From Octopus vulgaris (Eukaryota), in NCBI GenBank assembly GCA_951406725.2, contig CATOCA020000001.1:2170001-2234000 (forward strand): a DNA stretch of 64,000 nucleotides, in the 5' to 3' direction. Position numbers and translations under genes: made by a program. The notes beneath the pieces were generated by a model, which did no database searches, was not told where the DNA came from, and worked only from the letters and a program-made list of their open reading frames with translations. This document shows, in pieces, positions 1 to 64,000 of the stretch; position 1 is the stretch's first letter; each line of letters begins with the position of its first letter.

Positions 1-2210
1 AGCGGTTCGGAAAACGCGAGCGATAGAATAAGTACTGGGCTTACAAAGAATAAGTCCCGGGGTCGATGCTGGTGTGTTTACGTCCCCGTCACTTAGCGGT
101 TCGGCCAACGCGACCGATAGAATAAGTACTGGGCTTACAAAGAATAAGTCCCGGGGTCGATGCTGGTGTGTTTACGTCCCCGTCACTTAGCGGTTCGGCA
201 AAAGAGACCGATAGAATAAGTACTGGGCTTACAAAGAATAAGTCCCAGGGTCGATGCTGGTGTGTTTACGTCCCCGTCACTTAGCGGTTCGGCAAAAGAG
301 ACCGATAGAATAAGTACTGGGCTTACAAAGAATAAGTCCCAGGGTCGATGCTGGTGTGTTTACGTCCCCGTCACTTAGCGGTTCGGCAAAAGAGACCGAT
401 AGAATAAGTACTGGGCTTACAAAGAATAAGTCCCGGGGTCGATGCTGGTGTGTTTACGTCCCCGTCACTTAGCGGTTCGGCAAAAGAGACCGATAGAATA
501 AGTACTGGGCTTACAAAGAATAAGTCCCAGGGTCGATGCTGGTGTGTTTACGTCCCCGTCACTTAGCGGTTCGGCAAAAGAGACCGATAGAATAAGTACT
601 GGGCTTACAAAGAATAAGTCCCGGGGTCGATGCTGGTGTGTTTACGTCCCCGTCACTTAGCGGTTCGGCAAAAGAGACCGATAGAATAAGTACTTGGCTT
701 ACAAAGAATAAGTACCAGGGTCGATGCTGGTGTGTTTGCGTCCCCGTCACTTAGCGGTTCTGCAAAAGAAACCGATAGAATAAGTACTGGGCTTACAAAG
801 AATAAGTCCCAGGGTCGATGCTGGTGTGTTTACGTCCCCGTCACTTAGCGGTTCGGCAAAAGAGACCGATAGAATAAGTACTGGGCTTACAAAGAATAAG
901 TCCCAGGGTCGATGCTGGTGTGTTTACGTCCCCGTCACTTAGCGGTTCGGCAAATGAGACCGATAGAATAAGTACTGGGCTTACAAAGAATAAGTCCCAG
1001 GGTCGATGCTGGTGTGTTTACGTCCCCTTCACTTAGCGGTTCGGCAAAAGAGACCGATAGAATAAGTACTGGACTTACAAAGAATAAGTCCCAGGGTCGA
1101 TGCTGGTGTGTTTACGTCCCCGTCACTTAGCGGTTCGGCAAAAGAGACCGATAGAATAAGTACTGGGCTTACAAAGAATAAGTCCCAGGGTCGATGCTGG
1201 TGTGTTTACGTCCCCGTCACTTAGCGGTTCGGCAAAAGAGACCGATAGAATAAGTACTGGGCTTACAAAGAATAAGTCCCAGGGTCGATGCTGGTGTGTT
1301 TACGTCCCCGTCACTTAGCGGTTCGGCAAAAGAGACCGATAGAATAAGTACTGGGCTTACAAATAATAAGTCCCAGGGTCGATGCTGGTGTGTTTACGTC
1401 CCCGTCACTTAGCGGTTCGGCAAAAGAGACCGATAGAATAAGTACTAGGCTTACAAAGAATAAGTCCCAGGGTCGATGCTGGTGTGTTTACGTCCCCGTC
1501 ACTTAGCGGTTCGGCAAAAGAGACCGATAGAATAAGTACTGGGCTTACAAAGAATAAGTCCCAGGGTCGATGCTGGTGTGTTTACGTCCCCGTCACTTAG
1601 CGGTTCGGCAAAAGAGACCGATAGAATAAGTACTGGGCTTACAAAGAATAAGTCCCAGGGTCGATGCTGGTGTGTTTACGTCCCCGTCACTTAGCGGTTC
1701 GGCAAAAGAGACCGATAGAATAAGTACTGGGCTTACAAAGAATAAGTCCCAGGGTCGATGCTGGTGTGTTTACGTCCCCGTCACTTAGCGGTTCGGCAAA
1801 AGAGACCGATAGAATAAGTACTGGGCTTACAAAGAATAAGTCCCAGGGTCGATGCTGGTGTGTTTACGTCCCCGTCACTTAGCGGTTCGGCAAAAGAGAC
1901 CGATAGAATAAGTACTGGGCTTACAAAGAATAAGTCCCAGGGTCGATGCTGGTGTGTTTACGTCCCCGTCACTTAGCGGTTCGGCAAAAGAGACCGATAG
2001 AATAAGTACTGGGCTTACAAAGAATAAGTCCCAGGGTCGATGCTGGTGTGTTTACGTCCCCGTCACTTAGCGGTTCGGCAAAAGAGACCGATAGAATAAG
2101 TACTGGGCTTAACAAAGAATAAGTCCCGGGGTCGATTTGCTCGACTAAAAAGGCGGTGCTCCAGCATGGCCGCAGTCAAATGACTGAAACAAGTAAAAGA
2201 GTAAAAGAGT
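1..2210 (+). repeat. Tandem array of a 94-bp unit (~22 copies visible, open at the window start) derived from the 3' half of a SINE, ending in a normal SINE tail
   Basis: Unit GATGCTGGTGTGTTTACGTCCCCGTCACTTAGCGGTTCGGCAAAAGAGACCGATAGAATAAGTACTGGGCTTACAAAGAATAAGTCCCAGGGTC recurs with period 94 (GGTCGAT at 61, 155, ...). The last copy continues into GATTTGCTCGACTAAAAAGGCGGTGCTCCAGCATGGCCGCAGTCAAATGACTGAAAC...GAGTAAAAGAGT, as in dispersed copies at 2340-2472 and 54490-54690 (minus). Confidence 0.95.
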
Positions 2211-2223
2211 ATATATATATATA

Positions 2224-2472
2224 AAGCCTTGTGAGTGGATTTGGTAGACGGAAACTGAAGGAAGCCTGTCGTATATATGTATATATATATATAAGTGTGT
2301 GTGTCTGTGTTTGTGTGTCTGTGTTTGTCCGCCCGCTCGCGTTACTTAGCGGTTCGGCAAAGAGAGACCGATAGAATAAGTACTGGGCTTACAAAGAATA
2401 AGTCCCGGGGTCGATTTGCTCGGCTAAAGGCAGGCGGTGCTCCAGCATGGCCGCAGTGAAATGACTGAAACG
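2224..2472 (+). mobile_element. 5'-truncated SINE of the same family as the 94-bp array
   Basis: AAAGCCTTGTGAGTGGATTTGGTAGACGGAAACTGAAG, a TA/TG tract, then the 3' module ending GGCGGTGCTCCAGCATGGCCGCAGTGAAATGACTGAAAC. Confidence 0.85.
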
Positions 2473-2718
2473 AATTTTTTTTTCATTAAAAAAATGGAAT
2501 TGAAACAGTTTTACGTTTTTTATTGCTTTTTTATTTATTTATTTTTTTATTTTTCGTTTTTTTGTTTTTTTTTTGCAGTCGACTGCTCTCGATAAAGGGT
2601 CCAAGTACTTCCGGGGCCGCGGAGCCTTTACTGTGCACCCGAAACAGGACGAAGTCTTTTAAGCTCCACCAATGTTCCTTCCACATCTACTTTTATTGAA
2701 TTTTCATTGAAACACAAC

Positions 2719-2752
<34 letters not shown>

Positions 2753-2825
2753 ACAACAAGCACAAAGCTATTTGAATTCTCGGCGACTCCAGCAATAGCA
2801 AGAACACTAAAAAAAAAAACTGCAG

Positions 2826-4920
<2,095 letters not shown>

Positions 4921-5089
4921 AAATCAGCAGCAATTGCTATAACAACAACAACAACAAATGCAAGAACAAGAATTAAGACGATGACAACAGCTTCAACAAT
5001 AATAATTAAAATATTCATCACGGAAAGTGACAACGGAAGATAGGACGAAAAAACATTGATTTTCCTTCCTTCTTTTACATATATTTTTT

Positions 5090-5760
5090 ACTACCCAGCG
5101 TCCAATTACTCCCTCCACAACACTAATCTCAAAAAGTCTTCTTGTGAACGTGACCTGGGTATTATTGTCGACAGAGATTCGTGTTGGACAAAACACATTG
5201 CTAAAATTGCCAAGAAGGCTGAGGGTGTCTTGGCATCACTCACCAAGTCCTTTGTGAGCCGCTCTCCGACTATCTATCTGCGGCTTTATATAGCTATGGT
5301 AAGATCTCACCTGGAATTTGCATCACCGGTCTGGAACCCCTTTCTTGCCCAGGATATCAATCGTCTGGAAGCCGTTCAGCGATGTGCAACCAAAAGAATA
5401 ACCTCCATCAGGAATTTGCCATATTCTGAACGCCTTACTTCCCTGGGCATGGATACATTGAAACTCCGACGTCTGGCAGCTGACTTGGCAGACACCCATA
5501 AAATTATTAACCATCTTACAAACAATAACTCTGAGCACCTTTTCAAACTCCACCCATCTAACACCCGTGGTCATATTTAGAAAGTCAGAAAACAGCACAG
5601 CTCCCATGACTTCAGGAAACATTTTTTCACGCTGAGAGTTGCTGAAGCATGGAACAAACTGCCGGCATCAGTTGTTAGTTATCGGAGCACTGCATCCTTC
5701 AAAACTTCCATGCTTCCTGAGATTCGCCAACACTACACCTGATTTTGTCCCATCCATACA
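5090..5760 (+). mobile_element. 3' fragment of a CR1/L2-type LINE ORF2 (C-terminal region after the RT)
   Basis: ORF 5056-5580 has ERDLGIIVD, YIAMVRSHLEFASPVWNP, LEAVQRCATKRI, YSERLTSLGMDTLKLRR and SNTRGH, the typical CR1-clade C-terminus; premature stop at 5578-5580. Confidence 0.88.
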
Positions 5761-6118
5761 CACGCTGAAGCATGGAACAAACTGCCGGCATCAGTTGTTA
5801 GTTATCGGAGCACTGCATCCTTCAAAACTTCCATGCTTCCTGAGATTCGCCAACACTACACCTGATTTTCTCCCATCCATACACACACAAGCATGGTACA
5901 AACTGCCGGCATCAGTTGTTAGTTGTCGGAGCACTGCATCCTTCAAAACTTCCATGCTTCCTGAGATTCGCCAACACTACACCTGATCTTCTCCCCTCCA
6001 TACACACACAAGCATGGAACAAACTGCCGGCATCAGTTGTTAGTTGTCGGAGCACTGCATCCTTCAAAACTTCCATGCTTCCTGAGATTCGCCAACACTA
6101 CACCTGATTTTCTCCATA
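5640..6118 (+). repeat. Four tandem ~122-bp copies of the LINE terminal segment
   Basis: AAGCATGGAACAAACTGCCGGCATCAGTTGTTAGTT...CGCCAACACTACACCTGAT at ~5645, 5768, 5889 and 6010. Confidence 0.92.
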
Positions 6119-6119
6119 C

Positions 6120-6505
6120 CCCCTAGACGACGCCGTGGTGATCTCATTCTTGCTCACAACATCATAAGCGGAAAGTGTAACCTCTCGAAAGAGCTGTTCT
6201 TCACTCCTGCTCCAGAGCGTAGGTTGCGGGGTCACTCCGAAAAGCTCTATCTGCGACGATCTCATCTCAGTCGAAGGAGAGGGTCTTTCTCCGTCCGGGT
6301 TGCGGATCCGTGGAACAAGCTTCCGGACGAGATGGTGAAGATGCTGACGACCGCTCGGTTCAAAGTCTCCCTTGACCAGAAATGGCCTGAACTCTTTACA
6401 TGAACACCACCCTGTACATAACTCCATGTCCCCCCTACATGGCCTTGCTTTTTGCTTTTTGAGCCAAAAATGAACTAACTAACTAACTAACTAATTATCT
6501 AACTA
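6120..6505 (+). mobile_element. 3' end of a second CR1-type LINE family with an (AACT)n tail
   Basis: Plus-strand translation RRRRGDLILAHNIISGKCNLSKELFF...RLRGHSEKLYLRR...FSVRVADPWNKLP...FKVSLDQKW, then AACTAACTAACT at ~6473-6495. Confidence 0.85.
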
Positions 6506-6752
6506 ATTACTACTACTACTAGTTACAGCAACATGAGAATCCCTAGGAACAACTACCACCAAGACAATACCACTGATAGTACCAGTACTGCAACCAATAC
6601 AACAAACACTAACAAGATTCCCGGATTTACTGATTTGTTTTATTGTTAATTAAAATGAATTTTTTTCTAATTCAATAAAACAATTTTTTTACTAGAAAAT
6701 GTTTTTTCTTGTTTTTTTTTTTTTACTTATTTCTGTGTAGCAATAAAGTACA

Positions 6753-6949
6753 TTACGGAGATGTACTTGCATAGCAAGTGACCTGATCTGAGATCGTGTG
6801 CTGGAACGAAAATAATTGCAGCGTGGAAGGTGTTTATAAGCGATTTAAGAAACACACAAAAACCGTTAGATTCACTTCAACATTTAAATTGAATTTGTTA
6901 AAATATTTTCGTCGCTTTCCGACCGCGACCTGTTCACTGACAAAGCTTA

Positions 6950-7013
<64 letters not shown>

Positions 7014-7179
7014 ACGGAGATGTACTTGCATAGCAAGTGACCTGATCTGATATCGTGTGCTGGAACGAAAACAATTTCAGCATGGAAGGTGTTTATAAGC
7101 CATTTAAGAAACACACAAAAACCGTTAGATGTCCAAATATTTTCGTCGCTTTGAGACGGTGACCTGTTCACTGACAAAG

Positions 7180-7216
<37 letters not shown>

Positions 7217-7223
7217 AAGCTTA

Positions 7224-7273
<50 letters not shown>

Positions 7274-7441
7274 CGGAGATGTACTTGCATAGCAAGTGAC
7301 CTGATCTGATATCGTGTGCTGGAACGAAAACAATTTCAGCATGGAAGGTGTTTATAAGCCATTTAAGAAACACACAAAAACCGTTAGATGTCCAAATATT
7401 TTCGTCGCTTTGAGACGGTGACCTGTTCACTGACAAAGCTT
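6753..7441 (+). repeat. Three TA-separated direct copies of a ~170-195-bp interspersed repeat
   Basis: TTACGGAGATGTACTTGCATAGCAAGTGACCTGATCTGA...CCTGTTCACTGACAAAG at ~6753, 7011 and 7271. Confidence 0.9.
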
Positions 7442-7563
7442 CATATATATATATATATATATATAACGGGAAGCTTTATGAAAATAGACAAAAGACGAAG
7501 GCAGGTGGAAAACAAACAAACAATTGTATTAGTATGGCGCTCAGGAAATATAAATAAAACAAG

Positions 7564-7601
7564 TCTTTAACGTTTCGAGCCTACGCTCTTCAACAGAAAG
7601 A
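7564..7601 (-). ncRNA. Minimal type I hammerhead-like motif (variant core) in a probable PLE terminal-repeat remnant (~7464-8080)
   Basis: Minus strand TCTTT-CTGTTGA-A-GAGC-GTAG-GCTC-GAAA-CG-TT-AAAGA: helix I TCTTT/AAAGA, helix II GAGC/GCTC, palindromic AACGTT helix III region. The core is CUGUUGA rather than CUGANGA. Confidence 0.55.
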
Positions 7602-8772
7602 TACACAGAGAGAAAAAAACACAGAAAGAAGGAGAGAAAAAAATGCGTGCAGTAACTAACGAATCAACATGGCGATCTGATTTCGGCCAGAGGTCAAAGA
7701 TCAAACATGAGACGCGAGAGCGAAATAAGGGGAGATAATAGGGTTGATAATAGGGTTGAATGACCAGCTATTAGTGCGTAGGAGGGGTCTGGACGTGTGT
7801 ATGTATAGGGTTGGTGTATGTATTAGTATGTATTAGTATGTATAAGGGTGTGTGTGTGTGTGTGTGTGTATGAGAGAGTATTAGTGCGTATGAGAGGTCT
7901 GGACGTGCGTATCTATGGGGTTGGTGTATGTATTAGTATGTATTAGTATGTATTAGTACGTATTAGTATGTATAAGTGTGTGTGTGTGTGTGTGTGTGTA
8001 TGAGAGAGTATAAGTGCGTATGAGAGGTCTGGACGTGTGTATGTATAGGGTTGGTGTATGTATTAGTATGTATTAGTCGTTCAAAGTTCATTATCGTCTA
8101 CATCAGAGTCCTTCTTTTTCTCTCTTCTTTTCTCTTTCTTTTCTTTTACATCGTAACACGTATCAATACAATTAAATACCCTAATTCCTAATTGAATCGC
8201 CAGCGTCCCATTATTGCACCTCCATCTCTCCGTACCGCTAAATCCAGCCTGCCAAACTCCTGCATCCCATCGCTCGCCCCCAAGATTCTCTGACGACCGA
8301 CTCCCACTGCCCAAAACCTCACTTCCTTGTCCTGACTTCCACTCCCTCATCTCCCTCTGTCTCTACCGCTTATAGCCTTTCTATCTGCTCTCTGATTCCT
8401 TACTCTATCTCTATCGCCTGCTGCCTATCACACTCTCATGACAGCTCTACCATACTCTCTGCCTGTCCTTCTCTGCCCCCTCATCCTCTCTCACTGCTAA
8501 TTCTTCCTCACATCTGTCACTTAGCCTTATACTCTATCTCTCTCACTACTTTTCTTCTCTCTGCCCCTCATCCTCTCTTACTGCCAATACCCTCTCTATC
8601 TGCTATAAGATTCCTTACTCTATCTCTATCGCCTGCTGCCTATCACCCTCTCATGACAGCTCTACCATACTCTCTGCCTGTTCTTCTCTTCAAGGGGTGT
8701 TTAGAACGACCTCTAATTCACCCGAAAGTGGTCGCAGAACCGATCAATCCACCTGAATCTGACAGGACAATG

Positions 8773-9331
8773 TAGGTCGCCGTTTGAAAGCGACGAAAAG
8801 ATTTGAACAAATTCAATTGAAATGTTGAAGTGAATCTAACGGTTTTTGTGTGTTTCTTAAATCGCTTATAAACACCTTCCACGCTGCAATTGTTTTCGTT
8901 CCAGCACACGATCTCAGATCAAGTCACTTGCTATGCAAGTACATCTCCGTAATATATATATATGTATATATATATACATATGAAGCTTTGTCAGTGAACA
9001 GGTCACGGTCGGAAAGTGAGGAAAAGATTTGAACAAATTCAATTGAAATGTTGAAGTGAATCTAACGGTTTTTGTGTGTTTCTTAAATCGCTTATAAACA
9101 CCTTCCACGCTGCAATTATTTTCGTTCCAGCACACGATCTCAGATCAAGTCACTTGCTATGCAAGTACATCTCCGTAATATATATATATGTATATATATA
9201 TATATACATATGAATATGAAGCTTTGTCAGTGAACAGGTCACGGTCGGAAAGTGACGAAAAGATTTCAACAAATTAAAATGAAATGTTGAAGTGAATCTA
9301 ACGGTTTTTGTGGTTTTTTTAAATCGCTTAT
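8773..9331 (-). repeat. Three inverted copies (one partial) of the same repeat as 6753-7441
   Basis: GTGAATCTAACGGTTTTTGTGTGTTTCTTAAATCGCTTATAAACACC...GCAAGTACATCTCCGTAA at ~8773-8952 and 8982-9178; partial copy 9218-9331. Confidence 0.88.
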
Positions 9332-9416
9332 AAAATATAGTACATATGTTGTGTAATGTCTGTAGTACATAGTTTATGATGTATTTAGTATTTCCAAACA
9401 AGAATATTATTGACAG

Positions 9417-9460
<44 letters not shown>

Positions 9461-9464
<4 letters not shown>

Positions 9465-9632
9465 GTTTGTATGTCTGTTTATCCCCCGACACCGCTTGAC
9501 AACCGGTGCTGGTGTGTTCATGTCCCCGTAACTTAGCGTTTCGTCAAAAGAGAAAATAGATTAAATACTAGGCCTACAAAAAATAAGTATTGGGTTCGAA
9601 TTTCGCGAATAAAGGCGCTGCTGCGGCATGGA

Positions 9633-9729
<97 letters not shown>

Positions 9730-9920
9730 TAATGTCTGTTTATTTCTCGAACATCGTTGGACAACGGGTGCTGGTGTGTACAATTCCCCGAACTTAGCGG
9801 TTCGGGAAAAGGGACCGATAGTTTAAATACTAGGCCTACAAAGTATAAGTCCTGGGGTCGATTTGCACGAATAAAGGCATTGCTCCACCATGGCCGCAGT
9901 CAAATAATTGAAAAATTAAG
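9461..9920 (+). mobile_element. Two diverged SINE 3' halves in tandem (mirror copy ~43730-44166)
   Basis: CGCTTGACAACCGGTGCTGGTGTGTT...TACTAGGCCTACAAA...CATGG occurs twice, separated by TA/TG tracts. Confidence 0.8.
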
Positions 9921-10308
9921 TGTGTAAAATAGAAAATAACCAGAAAAGTTTATATTCTTTTAACTACACCAGTAAGGGAGATAACTGAAAATCAACTTTT
10001 AGAGTTACTTCCCTTGACATATTGATAAAAGGCATGACAGTTTAAGATGTAGGCGCGTTTGTTTTTGATGCGAAGGGCACACTTGCATTCGCGCAGGAAG
10101 ATACAAACATACGCATGCAAATTTTCTGCTGTTCACTTTAACAAATAAACATTATAATTTACATTTAATTACACCCGAAAACTATGTAAAGTACTCACCA
10201 TATCTAGTACTACCCTTTGGACATGATCAGGTTTTTATTTTGTTTTAGATAGTATATATGCGTATGTGGGTATATACACGTGTATATGTATGAATGCATG
10301 TATTTCTG

Positions 10309-10347
<39 letters not shown>

Positions 10348-10402
10348 TTATATATATATTCATAAATTTATAATTTTATATATATATATGTAGGTATATA
10401 CC

Positions 10403-10449
<47 letters not shown>

Positions 10450-10451
<2 letters not shown>

Positions 10452-13441
10452 TCAAAAATGGAAGATAAAATTCCTGGAGGACTGGATCGATGCCCATCCA
10501 AACCACATCCCTTTCTTCGTCCTCACTGAAACCCATCTTAGTGACCTCCACTTGGAAGCCGAGGTGAAAGTTAAAAATTTCAAAGCCATTCGTGCTGATC
10601 GTGCTGGCAGAAGAAAGGGTGGGACTGCCATTTATGTTCATGATTCATTCTCAACAGAAGCTATGAACATATTTTCCAATGGATACTGCGAAGCAGTCGC
10701 TATATTCAGTCAAACCAACAACTTAACAGTAGTTGGGCTCTACAGACCACCCCAAACGCCCCTACCATGCTTCAAGGAATGCCTCAACAACATAAAGTGT
10801 TTCATTCAGCAGTGTCAACCTGACAACATTTTAATGACGGGAGACTTCAACCTTCCCGGGGTTGACTGGTCTACAAACAGTCTGCCGCCAGGTTCTTCTC
10901 TCTCAACCCCTGACAGGGAGGCAGTGGAATCGCTTCTTGACTTCATGGATGATTTCTTCCTGTCCCAACTGGTGCTCGAACCAACGAGATGTCACAAAAA
11001 CGTCTTAGACTTAATTTTCAGCAATCACACTGATACTATCCACAATATTGCAGTGGAGAAATCTTTACTCTCCGACCATGACATGGTTCTCTGTGATCTG
11101 AGATTTCACCGGCCAAAATGCAAAACAAATGTCATCCCTCCTGTTCATCCATTTGACACTATGGATTTCCACAATGCAAACTGGGAAGCGATCAATAATG
11201 ATCTTGCACAAGTCGATTGGTCCTTCACGCACACATACACACCCACTAACATCAAAAAGTCCTGGCAGTCATTTGTAGACACCATTACGAACATATGTGC
11301 AAACCACACCCCATTAAGATCTGCAAACAAATCTAAGTGTCGAATCCCTAGAAATAGAAAATCTCTCATCAGGAAAATTAAAAGAATTAACAAAAAAAAT
11401 CAACGAGCTGAAATACTGTCAACAGCAACACACCAACCTGACTGCCATCTCGTCGCTAGAGATTAAAAAACATAAACTCCAAAACAACATTATGTCTATC
11501 ATCAATAGTCAGCGAAGAGCTGAAGAGGCCTGGGCCATTGAGAAGATCAAACTCAATCCCAAAGTATTCTTTTCATTTGCAAAAATACACAGAGTCACTG
11601 GTTCTACTGTTGGCCCTCTGATTGATGAAAATGGTACTCTTCAAGACAATGCCAAAACCATGGGAGAGATATTGCAGAAACAATATTGCTCTGTTTTCAG
11701 CAATCCTGATATGACTGATCTGGTCTGTATCAGTGATGTTACTCCCCAATACACTTTATCGGACATAACCTTTGGTGCTACTGATGTCTTAGCAGCAATA
11801 AAGGAAATGAAGCATAAATCAGCAGTAGGTCCCGATAGGTTCCCTGCTTGTGTCTTGAAGATGTGTCAACACCAACTTGCACCCACTCGAGCCAATCTGT
11901 GGCGGAACTCACTGGATGCTGGATATATACCAGAAGACCTATCCCAGTTTGTATTCCCAGTTTTCAAAAAAGGAAACAAATCGCTTGCCGTGAATTACCG
12001 TCCAATCTCACTCACCTCTCATATCATTATGGTATTTGAGAGAGTGCTGAGATCGCGTATGACTCACTTCCTTGAGAGTCATGATATGCTGAACTCCAAC
12101 CAGCATGGATTCCGTAATGGAAGGGATTGCCTGACGCAGCTACTGCATCATTTTGATGACGTTTTGAGAGCCTTGGGAGAGGGTTCCAACACTGATGTCA
12201 TCTACCTTGATTTCAGCAAGGCCTTTGACAGGGTTGATCATAAGATCCTTTTGAGAAAGCTGTCCAATATTGGTGTCACTGGAAAGCTGCTGCAGTGGAT
12301 CAAGTGCTTCCTGTCTAACAGAACCCAACATGTTGTAGTCGAAGGAGTCAAATCCAGCCCAGCCAAAGTCAGCAGTGGTGTCCCACAAGGCACTGTGTTG
12401 GGCCCACTTCTCTTCATCATCTACATTAATGATATTACTGACACCATCAAACACAGTAACATCAGAACTTTCGCTGATGATTCCAAGCTCCAGAAGGTCA
12501 TCAATGGCGTGGATGACCGAATAAGCCTTCAGTCAGACCTACTGGCTGTTGTCCAATGGGCGGAAAAGAACAACATATTGCTAAACGATAGACAAATTCG
12601 AACTGATCCACTTTGGAAGGGAGGACGCTCTGAAACTCCCATACTCCCTTCCTTCTGGAGAAATTATCATGGCGTCTAACAACATCAGAGACTTGGGAGT
12701 AACAGTGGACAACAACATAAGCTGGGCTACACATATAAGCAGCAAATTTGACATGGCCCGCAGAATGTGTTCCTGGATTCTCAGAACCTTCCAGTCGAGA
12801 GATTCCCACACCATTATCCTTCTCTTCTCACTTTTGCCCGACCCCACCTTGAATACTGTTGTCCACTGTGGTCTCCCTACACGAAACAAAATATTATGAG
12901 AATTGAAGCTCCCCAAAGGTCAATCACAAAAAAGATAGATGGCATGTCAGACCTTGACTACTGGGGTAGACTAGAGAAGCTGAAACTGTATTCACTCCAA
13001 CAACACCGTGAACGCTACATTATCTGTATGATGTGGAAAATATTCCATCAGCACTGTCCGAATGATGTTGGCATCACCTTCAAAATACATCCAAGGCTTG
13101 GACAACGTGCCATCCGTCCACAACAAAAATCTAAATCGCATCACATAACAACAATACGGCACAATTATTTCACCTCAATTGGACCCGCTCTCTTCAACAT
13201 TACACCAGGACACGTCAAAAAAGAAACTGACCACACAAAATTCAAGAAGTCTTTGGACAAATTCCTTCAAACAGTCCCGGACAAACCAGCCACACCCGGA
13301 TATGTCTCCGCAAACAATAACTCTCTGCTCGAATGGGCCTTGGTGCCCAAATCCTGAATTGAAAGACTTCGCAGGTGGTGCTATTAAGTTAGACATGGCC
13401 TGGGCCAATACTGGCCAAAACCTTTCAAAGTTATTCTAAGT
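10450..13441 (+). mobile_element. CR1-clade LINE family A, near-complete ORF2 (APE endonuclease + RT), frameshifted
   Basis: APE motifs LTETHL, RADR...KGGTAIYV, GLYRPP, GDFNLP, VLDLIF, SDHDMV. RT motifs [48 protein letters not shown]. Frameshifts near 11400, 12588 and 12830. Confidence 0.95.
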
Positions 13442-14427
<986 letters not shown>

Positions 14428-17400
14428 TTTATTTTGTTTTTTATTTTTATCTAGTTTCAGCTCACGAGCTGTGGCCATGCTGGGGCACCGCCATTCGGTG
14501 TTGCTACGTGATTTTACTTCACGAATGCTTTTTAGCAGTTGACATTTGGTGCATGAGAGAGTTTGATACAGCTGACCTCATCTGCACCTCCTGCCGTGAA
14601 GTTGGTTCATCTGGGAACCTGACAAGAAGAGATCCAGTTTTATTTTAAAGACATCTGCATCAACCCCATGCAGGTCTCTCAGGTTCTTCAGGAGGATATT
14701 GAAGAGCCGTGGGCCTCGGAAGCCCAGGCTATCACAGTACCTTGTCCTACATCTTGATGGCAAATTTGGTGTCCTTGGCATTATGCAATGTCACCCAGTT
14801 CTGGCATTTGTGTAACTCTCGATGCCAAAGTTTGGGACAAGTCCTTCCAGGATCTTCCAGATGTATATTATGGCATATCTTTCTCGCCTACGCTCTAAGG
14901 AATAGAGTCTTAATCTCTTGAGTCTTTCCCAGTAGCTTATATGCTGCACAGAGGCTATCTTCTTTGTGTAGCTTCGTTGGATCGCCTCAAGTTCTGTGAT
15001 TAACTTGACACTGGATGGTAACCATAGCTGAGAGCAATAATCAAAGTGGCTTAGGACAAGTGTCCTCCAGAGGATCATCATGGTTTCCTGGTCTCTTGTT
15101 CTAAAGGTTCTAAGAATCCATCCGGTCAGCCGCCTACATTTCATTGCCAATTTAGCAACATGCACAGGAAAGGTTGCATCATCACTCATGTAAATACCCA
15201 GGTCTCGCACTGATTGTGCCTCTGGGATTGCAATCCCTCCAGGTCCAGTGTATTTATTGGGTATTGCATTTAGTTTTGCATGCTGATAGCATAAAGCTTG
15301 AAACTTTTCAGTATTGAACTGCATGCTATTCTTTTCAGCCCACTTGTATATTTTGTCCAGCTCACATTGCAGGTGTTTAGTGTCTTCAGGGTTCTGTATT
15401 GCCTGTGAAACTTTTGTATCATCTGCATAACTTGTGATCGTGGCTCTCTGCGTGGCTGAGGGCATGTCTGAGAGGGCCATTATGAACAGTAGTGGTCCCA
15501 AAATAGTGCCTTGTGGAACACCGCTCACTATTTGCGTATATACATGGAAGTGGCTACTACCACCTGACTTCTATCCTTCAGAAAGTCATGAAGCCATTCT
15601 CCCAATATTCTAACTATGCCAAGATCACGCAATTTGTGACATATCATTCCATGATCGACTTTATCAAAGGCCTTTGCAAAGTCGAGATATATGACTTCCA
15701 TATTTGAGTAGTCGTTTCAGCACCCAGTCATAGTGTTGTAGGAGCTGAGTTAAGCAGCTTCTTCCTGGTCGGAAACCATGTTGGGTGTCAGGCAGCAAGT
15801 CATTTTCTTCAAGGAAGGTGATTAGTTTCCTTCTGACTATTCGTTCCATGACCTTGCTGATGTGTGAGGTCAGAGAGATAGGTCTGTAGTTCTTGGCCTC
15901 CGCTCTGCTACCTCCTTTATGAATAGGGCATATTTTACCTTCCTTCAGTTTTCTTGGAAGTTTGCCAGCTGCAAGGAAGCTCTGAAAGAGGAACTGCAGT
16001 GGTCTTGCTAGGACTCTCTTACATACTTTTAGAAGGATTGCTGGGAATCCATCGGGGCCAGTAGCTGAGTTTGTTTTCATTTCATCTATAGCCTTTATTA
16101 CATCGTCTTCCTTTATATTGATGTAATCAATCATCGTTGCCTCTGATTTTATATCTGCAGTGGTAAAGAAGTCAGTTGGATTGCTGACTTGAAAATGCCC
16201 TAGGGGTGGAGTGAAAATACTCTTGAATTGCTCATTTAGTATTTCACTTATCCTCATTGGATTTCCTGTGAGTGTGCATCCTTTTCAAGGAGTGGCCCTA
16301 TCCTACAGTGCACCGTAGCTGTTTCTTTGGCATACCTGTAGAAAGCTCTGGGGTTAGATTTTATGTTGTCTATAGCCCAGGCATCTTTGTCTGCTCTTTC
16401 TTTTTCATGGGAGAGTTGCAGACATTTTTCAATTTCCAACAGTTTTATTTTCAGGCGGGACTTTTCACTGCTTTCAATTTGTTTGTTTAGGCGATTTGAA
16501 ACTTTTGTACGCCGTCTTTTTAGAATATTCCTCTCTCTGGGGATTTTGTTCTTGTGTACAGTGGCCTTTCTCTCTGGGACACATTTGTAGCACATGGCTT
16601 GCATTACAGACATGAATTGTTGAAGTTTCATGTCGATGACTGGCGAGGAAAGATATTCAGGTCAGTTTTGTTTGAGGATCCCTTTCTCAATTTTTTTCCA
16701 GTTTGCCTTATGGAAGTTCAAGCTGAAAAGATTCTGAGAGTTTCTTGTAGGCTGCATGTCCATGCTTTCCTTTGGTCCGTACATGGTCAGCTCTACCATG
16801 TTGTGGTCCGAGAGTAGTGTCGGTGTCACTTTCACATTATGGATGAGATCCATGTCATTTGTGAAGCAGAGATCCAGTGTGTTACCTGCCCTGGTTGGTT
16901 GGAGTATTACCTGCTCCATGTACAGGGTGTTGATGAGGTTCAGGAGGGACCTCACCTGTCCTCGTTCACATCTTGTCATTCCTGGGAGAGAAAGGCCCTC
17001 GGGCCATCTGACATTGGGCAGATTGAAGTCTTCCATAAGAAGTACACTTATGTGTTGTTCTAATGTGACTAGAACTTCTATTTTTAAAAGTCAGTCTTCA
17101 AACTTGCCTACATGGCTTGGGGCATCTGGAGGGCGATATGTAGCAAATATAACAACACCAAGTTGCATTATATGTACAATTAGTGTGTCACACACCGAAT
17201 TTGAGTATGACAAAAGGACCTGGGGTGTGAGGTCCTCACGGATGTACATAGCAACTCCCCCATGACTCCTTTCTTTTCTGTCGGTCCGTAGAAAAACATA
17301 CTGTGGTATGTGTATTTCCGCATCTGCTATGTCCGGTTTCAGGTGCGTTTCCGTAAGTGCTATGCATAAGGCTTGATTGCATGCAACAAAGTCACTCAAG

Positions 17401-17490
17401 AACGGGATTTTTGTCCTGTTACTGAGTGTTAGCAGTCCTCTGATGTTCAGTAGGAGCATCGAGGTGATGTGTATACTGTTGCCGGTGGTA
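14428..17490 (-). mobile_element. CR1-clade LINE family B, ORF2 (APE + RT), disrupted
   Basis: [86 protein letters not shown]. The 3' end reads GGCGGTGCCCCAGCATGGCCACAGCTC...TGAAAC on the minus strand. Confidence 0.95.
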
Positions 17491-17491
17491 T

Positions 17492-17546
<55 letters not shown>

Positions 17547-17571
17547 CATACACATAAATATATATATATAC

Positions 17572-17629
<58 letters not shown>

Positions 17630-17822
17630 ATATATATACATATATATATATACATACATATATATATACATATATATATACATACATATATATATACATA
17701 CATATATACATATATATATATACATATATATATATACATATTATATATATACATGCATATATATATACATACTTATATATATATATACATACACACATAT
17801 ATATATATACACATACACACAC

Positions 17823-17855
<33 letters not shown>

Positions 17856-18092
17856 TACATATATATATACATACACACACATATATATATACACACATAC
17901 ACACATATATATATACATACATACATACATATATATACACACACATACATATATATATATATACATACACACGCATATATATATATATACATACACACAC
18001 ACACACACATATATATATATTTACATACATATACATATATATACACACATATACATATATACACATACACACATACACATATATATATATAC

Positions 18093-18176
<84 letters not shown>

Positions 18177-19057
18177 GTGTATGTGTGTATGTGTATATAT
18201 GTATATGTGTGTATATATATGTATATGTATGTAAATATATATATATGTGTGTGTGTGTGTATGTATATATATATATGCGTGTGTATGTATATATATATAT
18301 ATATGTGTGTATATATATATATGTATGTATGTATGTATATATATATATATGTGTGTATGTGTGTATATATATATACATACATATACATACATATATATAT
18401 ATACATACATATATATATATAAATAGATATATATATACATATATATATACATACATATATATATACATACATATATACATACATATATATATACATACAT
18501 ATATATATATATACATACTTATATATATACATGCATATATATATATACATACTTATATATATATATATATACATACACACATATATATATATATACACAT
18601 ACACACACACATATATATACACATATATATATATATATACATACATACATATATATATACATACACACACATATATATATACACACATACACACACATAT
18701 ATATATACATACATACATACATATATATATATACACACACATATATATATATATACATACACACGCGCATATATATATATACATACATATATATATATAT
18801 ACACACACACATATACATATATATACATACACACATACATATATATATATATATACATACATACATACATATATGCATACATACATATATATACAAACAT
18901 ACATACATATATATATACAAACATACATACATATATACATACATACATATATATATATATACATACAAATACATATATATATATATACATACATATACAT
19001 ACATATACATACATATATATATATATACATACTTATATATATACAAACATACATACA
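17490..19057. repeat. Compound TA/CA microsatellite field; mirror ~34298-35591
   Basis: Seen directly; contains internal direct and inverted sub-duplications. Confidence 0.95.
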
Positions 19058-19262
19058 TGGATCTCTTCCTGTCAGGTGTCCCAGATGAACCAACTTCACG
19101 GCAGGAGGTACAGATGAGGGCAGCTGCATCGAACTCTCTCATGCACCAAATGGCAGTTGCTAAAAAGCTTTCGTGAAGTAATACCAAGTAGCAACACCAA
19201 ATGGCGGTGCCCCAGCATAGCCACAGCTCATAAGCTGAAACTAGAATCAATCAATCAATCAA
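19058..19262 (+). mobile_element. Short 3' fragment of LINE family B with an (AATC)n tail (mirror ~34092-34298)
   Basis: TGGATCTCTTCCTGTCAGGTGTCCCAGATGAACC...GCTGAAACTAGAATCAATCAATCAATC. Confidence 0.9.
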
Positions 19263-19420
19263 ACATATATACATATATACATACATACATATATACATAT
19301 ATACATATATACATACATACATATATACATATATACATATATACATACATATATACATACATATATACATACATACATATATACATACATACATATATAC
19401 ATACATACATATATACATAC

Positions 19421-19456
<36 letters not shown>

Positions 19457-19463
<7 letters not shown>

Positions 19464-20699
19464 GATCATGGAATGATATGTCACAAACTGCGTGATCTCA
19501 ACATAGTTGGAAAACTGGGAGAATGGCTTCATGACTTTCTGAAAGATAGAAGTCAGGTGGTAGTAGCCAATGGTGGTAGGGCCACTTCCATTAACACGCA
19601 AATAGTGAGCGGTGTTCCGCAGGGCACTGTTCTGGGACCACTACTGTTCATAATGGCCCTCTCAGACATGCCCTCAGCCACGCAGAGAGCCACGATCACA
19701 AGTTATGCAGATGATACAAAAGTTTCACAGGCAATACAGAACCCTGAGGACACTAAACACCTGCAGTGTGAGCTGGACAAAATATACAAGTGGGCTGAAA
19801 AGAATAGCATGCAGTTCAATGCTGAAAAGTTTCAAGCTTTATACTATCAGCATGCAAAACTAAATGCAATACCCAATGAATACACTGGACCCGGAGGAAT
19901 AGCAATCCCAGAGGCACAATCAGTGCGTGTCCTAGGTATTTACATGAGTGATGACGCGACCTTTCGTGTACATGTTGCTAAATTGGCAATGAAATGTAGA
20001 CGACTGGCCGGATGGATCCTCAGAACCTTTAGAACAAGAGAACAAGAAACCATGATGGTCCTCTGGAGGACACTTGTCCCAAGCCACTTTGACTACTGCT
20101 CTCAGTTATGGTCACCATCCAGTGTCAAGTTGATCACAGAGCTCGAGGCGATCCAACGTAGCTACACGAAGAAGATAGCCTCTATGCAGAATGTAAGCTA
20201 CTGGGAAAGACTCAAGAGATTAAAACTATATTCCCTGGAGCGTAGGCGGGAAAGATATGCCATAATATACATCTGGAAGATCCTGGAGGGACGTGTCCTA
20301 AACTTTGGCATCGAGAGTTACTCAAATGCCAGAACTGGGCGCCACTGCGTGGTGCCTAGGACTCCAAACTTGCCATCAAGATGTAGGACAAGATTCTGCG
20401 ATAGCCTGGGCTTCCGAGGCCCACAGCTCTTCAATATCCTCCCGAAGAACCTGAGAGACCTGCATGGGGTGGATGCAGATGTCTTTAAAATGAAACTGGA
20501 TCTCTGCCTGTCAGGTGTCCCAGATGAACCAACTTCACGGCAGGAGGTGCAGATGAGGGCAGCTGCATCGAACTCTCTCATGCACCAAATGGCAGTTGCT
20601 AAAAAGCTTTCGTGAAGTAAAACCAAGTAGCAACACCAAATGGCAGTGCCCCAGCATGGCCACAGCTCATAAGCTGAAACTAGAATCAATCAATCAATC
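19457..20699 (+). mobile_element. 5'-truncated LINE family B copy (RT C-terminal half) with an (AATC)n tail
   Basis: ORF 19473-20615 (380 aa) has [31 protein letters not shown] and [11 protein letters not shown]; tail AATCAATCAATC. Confidence 0.93.
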
Positions 20700-20776
20700 G
20701 GGCTTGAGTCGGGGTTAACCACAGTAAATAAGGTACTCAATACATAGCAGAGTAAATTAATTTATTTTATAGAAGG

Positions 20777-20827
20777 AGCTTCTACAGGACTAGAACTGTT
20801 TCATTCAAAAGAAATCATCAGGAAGCT
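20777..20827 (-). ncRNA. Type I hammerhead ribozyme, intact CUGAUGA core
   Basis: Minus strand AGCTTC-CTGATGA-T-TTC-TTTT-GAA-T-GAAA-CAG-TTCTAGTC-CTG-TA-GAAGCT: helix I AGCTTC/GAAGCT, weak helix II, helix III CAG/CTG, GUA cleavage triplet. Confidence 0.75.
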
Positions 20828-21246
20828 AGGTGACAAGAATAATTTTGGCATTTATACACTTAGGCAGGTTTAAGGGGTGGTGGTGGGGGACTTTTTGGGG
20901 TAGGCATGGCGCAAACTATCATTCTTAGGGGAGTGGTCAAAGGAATCAGTGATAAAGTAGATAAAAGAATAAATAGAATAATAGAGTTTACATACACATA
21001 CCCACATGTATATATATGTGTATATGCCTGTATACCTCTGTGTGGATGTATGTATGTATATGGGTGCGCGTACGGAAGTATGTGTATGTGTATGTAGATG
21101 TGTGTGTATGTATATGTATGTGTATGTATGTATATATATGTATATATATATATATATATATACATGCGTGTATATATCTGTGTGTGTATATATGTGTATA
21201 TATGTATGGGTATATATTTGTGTGCGTATGTATGTGTGTATATATA

Positions 21247-21301
<55 letters not shown>

Positions 21302-21418
21302 ATATGTATATGTGTGTATATGCCTGTATACCTCTGTGTGGATGTATGTATGTATATGGGTGTGCGTACGGATGTATATGTATGTGTATGTAGATGTGTG
21401 TGTATGTATATGTATGTA

Positions 21419-21449
<31 letters not shown>

Positions 21450-21772
21450 ATATATGTATATATACATGCGTGTATATATGTGTGTGTGTATATATGTGTA
21501 TATATGTATGGGTATATATGTGTATATGTATGTATGTATGTGTATGAGTGTATAAGTATGGATTTGTTGGGTTTCTTTTTTTATATATGTAGATAGATGT
21601 GAGTGCGTGTATGTGCGTAGATATGCGTATGTGTATTGGTATTTGCATGTGTATATATATATGTGTATTTATATGTATAGATATATGGATGTATGTGTAT
21701 GTAGGTATGTATATGACTGGTGTAGGTATATATGTGTATGTATATGTAGGTATATACGTGCGTGTATGTGTA

Positions 21773-21813
<41 letters not shown>

Positions 21814-22533
21814 GTATATATATGTATATGTATATACATGTGTATATATATATACTTGTGTATAGATGTGGACTAGTCTTCTGTGTGTGTGCAGATGTAT
21901 GTATGTGTATGCGTGTAGATATGAATCTGTAGGTACGTGTACGTATGCGTATATACGTGCATGTATGTATATGTATGAGTGTAGGTAGATATATGTAGGT
22001 ATGCTTTTATGTACACGTGTGTGTGTGCATGTGTGCTAATATGTACTTAAAGGCGTATGGATGTGTATATATGCGTATGTATGTTTATATGCACAAATGT
22101 CTGTATATAGGCATATGAGTCTATATATGTGGGCAGATGTTCTTGTGTGTTTATGTGTACTGAAGTACATCTATATATGTGGTTTTGTGTGTACATAGCT
22201 ATGAGTACGTTTATGTGAAATTCGGTACACTTATGTATGTATGAATATAACACGTGCGTGTGTGTATGTGTATGAGTGAAATTCGGTACACTTATGTATG
22301 TATGAATATAACACGTGCGTCTGCGTATGTGTATGAGTGTGCGTGTGAGTGTGTGTGCGTGTGTAAGTGTTTGTGTTCGAATCAGTGGGTAGAAAGATAG
22401 AAAGGAAGGTAGAGGGGCAATAAATGGTTTTTTAAGCCAGCTAGCCAAGCTCCTTTGGGAGAAACCTACCTCTGTGTCGGCTTCGTTGGTCGAGGTCAAA
22501 TAAACACAATATATATATATATGTGTATGTATA

Positions 22534-22581
<48 letters not shown>

Positions 22582-22592
22582 TGTGTATGAAT

Positions 22593-22644
<52 letters not shown>

Positions 22645-22991
22645 GGATATGTGAGCGTGTGTGTATGGGGGTGTATATCCTCTATTATATTTATTTATTT
22701 ATTTTACACATATATATGTGTGTACATATTTGTGTGTATGTATGAGTATGGGTATGGGTGAGTACGTAGATGTATGTAAATGGGTGCATATGTACATGTG
22801 TATACGGATGTTTGTGGGTTTGTGTATGTAAACTCTATTATTCTATTTATTCTTTTATCTACTTTATCACTGATTCCTTTGACCACTCCCCTAAGAATGA
22901 TGGTTTGCGCCATGCCTACCCCAAAAAGTCCCCCACCACCACCCCTTAAACCTGCCTAAGTGTATAAATGCCAAAATTATTCTTGTCACCT

Positions 22992-23042
22992 AGCTTCCTG
23001 GTGATTTCTTTTGAATGAAACAGTTCTAGTCCTGTAGAAGCT
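22992..23042 (+). ncRNA. Hammerhead copy with mutated core (CUGGUGA); mirror at 30277-30327 (minus)
   Basis: AGCTTC CTGGTGA TTTCTTTTGAAT GAAA CAG...CTG TA GAAGCT. The same A>G core change is present in both arms. Confidence 0.65.
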
Positions 23043-23053
23043 CCTTCTATAAA

Positions 23054-23113
<60 letters not shown>

Positions 23114-23182
23114 TACAAAATTAGAAAATATATATTTCGCAGCGTACGTGCATAATAACTTCTTTATGTTTGTTATGTTTAT

Positions 23183-23229
<47 letters not shown>

Positions 23230-23581
23230 TTATAAAATGAGATGAGGGTTGAAAATTCAACCCACCATGGGATAACATATATCCAATATACTGCTAGATA
23301 GGTACCCAACAAGACTAATACATAGATGTTAAAAATTACCAAGCAATTAGTTCATCTATTGTATTATTTGGGCAAAGGTAATAATATTACCGTAAATTAA
23401 TGCTACAAAATTAGAAAATGGAGAAACATACTTAAATCAATAAAACATCAACCATAAGATGATACCCAATCAATACTTTATTACACCATTACATATCAGT
23501 AAAGGCATTATATAACATATATAGTAAATATAAATAGACAAGGAACTGGAAATATAAAATATAAAATATAATATGTAATTG

Positions 23582-23709
23582 TAACACATCTGACAGCTGT
23601 TTCGGCAGTGAGGGCAGTTATACCTCATTTAACCTATAAGCCATTAAGGCAGGTATAAATGAGGCATTAACAAGGATGCCCCACGGCCTCTTCAGAGAAT
23701 TTAATGTTA
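23582..23709 (-). ncRNA. Type I hammerhead ribozyme in the PLE 3' terminal repeat (sense to the ORF), extended helix II
   Basis: Minus strand TCT-CTGAAGA-GGC...GCC-GAAA-CAGCTG-TC-AGA with palindromic helix III CAGCTG and a GUC cleavage triplet. Distal helix I pairing TAACAT/GTGTTA. Confidence 0.88.
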
Positions 23710-25867
23710 TAATTGTGAAAAAATTATGAAAAAATTATTTTTCCATATACATATAAATATAAAAATATAAACATGTAATATATAAAAAACTTGTGCATAA
23801 ACTCCATCCTGCTACACATATACAATACTTATTGATACACGAGTAAATGCAAGGTAAACAAAACAGAATAAAACAAAATATATAAAAAACAAAATATAAA
23901 ATATATATCAGTGTATATATTAATATTAATAAGCACAGTTATTTTACATATTTGGCTAATAGTTCTAAAAATTAACACATAGGGAGATATATGCTCACTA
24001 CTATTTAAATTAATATTCTATCTATACCTGAAAAATAATAATAATAATAGAAAACCATAGTTCAGTTCATAAAATTATAAATCTATAAAAGTCAATAATA
24101 ATTACTATTAATATTAATAATAATAATAATAATAATAGATACAGTTAAGTTTGTAACAAGTCCATCCTTTCAAAATTGATATAACTATGAGTTAAGTTAG
24201 TCTGTCGCTTGGAATTGATTATTCTCGATTAATTCGATTGGCTTGTAGTTTGAAATTTGAATCACGAAAGAAATTTTACGGTTGGTTAGTCAAGAAACGC
24301 ATATACGCACACGCACATCCATAGATCAAACGCACATACATACATAATTACATGTACACACACACATACACTTGTATACAAACATATCTACAATCAACCC
24401 CTAGCACATAGATAAATAAATAAATAAGGGAGCAACTAAACTGCCATCTAGTCTTTCAAAATTATAACTATGCTACAAAAAACAAGAGAGATCCGCTCAC
24501 TTAATTTCATAAAAAATATTTGTTTCAAAGATGTATATATTTATATATCAATATATCACTATATCGGATGCTATTTCATTAGGTGCGCTGTGTATTTAGC
24601 ACCGGTTTTAATATTGTCAACATTGCAGTTATTAGATTAACGGTAAATTTTTATGATTAAGTTAAAAACTAAAAATTAATTATTATATTATAACTATATA
24701 TCTCTTTTAACTTAATAAATTCTATGCCATTATAAACTAGATTAGGCATTAAATAATAACAACTAAGGGAAACACTAATGCAATCGTATATAAGAAAATC
24801 ACAGAAATAAAATAAATTAATAGAATGTGAATTCTTAAGTTAACATGCGATAAAATAAGAATAAGTAATTACGATTACACACATAATGTAAGTACAAACC
24901 AGTATATATGTATTCACATATTATTAAAAATAAATGATTGATATGCATGTATAAATCTACACTTAAATAAGTAAATAAATAAATAAGTAAATAATTGGAT
25001 TACTTGATATGTATGTATAAATCTACCCTTAGATAAGTAAATAAATAAATAAATACATAAATAAATAATTAGAAGACCAAATGCATAGATAGATACTATA
25101 GAGAACCAATTCGGATAAATGCATAGGTACAGGCAAAACTAATATATAGTAATGCTAATATGCATAAATCCATATATATATAAAAGAGAAGATATATATT
25201 GAAGAAAGTACCAATATAAACTTGGTATACAGGCTAATATTATGAAGATTCATATCTGTAAATAGTAAGTAAAAAATGGATAGATGGATAATTAAATGTA
25301 CAGATCCAGAAGACTATAAATATAGACTAAATATATAAGGCTACTAATATTTATAAAACTAAATGTTTATAAGTGAAAAAGTTTATTAGTAAATAGCATA
25401 AGTTACAAATTAAGGTGAATATAGAAAGACCAAATATACAATATAAACCTACCAAATAAACATATACAAAAAACCTAGATTCTCAACCTAAACAAAACAA
25501 ACTCCCAAAAGGTTTCTCATATATTATACAATAGTATTACTTTATCCATAGTTAGGTAACTAACCAAGATATTCATATACACCATGCAATATTGGAAAAC
25601 TTCAAGAATCACATATTACAAGGCAAATACCAAACTGAATAAGTTATTTCTTGTCATAGTGTATTTCCCTTAAAAACAAGACAAAAAACCCACATACAAA
25701 AAACAAAAAACAATTAATACTGGACACATCCAATATTATACATGTGTAGCTACAAAATATATAAAAATTATAAATTTATAAATTGCATGTTTAAGAATTA
25801 TAGAAGACCACTAGTATAGTTAGTTACAGAAGGGAGTTAAAAATATTAATAGTAGAGATGCTAAGTT

Positions 25868-28560
25868 CTATTTGAATCTAGAAAAGGTGAACGGTAGTCT
25901 ATGAATGCAAAAAAAGTTTTTTTCATTTATGTTGTTAATAATATGCCTGCCCGCTTTAATAATGAAAAAAATTTCATTAATACATAGAGAGCATTTTTTA
26001 TTTTTTCCATTATACACAGGTGCCGAAGTTAATATTTTCCAATTTAATCTAAAATCTAAGTTCTTACTTTTTAGTTCCCAAATGTATGCACTTAACCCCG
26101 TGGAGTACATCCTATTTATATTTCTAAAAGTATATATGTGATAATTAAGTCTCTGTTTCATACTATTCATGGTTGCTCCGATGTACACCCTACTACTAAA
26201 TTGTGTAACCACAGTGCATTGGTAAACTACCTCCTTCCTGAGGCATTGATTATCAAACACACATTTATTTCTACTTCTGCAATTGCAGTTATTGACAGAT
26301 TGGGGTAATCTAAGATTGGTCCCCAATCCTGTACCACCATTCACATTAGAAGGATTACAATTGTTAAGAGGGTTGTTCCCGTTGGTTCCAGAAGAGTTAC
26401 TCTTCCTATTATTAAAGGGGGGCAAATTTCTATTATCTAAATTCAACTTTCTATCTTTATAGAAGTAATCCAGTTTCCTGTTATTAAAAGAGGAGATAAT
26501 GGTGGCTATATTATGAGTAATGCTATATCCTACTCTAACAGTACCATTATTAATTAAATGACTAAATTTATTCATATCCTTACCAAAATGCCTAAATATT
26601 ACATTATGCAAAGCTCTAACTATGTCCGTTTTGATCTGCATTGCATATGGGATAATCAGCCAGAGTGTATCCTTATCCGAATTAGGATTGCCTATCGAGT
26701 TATTGTTTTTTGTAAAAATCCTATTCCTAGACCAACCCATATGTTTACTATTCTTACCAATGTCATTGTTATATCTATCCATATCAATATTCCTAAGATT
26801 GTTATCATATCTACCATAAGTTTTTATATGTATATTATTAATATTGCTAGTATTACCCGTTTGCTCAGATCTATTTAAGCTACCGTTCACCGTTCTGAGG
26901 TTAACATCACCACTATAACTACCATGGGCGTTATCATATGTTCTATTTTTTCTATTCTTATATTTAATATTGTTTATCCTAAATCTATTAGCGTTGTTCC
27001 TAATAGTTCCACCTCCATTTGGAGGGTTTCCCTTAGGTATAAACCATATTTTGCTTTTGTATCCTGCTTTTAGCAATGCTACATTGTATCTATCACAATG
27101 CTTGTTAAAAATTTCCTCGTTAGAGGATAAACAAGAAATCCTCTGACTAATGCTACGTACTAGTGCATTTTTAATTTGAGGGGGGTGATTGCTTAAACGG
27201 TTTATATATATTAAATTAGAGTTGGGTTTTATATAAGGTTCATGTAAACCATTTGTAATGTTACAATTAGCATCTAAATAATTAGCAGAATAGTTTTCAC
27301 TTTCAAAGATAATAGATAGGCCGAAACTTTTAAAAAATTTATTAATTCTTTTTTTCAGAAGATCTAATCTCCTATTAGTTGTATTCTTAACACAAAATAA
27401 TGCGTCATCCCTGTATAATCCACCTTTTAATTCAGGGAATTCCCTACTAAAGTTATCTAATAGATACATCCCTACTAGATCCGTCACCTCCGCCGAGTCC
27501 GGCGATCCCATAGTGATGTCGAACAAGTTGGGTGTGTCCTTCCTAGCCCAAAGTTTATTATCAAACTCTATTAAAGTTTTCCTGGCAGTTAATATAACCT
27601 TAATCTCCCCCCTACTTAATTTAGTGTGTTTTCTAGCAAAAATTAACGCCTTATTTAAGATAATAGGGTTAATGGAAGTGTAATAATTCTGTATATCAAA
27701 TTGGATGAATTTACTTCTATTATAACTGTTGTTGTTGTTGTCACAGACCTTAATGGTTGAAAACCAATCCAAAGCACCCTGAGTATTCTTCCAAAGGTTT
27801 AGTTTAATTTTACTGCGAATAGTGGGTAGATATTTGTCTAGAATGAGTTTGCTTAGTCTTCCTAAGTCAGACTTGGTGGGGCAAATTAATCTGACCTGTG
27901 TGTTTCCAAGAAAGTTCTCTTTATGGTCCTTTAGTGTGATTCTCGGTCTGGATGGGGTGTACGGTTCCGTTTTTTCTTCTAGGTGGTAGTCCAATATTAT
28001 TTCCCTGATCTCAAGGTTCAATTTTCTAAGTGTACCAAGAGGTACAACTTTGTATTTCTTAGTTATTTCTTTATGTAGTAGATCGTGATATTTAGGAATG
28101 TCAATATTATAGATGTTGTTGGTTTTGTCAGAGTGTGTTAGAATGCCTTTCTTACTCTTGAGAGTTCTTATTAAATCTTTTAATTCCCTTTGGTGCGGGT
28201 TATATCTCAAAGGATGGTTTCTAAATTTTATGTTTTTTATAGTCTCCCAAAGTTCTTGTTCAAAATTATCTAGATGTGTATTTGGTGGAGGAGACTTCCT
28301 AGATTTAAATGTAGTGCCTGTTAATTTTATTATTTCTTCATAGGTACTTCCAGTTCTATTCCGGATCGTTTCCCCATTATGTTGTTGGTTTGTTTTTTGT
28401 TATAGTTCTCATGGTGGAAAATCCTCCATCTAATCCTGTGGATAAATTCATTAATTCTATAAATTAGCTCTTTAGTGTAATGGTCTTTGGTAGGGATAGG
28501 TACATCTTTCATTGATGAATTGATTAATATTTTCTCCATTTTACTAGCAGTAATGATCAA
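25868..28560 (-). CDS. PLE polyprotein: N-terminal region + reverse transcriptase + thumb + Asn-rich linker + GIY-YIG endonuclease; one frameshift near 28345
   Basis: N-terminus SMKDVPIP..Y...LIYRINEFIHRIRW (28330-28560) continues in a shifted frame as FKSRKSPPP...LDNFEQEL into ORF 25868-28210. Motifs: SDKTNN, RLICPTKS, FIQFDIQNYYTSI, DITMGSPDSAEVTDLVG, GLYRDDAL, YLD, SNHPP. Nuclease: CNCRSRNKC..CL..VVY....YIGAT..KQRL..H..F...LS.YIWELK...WKIL...CSLCINE...CIH. Confidence 0.93.
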
Positions 28561-29612
28561 GGAGGAATAAATGTACTATACTAGGGTGTATTCACATACA
28601 CTATTAATACTTAGATCAATAAATGGATGTTTCAATTACACCAGTATGAGCAATTCAGGTTCCTCAAAAGATAAATTAAGGTTATAAAATGAGATGAGGG
28701 TTGAAAATTCAACCCACCATGGCACCTAATGAAATAGCATCCGATATAGTGATATATTGATATATAAATATATACATCTTTGAAACAAATATTTTTTATG
28801 AAATTAAGTGAGCGGATCTCTCTTGTTTTTTGTAGCATAGTTATAATTTTGAAAGACTAGATGGCAGTTTAGTTGCTCCCTTATTTATTTATTTATCTAT
28901 GTGCTAGGGGTTGATTGTAGATATGTTTGTATACAAGTGTATGTGTGTGTGTACATGTAATTATGTATGTATGTGCGTTTGATCTATGGATGTGCGTGTG
29001 CGTATATGCGTTTCTTGACTAACCAACCGTAAAATTTCTTTCGTGATTCAAATTTCAAACTACAAGCCAATCGAATTAATCGAGAATAATCAATTCCAAG
29101 CGACAGACTAACTTAACTCATAGTTATATCAATTTTGAAAGGATGGACTTGTTACAAACTTAACTGTATCTATTATTATTATTTTTATTATTATTATTAT
29201 TATTATTAATATTAATAGTAATTATTATTGACTTTTATAGATTTATAATTTTATGAACTGAACTATGGTTTTCTATTATTATTATTATTTTTCAGGTATA
29301 GATAGAATATTAATTTAAATAGTAGTGAGCATATATCTCCCTATGTGTTAATTTTTAGAACTATTAGCCAAATATGTAAAATAACTGTGCTTATTAATAT
29401 TAATATATACACTGATATATATTTTATATTTTGTTTTTTATATATTTTGTTTTATTTTGTTTTGTTTACCTTGCATTTACTCGTGTATCAATGAGTATTG
29501 TATATGTGTAGCAGAATGGAGTTTATGCATAAGTTTTTATATTTTACATTTTTATATTTTTATATTTATATGTATATGGAAAAATAATTTTTTCATAATT
29601 TTTTCACAATTA

Positions 29613-29740
29613 TAACATTAAATTCTCTGAAGAGGCCGTGGGGCATCCTTGTTAATGCCTCATTTATACCTGCCTTAATGGCTTATAGGTTAAATGAGGT
29701 ATAACTGCCCTTACTGCCGAAACAGCTGTCAGATATGTTA
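29613..29740 (+). ncRNA. Type I hammerhead ribozyme in the inverted PLE terminal repeat
   Basis: CTGAAGA 29627-29633, GAAA 29719-29722, CAGCTG, predicted cleavage after C29730. Helix I TCT/AGA plus TAACAT/ATGTTA. Helix II GGC-CGTGGGGCA...CCTCATTTA...TAAATGAGG...TGCCCTTAC-TGCC. Confidence 0.88.
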
Positions 29741-30092
29741 CAATTACATATTATATTTTATATTTTATATTTCCAGTTCCTTGTCTATTTATATTTACTA
29801 TATATGTTATATAATGCCTTTACTGATATGTAATGGTGTAATAAAGTATTGATTGGGTATCATCTTATGGTTGATGTTTTATTGATTTAAGTATGTTTCT
29901 CCATATTCTAATTTTGTAGCATTAATTTACGGTAATATTATTACCTTTGCCCAAATAATACAATAGATGAACTAATTGCTTGGTAATTTTTAACATCTAT
30001 GTATTAGTCTTGTTGGGTACCTATCTAGCAGTATATTGGATATATGTTATCCCATGGTGGGTTGAATTTTCAACCCTCATCTCATTTTATAA

Positions 30093-30151
<59 letters not shown>

Positions 30152-30217
30152 AACATAATAAACATAAAGAAGTTATTATGCACGTACGCTGCGAAATATA
30201 TATTTTCTAATTTTGTA

Positions 30218-30260
<43 letters not shown>

Positions 30261-30265
<5 letters not shown>

Positions 30266-30672
30266 TTTATAGAAGGAGCTTCTACAGGACTAGAACTGTT
30301 TCATTCAAAAGAAATCACCAGGAAGCTAGGTGACAAGAATAATTTTGGCATTTATACACTTAGGCAGGTTTAAGGGGTGGTGGTGGGGGACTTTTTGGGG
30401 TAGGCATGGCGCAAACTATCATTCTTAGGGGAGTGGTCAAAGGAATCAGTGATAAAGTAGATAAAAGAATAAATAGAATAATAGAGTTTACATACACATA
30501 CCCACAAACATCCGTATACACATGTACATATGCACCCATTTACATACATCTACGTACTCACCCATACCCATACTCATACATACACACAAATATGTACACA
30601 CATATATATGTGTAAAATAAATAAATAAATATAATAGAGGATATACACCCCCATACACACACGCTCACATAT

Positions 30673-30758
<86 letters not shown>

Positions 30759-30769
30759 TCATACACACT

Positions 30770-30809
<40 letters not shown>

Positions 30810-31517
30810 TATATATACATACACATATATATATTGTGTTTATTTGACCTCGACCAACGAAGCCGACACAGAGGTAGGTTTCTCCCAAGGGAGCTTGGCT
30901 AGCTGGCTTAAAAAACCATTTATTGCCCCTCTACCTTCCTTTCTATCTTTCTACCCACTGATACGAACACAAACACTTACACACGCACACACACTCACAC
31001 GCACACTCATACACATACGCAGACGCACGTGTTATATTCATACATACATAAGTGTACCGAATTTCACTCATACACATACAACGCACGTGTACATACATAA
31101 GTGTACCGAATTTCACATAAACGTACATAGCTATGTACACACAAAACCACATATATAGATGTACTTCAGTACACATAAACACACAAGAACATCTGCCCAC
31201 ATATATAGACTCATATGCCTATATACAGACATTTGTGCATATAAACATACATACGCATATATACACATCCATACGCCTTTAAGTACATATTAGCACACAT
31301 GCACACATACACGTGTACATAAAAGCATACCTACATATATCTACCTACACTCATACATATACATACATGCACGTATATACGCATACGTACACGTACCTAC
31401 AGATTCATATCTACACGCATACACATACATACATCTGCACACACACAGAAGACTAGTCCACATATATACACAAGTATATATATATACACATGTATATACA
31501 TATACATATATATACAT

Positions 31518-31548
<31 letters not shown>

Positions 31549-31870
31549 CATATATACACATACACGCACGTATATACCTACATATACATACACATATATA
31601 CCTACACCAGTCATATACATACCTACATACACATACATCCATATATCTATACATATACATACACATATATATACACATGCACATACCAATACACATACGC
31701 ATATCTACGCACATACACGCACTCACATCTATCTACATATATAAAAAAAAGAAACCCAACAAATCCATACTTATACACTCATACACATACATACATACAT
31801 ATACACATATATACCCATACATATATACACATATATACACACACACATATATACACGCATGTATATATAC

Positions 31871-31913
<43 letters not shown>

Positions 31914-31966
31914 CATATACATACACACACATCTACATACACATACATATACACACATATACATAT

Positions 31967-32006
<40 letters not shown>

Positions 32007-32095
32007 AAATATATATATACACACATACATACGCACACAAATATATACCCATACATATATACACATATATACACACACAGATATATACACGCATG

Positions 32096-32127
<32 letters not shown>

Positions 32128-32580
32128 TATACATACATACACATACATATACATACACACACATCTACATACACATACACATACTTCCGTACGCGCACCC
32201 ATATACATACATACATCCACACAGAGGTATACAGGCATATACACACATATATATACATGTGGGTATGTGTATGTAAACTCTATTATTCTATTTATTCTTT
32301 TATCTACTTTATCACTGATTCCTTTGACCACTCCCCTAAGAATGATAGTTTGCGCCATGCCTACCCCAAAAAGTCCCCCACCACCACCCCTTAAGCCTGC
32401 CTAAGTGTATAAATGCCAAAACTATTCTTGTCACCTAGCTTCCTGATGATTTCTTTTGAATGAAACAGTTCTAGTCCTGTAGAAGCTCCTTCTATAAGAT
32501 AAATTAATTTACTCTGCTATGTATTGAGTACCTTATTTACTGTGGTTAACCCCGACTCAACCCGGGACCTACACTACATA
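30261..32580. mobile_element. Mirror copy of the hammerhead-bearing foldback element
   Basis: 30261-30506 is inverted relative to ~32258-32503, with extension to ...CCCCGACTCAACCCGGGACCTACACTAC then (TA)n. Confidence 0.8.
32437..32487 (+). ncRNA. Type I hammerhead ribozyme, intact CUGAUGA core (mirror of 20777-20827)
   Basis: AGCTTC CTGATGA TTTCTTTTGAAT GAAA CAG TTCTAGTC CTG TA GAAGCT. Confidence 0.75.
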
Positions 32581-32606
32581 TATATATATATATTTATATA
32601 TATATA

Positions 32607-33847
32607 TGATTGATTGATTGATTGATTCTAGTTTCAGCTTATGAGCTGTGGCCATGCTGGGGCACTGCCATTTGGTGTTGCTACTTGGTTTTACTTCACG
32701 AAAGCTTTTTAGCAACTGCCATTTGGTGCATGACAGAGTTCGATGCAGCTGCCCTCATCTGCACCTCCTGCCGTGAAGTTGGTTCATCTGGGAGACCTGA
32801 CAAGAAGAGATCCAGTTTCATTTTAAAGACATCTGCATCCACCCCATGCAGGTCTCTCAGGTTCTTCGGGAGGATATTGAAGAGCTGTGGGCCTCGGAAA
32901 CCCAGGCTATCGCAGAATCTTGTCCTACATCTTGATGGCAAGTTTGGAGTCCTAGGCACCACGCAGTGGCGCCCAGTTCTGGCATTTGCGTAACTCTCGA
33001 TGCCAAAGTTTAGGACACGTCCCTCCAGGATCTTCCAGATGTATATTATGGCATATCTTTCCCGCCTACGCTCCAGGGAATATAGTTTTAATCTCTTGAG
33101 TCTTTCCCAGTAGCTTACATTCTGCATAGAGGCTATCTTCTTCGTGTAGCTACGTTGGATCGCCTCGAGCTCTGTGATCAACTTGACACTGGATGGTGAC
33201 CATAACTGAGAGCAGTAGTCAAAGTGGCTTAGGACAAGTGTCCTCCAGAGGACCATCATGGTTTCTTGTTCTCTTGTTCTAAAGGTTCTGAGGATCCATC
33301 CGGCCAGTCGTCTACATTTCATTGCCAATTTAGCAACATGTACACGAAAGGTCGCGTCATCACTCATGTAAATACCTAGGTCACGCACTGATTGTGCCTC
33401 TGGGATTGCTATTCCTCCGGGTCCAGTGTATTCATTGGGTATTGCATTTAGTTTTGCATGCTGATAGTATAAAGCTTGAAACTTTTCAGCATTGAACTGC
33501 ATGCTATTCTTTTCAGCCCACTTGTATATTTTGTCCAGCTCACATTGCAGGTGTTTAGTGTCCTCAGGGTTCTGTATTGCCTGTGAAACTTTTGTATCAT
33601 CTGCATGACTTGTGATCGTGGCTCTCTGCGTGGCTGAGGGCATGTCTGAGAGGGCCATTATGAACAGTAGTGGTCCCAGAACAGTGCCCTGCGGAACACC
33701 GCTCACTATTTGCGTGTTAATGGAAGTGGCCCTACCACCATTGGCTACTACCACCTGACTTCTATCTTTCAGAAAGTCATGAAGCCATTCTCCCAGTTTT
33801 CCAACTATGTTGAGATCACGCAGTTTGTGACATATCATTCCATGATC

Positions 33848-33853
<6 letters not shown>
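32607..33853 (-). mobile_element. Mirror copy of the 5'-truncated LINE family B
   Basis: ORF 32696-33838 differs from 19473-20615 by about 7 residues in 380 and has the same truncation point. Confidence 0.93.
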
Positions 33854-33937
<84 letters not shown>

Positions 33938-34945
33938 ATATGTATGTATGTATATATGTATGTATGTATATATGTATGTATGTATATATGTATGTATATA
34001 TATATATGTATGTATATATGTATATATGTATATATGTATGTATGTATATATGTATATATGTATATATGTATGTATGTATATATGTATATATGTTTGATTG
34101 ATTGATTGATTCTAGTTTCAGCTTATGAGCTGTGGCCATGCTGGGGCACCGCCATTTGGTGTTGCTACTTGGTTTTACTTCACGAAAGCTTTTTAGCAAC
34201 TGCCATTTGGTGCATGAGAGAGTTCGATGCAGCTGCCCTCATCTGTACCTCCTGCCGTGAAGTTGGTTCATCTGGGACACCTGACAGGAAGAGATCCATG
34301 TATGTATGTTTGTATATATATAAGTATGTATATATATATGTATGTATATGTATGTATATGTATGTATATATATATATATGTATATGTATGTATATATATA
34401 TATATATGTATGTATGTATATATGTATGTATGTTTGTATATATATATGTATGTATGTTTGTATATATATGTATGTATGCATATATGTATGTATGTATGTA
34501 TATATATATATGTGTATGTGTGTATGTATATATATGTATATGTGTGTGTGTATATATATATATATATATGTATGTATATATATATATGCGTGTGTATGTA
34601 TATATATATATATATGTGTGTATATATATGTATGTATGTATATATATATGTGTGTGTATGTGTGTATATATATATGTGTGTGTATGTATATATATATGTA
34701 TGTATGTATATATATATATATATGTGTATATATATGTGTGTGTGTATGTGTATATATATATATATATGTGTGTATATATATATATATATAAGTATGTATA
34801 TATATATGCATGTATATATATAGTATATATATATATGTATGTATATATATATGTATGTATATATGTATGTATATATATATATGTATGTATATATATATAT
34901 GTATATATATATCTATTTATATATATGTATGTATATATATATATG

Positions 34946-34990
<45 letters not shown>

Positions 34991-35368
34991 GTATATATAT
35001 ATGTGTATGTGTGTATGTGTATATATGTATATGTGTGTATATATATGTATATGTATGTAAATATATATATGTGTGTGTGTGTGTGTATGTATATATATAT
35101 ATGCGTGTGTTTGTATATATATATATGTGTGTGTGTATATATATGTATGTATGTATGTATATATATATATATGTGTGTATGTGTCTATATATATATGTGT
35201 GTGTATGTATATATATATGTATGTATATATATATGTGTGTATATATATATGTGTGTGTATGTGTATATATATATGTGTGTATGTATATATATATATATAT
35301 ATATAAGTATGTACATATATATGCATGTATATATATAATATGTATATATATATATATATATATGTATG

Positions 35369-35399
<31 letters not shown>

Positions 35400-35441
35400 A
35401 TATATATATATGTATATATATATGTTGTATATATATATATG

Positions 35442-35590
<149 letters not shown>

Positions 35591-35591
35591 A

Positions 35592-38500
35592 TACCACCGG
35601 CAACAGTATACACATCACCTCGATGCTCCTACTGAACATCAGAGGACTGCTAACACTCAGTAACAGGACAAAAATCCCGTTCTTGAGTGACTTTGTTGCA
35701 TGCAATCAAGCCTTATGCATAGCACTTACGGAAACGCACCTGAAACCGGACATAGCAGATGCGGAAATACACATACCACAGTATGTTTTTCTACGGACCG
35801 ACAGAAAAGAAAGGAGTCATGGGGGAGTTGCTATGTACATCCGTGAGGACCTCACACCCCAGGTCCTTTTGTCATACTCAAATTCGGTGTGTGACACACT
35901 AATTGTACATATAATGCAACTTGGTGTTGTTATATTTGCTACATATCGCCCTCCAGATGCCCCAAGCCATGTAGGCAAGTTTGAAGACTGACTTTTAAAA
36001 ATAGAAGTTCTAGTCACATTAGAACAACACATAAATGTACTTCTTATGGAAGACTTCAATCTACCCAATGTCAGATGGCCCGAGGGCCTTTCTCTCCCAG
36101 GAATGACTCGATGCGATCGAGGACAGGTGAGGTCCCTCCTGAACCTCATCAACACTCTGTACATGGAGCAAGTAATACTCCAACCAACCAGGGCAGGTAA
36201 CATACTGGATCTCTGCTTCACAAATAATATGGATCTCATCCATAATGTGAAAGTGACACCGACACTACTCTCGGACCACAACATGGTAGAGCTGACCATG
36301 TACGGACCAAAGGAAAGCATGGACATGCAGCCTACAAGAAACTCTCAGAATCTTTTCAGCTTGAACTTCCATAAGGCAAACTGGAAAAAAATTGAGAAAG
36401 GGATCCTCAAACAAAACTGACCTGAATATCTTTCCTTGCCAGTCATCGACATGAAACTTCAACAATTCATGTCTGTAATGCAAGCCATGTGCTACAAATG
36501 TGTCCCAGAGAGAAAGGCCACTGTACACAAGAACAAAATCCCCAGAGAGAGGAATATTCTAAAAAGACGGCGTACAAAAGTTTCAAATCGCCTAAACAAA
36601 CAAATTGAAAGCAGTGAAAAGTCCCGCCTGAAAATAAAACTATTGGAAATCGAAAAATGTCTGCAACTCTCCCATGAAAAAGAAAGAGCAGACAAAGATG
36701 CCTGGGCTATAGACAACATAAAATCTAACCCCAGAGCTTTCTACAGGTATGCCAAAGAAACAGCTACGGTGCACTGTAGGATAGGGCCACTCCTTGAAAA
36801 GGATGGCACACTTACAGGAAATCCAATGAGGATAAGTGAAATACTAAATGAGCAATTCAAGAGTATTTTCACTCCACCCCTAGGGCATTTTCAAGTCAGC
36901 AATCCAACTGACTTCTTTACCACTGCAGATATAAAATCAGAGGCAACGATGATTGATTACATCAATATAAAGGAAGACGATGTAATAAAGGCTATAGATG
37001 AAATGAAAACAAACTCAGCTACTGGCCCCGATGGATTCCCAGCAATCCTTCTAAAAGTATGTAAGAGAGTCCTAGCAAGACCACTGCAGTTCCTCTTTCA
37101 GAGCTTCCTTGCAGCTGGCAAACTTCCAAGAAAACTGAAGGAAGGTAAAATATGCCCTATTCATAAAGGAGGTAGCAGAGCGGAGGCCAAGAACTACAGA
37201 CCTATCTCTCTGACCTCACACATCAGCAAGGTCATGGAACGAATAGTCAGAAAGAAACTAATCACCTTCCTTGAAGAAAATGACTTGCTGCCTGACACCC
37301 AACATGGTTTCCGACCAGGAAGAAGCTGCTTAACTCAGCTCCTACAACACTATGACTGGGTGCTGAAACGACTACTCAAATATGGAAGTCATATATCTCG
37401 ACTTTGCAAAGGCCTTTGATAAAGTCGATCATGGAATGATATGTCACAAATTGCGTGATCTTGGCATAGTTAGAATATTGGGAGAATGGCTTCATGACTT
37501 TCTGAAGGATAGAAGTCAGGTGGTAGTAGCCACTTCCATGTATATACGCAAATAGTGAGCGGTGTTCCACAAGGCACTATTTTGGGACCACTACTGTTCA
37601 TAATGGCCCTCTCAGACATGCCCTCAGCCACGCAGAGAGCCACGATCACAAGTTATGCAGATGATACAAAAGTTTCACAGGCAATACAGAACCCTGAAGA
37701 CACTAAACACCTGCAATGTGAGCTGGACAAAATATACAAGTGGGCTGAAAAGAATAGCATGCAGTTCAATGCTGAAAAGTTTCAAGCTTTATGCTATCAG
37801 CATGCAAAACTAAATGCAATACCCAATAAATACACTGGACCTGGAGGGATTGCAATCCCAGAGGCACAATCAGTGCGAGACCTGGGTATTTACATGAGTG
37901 ATGATGCAACCTTTCCTGTGCATGTTGCTAAATTGGCAATGAAATGTAGGCAGCTGACCGGATGGATTCTTAGAACCTTTAGAACAAGAGACCAGGAAAC
38001 CATGATGGTCCTCTGTAGGATACTTGTCCTAAGCCACTTTGATTATTGCTCTCAGCTATGGTTACCATCCAGTGTCAAGTTAATCACAGAACCTGAGGCT
38101 ATCCAACGAAGCTACACAAAGAAGATAGCCTCTGTGCAGCATATGAGCTACTGGGAAAGACTCAAGAGATTAAGACTCTATTCCTTAGAGCGTAGGCGAG
38201 AAAGATATGCCATAATATACATCTGGGAGATCCTAGAAGGACTTGTCCCAAACTTTGGCATCGAGAGTTACACAAATGCCAGAACTGGGTGCCATTGCAT
38301 AATGCCAAGGACACCAAATTTGCCATCAAGATGTAGGACAAGGTACTGTGATAGCCTGGGCTTCCGAGGCCCACAGCTCTTCAATATCCTCCTGAAGAAC
38401 CTGAGAGACCTGCATGGGGTTGATGCAGATGTCTTTAAAATAAAACTGGATCTCTTCTTGTCAGGTGTCCCAGATGAACCAACTTCACGGCAGGAGGTGC

Positions 38501-38657
38501 AGATGAGGGCAGCTGTATCAAACTCTCTCATGCACCAAATGTCAACTGCTAAAAAGCATTCGTGAAGTAAAATCAAGTAGCAACACCGAATGGCGGTGCC
38601 CCAGCATGGCCACAGCTCGTGAGCTGAAACTAGATAAAAATAAAAAACAAAATAAAA
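35592..38657 (+). mobile_element. CR1-clade LINE family B, mirror copy
   Basis: ORFs ending at 35991, 36046-36420, 36436-37419 and 37555-38565. Same stops (GKFED*, ILKQN*) and the same frameshifting deletion (LLKYGSHISR) as the left copy. Confidence 0.95.
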
Positions 38658-38680
38658 TATATATATATATATATATATAT

Positions 38681-39368
38681 ATTGAGGGTAAAATTGAGAA
38701 TTAATTATTAATCAATTTCACCAAGTATTCAGTATGTAAAGGGACCATTTTAGCTGCTATTTCTAATGAGTTCAGTATGTGGCAAAGTAATTTATTTTAC
38801 TAAGCCCTTTTATATAAAATGTAATAATTTGAATTCGCCTTAAATGGTCCCTTTACATACTGAATACTTGGTGAAATTGATTAATAATTAATTAATTTTA
38901 CCCTCAATTGTTGAAATTATAATTCATCTCTCTCTATTTAATGCTTCGGATTTTACCGAAAAAGCATAGTGTTTACTGATTTTAACCCACGCTGGTGGAA
39001 AGGGGAATGCAGAAATTCTTCGCTTGCATATCTTGGGTTTGCTGGCACTGTTAGTTTCGAGCAGATCTTCAGAAGCGATAAGAAGCCGAAAGGGTATGCT
39101 CCCACTTTCATTGTTTTCAAATCCAAACCAAGGAGTTCTGAGCTGATGATAGAAATGTCGAGTTGACTAATCTTGAAACGTACGTTCTCAAATAACCTTT
39201 GCATTTGATTTTTTAATGTCTTTACCCCCATACTTTCGTGAGTTGAATTGAACAAACACTATATGAGAGAGATTTTCTTTAAGTATTGGAAATAGTTTTA
39301 AAAAAGTTTTTTTAGCTGCTATTTCTAATGAGTTCAGTATGTGGCAAAGTAATTTATTTTACTAAGCC

Positions 39369-39377
<9 letters not shown>
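38681..39377. mobile_element. ~690-bp insertion present only in the right arm, with terminal direct repeats and a 5' inverted segment
   Basis: Absent at the matching left-arm position (~14410-14428). TTTAGCTGCTATTTCTAATGAG...AAGCCCTTTTATATA occurs at ~38750-38816 and ~39311-39377. 38681-38750 is inverted relative to 38842-38908. Flanked by TA runs. Confidence 0.8.
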
Positions 39378-39431
<54 letters not shown>

Positions 39432-39538
39432 ATATGTATATATATATATATATGTATGTATATATGTGTATATATATATATATATGTAAATATGTATGTA
39501 TATAAGTGTATATATATATGTGTATATATATATATATG

Positions 39539-39597
<59 letters not shown>

Positions 39598-39762
39598 GTA
39601 TATATATATGTATGTATATGTATATATATATGTATGTATATGTATATATATATGTATGTATATGTATATATATATGTATGTATATATATATATATATATG
39701 TATGTATATATATATATGTATGTATATATATATATATGTATGTATGTATATATATATGTATG

Positions 39763-39793
<31 letters not shown>

Positions 39794-39912
39794 GTATGTA
39801 TGTATATATATATGTATGTATATATAAATATATATATGTATGTATATATATGTGTATGTACATATATTTATTTATGTGTATATGTATATATATATATATG
39901 TATGTGTGTGTG

Positions 39913-39978
<66 letters not shown>

Positions 39979-40252
39979 ATATATATATATGTATGTATAT
40001 ATATATGTATGTATATATATATATATAAATGAAAATAGTAATGCAATACGAGAGTATTGCTTTCCAGTAAAGGATAGCCCGTGAGGGTAAAGTTATACAT
40101 TAAAGTAAATAAATGGTACAACGAAGCACCGATATCTACTGGAAAATAGCGAACGTAATAAATACGACGCTAATGTATAGCTTCACTGCGTATGTACTAT
40201 ATATACATATACATATATATATATATACATATACATACATATATATATACAT

Positions 40253-40344
<92 letters not shown>

Positions 40345-40345
<1 letters not shown>

Positions 40346-43315
40346 ACTTAGAATAACTTAGAAAGGTTTTGGCCAGTATTGGCCCAGGCCATGTCTAACT
40401 TAATAGAACCACCTAGCGAAGTCTTTCAATTCAGGATTTGGGCACCAAGGCCCATTCGAGCAGAGAGTTATTGTTTGCGGAGACATATCCGGGTGTGGCT
40501 GGTTTGTCCGGGACTGTTTGATGGAATTTGTCCAAAGAATTCTTGTATTTTGTGTGGTCAGTTTCTTTTTTGACGTGTCCTGGTGTAATGTTGAAGAGAG
40601 CGGGTCCAATTGAGGTGAAATAATTGTGCCGTATTGTTGTTATGTGATGCGATTTAGATTTTTGTTGTGGACGGATGGCACGTTGTCCAAGCCTTGGATG
40701 TATTTTGAAGGTGATGCCAACATCATTCGGACAGTGCTGATGGAATATTTTCCACATCATACAGATAATGTAGCGTTCACGGTGTTGTTGGAGTGAATAC
40801 AGTTTCAGCTTCTCTAGTCTACCCCAGTAGTCAAGGTCTGACATGCCATCTATCTTTTTTGTGATTGACCTTTGGGGAGCTTCAATTCTCATAATATTTT
40901 GTTTCGTGTAGGGAGACCACTGTGGACAACAGTATTCAAGGTGGGGGTCGGGCAAAAGTGAAGAAGAGAAGGATAATGGTGTGGGAATCTCTCGACTGGA
41001 AGGTTCTGAGAATCCAGGAACACATTTTACGGGCCATGTCAAATTTGCTGCTTATATGTGTAGCCCAGCTTATGTTGCTGTCCACTGTTACTCCCAAGTC
41101 TCTGATGTTGTTGGATGCCATGAGAATTTCTCCAGAAGGAAGGGAGTATGGGAGTTTCAGAGCGTCCTCCCTTCCAAAGTGGATCAGTTCGAATTTGTCT
41201 ACGTTTAGCAATATGTTGTTCTTTTCCGCCCATTGAAGGCTTATTCGGTCATCCACGCCATTGATGACCTTCTGGAGCTTGGAATCATCAGCGAAGGTTC
41301 TGATGTTACTGTGTTTGATGGTGTCAGTAATATCATTTATGTAGATGATGAAGAGAAGTGGGCCCAACACAGTGCCTTGTGGGACACCACTGCTGACTTT
41401 GGCTGGGCTGGATTTGACTCCTTCGACTACAACATGTTGGGTTCTGTTAGACAGGAAGCACTTGATCCACTGTAGCAGCTTTCTAGTGACACCAATATTA
41501 GACAGCTTTCTCAAAAGGATCTTATGATCAAACTTGTCAAAGGCCTTGCTGAAATCAAGGTAGATGACATCAGTGTTGGAACCCTCTCCCAAGGCTCTCA
41601 AAATGTCATCAAAATGATGCAGTAGCTGCGTCAGGCAATCCCTTCCATTACGGAATCCATGCTGGTTGGAGTTCAGCATATCATGACTCTCAAGGAAGTG
41701 AGTCATACGCGATCTCAGCACTCTCTCAAATACCATAATGATATGAGAGGTGAGTGAGATTGGACGGTAATTCACGGCAAGCGATTTGTTTCCTTTTTTG
41801 AAAACTGGGAATACAAACTGGGATAGGTCTTCTGGTATATATCCAGCATCCAGTGAGTTCCGCCACAGATTGGCTTGAGTGGGTGCAAGTTGGTGTTGAC
41901 ACATCTTCAAGACACAAGCAGGGAACCTATCGGGACCTACTGCTGATTTATGCTTCATTTCCTTTATTGCTGCTAAGACATCAGGAGCGCCAAAGGTTAT
42001 GTCCGATAAAGTGTATTGGCGAGTAACATCACTGATACAGCCCAGATCAGTCATATCAGGGTTGCTGAAAACAGAGCAGTATTGTTTCTGCAATATCTCT
42101 CCCATGGTTTTGGCATTGTCTTGAAGAGTACCATTTTCATCAATCAGAGGGCCAACAGTAGAACCAGTGACTCTGTGTATTTTTGCAAATGAAAAGAACA
42201 CTTTGTGATTGAGTTTGATCTTCTCAATGGCCCAGGCCTCTTCAGCTCTTCTCTGACTATTGATGATAGACATCATGTTGTTTTGGAGTTTATGTTTTTT
42301 AATCTCTAGCGACGAGATGGCAGTCAGGTTGGTGTGTTGCTGTTGACAGTATTTCAGCTCGTTGATTTTTTTTGTTAATTCTTTTAATTTTCCTGATGAG
42401 ATATTTTCTATTTCTAGGGATTCGACACTTAGATTTGTTTGCAGATCTTAATGGGGTGTGGTTTGCACATATGTTCGTAATGGTGTCTACAAATGACTGC
42501 CAGGACTTTTTGATGTTAGTGGGTGTGTATGTGTGCGTGAAGGACCAATCGACTTGTGCAAGATCATTATTGATCGCTTCCCAGTTTGCATTGTGGAAAT
42601 CCATAGTGTCAAATGAATGAACAGGAGGGATGACATTTGTTTTGCATTTTGGCCGGTGAAATCTCAGATCACAGAGAACCATGTCATGATCAGAGAGTAA
42701 AGTTTTCTCCACTGCAATATTGTGGATAGTATCAGTGTGATTGCTGAAAATTAAGTCTAAGACGTTTTTGTGACATCTCGTTGGTTCGAGCACCAGTTGG
42801 GACAGGAAGAAATCATCCATGAAGTCAAGAAGCGATTCCACTGCCTCCCTGTCAGGGGTTGAGAGAGAAGAACCTGGCGGCAGAATGTTTGTAGACCAGT
42901 CAACCCCGGGAAGGTTGAAGTCTCCCATCATTAAAATGTTGTCAGGTTGACACTGCTGAATGAAACACTTTATGTTGTTGAGGCATTCCTTGAAGCATGG
43001 TAGGGGCGTTTGGGGTGGTCTGTAGAGCCCAACTAGTGTGAAGTTGTTGGTTTGACTGAATACAGCGACTGCTTCGCAGTATCCATTGGAAAGTATGTTC
43101 ATAGCTTCTGTTGAGAATGAATCATGAACATAAATGGCAGTCCCACCCTTTCTTCTGCCAGCACGATCAGCACGAATGGCTTTGAAATTTTTAACTTTCA
43201 CCTCGGCTTCCAAGTGGAGGTTACTAAGATGGGTTTCAGTGAGGACGAAGAAAGGGATGTGGTTTGGATGGGCATCGACCCAGTCCTCCAGAAATTTTAT
43301 CTTCCATTTTTTAGT
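40345..43315 (-). mobile_element. CR1-clade LINE family A, mirror copy
   Basis: ORFs 42299-43333, 40936-42276 and 40431-41042 match the left copy. It shares the A-run frameshift after the APE domain and has a private in-frame deletion (SDLLAVVQ region). Confidence 0.95.
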
Positions 43316-43929
43316 ATATATATATATATACATAGGTATATACCTACATATATATATATAAAATTATAAATTTATGAATATATATATATACATACAAACA
43401 TATAAATAAAAACCCGATCATGTCCAAAGGGTAGTACTAGATATGGTGAGTACTTTACATAGTTTTCGGGTGTAATTAAATGTAAATTATAATGTTTATT
43501 TGTTAAAGTTAACAGCAGAAAATTTGCATGCGTATGTTTGTATCTTCCTGCGCGAATGCAAGTGTGCCCTTCGCATCAAAAACAAACGCTCCTACATCTT
43601 AAACTGTCATGCCTTTTATCAATATGTCAAGGGAAGTAACTCTAAAAGTTGATTTTCAGTTATCTCCCTTACTGACGTAGTTAAGAGAATATAAACTTTT
43701 CTGGTTATTTTCTATTTTACACACTTAATTTTTCAATTATTTGACTGCGGCCATGGTGGAGCAATGCCTTTATTCGTGCAAATCGACCCCAGGACTTATA
43801 CTTTGTAGGCCTAGTATTTAAACTATCGGTACCTTTTCCCGAACCGCTAAGTTCGGGGAATTGTACACACCAGCACCCGTTGTCCAACGATGTTCGAGAA
43901 ATAAACAGACATTACAAACACACACACAC

Positions 43930-43982
<53 letters not shown>

Positions 43983-44162
43983 CATATATATATTCCATGC
44001 CGCAGTAGCGCCTTTATTCGCGAAATTCGAACCCAATACTTATTTTTTGTAGGCCTAGTAATTAATCTATTTTCTCTTATGACGAAACGCTAAGTTACGG
44101 GGACATGAACACACCAGCACCGGTTGTCAAGCGGTGTTGGAGGGATAAACAGACATACAAAC

Positions 44163-44201
<39 letters not shown>

Positions 44202-44261
44202 GCCCCCCACACACATATATGTATATATATGTTTGTGTGAGTGTGTGTGTGTGTGTGTATG

Positions 44262-44407
44262 CTCCGCCTATCAATTCCACTCACAAGGTTTGGTGGCACG
44301 AGTCTATAGTAGAAGACACTAGCCCAAGATACCATGCAGTGGGACTGAACCAAGAACACTGCGTTTCGTAGGGAAGCTACTTATCACACAGCCATTCCTA
44401 CGCCTAT

Positions 44408-44478
<71 letters not shown>

Positions 44479-44594
44479 AATATATCTCAGTGGGGGGTTG
44501 CCTGCTTACCAACAACACGGTTCCTGGTGCAGTCCCACCGCGTGGCAGCTTAGACAAGTGTTTTCTTCTATCGTCCCGAGTCGACTAAATCCTT
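44262..44594. mobile_element. Head-to-head pair of SINE 5' regions separated by (TA)n; paralogous pair at ~47100-47427
   Basis: Minus-strand head (GCAGTGGGACTGAACC...CACACAGCCA) at 44262-44408 and plus-strand head (GGTTCCTGGTGCAGTCCCAC...GACAAGTGTTTTCTTCTAT) at 44488-44594. Confidence 0.75.
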
Positions 44595-45254
44595 ATTTTG
44601 TTGATGAGGAAACATATGTACAACATTAATCCATTATTTAGTTGTAATTTAATTTCATAACGTTGACTGTGGTGCTATTTCTATGTGGAATATAGTCGGC
44701 GACTTTGACCGGTGGGTCTATGTCTAGCACTTAGAGCTAACATACTCAAAGTTGGCTCTCTAATATTTACGGATAAATATGAATTTGTATCCCCGGTTCT
44801 TTTGTGCTAGGTCGCTTGGTGTTAAAAAAAGGGTATTATTAAATTAATATCTATAAATTTATTCATCCTCATTATTGAATGTATTGATTCGATATGCTGC
44901 AGTGAATATTACATGCGGTATTCACTTCCACTTAGCATTTACTTTCGGCGGGAATTGTATAAATACAACCAGAATGTAATTCATCAGACCATGGGAGAAT
45001 CGTCGCTTGTAATGGTCTGATCAATTATATCGACAAAGTTGCTGACGAATCATAGACAATTATTTAAGTAGAATCTGCGTATTTTGTTGATGCGGAAACA
45101 TATGTACAACATTAATCCATTATTTAGTTGTAATTTAATTTCATAACGTTGACTGTGGTGCTATTTCTATGTGGAATATAGTCGGCGACTTTGACCGGTG
45201 GGTCTATGTCTAGCACATAGAGCTAACATACTCAAAGTTGGCTCTAATATTTAC

Positions 45255-45255
<1 letters not shown>
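44594..45255 (+). mobile_element. ~660-bp element with ~176-bp terminal direct repeats, ending at (TA)n
   Basis: TATTTTGTTGATG(A/C)GGAAACATATGTACAAC...CTAATATTTACG at 44594-44771 and 45080-45255. Confidence 0.8.
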
Positions 45256-45302
<47 letters not shown>

Positions 45303-45305
<3 letters not shown>

Positions 45306-45918
45306 TTATGGCTGCCCCCTCATCATCGAGTATGGCCATTGCACGAAGCTTAACTGTTACTGGCGGTGTGATCGAATGTGACTTTTTAGCCTGTCTTGTA
45401 CAGAATTGGCAGCTATAACCTTTACTGGTAATAGCCGGCTGTAGTTGTAACTGGGCTTCATGTACCTTTGCATCTCGTTTAAGTCCTCCTGCCGAATTAC
45501 ACTCTCTTTTGCATGCCCGACAGATATTATTAGTATTATTAGTATGGCCAGGTTGTCACTCATCTTTCTCGCTTTATGACTACGAAGATGACTCTTGAGT
45601 CCAGCTTTTCTGAGGCAGTGTCTTGCACAGACACTGCATGTCAGCATCATAGGAAGACCCTTCCCATCTGGAAGTGTAACAGCGATGCGCTTCCTGACAT
45701 CCCTCCTTACTTTCTTATGTGCCACTCGAGATTTCTCAAAAGTGGCTGTCCCCTCGTACACAATCCTTCTCCACCAGCTACGATCAATAACTATGCCTTC
45801 CCATGTGTCAGGAGAGATGCAAGCATCTCTTAAGGAAGCCTTCAGCAAGTCCTTATACCTCTTTTTTGGTTTATGTGGAGGTCGTTCTCCTTTAGCTAAC
45901 TCTCCATAAAAGAGTTGT
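45303..45918 (-). mobile_element. 3' end of an RTE-clade LINE with C-terminal C2H2 fingers
   Basis: QLFYGELAKGERPPHKPKKRYKDLLKASL...WEGIVIDRSWWRRIV..G...FE...CSVCARHCLRKAGLKSHLRSH. A related 3' fragment lies on the plus strand at ~52400-52830. Confidence 0.85.
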
Positions 45919-47010
45919 TGAAATCACCGATAAGAAATATGGTCACGTGGTGTTCCAGATTCATGAGGATTTCTTTAATTATTGTGAGGCAATCTTCAAA
46001 CTTGCCTGTGTGATTTGGGGCATCCGGTGGGCAATATGTATTGCATATGGCTATATTATGTTGTCTTATGTATACAATTAAAGTGTCACATACCGAATTT
46101 GAGTATGTCATTAAGACCTGGGGTGTGAGGTCATCTCGGATGTATACAGCAACTCCAGCATGGCTCCTTTCCCTTCTGCCTGTTCGCAGTATGGCATAGT
46201 TTGGTATGTGTACTTCTGTGTCCTCTATATCAGGGTTGAGGTGAGTTTCCACAAGTGCTATGCATAGGGTTTGATTGCAGGCAGTAAGATCTCTCACGAA
46301 AGAAATTTTGTTTCTATTTTGATGCAACAGGTCCCCAATATTTAGTAACGGTATTGGGGTGACGGCTGTGCAGGCGTTAGGGGAGGCCATCCCGTGTCTG
46401 TTGACTGTGGTGGGCAGGGTTCCTTCTCTGTGCTTGGTGTAGCCAGGTTAGCTGCCGGACAATTCTTTGCGCCATGCACAAAAAAGACTGTTCCTCAGCT
46501 GCTGAGTTGCGCAGAACATCTGAGGAGCGCACTTCGTTTTTGAAAGTTTTCCTGGGAGACATTTTTTGTGTTCCCTCGGTAAAGCTTTTCTCTTTGAGTC
46601 CCCTGAAGTTCTGGCGGGGTGTCGGGTGGGTGAACCGGCAGTTTTTGCCGTCCTCATCATGCCAACATTTGCCCCGCAGGTAGAATTTACAGGTTCTTCG
46701 GTGCCTTTCAGATTTCTTCTTTCCAGAAGTGTACTGGGGGGCATTGGATCCTCCGTGGGGTTCTCTGCTGTTTGTGTCGGGGGTCGGGGTTTCAGCTTTG
46801 GTTGTTTTGCCTTTTCCTCCTTTTCCCTCCTTATTTTTGTTTTCGGTCCTTCCTTTTTTCTTCTGTTTTTCTAATTTTTCATTTCTTTGTAGGACCATTG
46901 GTACAGGGGGGCTTCCGGTTTCTGCTCTCTTGGCTCTCCTATCCTTCACTACCTGGTCGTTCACCGGGGTAGGTGATCCATTTTCCCGAGGAACCCCTGG
47001 AACACAGGGG
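45915..47010 (-). mobile_element. 5' part of a CR1-type LINE related to family B: ORF1 with a CCCH finger and the start of the APE domain
   Basis: ORF 46377-46964 has CKFYLRGKCWHDEDGKNCRFTHP. ORF 45896-46390 has LLNIGDL, IALVETHL, RTGRRERSHAGVAVYI, YCPPD and IGDFN, similar to the family B APE. Confidence 0.85.
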
Positions 47011-47248
47011 TATATATATATATATATATATACTTATAGACACACACACACACACATATATATAGAGAGAGATATGTGTGTGTGTGTGTGGGGGGGTGTA
47101 TTCCGTCTATCAAATCCACTCACAAGCATTTGGTCGGGACAAGGCTATAGTAGAAGACACATACCCAACACGCCACGCAGTGGGACTGAACCCAGAACAC
47201 TGCGGTTCGTTTGCAAGCTACTTATCACACAGCCACCTCTACACCTAT

Positions 47249-47321
<73 letters not shown>

Positions 47322-48172
47322 CGGGGGGAGTAGCATGCCCACCAGCCACACGGTTCCGGGTGCAGTCCCACTACGTGACGCCTTAGACAAGTGTTTTCTT
47401 CTATCGTCTTGGGCCGACTAAATCTTTCGAAGTCCACAGTAACGTCTGTGGACTTCCGAAAATCCACAAAAGTGAGGCCATAAACGAAGCCTGTAACAAG
47501 CCAACTTCTATAGTCATAAATATTCCATACCCGAGAGTTCTCCAAATGAAACCAATTATGACCGATCCAGGTACGTAGATACGGGGGTCATTGTGAACTT
47601 AGCACCTGAAGATAGAATATCAGCCCCCTCCACGCCAGTATGAGAATTTGTTTTATCCACTTGTGAAATAATGCATTGTCACCATATGAGAAAAATATGT
47701 GCAATATTTTAAGTCGCTAAAGATCCAATAAATTGTGATTACTTTTGATTTAGTAGTTAGGGATCTGCAAATGTGGGTATCTTAGAAATGGTTAAAGTGT
47801 TTGTTGTAGCTGTAATTGTCGCACGCACACAGAAATAAATCACACAGTCCCTCACACACACGCACACACAGAAATAAAAATACTCTCACACACACAATCA
47901 CTGAAATGAAAATACACACACACACACACACAGAAATGGAAATATAGTCACACACTCACACACATGGACAAACACACACACACTCACACTAACAGAGAAA
48001 TAAAAGCATACAGTTATATACTCACACACTCTCACACACACAAAAATGAAAAAAATAATGTATACACACACTCACACAAACACACACACGCACAAACTAT
48101 GAGCTTAAAACACTCTTGCAAAAATACGTGCGCGCACACAGACAGCGAATTTAAAGCACACACACACACAAA

Positions 48173-48225
<53 letters not shown>

Positions 48226-48521
48226 TGGCTGACCAACACACACATACAATTTCTTCAGAATGTCACGGTTGTAAGGTCAACATTCTTAAAGCAGAAATAC
48301 CTACGAGTGTGCGTCTTTGCATGTATCAATGTGTGTGTGTGTGCGGACGTGTGTCTGTTTGTGCGTGTGTAAGCACAGTCCACAAAGAGGTGGTCACATC
48401 TTCTCATGTGACCCAGCCGCGAAAGTTTTTTTCTCCCACGAGAGCTCCGGACACTATTAATGAGCTCGTTTGCATACAACCAATCAGAGCTCACCTTGAA
48501 CTTGCTGTCAGGTTAACAAAC

Positions 48522-49240
<719 letters not shown>

Positions 49241-49297
49241 AATAAATTATATATATAGCTATGTATATATATATATATATAACCGAATCAACCGGGA

Positions 49298-49386
<89 letters not shown>

Positions 49387-49526
49387 AACATATAGCCTAA
49401 TGGCTAAAATGTCTTTTGTGCTAGATCACCGGCAATAATAATTTATTTTATCGCCTTTTTACTATGTATGTATATATATATATATATATATATATCTGTA
49501 TATATATATATGTATATATGTATATA

Positions 49527-49558
<32 letters not shown>

Positions 49559-49959
49559 CATACATGTATACATACATACATACCAACATACATACATACA
49601 TATATACGTGTATATACGCATATATACTAACTAAAACAAAATAAAAACCTAATTAAGTCCAAAGGGTAGTACTAGATATTGTTAGTACTTTATATAGTTG
49701 TGGGGTGTTATTAAATGTAAATTATAAGCTGGCCAATGCTTATTTGTTAAAGGTACCATCAGAAAGGTTGTATATGCGTGTGTCTCTTCGTGCGCGAATG
49801 CTTATGTCCCCTTTGCAAGCGGAAAAGGCACACACTGAGAGATCAACAGTCACGTCTATTTTTATATGATTCTAGGGAAGTAAGTCTTGAAGTTATTTTT
49901 TAGTTATCTCCCTTAATTATGTAGTTAAGAGAATATGCAATTTTGTCGTTACTTACTGT

Positions 49960-50190
49960 CTTACTCTATTTGACTTTTTTCAGTTATTTGATTGCGGCCA
50001 TGGTGGAGCATCGCCTTTATTCGAGCAAATCGACCCCAGAACTTATTCTTTGTAGGCCTAGTACTTAATTTATTGGTCTCTTTTGCCTAACCGCTAAGTC
50101 TCGCGGACGTGACCACACTAGCACCGGTTGTCAAGCGATGCTGGAGGGATAAACAGACATACAAACGTATATATATAAATATATATATTG

Positions 50191-50259
<69 letters not shown>

Positions 50260-50322
50260 CATGTATAAATACATATATATATACGACGGGCTTCTTTCAG
50301 TTTATATATAAACCTATATACA

Positions 50323-50387
<65 letters not shown>

Positions 50388-50677
50388 GTATATATATATA
50401 TATGTATATATATATGTATATATATATGTATGTATATATATATATATACATACATATATATATATATACATACATACATATATATATGTGTGTGTGTGTC
50501 TGTGTACATATATATATATACGACGGGCTTCCTTCAGTTTCCGTCTACAAGACTGTGGTCGGCCCTAGGTTCTAATAGAAGACATTTGCCCAAGCCGCCA
50601 CGCAGTGGACCTGAACTCAGAACACTGCGGTTTGTTGTCAAGCTACTTATCACACAGCCACTCCTACGTCTATCAAT
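49960..50677 (-). mobile_element. Full-length diverged SINE
   Basis: 3' module at 49975-50165 and head at 50520-50677 (GCAGTGGACCTGAACTC...CACACAGCCACTCC). Confidence 0.75.
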
Positions 50678-50699
50678 ATATATATATATATATATATAT

Positions 50700-52362
50700 T
50701 ATTTATTTATTTATTTTTTTTTTATCTAGTTTCAGCTTACGAGCTGTGGCCATGCTGGGGCACCGCCATTTGGTGTTGCTACTTGATTTTACTTCACGAA
50801 TGCTTTTTAGCAATTGAGAGAGTTCGATGCAGTTGCCCTCATCTGCACCTCCTGTCGTGAAGTTGGTTCATCCGGGACACCTGACAGGAAGAGATCCAGT
50901 TTTATTTTAAAGACATCTGCATTAACCCCATGCAGGTCCCTCAGGTTCTTCGGGAGGATATTGAAGAACTATGGGCCTCTGAAGCCCAGGCTATCACAGT
51001 ATCTTGTCCTACATCTTGATGCTAAATTTGGAGTCCTTGGCACTACGCAGTGGCGCCCAGTTCTAGTATTTGTGTAACTCTCGATGCCAAAGTTTGGGAC
51101 AAGTCCTTCTAGGATCTTCCAGATATATACTATGGCATATCTTTCTCGCCTACGCTCTAAGGAATAGAGTCTTAATCTCTTGAGTCTTTCCCAGTAGCTT
51201 ATATGCTGCACAGAGGCTATCTTCTTCGTGTAGCTTCGTTGGATCGCCTCCAGTTCTGTGATTAACTTAACACTGGATGGTGACCATAGCTGAGAGCAAT
51301 AGTCAAGGTAGCTTAGGACAAGTATCCTACAGAGGACCATCATGGTTTCCTGATCTCTTGTTCTAAAGGTTCTAAGAATCCATCCGGTCAGCCGCCTACA
51401 TTTCATTGCCATTTAGCAATATGCACATGAAAGGTTGCGTCATCACTCATGTAAATACCCAGGTCTCGCACTGATTGTGCCTCTGGGATTGCAACCCCTC
51501 CAGGTCCAGTGTATTCATTGGGTATTGCATTCAGTTTTGCATGCTGATAGCATAAAGCTTAAAACTTTTCAGCATTGAACTGCATGCTATTCTTTTCAGC
51601 CCACTTGTATATTTTGTCCAGCTCACATTGCAGGCGTTTAGTGTCCTCAGGGTTCTGTTTTGCCTGTGAAACTTTTGTATCCCCTGCAAAACTTGTGGTC
51701 GTGGCTCTCTGCGTGGCTGAGGGCATACCTGAGAGGGCCATTATGAACAGTAGTGGTCCCAAAACAGTGCCTTGCAGAACACCGTTCACTATTTGCGTGT
51801 TAATGGAAGCGGCCCCATTGGCTACTACCACCTGGCTTCTATCCTTCAGAAAGTCATGAAGCCATTCTCCCAATTTTCCGACTATGCCAAGATCACGCAG
51901 TTTGTGACATATCATTCCATGATCGACTTTAACAAAGGCCTTTGCAAAGTCGAGATATATGACTTCCACATTTGAGTGGTTGAGCAGTCGTTTCAGCACC
52001 CAGTCATAGTGTTGTAGGAGCTGAGTTAAACAGCTTCTCCCTGGTCGGAAACCATGTTGGGTGTCAGGCAGCAAGTCATTTTCTTCAAGGAAGGTGATTA
52101 GTTTCCTTCTGACTATTCGTTCCATGACCTTGCTGATGTGTGAGGTCAGAGAGATAGGTCTGTAGTTCTTGGCCTCCGCTCTGCTACCTCCTTTATGAAT
52201 AGAGCGTATTTTACCTTCCTTCAGCTTTCTTGGAAGTTTGCCAGTTGCAAGGAAGCTCTGAAAGAGGAACTGCAGTGGTCTTGCGAGGACTCTCTTACAT
52301 ACTTTTAGAAGGATTCCCGGGAATCCATCGGGGCCAGTAGCTGAGTTTGTTTTCATTTCATC

Positions 52363-52365
<3 letters not shown>
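50700..52365 (-). mobile_element. 5'-truncated LINE family B (RT region)
   Basis: ORFs 51559-52401 and 50969-51412: GPDGFP, NYRPISLTS, YLDFAKAFVKVDH, GVLQGTVLGP, and FAGD (degenerate YADD). Confidence 0.92.
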
Positions 52366-52393
<28 letters not shown>

Positions 52394-52399
52394 ATATAC

Positions 52400-52827
52400 A
52401 TATGTATCTGTATTTTTCAGAACACCCAAGTTTCAGGGGGACTTTGCACAATGCTTTTCTGTTGACGATATCAAAAGCTTTTGTCAGACTGACAAAAACC
52501 TGATACAAATCCAGACCCGCTAGTCATAAAACGAGACATGAGTGACAACCTGGCCACTGGAGGTGGTGTAACACACCATACTAATCATATCTGTCGGGCA
52601 TGTGGAAGAGAGTGTAATTCGGCAGGAGGACTTAAACGACACGCAAAGGTACATGAAGCCCAGTTATAACTACACCCGGCTATTACCAGTTAAGGTTTTA
52701 GTTGCCAATTCTGTACAAGACATTGTAGATCTTTAGCTGGGCTAAAAAGTCACATTCGATCACAGCGCCATTAACAGTTAAGCTTCGTGCAATGTCCATA
52801 CTCGATAACGAGGGGGCAGCCATAATA

Positions 52828-52830
<3 letters not shown>
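52400..52830 (+). mobile_element. 3' fragment of the RTE-clade LINE
   Basis: GCTAAAAAGTCACATTCGATCACAGCGCC...GGGGGCAGCCATAATAATA is the reverse complement of the 45303-45390 terminus. Confidence 0.75.
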
Positions 52831-52867
<37 letters not shown>

Positions 52868-54043
52868 GATTTTGATTGATTTTTCCAGTTTCAGCTAATG
52901 AGCTGTGGCCATGCTGGGGCACCGCCATTTGGTTTGCTACACGGTTTTACCTCACGGATGCTTTTTAGCAAACGCCATCTGATGCATGAGAGAGTTCGAT
53001 GCAGCTGCCCTCATCTGCACCTCCTGCCGTGAAGTTGGTTCATCCGGGACACCTGACAGGAAGAGATCCAGTCCTACTTTAAAGACATCCGCATCTACGC
53101 CATGCAGGTCCCTCAGGTTCTTCGGGAGGATATTGAAGAGCCGTGGGCCTCTGAAGCCCAGGCTATCACAATATCTTGTCCTACATCTTGATGGCAAATT
53201 TGGAGTCCTTGGTACTACGCAGTGGCGTCCGGTTCTGGCATTTGTGTGACTCTCGATGCCAAAGTCTGGGACAAGACCTTCCAGGATCTTCCAGATATAT
53301 ATTATGGCATATCTTTCTCGCCTACGCTCCAGGGAATAGAGTCTTAATCTCTTGAGTCTCTCCCAGTAGCTCATATGCTGCACAGAGGCTATCTTCTTCG
53401 TGTAGCTTCGTTGGATCGCCTCAAGTTCTGTGATCAACTTGACACTGGATGGTGACCATAGCTGAGAGCAATAGTCAAAGTGGCTTAGGACAAGTGTCTT
53501 CCAGAGGACCATCATGGTTTCTTGTTCTCTTGTTCTAAAGGTTCTAAGAATCCATCCAGCCAGCCGTCTACATTTCATTGTCAGTTTAGCAACATGTACA
53601 TGAAAGGTCGCGTCATCACTCATGTGAATACCCAGGTCACGCACTGATTGTGCCTCTGGGATTGCAATCCCTCCGTGTCCAGTGTATTCATTGGGTATTG
53701 CATTCAGTTTTGCATGCTGATAGTATAAAGCTTGAAACTTTTCAGCATTGAACTGCATGCTATTCTTTTCAGCCCACTTGTATATTTCGTCCAGCTCACA
53801 TTGCAGGTGTTTAGTGTCTTCAGGGTTCTGTATTGCCTGTGAAACTTTTGTATCATCTGCATAACTTGTGATCGTGGCTCTCTGCGTGGCTGAGGGCATG
53901 TCTGAGAGGGCCATTATGAACAGTAGTGGTCCCAAAACAGTGCCTTGCGGAACACCGCTCACTATTTGCGTGCTAATGGAAGTGGCCCCATTGGCTGCTA
54001 CCACCTGACTTCTATTCTTCAGAAAGTCATGAAGCCATTCTCA
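52868..54043 (-). mobile_element. 5'-truncated LINE family B with an (AATC)-type tail
   Basis: ORF 52952-54004 (350 aa) has [20 protein letters not shown] and [11 protein letters not shown]. Confidence 0.93.
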
Positions 54044-54175
54044 TGTATATATATATGGTTGCATGTATATATATATAATGATCTATATAACTAATGTAGG
54101 ATAAAATCTTTTCGGGAAGAAAATTGTATCAATGGCCAGCATATCAACAAATACCTTTAAAGGTTAAATTTATAA

Positions 54176-54474
54176 ATAATTTACAAGATAAGGGCTAAAG
54201 AAAACTTCTAATGCCAAATATACCGAAAAAAAGACAAAACTTTTCAATCACCATTATAATTTATGCGTCTCGAAACAAACCGATAGAAATCTCTAAAAAA
54301 TTCGTTATTACTGTATTAACCCCGAAATTGGACCAATACGGTAATAACGAATTTTTAGAGATTTCTATCGGTTTGTTTCGAGACGCATAAATTATAATGG
54401 TTATTGAAAATTTTGTCTTTTTTTCGGCATATTAGGCATTAGAATTTTTCTTTTGCCCTTATCTTGTAAATTAT
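54176..54474. repeat. ~140-bp-arm imperfect palindrome with a 17-nt loop
   Basis: ATAATTTACAAGATAAGGGC...TTCGTTATTACTGTATT (54176-54317) vs AATACGGTAATAACGAA...GCCCTTATCTTGTAAATTAT (54335-54474). Confidence 0.92.
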
Positions 54475-54489
54475 GTATCTATATATATT

Positions 54490-54687
54490 ATATACTCTTT
54501 TACTCTTTTACAATGTTTCAGTCATTTGACTGTGGCCATGCTGGAGCACCGACTTTTGTCGAGTAAATCGCCCCCAGGACCTATTCTTTGTAAACCTAGT
54601 ATTTATTCTATCGGTCTCCTTTGCTGAACCGCTAATTTACGGGGACGTAAACACACCAGCATCGGTTGTGAAACTATGTTGGGCGGA

Positions 54688-54751
<64 letters not shown>

Positions 54752-54755
54752 TACA

Positions 54756-54837
<82 letters not shown>

Positions 54838-55003
54838 TATATACGACGGGCTTCCTTCTGTTTCCGTGTACAAAATCCACTGACAAAGCTTTGGTCGGTC
54901 CGTAGGCTATGGTAGAAGACATCTGCCCATGGTGCCACGTAGTGGGATTGAACCCGGAACCATGTGGTTGGTAAGCGAGCTACTTCCCATACAGACACTC
55001 CTG
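54490..55003 (-). mobile_element. Full-length SINE (same family as the 94-bp array)
   Basis: Tail ACTCTTTTACTCTTTTAC, 3' module, CA/TA tract, and head GTGCCACGTAGTGGGATTGAACCCGGAACCATGTGG...ACTCCT. Confidence 0.85.
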
Positions 55004-55436
55004 TTTGTCAACCTGAGAAGTTGAAGGGATCCGGAACACTCGTGGGAGAAAAAAATTTCGTGGCTGGGTCAAATGGACTGTGCTCACACACGCACAAACA
55101 CCCACACATATAGATACATGCAAAGACGCACACTCGTAGCTATTTATACTTTAAAAATGTTGACCTTAAAACCGTGACATTCTGAAGAAATTGTATGAGT
55201 GTGTGGGTCAGCCAATATGTGTGTGTGTGTCTGTGTGTGTGTGTGTGTGAGTGTGTGTGCTTTCATTTCTGTTTCGCTGAATTTGTGAAAGAGGGACGGA
55301 GAACTTGTTGACATCGATGACAATTTTCGTATATTGCTTCTTCTTTTTTTAATTTTTTCAGTCATTAAATTGCGGCCATGCTGGGTTACCGCCTTGCAGT
55401 ATCCGCTCAGTTTATATATATATATAATGTGTATAT

Positions 55437-55505
<69 letters not shown>

Positions 55506-57303
55506 CATTCCTTAAATCGTAGTCTTCGTTTCTGCTGGGGGCTCTTTCCATAAAGAAGTTTAGCATATAGCATCTGTTTAGGGATCCTCTGATCATTAAT
55601 CTAAAGAAAATGTCCAGTCCATCATTATACTCTGTGCTTTTATAATTTGACAAATTCAACCTCTCTTCTCTGGGCAACATATTTTCCTTTTGATGCTTTT
55701 AAAATATGAAAATTACTTTGACAGTCATTGACCAGGAACAAGATGAAGATCTCAGTCAGTAAAGGAATTTGTCTGGGGTCATCAAAGTTTGAAGTTACTC
55801 TTTTTAGTTTTATAAAGTCACTAAAAGTCTTACGTTTTCTCAATTTATAGAAAAGTAACACTTTTATAAATGAGTTTATTGTTACGCATTAAATGTTAAA
55901 CTAAATTTGCTCCAGCTGGTCTATATAAACAGTAACCTATAGCTTTGAACAGCCTTATTATTTTGTTGTGTATTTACATGGCATATAATGTGTGAATAGA
56001 ATTTCTCCCCCAGTTATCCAAGCAAAAAATCAGAAACTTATGTTATCAATTTATTTAGAATAATTTTGTACAAAGTTTGATACAAAATAATTTTGTTGTG
56101 TCTGGGGAGAGTCATTCTCTTTTAGTGCCTTATTATTTAACACACTCACCGGTAAAATTTCGTTTTGCTTTAATAGTAATTATCAATTTCTGAATAAAGT
56201 TTCTTTTTATCTAATTTAAATATCTTGATTATTTAATTTGAAAACAATCAGGTTTGTTCACTTCTATCACAAAAGAATCCAATAAAAAGTGGAGAATACT
56301 TATGAATCTTCCATTCCAATTCCACAAAAGTCTGCTCGGTAGAGCTTCCTGTCACATCTTATAATGTACATAAAGGTCTCATGTGTTTTACTTATTTAAT
56401 CTTGGTCTCTGCTGTAAGAACTTGAAATCTAATTTCAAATTAAAATAACAGTGGAGTAATATGAAGGTAAATATTGTAAGGAAGAATTGTACTCTTCCTT
56501 TATCTGAAGTTATTCAAAAAGAGGGAGACACTGTGGCTTTTCCACAATCACATGCAATTAAAACAACAAATGTTGTGTCAGGATTTTTCAGCACAGCTAT
56601 TGTTTAATTATAATTTTTTTGATTTATTTTCATATGTATAATAGTGAAGTTTTATTTTTACTGACGAAAATTTCAGTAATTAGTAAATAACGAAGGTCAT
56701 AAAGTAAGAATATAAAATTAGAATATTGTATATTGCACTCAAACCCCCTGGAATTTTTATTCAACCACCACCACTTTGGAGAGGCCTGTCTTAAACCACA
56801 ACAGGACAAAGTGAGATATATCCTTAGATACATCATGTATTATATAGAAATACTATCTCTATAGGATATATAAAGGGAAAAGACATCAATATATATATAT
56901 ATACCAGGCATTCTACTCTCAGATAAACATGAAGGTAGATAGCTATCAATATAGCAGAAGATATTAAAGCTGTCTATATAACAATGGGGTTGCTTAGGGG
57001 GGGGGTAGATATACAACAACAGCAACAACAATAAATGAACATTTCAGAGTTTGTCTTTATTTTAAATGTGAATATTTAACAAAGGAGCCAAACCAGTGAA
57101 GGGATCACTATGTGGCTGATATACCTGCTAGAATTAGCAGCTAAATTCACACGATATCACTGTACAGAAGGGCATATTGGACAATGTGGTTGTGGGTTCT
57201 CTTTGGAAATAGGCATGATGGTCCTGGCTGGAATGCGTTTGATCATAAGTCTCTGTTTGGTCAAGGTTAATCTGAGGCTAAACAACAACAGTTACACAGA
57301 AAT

Positions 57304-57503
57304 TCACTTTGCGTCTAATGACAGACATTCCATCGCAGCGAAACATTCAGCTTCTTCAAGAGCTGCACGTAATGTTGCGTGTGTCCGTGTTTCTGGGTCG
57401 CAATTTTTGAACCATTCGTAAAGAATCTGGTAGCCTTGTTTTACAGTGACATTAGACTCATCATCAATTTTCAGTTTAGTTGTATCAACTTCTAAAACAA
57501 TAA
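57304..57503 (-). CDS. Terminal coding exon of a death-domain protein
   Basis: Acceptor TCTTTTGCAG precedes (V)IVLEVDTTKLKIDDESNVTVKQGYQILYEWFKNCDPETRTHATLRAALEEAECFAAMECLSLDAK*. The pattern Q.Y.IL..W......T...L..AL fits death-domain helices 4-6. Confidence 0.8.
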
Positions 57504-57839
57504 CTGCAAAAGACACAACAATAAGAAATAAATGCAACAACATTGACAATAACATAAAACGCTGTGTACTGTAGGTTGTTATGAATATAACAAACAAACT
57601 TTATCAATAGAGAAATAAAAAAAAGAAATAGCTAAGAAACATGAAAAATATAAGACATTGTTTTCTATTGACAAAAATAACAAAGAGTTTGAATTAAACG
57701 AGATTTTTAAAGAAAATTAATTGAAAATTATACTTGAGAAAATATATGGTAAACGAGGGCAGGAAAACTTTTGTGAAGGCAAAAGTATATCAGAACCTCA
57801 AGAATTAACATTGACCTCCAACAGTGAAAGCATATGATC

Positions 57840-58560
57840 CATCCATTTCCTCTGCTCAATATTCTTGAAAGGGCTGTGGGGAAAGAGTCCTCAGGCACCT
57901 CCTCCATAGGGTCCTATCAGAAGCATCCATCATTAGACATTCTGCTTGTATTCTATGATGTGAAGAACTAAGACTATGGATATCATCCAACCATTTCTTT
58001 CTTGGCCTCCCCCTCGGTACCCTGTTCCATTGGTTTGACTTTGAGAACCTGTCCTGTAATTCATTCCTGCAACACCCTGATCACATGTCCGAGGTACCAC
58101 AGATGTGGAGGAGATGTGGTTCAACCTGGAGAGACTCCCAGATCTCTGAACTGTAAATCCTATTGAGTAACATTACTCCAAAGACCCTTTAGAGGAATCC
58201 CATATACCTGTCTTATTCTGGTAGATTTCAGACCTGGTATTCAAAGGGTCATGAAAGTACTGTCCCTCTGTGCCATCTACTACCTTGCAAAGTTCCCAAG
58301 AGGACACTGGAAATCGAATGATCAGTGATTGTCCAACAGTCGATAATTCTAAGTCAAATTCAATCCCATTTCAAACTTCTCCAATGAACTCCAGGTTCGA
58401 TCAATTCTACAGAGCCTATTCAGTTATTATTATGTCAGTCTCAATGAGAGATGCCCCTGCAGTTCGGCTTGACTTGTGAATGTTCATTTTCTGGTAAATT
58501 CCCTTAAAGGAATTCTCTGTTTTCGCCTGAGGAGAATGATAGGATTTCGCTGTGTCACCT
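57840..58560 (-). pseudogene. Decayed RTE-like LINE 3' relic inside the last intron
   Basis: Minus strand near 57985-58017 reads PRGRPRKKWLDDI; the surrounding frames are broken. Confidence 0.55.
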
Positions 58561-59044
58561 TTATTAAATCTCTTTTTATTGAAGCATTTACAGACATATG
58601 TCATGTGGTAAAGTCATTGCAAAATGGCAAAATAAATTGGAATTATCAGCTTCCAACACAATAACCCAATAAATAATCTGTTTGAAGAAAGATGCTTTGT
58701 TTTAGATGTTAACTTTGGTACTTGTCCTTCATTACAATAACCTAACAGTGAACCTAAAGAAAATGTAAAACAAATTCACTCACCTGTTTACCCTTAAACA
58801 ATATATTTTAGTTCCCTCTTCCAAAAGATAATATTAAACGCCATTTGTGTTTTCTAGTTTATCCATTATTACCAACCATGCTAACCTCAGTGGATATTTT
58901 ATGAAATATCAGGAATATCGTAAATAAAATTGTCATACAGGTAACCTATCAATTGGAAATGAGGAATGTAACTTGTTCTCATTCATTCTGACAAATAAAA
59001 TAGATCAGGTGAAAGTAAAATATATAGAAATCAAATATACTCAC

Positions 59045-59116
59045 CTATTTGCCACCAATCACGTCCTAACCTCTTAGCCACTCTCAGAAGATCTTTCTCC
59101 TTCAGAACTGGACTCT
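59045..59116 (-). CDS. 72-bp internal exon encoding the start of the death domain
   Basis: TTATTTCAG|AG AGT CCA...CAA ATA G|GTGAGT translates as SPVLKEKDLLRVAKRLGRDWWQI. It is phase 1/1 and splices in frame to the exon starting at 57503. Confidence 0.8.
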
Positions 59117-59589
59117 CTGAAATAAATATTTCCAGCTTTTATAATTTATTGTAAAACTTATTTATCTCTATAAATATTCTGTAGTTTATTGTTGTGGGAC
59201 ATTGTTATCATCAGTGGTTGGCTGGTGACCACTAGGGTTTTGCTCAGTATTTTTATACTTTCCATTGTGGGACCAGGTAATAGCTCAATATTTAGGCCCG
59301 CAACAAAATAGACTAACTTTCCGAAACCTTGTTTCTCTTTAACAGAGACATCCTACATAATCTAACAATGTTGCAATTATTTCATTCAATTATCATTTCA
59401 TAGTTCTCTCTCTCCTTTCATATATCTGTACCAAATCTATGACATGTGACTGTCCTCTGAACTCTACACTTCACTAACCACCATTCTCCTCATCTTCTGC
59501 TAAAGTCCAATATCATCCAATGTGGTCTCCAAAGATCTCGTCACAAATGCATGACACACCACTTCAAGTAAAATAAACGTAATACCTGT

Positions 59590-60900
59590 TCTCTTTGCTG
59601 TTGGAAATCTTGAATTTTATCATCCCACATCCCAGTTCACCTGGTCATTATCTGGTGCAGGGAATATTTTAAGACTCCTTAATAAAGGTGAGCAATGATC
59701 AGTTCTCCAAAGATGAAACAAAAAGTGATATCAGGTGTCCTAAAACAATGTACACTTGCACAAAACCCCATTCACTACATACAACTGGACATCTACACAT
59801 TATTGCAGTGAAGACATCTGAAATGGTACAAAAGGACTGATACTCAAAAATATATAAGAAAGACGGGAATACAAAGTGCGAGCTCCAAATCTTTTATTTT
59901 CCAGAATGTTTGGCATATTTATTTCTTTTAACCCATCTTCGTTCTGTGACTTGATCTCAATGCCTTTACTCTTATTGCAAAATTAGGTAGTGTACCATCG
60001 TCGTAATAGTTTTTCAAGTTTCCCTTTAAACTTCATCAGGGTTTCTCCTGCTATTTTGACCTTCACTTGTTTCTGCTGACCTTTCACAAATGACGGGCTT
60101 CATTACTCATTTGCATTGAACCACATTCTTCACCAAGTTCCTCAGTCTACCCAGTTAATCCAGAACTATTTGCATATCCTTTTATTTGTTGTTACTATTG
60201 TTATGTAATCCATTAATGTCTTCTCGAGTGTTTTCCTTTGAGCCATTTCTTATCAATCTGCTGATTTAAGTAACATCTCCATAACAATCACAAACCAAAT
60301 GACTGATATTGTAGAAACTACAGCAATTCCCGTTTCAAAATGATACCAGTCTATCGAGAAAGTTTTCCTCATGAACTGCATATTGAAATTGTTATAGCAG
60401 CTCCTCATCAGATCCTTAATCTTTTCTCATATATAAAACAGGTCCACTGCTTCCATCAACAATTTGTTTGCTAGAGAACCATAAACCAGATCAAATCACA
60501 CAACATTCAATCCCTTTTATTCTTCTTTCCGTCTTGTATCACATCCTAGATTTAAGACACATGTTCCACACAGCCAGGAATGCCAGAGGATTCCAGTCTT
60601 CGAGATACTTTTAGTCCCATATTCATTATTCTGTAGATTTACAGTTGATCTCTTTGTGAATACAACCTTGTAAATCTGCCATCTATATTCAAGGTTGAAA
60701 TTAGTCTGAACTAATCAATCGGTATTTGATTGCTGGTTTCAATGGACATTTCAAACTGTCTATGAATGGGAATCATTGCTTTTGCTTTGGATCTCCTGCA
60801 TATATCCATCCAGTTCATCTTTATTGTATTTTAGCTTTCTGTTCTCAGTATCTGCAAACAGAATTTCCTTGTAGAAGTTAAAGAGGAGCGTTTAATTTTG
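59590..60900 (-). pseudogene. Decayed RT of an early-branching non-LTR element (HERO/NeSL-like)
   Basis: Minus-strand pieces GIPGCVEH..I.DVIQDGKKNKRDLNVV, FDL.YGSLANKLLMEAVDLFYI, and DWYHFETGIAVVSTISVIWFVIVMEML resemble the WLDLANAYGSVPH and GI..GCTISP..F...ME motifs. Many stops; boundaries approximate. Confidence 0.65.
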
Positions 60901-61621
60901 TTGACGACATGATCATTTTTCTAGGGCTTTTGGAGCAAAATTGTGCCCAAGGCCCTTTTTAAAGTGGTTGATGTTAGGAAAGGCACATCACCATAGAAAA
61001 GCCGGAATGTGTTCCTCATCCAATCAAGGCGGACAGTATTTGTTAATAAGAACTGACATGGATAGGAATCATCCATCCAATCGATAGGAGCATAGACATC
61101 AGATGATAAATGATGAGGGTCATCAGTGTCTATCTTGGAGAGAGAGGGAGAGAGAGAACGGTTGTCTCAGCATCAAACCTAATACTTTTACATGGATAAA
61201 GACAATGTTTAGGGGATGTAATGATAAATTTATTATCAGTGAAAACAAAAAGGCAGGGTGTTCACATACGGAACACATTTCATTGTAAATCTGTCACATT
61301 ATGAGAGATATTTGCCTAAATAGCAACAACAGCAATAACCTATCAGTAAACTTAGTAACTACATATTTTAGTCCTCCGTTTCAAAATACAGTATTAATTC
61401 TATTGTCTTCTAAATTATCCATTTTCCGAACCATGCCAACCCCGTTGGATATTTTGTGAAATTCCATTGATATCAAAATGTCTAATAGAATTATTATACA
61501 GCTAATATTTCAGATGTAAATTAGGAATGGATCTTGTCCTCAGTCATTCTGATAAACTACAAATGCTCAGGTGAAGGTTAAATTCATAGAAATCCATGAG
61601 GTACTGTAATTTGCTTCTCAC

Positions 61622-61667
61622 CAACTGGCTGTGATGTTGTCAAGGCATCCTTCACAGAAGTTGGAGT
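61622..61667 (-). CDS. Possible upstream 46-bp exon of the same gene
   Basis: TTCAAAG|ACTCCAACT...CCAGTTG|GTGAG translates as TPTSVKDALTTSQPV and its end phase matches the 59116 exon. The acceptor is weak and it lies in a diverged duplicate of the 59-kb exon region. Confidence 0.3.
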
Positions 61668-64000
61668 CTTTGAAATGAATATTTTCAAGTTTTACGTTTT
61701 ATAGTATAATTTCATTATAGTTATTGATAATCAACACTTTATTATTGTGGGAAGGGCATACAGCTGTAAAAACTAGTTCGTAGGGATGTGGTTGTGTACC
61801 CATGTAAAAGTTATGTTAACTTTGAGGGTAACAAGGTGTAAAATATCAGATGAGGGTACAAGATAATGCTATGAAACATTCACACAGACAAGTTTAAGAG
61901 AGTTAATGAATGATAGCTGATTAATTATCATGTTAATGCGGCATATAAACACTAACTATCAATATAGATTGTATAAAATCTGTGTGAAGAACATGTGACA
62001 TTTGTTACAATTAATATGGTTGTGTCTCAGCACAGTTGATATTATGGTAGTTCCATGAGAAACCATAGAAAAATGTAACCATTTCCAGTACCGAATACTA
62101 ATGATGAATTCTTTTCTTGGTCAAATAACAATGACCAGGTTCCATGATCTAATTTCAACAGAACAATCAAGTCGGAAGTAAAACCAAAATGTGGAAGACT
62201 GAAAACAGTGACTCTCTTACAATTGAAACCATCTCAAAGCCAACAATTGTCAGTATAACGATGTCTATATGGACAGTAAACGTTATTCAAACATCGTAAC
62301 AAGCGATAATTATATATATATAGTTAGAAAAGAGTTGTGAGTTCAAGTCACACTGGAATCTCATACGTTCATTCCTTTCCATGTATTGCATATGTTAGCA
62401 TCAATGTTTTGTTCAAATGTGAACATATGTTCTCTGTTCAATATGAATGTTATCAAAATCACTGAACCGGTTTCCACAATCGATATTATTATACTGAGCT
62501 AATATGTTATACCAGACAGGAAACTACTGTAACAATCTAAGACAAAGAATTATGATGAGTTACTGGAAGACACATCATCATCATCATCATCAACATTCAA
62601 AGTTTGTTTTCCATGCTGGAATGGGTTGGAAATCTTGACAGGATCTGACAAGCCAGACAACTTCACCAGGCCCCAGATGGTTTCTTTGGCATGGTTTTCT
62701 ACGGTAGGATGTTCTTATTGATGCCAACCACCTCACAGAGTGTACGTGGCCCCTTTGTGTAAAGCACAAGTACTGGCATATTTAGCCAAAAGACATGTAA
62801 GACAGAGACCCCACAGCCAGGAGAGGGAGTATTGCAAATTTCTCTCCCCGCATCCTGATTCTTTTGTCATCACATTCCCTTCTCACCTCCTGAAAATGTC
62901 ATCAGCTTCAGTGAAGCAAAACATCATAGAATAGTGAGGACCGTCTAATTATATAGAATGTAACACAACTTGATTACTACTTGTGCTATAATTAAATGCT
63001 CCCAGAACACACTAGGAAGTGGTTGGTGGAAACTAGGAAAGATGACACCACAAGTTTGAAAGGAACGTTTGATATTGTTGGGAAATTGATGATCATTTCT
63101 AATGCTTGTGCGACAATAAAATATACCCAGGACCCTTTATAAAGTGGTTGGGGTTAGAAAGGGTCTACCACCTTAGAAAAGCTGCAATGTTTAAGTGAGA
63201 TGTTTTCCTCAACAAATGACGGTTGGCAGTAATTTCAGATACAACTGACTTGGACAGTGATGACCCACCTAGTGTATGGGAGCATGGAGAGCAGATGAGA
63301 AAAGATGAAGATGATATCATTTATTGTATTGAAACTTTTAACCAGCATCTTTCTTGAAAAGACGGAGAGAAAGAGCATGAGTGAGAGAGAGAGAATGAAT
63401 GAGTACAATGAGATGACAAACAGGGCGAATATTCTCCTTAACGGGAGAGAACCGTTTCAGGGTTTATATTTAATTTTTGTATCTTTCTTTCTGCGAGTGA
63501 ATGAGTAACTGATGTTTGCATAAAGTACATTTATTGGATATTCGTGTTGTTGTAGAAGAACAGAATTTCTTTATAGCTAAGCATTCAAATGAAATATAAC
63601 ATTGGAACCTGTTCTATTGACCAAAATGGCTCAGTAAAAGCTAAAATTTATAGAAATCAATTATGTAATGTCATTCTATACTCACCACGTGGCCCTTCTA
63701 CTGTCTGGACCTCTTTGTCTTCAAATATTGGCCTTGCTGAAATAAATATTTCCAAGATTATACTTTATATTAAAATTTATTTAATGAACATCGATATTTT
63801 ATAATTGTGAAATATTCCTATAACCAATAGTCAAGATTAACCGTCCCAAATCTCCCCACTCTGTAGGTAACGAAGGGCTTCTCCCTAAGAGTGGAAAGCA
63901 GATTGTATGAGACTTGTGTACGGACAGATGTACAACACAATAATGAAAGATAGGTTGTGAAGATAGAAGACATGCAAGGGGTCGGAGGCAAATGAAGCCA

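Follow-up and report, generated by a model that had tools for sequence, protein, structure and literature searches.

An element copy at positions 23227 to 30095 of a 64,000-nt stretch of the Octopus vulgaris genome (assembly GCA_951406725.2; hereafter the window) raises the question of how a retrotransposon comes to carry a fragment of its own 3' end in front of its 5' leader and an inverted version of that end right beside it. The copy is likely a full-length Hydra-type Penelope-like retrotransposon (PLE) with a short pseudo-LTR (pLTR) and an inverted arm. The element is located on the minus strand, and the full unit of the family is 5452 nt. Its end A (…TTTTATAACCT) at 23227 adjoins the (TA)n target (23186-23226), and a 176-nt 'tail' (23227-23402) separates end A from site B (…CTAATTTTGTAG; 23403-23414), the alternative 3' end of the family, which is read through in this copy. 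The 3' UTR (23227-25867) is 2.64 kb, which is long for the Hydra clade. It contains the hairpin GGGUUGA-AUUU-UCAACCC (23246-23263; extended stem 23242-23268) 19 nt upstream of end A, and a predicted type I hammerhead ribozyme (23570-23725; motif and folding, z -5.1). The ORF for a reverse transcriptase (RT) with a C-terminal GIY-YIG domain and two Asn-rich inserts (25868-28539) is preceded by a 5' leader (28540-28678), whose junction with end A of an upstream partial copy falls on the base that other full-length copies use as well. That 5'-truncated upstream copy is represented by its last 44 nt, the pLTR (28679-28722). Beyond it follows the inverted arm (28722-30095, plus strand), equivalent to 24586-23227, which passes its own B site at 29908-29919 before ending at A, contrary to the family rule described below.

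The initial annotation had placed a repeated 44-mer at the edge of the inversion and (TA)n after the 3' end. Positions 23227-23270 and 28679-28722 were found to be identical over exactly 44 nt with no extension on either side, the inverted segment begins at 28722 with an overlap of 1 nt, and the (TA)n is present. A third copy of the 44-mer, inverted, is located at 30052-30095. End B, the pairing of ends, the hammerhead motif and a 15-kb palindrome, all described below, did not figure in that annotation.

Assignment to the Hydra-type PLEs, also proposed initially, was supported by motifs and by a tree against a DKG-type outgroup. As in endonuclease-bearing PLEs, a single ORF combines a PLE-type RT with GIY-YIG, and the motifs FD, YRDD and YIG were found. 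On the minus strand the RT part contains RWR (within RIRWR, with R for K; ~28426-28437), SDKT (28121-28132) and YRDD (27404-27415). The linker and endonuclease contain CxCx5C (CNCRSRNKC; 26261-26287) and VYIGAT (26171-26188), the latter continuing as YIGAT…LSAYIW without a His pair (no CCHH). Next to a conserved E and N are CxxC-E (CSLCINE; 25973-25993) and N..CxH (NEKNFFCIH; 25901-25918). DK[TS] was present in 62 of 75 homologues and DKG in none of them. In an RT tree of 28 rows, which took in no Naiad, Nematis, Athena or Poseidon rows and no published Hydra references, the protein nested among RWK/DKT relatives, apart from three DKG-type rows (100/100), and its nearest named row was Argonauta hians P0014. 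Pfam and PDB sequence searches with the protein gave no RT or GIY-YIG match. A profile of the protein and 23 relatives aligned over 580 columns (96.5%, E 8.7e-10) to another element of the genome, which carries Pfam RVT_1 and GIY-YIG matches.

The ORF had been read as interrupted by one frameshift near 28345. A single frameshift was found, but it is located in a T run at 28393-28398. This run was one base longer in short-read contigs from all four other sequencing runs, in three of which the contigs were otherwise without difference over 113-123 nt, and the frameshift is therefore probably a homopolymer error of the assembly. A naturally intact relative (L067) encodes 947 aa. The suggestion that the family is young was borne out for the main subfamily, in which ORF divergence had a median of 1.16% (378 pairs), but not for the window copy itself, which differs by 9-11% from those copies.

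The Hydra clade was described by Craig et al. (2021) and includes Hydra-1_Obim from Octopus bimaculoides (PMC8557442). The octopus family shares with the clade a single ORF for RT and C-terminal GIY-YIG, RW[K/R], DKT, CxCx5C, the lack of CCHH, CxxC and CxH around E and N, the (TA)n target, which was confirmed by the insertion sites of the copies, and a putative hammerhead motif. It differs from the clade by a unit of 5.45 kb with a 2.6-kb 3' UTR, compared to 2.1-3.0 kb (a size below 3 kb is typical of Hydra elements without defining them), and by a protein of 947 aa with two Asn-rich inserts, an 84-nt hammerhead stem II and a 176-nt tail. Asn-rich ORF inserts have also been described in Adineta vaga Penelope. 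Since the hammerhead and the N-terminal protein sequence differ from those of Hydra-1_Obim, compared as printed in File S1/S2, the two families are distinct.

The 44-mer is an ordinary short pLTR, the leftover of a tandem copy. Among 39 other full-length copies, 37 had a pLTR (42-4345 nt, median 839) joined at exactly the same base, which agrees with the tandem or circular template suggested initially; the frequency is biased upward since the sample was chosen by a query containing the 44-mer. Many copies of the family also carry an inverted arm, so that both the partial-tandem pLTR and the optional inverted 5' copy of PLEs are present. The initial annotation had further suggested that the hairpin may serve in RT recognition or template switching, with the inversion starting at the edge of the 44-mer. 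The stem GGGTTGA/TCAACCC at 23246-23263 does fold with its extended base (z about -2.2 to -2.3), and the window copy and the main subfamily both keep the extended stem through different pairs. In another full-length copy (L062) the pLTR is 41-42 nt long and begins at the base of the hairpin, and in five of about 28 very short copies the start lies at -38 to -43. However, the starts of these short copies are spread over -38 to -65 nt, with TA microhomology at most of them; those other than the five lie at -47 to -65. Furthermore, pLTR length ranged from 0 to 4345 nt in the 39 copies with only one at or below 50 nt, inversion joints were scattered across the family, and site B lacks a hairpin of this kind (z -0.15). 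A switch signal at the inversion is thus very improbable. The hairpin may instead have a part in placing start site A, which lies 19 nt downstream of the core stem.

The 3' ends of the family were found at two fixed sites, A (23227 in the window) and B (23403), 176 nt apart. Genome-wide, 326 exact A ends and 241 exact B ends were identified, and reversed-pattern controls gave none. A and B are alike in 17 of 23 nt in one register, the best match in the unit; this likeness was picked out post hoc and fades with other window sizes.

Canonical PLE insertions are described as having a partial tandem pLTR, an inverted 5' copy and an optional tail of 30-40 nt (PMC8557442; PMC3846280). The octopus insertions resemble them in the pLTR, the adjacent inverted arm and the tail at one end. 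They differ in that tails are 176 nt, or 72 nt in a second family, joints are mostly non-palindromic, and the tail is on exactly one end of 57 of the 58 two-armed insertions resolved at both ends. All 57 were A+B, and A+A was found in the window copy only. Thirty-four of the two-armed loci were examined individually, giving 28 A+B (27 called by script and S083_88 determined separately), five not readable at both ends, and the window copy. For six A+B loci the far end was predicted from the main end before the far-end sequence was retrieved. A pattern-end scan of C1-C5 (99 A, 80 B) for divergent pairs within 16 kb gave 15 A+B, 13 of them new, no A+A and one B+B, compared to a random expectation of 49% A+B. 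The lone B+B pair spans 14.6 kb, and its left B has a partner of its own, an A at a distance of 123 nt. A search built to find exceptions gave no A+A within 60 nt. Fourteen apparent B+B cases all proved to be one B with a tail-bearing arm, 13 of which reach A, and three of three short A+B candidates were confirmed. A second Hydra-type family in the genome (unit about 3.36 kb) has ends 72 nt apart and was A+B at five of five resolved two-armed loci; the 23-nt likeness between A and B was not seen in it. The architecture as such was already known; the A+B rule makes its description sharper. A model in which two complexes pick their sites independently and randomly was rejected, since about half of the pairs would then be expected to share the same end.

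The arms begin at unrelated positions, with starts differing by hundreds to thousands of nucleotides, and are joined with about 0-8 nt of microhomology. At L232-L234 an A arm of about 17-45 nt and a B arm have no sequence in common. In 34 of 39 comparisons, counting ties, the closest match of a pLTR or inverted arm was the main copy of its own insertion; in the other five it was not, and one of these ranked 28 of 30.

We consider it reasonably probable that insertion of the family proceeds through paired target-primed reverse transcription, with two fixed start sites on the RNA; this judgement covers the explanation as a whole, that is a Hydra-type copy, paired priming, a repeating template and later recombination. 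Starting from a protein with RT and GIY-YIG motifs and from copies located in (TA)n, the endonuclease would introduce a nick into each strand of the (TA)n. One strand would prime an RT starting at A and the other an RT starting at B; the two RTs would probably form one dimer on a single RNA, and their cDNAs would end up joined head to head. A single productive priming would leave a single-armed copy ending at A or B. The pattern of ends would fit one RNA as well as two RNAs in one complex. Against this explanation stand, besides the five segments not nearest to their own main copy, S070 and L081, in which the inverted arm ends at neither A nor B, and the lack of a start-site difference between strands in the in vitro system described below. 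Tiny inverted remnants were also looked for blindly at the 5' side of 26 junctions, most of them from single-armed copies, and none was seen; these sides meet (TA)n or host DNA directly.

Alternatively, a single cDNA could fold back, or an antisense RNA prime itself, and copy itself, with the endonuclease later trimming the tail off one arm. This is close to the self-priming and the endonuclease-mediated resolution that have been proposed for PLEs (PMC3846280 and PMC8557442, respectively). One tail per insertion and arms matching their own main copy are expected here too, a few joints are near-palindromic (L026: 4581 vs 4570), and the likeness between A and B could represent an endonuclease site. 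However, most joints are non-palindromic, with the distant arm starts given above, the B arm of L015 extends further upstream than its A arm, and the A/B likeness suffers from the weaknesses already noted. At C7:65507006 an 8-nt B arm lies beside a hairpin-side piece of ~47 nt without common sequence; here and at L232-L234 neither arm can be a copy of the other, which excludes fold-back copying at these loci. Neither independent site choice nor simple fold-back copying is compatible with the strict A+B rule and the arms that do not overlap, and the version with later trimming is quite improbable.

The template for paired priming would be a repeating one, probably a circle closed at the hammerhead cut; an RT finishing one unit would run on into the 3' end and stop at random, in the window copy after 44 nt. 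The predicted hammerhead, a canonical feature of the Hydra clade, has a CUGAAGA core at 23695, a stem II that is unusual at 84 nt, and CGAAAC-AGCU-GUC, with the cut predicted after 23592. Core and stems are present, the motif had 118 matches, and an Rfam search gave no ribozyme match. The predicted cut was passed by 29 of 37 pLTRs, four of which reach the ORF. It is rather unlikely that the template is instead a linear transcript that reads through a tandem parent and stays uncut, with pLTRs inherited from the upstream copy of that parent. Tandem parents exist (S083_88, S097), and the green anole element discussed below retains in vitro insertion when its hammerhead is mutated, with none of the reads ending at the cut site (PMC11167929). 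However, pLTRs of up to 4345 nt and two arms of over one unit each would require a far-upstream start, inherited pLTRs could only shrink over generations, and the pLTR is usually identical or almost identical to its own main copy even where other copies differ by 1-3%. The repeating template could, on these data, be a circle or the result of end-to-end jumping on linear RNA.

The origin of the tandem and inverted ends and of the tail of PLEs has been named as an open question (PMC8557442). PAc, the Poseidon PLE of the green anole, nicks and extends both strands in vitro, begins at two internal sites of its RNA, which set the limits of the tail, and is predicted to be a dimer (Frangieh et al., 2024; PMC11167929). 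The octopus family resembles PAc in its AT-rich target, in a tail flanked by two proposed start sites, one of which has a stem-loop close by, and, on the model above, in the extension of both strands by a dimer. PAc sites are 30-40 nt apart and inside the ORF, whereas those of the octopus family are 176 nt apart and in the UTR, with A 139 nt upstream of the ATG. One-of-each pairing of start sites is not stated in the main text on PAc, which reports no start-site difference between strands. The A+B rule is directly testable in this existing in vitro system, and with tails of 72 and 176 nt the two sites are easy to tell apart, unlike the spacing of 30-40 nt studied so far. The young family with its intact copy, L067, and the second family with many intact ORFs provide material.

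In L1 twin priming, two primers from the two target strands give a head-to-head inversion joined by microhomology. In L1 the internal position at which the second primer anneals is random, and there is no overlap between the arms, whereas the octopus family has a fixed second site and overlaps of its arms can reach kilobases. Tentatively, and with more doubt than for the octopus family, fixed twin priming may be general to PLEs: one RT dimer on one circular, hammerhead-closed RNA with two registered start sites, each subunit priming from one nicked target strand and rolling with strand displacement before the ends are joined. The tail would then correspond to how far apart the two RT subunits sit (72 or 176 nt here), and one and the same reaction would account for pLTRs, inversions and tail.

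The interest lies in the family-wide rule; the window copy itself, of little interest, is an atypical, secondarily rearranged member. Its inverted segment had been given as 1.36 kb, which did not hold: the inversion runs past 30095 through the (TA)n into ~13.8 kb of host flank holding several LINEs, and the copy therefore lies at the centre of a large palindrome. The arms, delimited by BLAST self-comparison of the window, are ~15 kb each. The left arm (9426-24586) consists of host flank with LINEs and microsatellites and the last 1.36 kb of the element, and the right arm (28722-44201) ends in (TA)n (44166-44201) and has a 679-nt stretch absent from the left. Between the arms, 107 differences were counted at 9215 non-microsatellite sites of the flank (66 transitions) and six at 1050 sites of the element part. 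The palindrome was probably made after the element inserted: the inverted arm would originally have been B-ended, and recombination with the left side or with a paralogue of the block would have swapped in A and the ~13.8-kb flank. The flank block was also found at two other places on the same contig and on C28. Over the element end the right arm differs by 0.32% from one paralogue vs 0.74% from the left arm. The arms are a mosaic among paralogues, which weakens the case for this order of events.

Many marine invertebrates have haplotype differences of about 1%, comparable to the divergence of the arms. The palindrome could then be an assembly artefact in which flank haplotypes or paralogues were joined via the inverted repeat of the element, the true arm being B-ended. 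The window copy is the only A+A insertion among the 58 resolved, its contig is small (12 Mb) with many duplicated blocks, and two related inverted copies contain N gaps. This is nevertheless unlikely, since the outer junction at 44201 is also found on C28, with 1.7 kb of collinear sequence beyond it and joined to a PLE body in inverted arrangement. The arm differences, transitions and the 679-nt indel, are unlike read errors, and each arm is in parts nearer to other paralogues than to the opposite arm. Among the contigs listed for four runs of other samples, a filtered set, none spans the inner joint at 28722/28723, a result that favours neither reading.

A 17-nt remnant identical to end B, followed by (TA)n, is located in the flank (23113-23129, minus strand); the paralogues of the block on C28 and at C31:2.69 Mb lack it. 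A 3' transduction, in which the element would have carried the 13.8-kb flank along, was ruled out, since a paralogue matches the left flank past position 9426, as far as 2392 or further, and flank was seen in the inverted arm of none of the other copies examined. The near-identical matches L002, L004 and L005 are segmental duplicates of the window insertion and not new transpositions.

Copies of the element family terminate in (TA)n at one of two fixed ends, A (23227) or B (23403), which are spaced 176 nt apart. In the searched animal genome (2.8 Gb, 227 contigs), which contains the window at G000:C31:2170001-2234000, the exact end patterns were found 326 times for A and 241 times for B, and 0 times for the controls. 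Two-armed insertions, composed of a main copy and an inverted arm, carried one A and one B end at 28 of 34 loci, two of the 28 being small insertions nested beside another copy. Five of the 34 lacked two assigned ends owing to N gaps, an arm running past the fetched DNA or an arm at neither A nor B; the latter arrangement was seen in copies S070 and L081. Only the window copy was A+A. On contigs C1-C5, where both end lists are complete (99 A and 80 B), the divergent pairs within 16 kb comprised 15 A+B (13 of them new), no A+A and a single B+B, whose ends lie 14.6 kb apart and neighbor an A+B pair. A search aimed at A+A exceptions found none. All 14 apparent B+B cases consisted of B and an arm bearing the tail, i.e., the stretch between A and B, and 13 of these arms reach A. 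Three of three short A+B candidates were true, bringing the total to 57 A+B insertions. At least 12 loci among the matches listed (100 of 207) have a tiny B arm, inverted and 8-49 nt long (upper value approximate), beside the hairpin, a few of them with short filler sequence; no inverted A arm was found there.

If each arm chose its site independently, about half of the pairs would be expected to have the same end, but such pairs are nearly absent against 57 A+B. Fold-back copying needs one arm to be contained in the other, and this fails for loci L232-L234 and L015 and for the tiny arms. The simplest reading is paired priming, in which one complex would prime both target strands, one at A and the other at B, and the cDNA ends would then be joined via microhomology. 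This fits the in vitro behavior of PAc, for which the available sections of PMC11167929 describe two start sites bounding the tail, extension of both strands and a predicted dimer; for the present family we infer it from DNA alone. The tail of Penelope-like elements (PLEs) is described as 30-40 nt, "optional" or "often only at one end" in the accessible parts of PMC8557442, PMC11167929, PMC3846280, PMC4209133, PMC8969392 and bioRxiv 10.64898/2026.07.22.740005. A strict one-of-each end rule, longer tails and twin priming for PLEs were not found in the PLE literature searched; Arkhipova 2006, Evgen'ev and Arkhipova 2005 and Pyatkov 2004 may already contain part of this, and Fig. S2 of PMC11167929 (genomic ends) may be relevant to the pairing. 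As first written, the window finding describes an architecture already established for PLEs, in a copy that is atypical; new here are the family-level A+B rule and the long tails, which make the PLE integration mechanism directly testable.

A second Hydra-type family was sampled at 30 loci of 63 matches. Its ends are 72 nt apart, and all five two-armed insertions with ends inside the fetched DNA were A+B. This family (L138-L167, e.g., G000:C13:36410257-36412374) is very young, with many intact ORFs of ~710 aa; a compact canonical hammerhead motif precedes the ATG by ~200 nt. It would lend itself well to in vitro experiments.

The 44-nt end reported in the initial annotation is repeated exactly (23227-23270 and 28679-28722), and a third copy lies inverted at 30052-30095. 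We searched with the 5' region and fetched 39 non-window copies from the best 40 of 637 candidates. In 37 of the 39 a 5'-truncated copy that stops at the base corresponding to 23227, i.e., a pseudo-LTR (pLTR), lay directly before the leader, a frequency biased upward by the presence of the 44-mer in the query. pLTR lengths in these 37 copies formed a continuum from 42 to 4345 nt (median 839). Inversion joints were scattered, mostly with 0-8 nt overlap (1 nt in the window), and very short copies ended at -38 to -65 nt, mostly at TA microhomologies. The 44-mer was thus not borne out as a special signal at the inversion; because pLTR lengths, joints and short-copy stops all vary, it is to be read as the short extreme of standard pLTRs, a PLE structure covered in the available parts of PMC8557442 (Fig. 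2 legend) and PMC8969392. Tiny element remnants repeated two to three times at 80-93-nt spacing were also seen in (TA)n (G000:C25:18159955-18160167; C4:13315246-13315401).

For 34 of 39 pLTR or inverted segments the own main copy was the nearest (ties included) among 14-30 candidates; the other five ranked 2, 2, 3, 3, and 28. Since 29 of 37 pLTRs cross the predicted hammerhead cut (four reach the ORF), the template is continuous there. A circular template, proposed in the accessible part of PMC4209133, would account for more-than-unit copies; the template may instead be a linear tandem RNA, or end-to-end jumping may take place. The suggested youth of the family holds for the main subfamily (median ORF divergence 1.16%, minimum 0.00), but the window copy differs by 9.1% from the closest relative in the sample.

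The ORF of the window element occupies 28539-25868 on the minus strand. Its frameshift is present, but at the run at 28393-28398 and not at ~28345. In contigs from 4/4 runs, some otherwise identical, this run is one base longer. Of 39 other copies just one has a completely open frame, and many are interrupted at the same homopolymer runs; the frameshift is therefore likely an assembly error. Because the same runs interrupt most ORFs of the family copies L061-L099, the assembly probably under-calls intact copies. Two Asn-rich in-frame inserts lie at ~26680-27010 and ~26300-26460 (minus strand; 21-25% N in copy L067), and in the second the window copy is ~48 aa shorter than the main subfamily.

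L067 is intact and encodes 947 aa. Pfam and PDB sequence searches with the element protein gave no match. We found 75 homologues, whose profile aligns over 580 columns with a PLE of the same genome having RVT_1 and GIY-YIG matches. The protein contains RWR (for RWK), DKT, CxCx5C, CxxC and CxH and lacks CCHH. The Hydra-type assignment stood, in that every protein motif listed for the clade in the available text of PMC8557442 (section 11) is present, and it is on these motifs that clade membership rests. In a 28-row tree the protein and its relatives were apart from three DKG-type rows. The closest named protein relative is from Argonauta hians, and the SINE-like and microsatellite content of the window resembles that of an octopus. 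Identity with Hydra-1_Obim was ruled out by its differing hammerhead and N-terminal sequence (compared by eye). A hammerhead core is predicted at 23592-23695; its stem II is 84 nt long and its fold z is -5.1. It had no Rfam match, and the motif has 118 matches in fetched copies. L198 (G000:C16:20836792-20839089) is an intact 765-aa DKG-type PLE with a CxxC/CCHH endonuclease, apparently of a multi-copy family.

The main end of the window copy is A, and under the A+B rule its inverted arm should end at B (29919). The arm does not stop there but passes A and takes in 13.8 kb of flank; what was taken for a 1.36-kb inverted segment belongs to a palindrome as one of its two arms (9426-24586 versus 28722-44201). 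The arms differ at 107/9215 flank sites outside microsatellites (66 transitions) and at 6/1050 element sites, and the right arm carries an extra 679 nt. The flank belongs to a block present in several copies (C31:9.55 Mb, C31:2.69 Mb, C28:8.64 Mb), to whose paralogues the arms show mosaic similarity. On contig C28 the outer junction (44201) recurs together with the collinear sequence that follows it; there, microhomology links it to position 26704 of the element body, in the inverted arrangement. As C28 carries this same junction, we consider the palindrome probably real and older, and a misjoin unlikely. It likely originated by later recombination through 1.2 kb of inverted homology. A 17-nt B-end remnant lies in the flank (23113-23129); both arms and the paralogue at C31:9.55 Mb carry it, C28 and C31:2.69 Mb lack it, and it probably represents a small insertion of its own. 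Several APE/RT non-LTR (LINE) elements, some of them almost complete, lie within the palindrome (10366-13357, 14400-17489, 19425-20699 and inverted copies) and beside it (50676-54042). A 94-bp satellite with 98% identical units, which resemble an octopus SINE segment, occupies window positions 1-2136 and locus L116, and extends at least 10 kb upstream.
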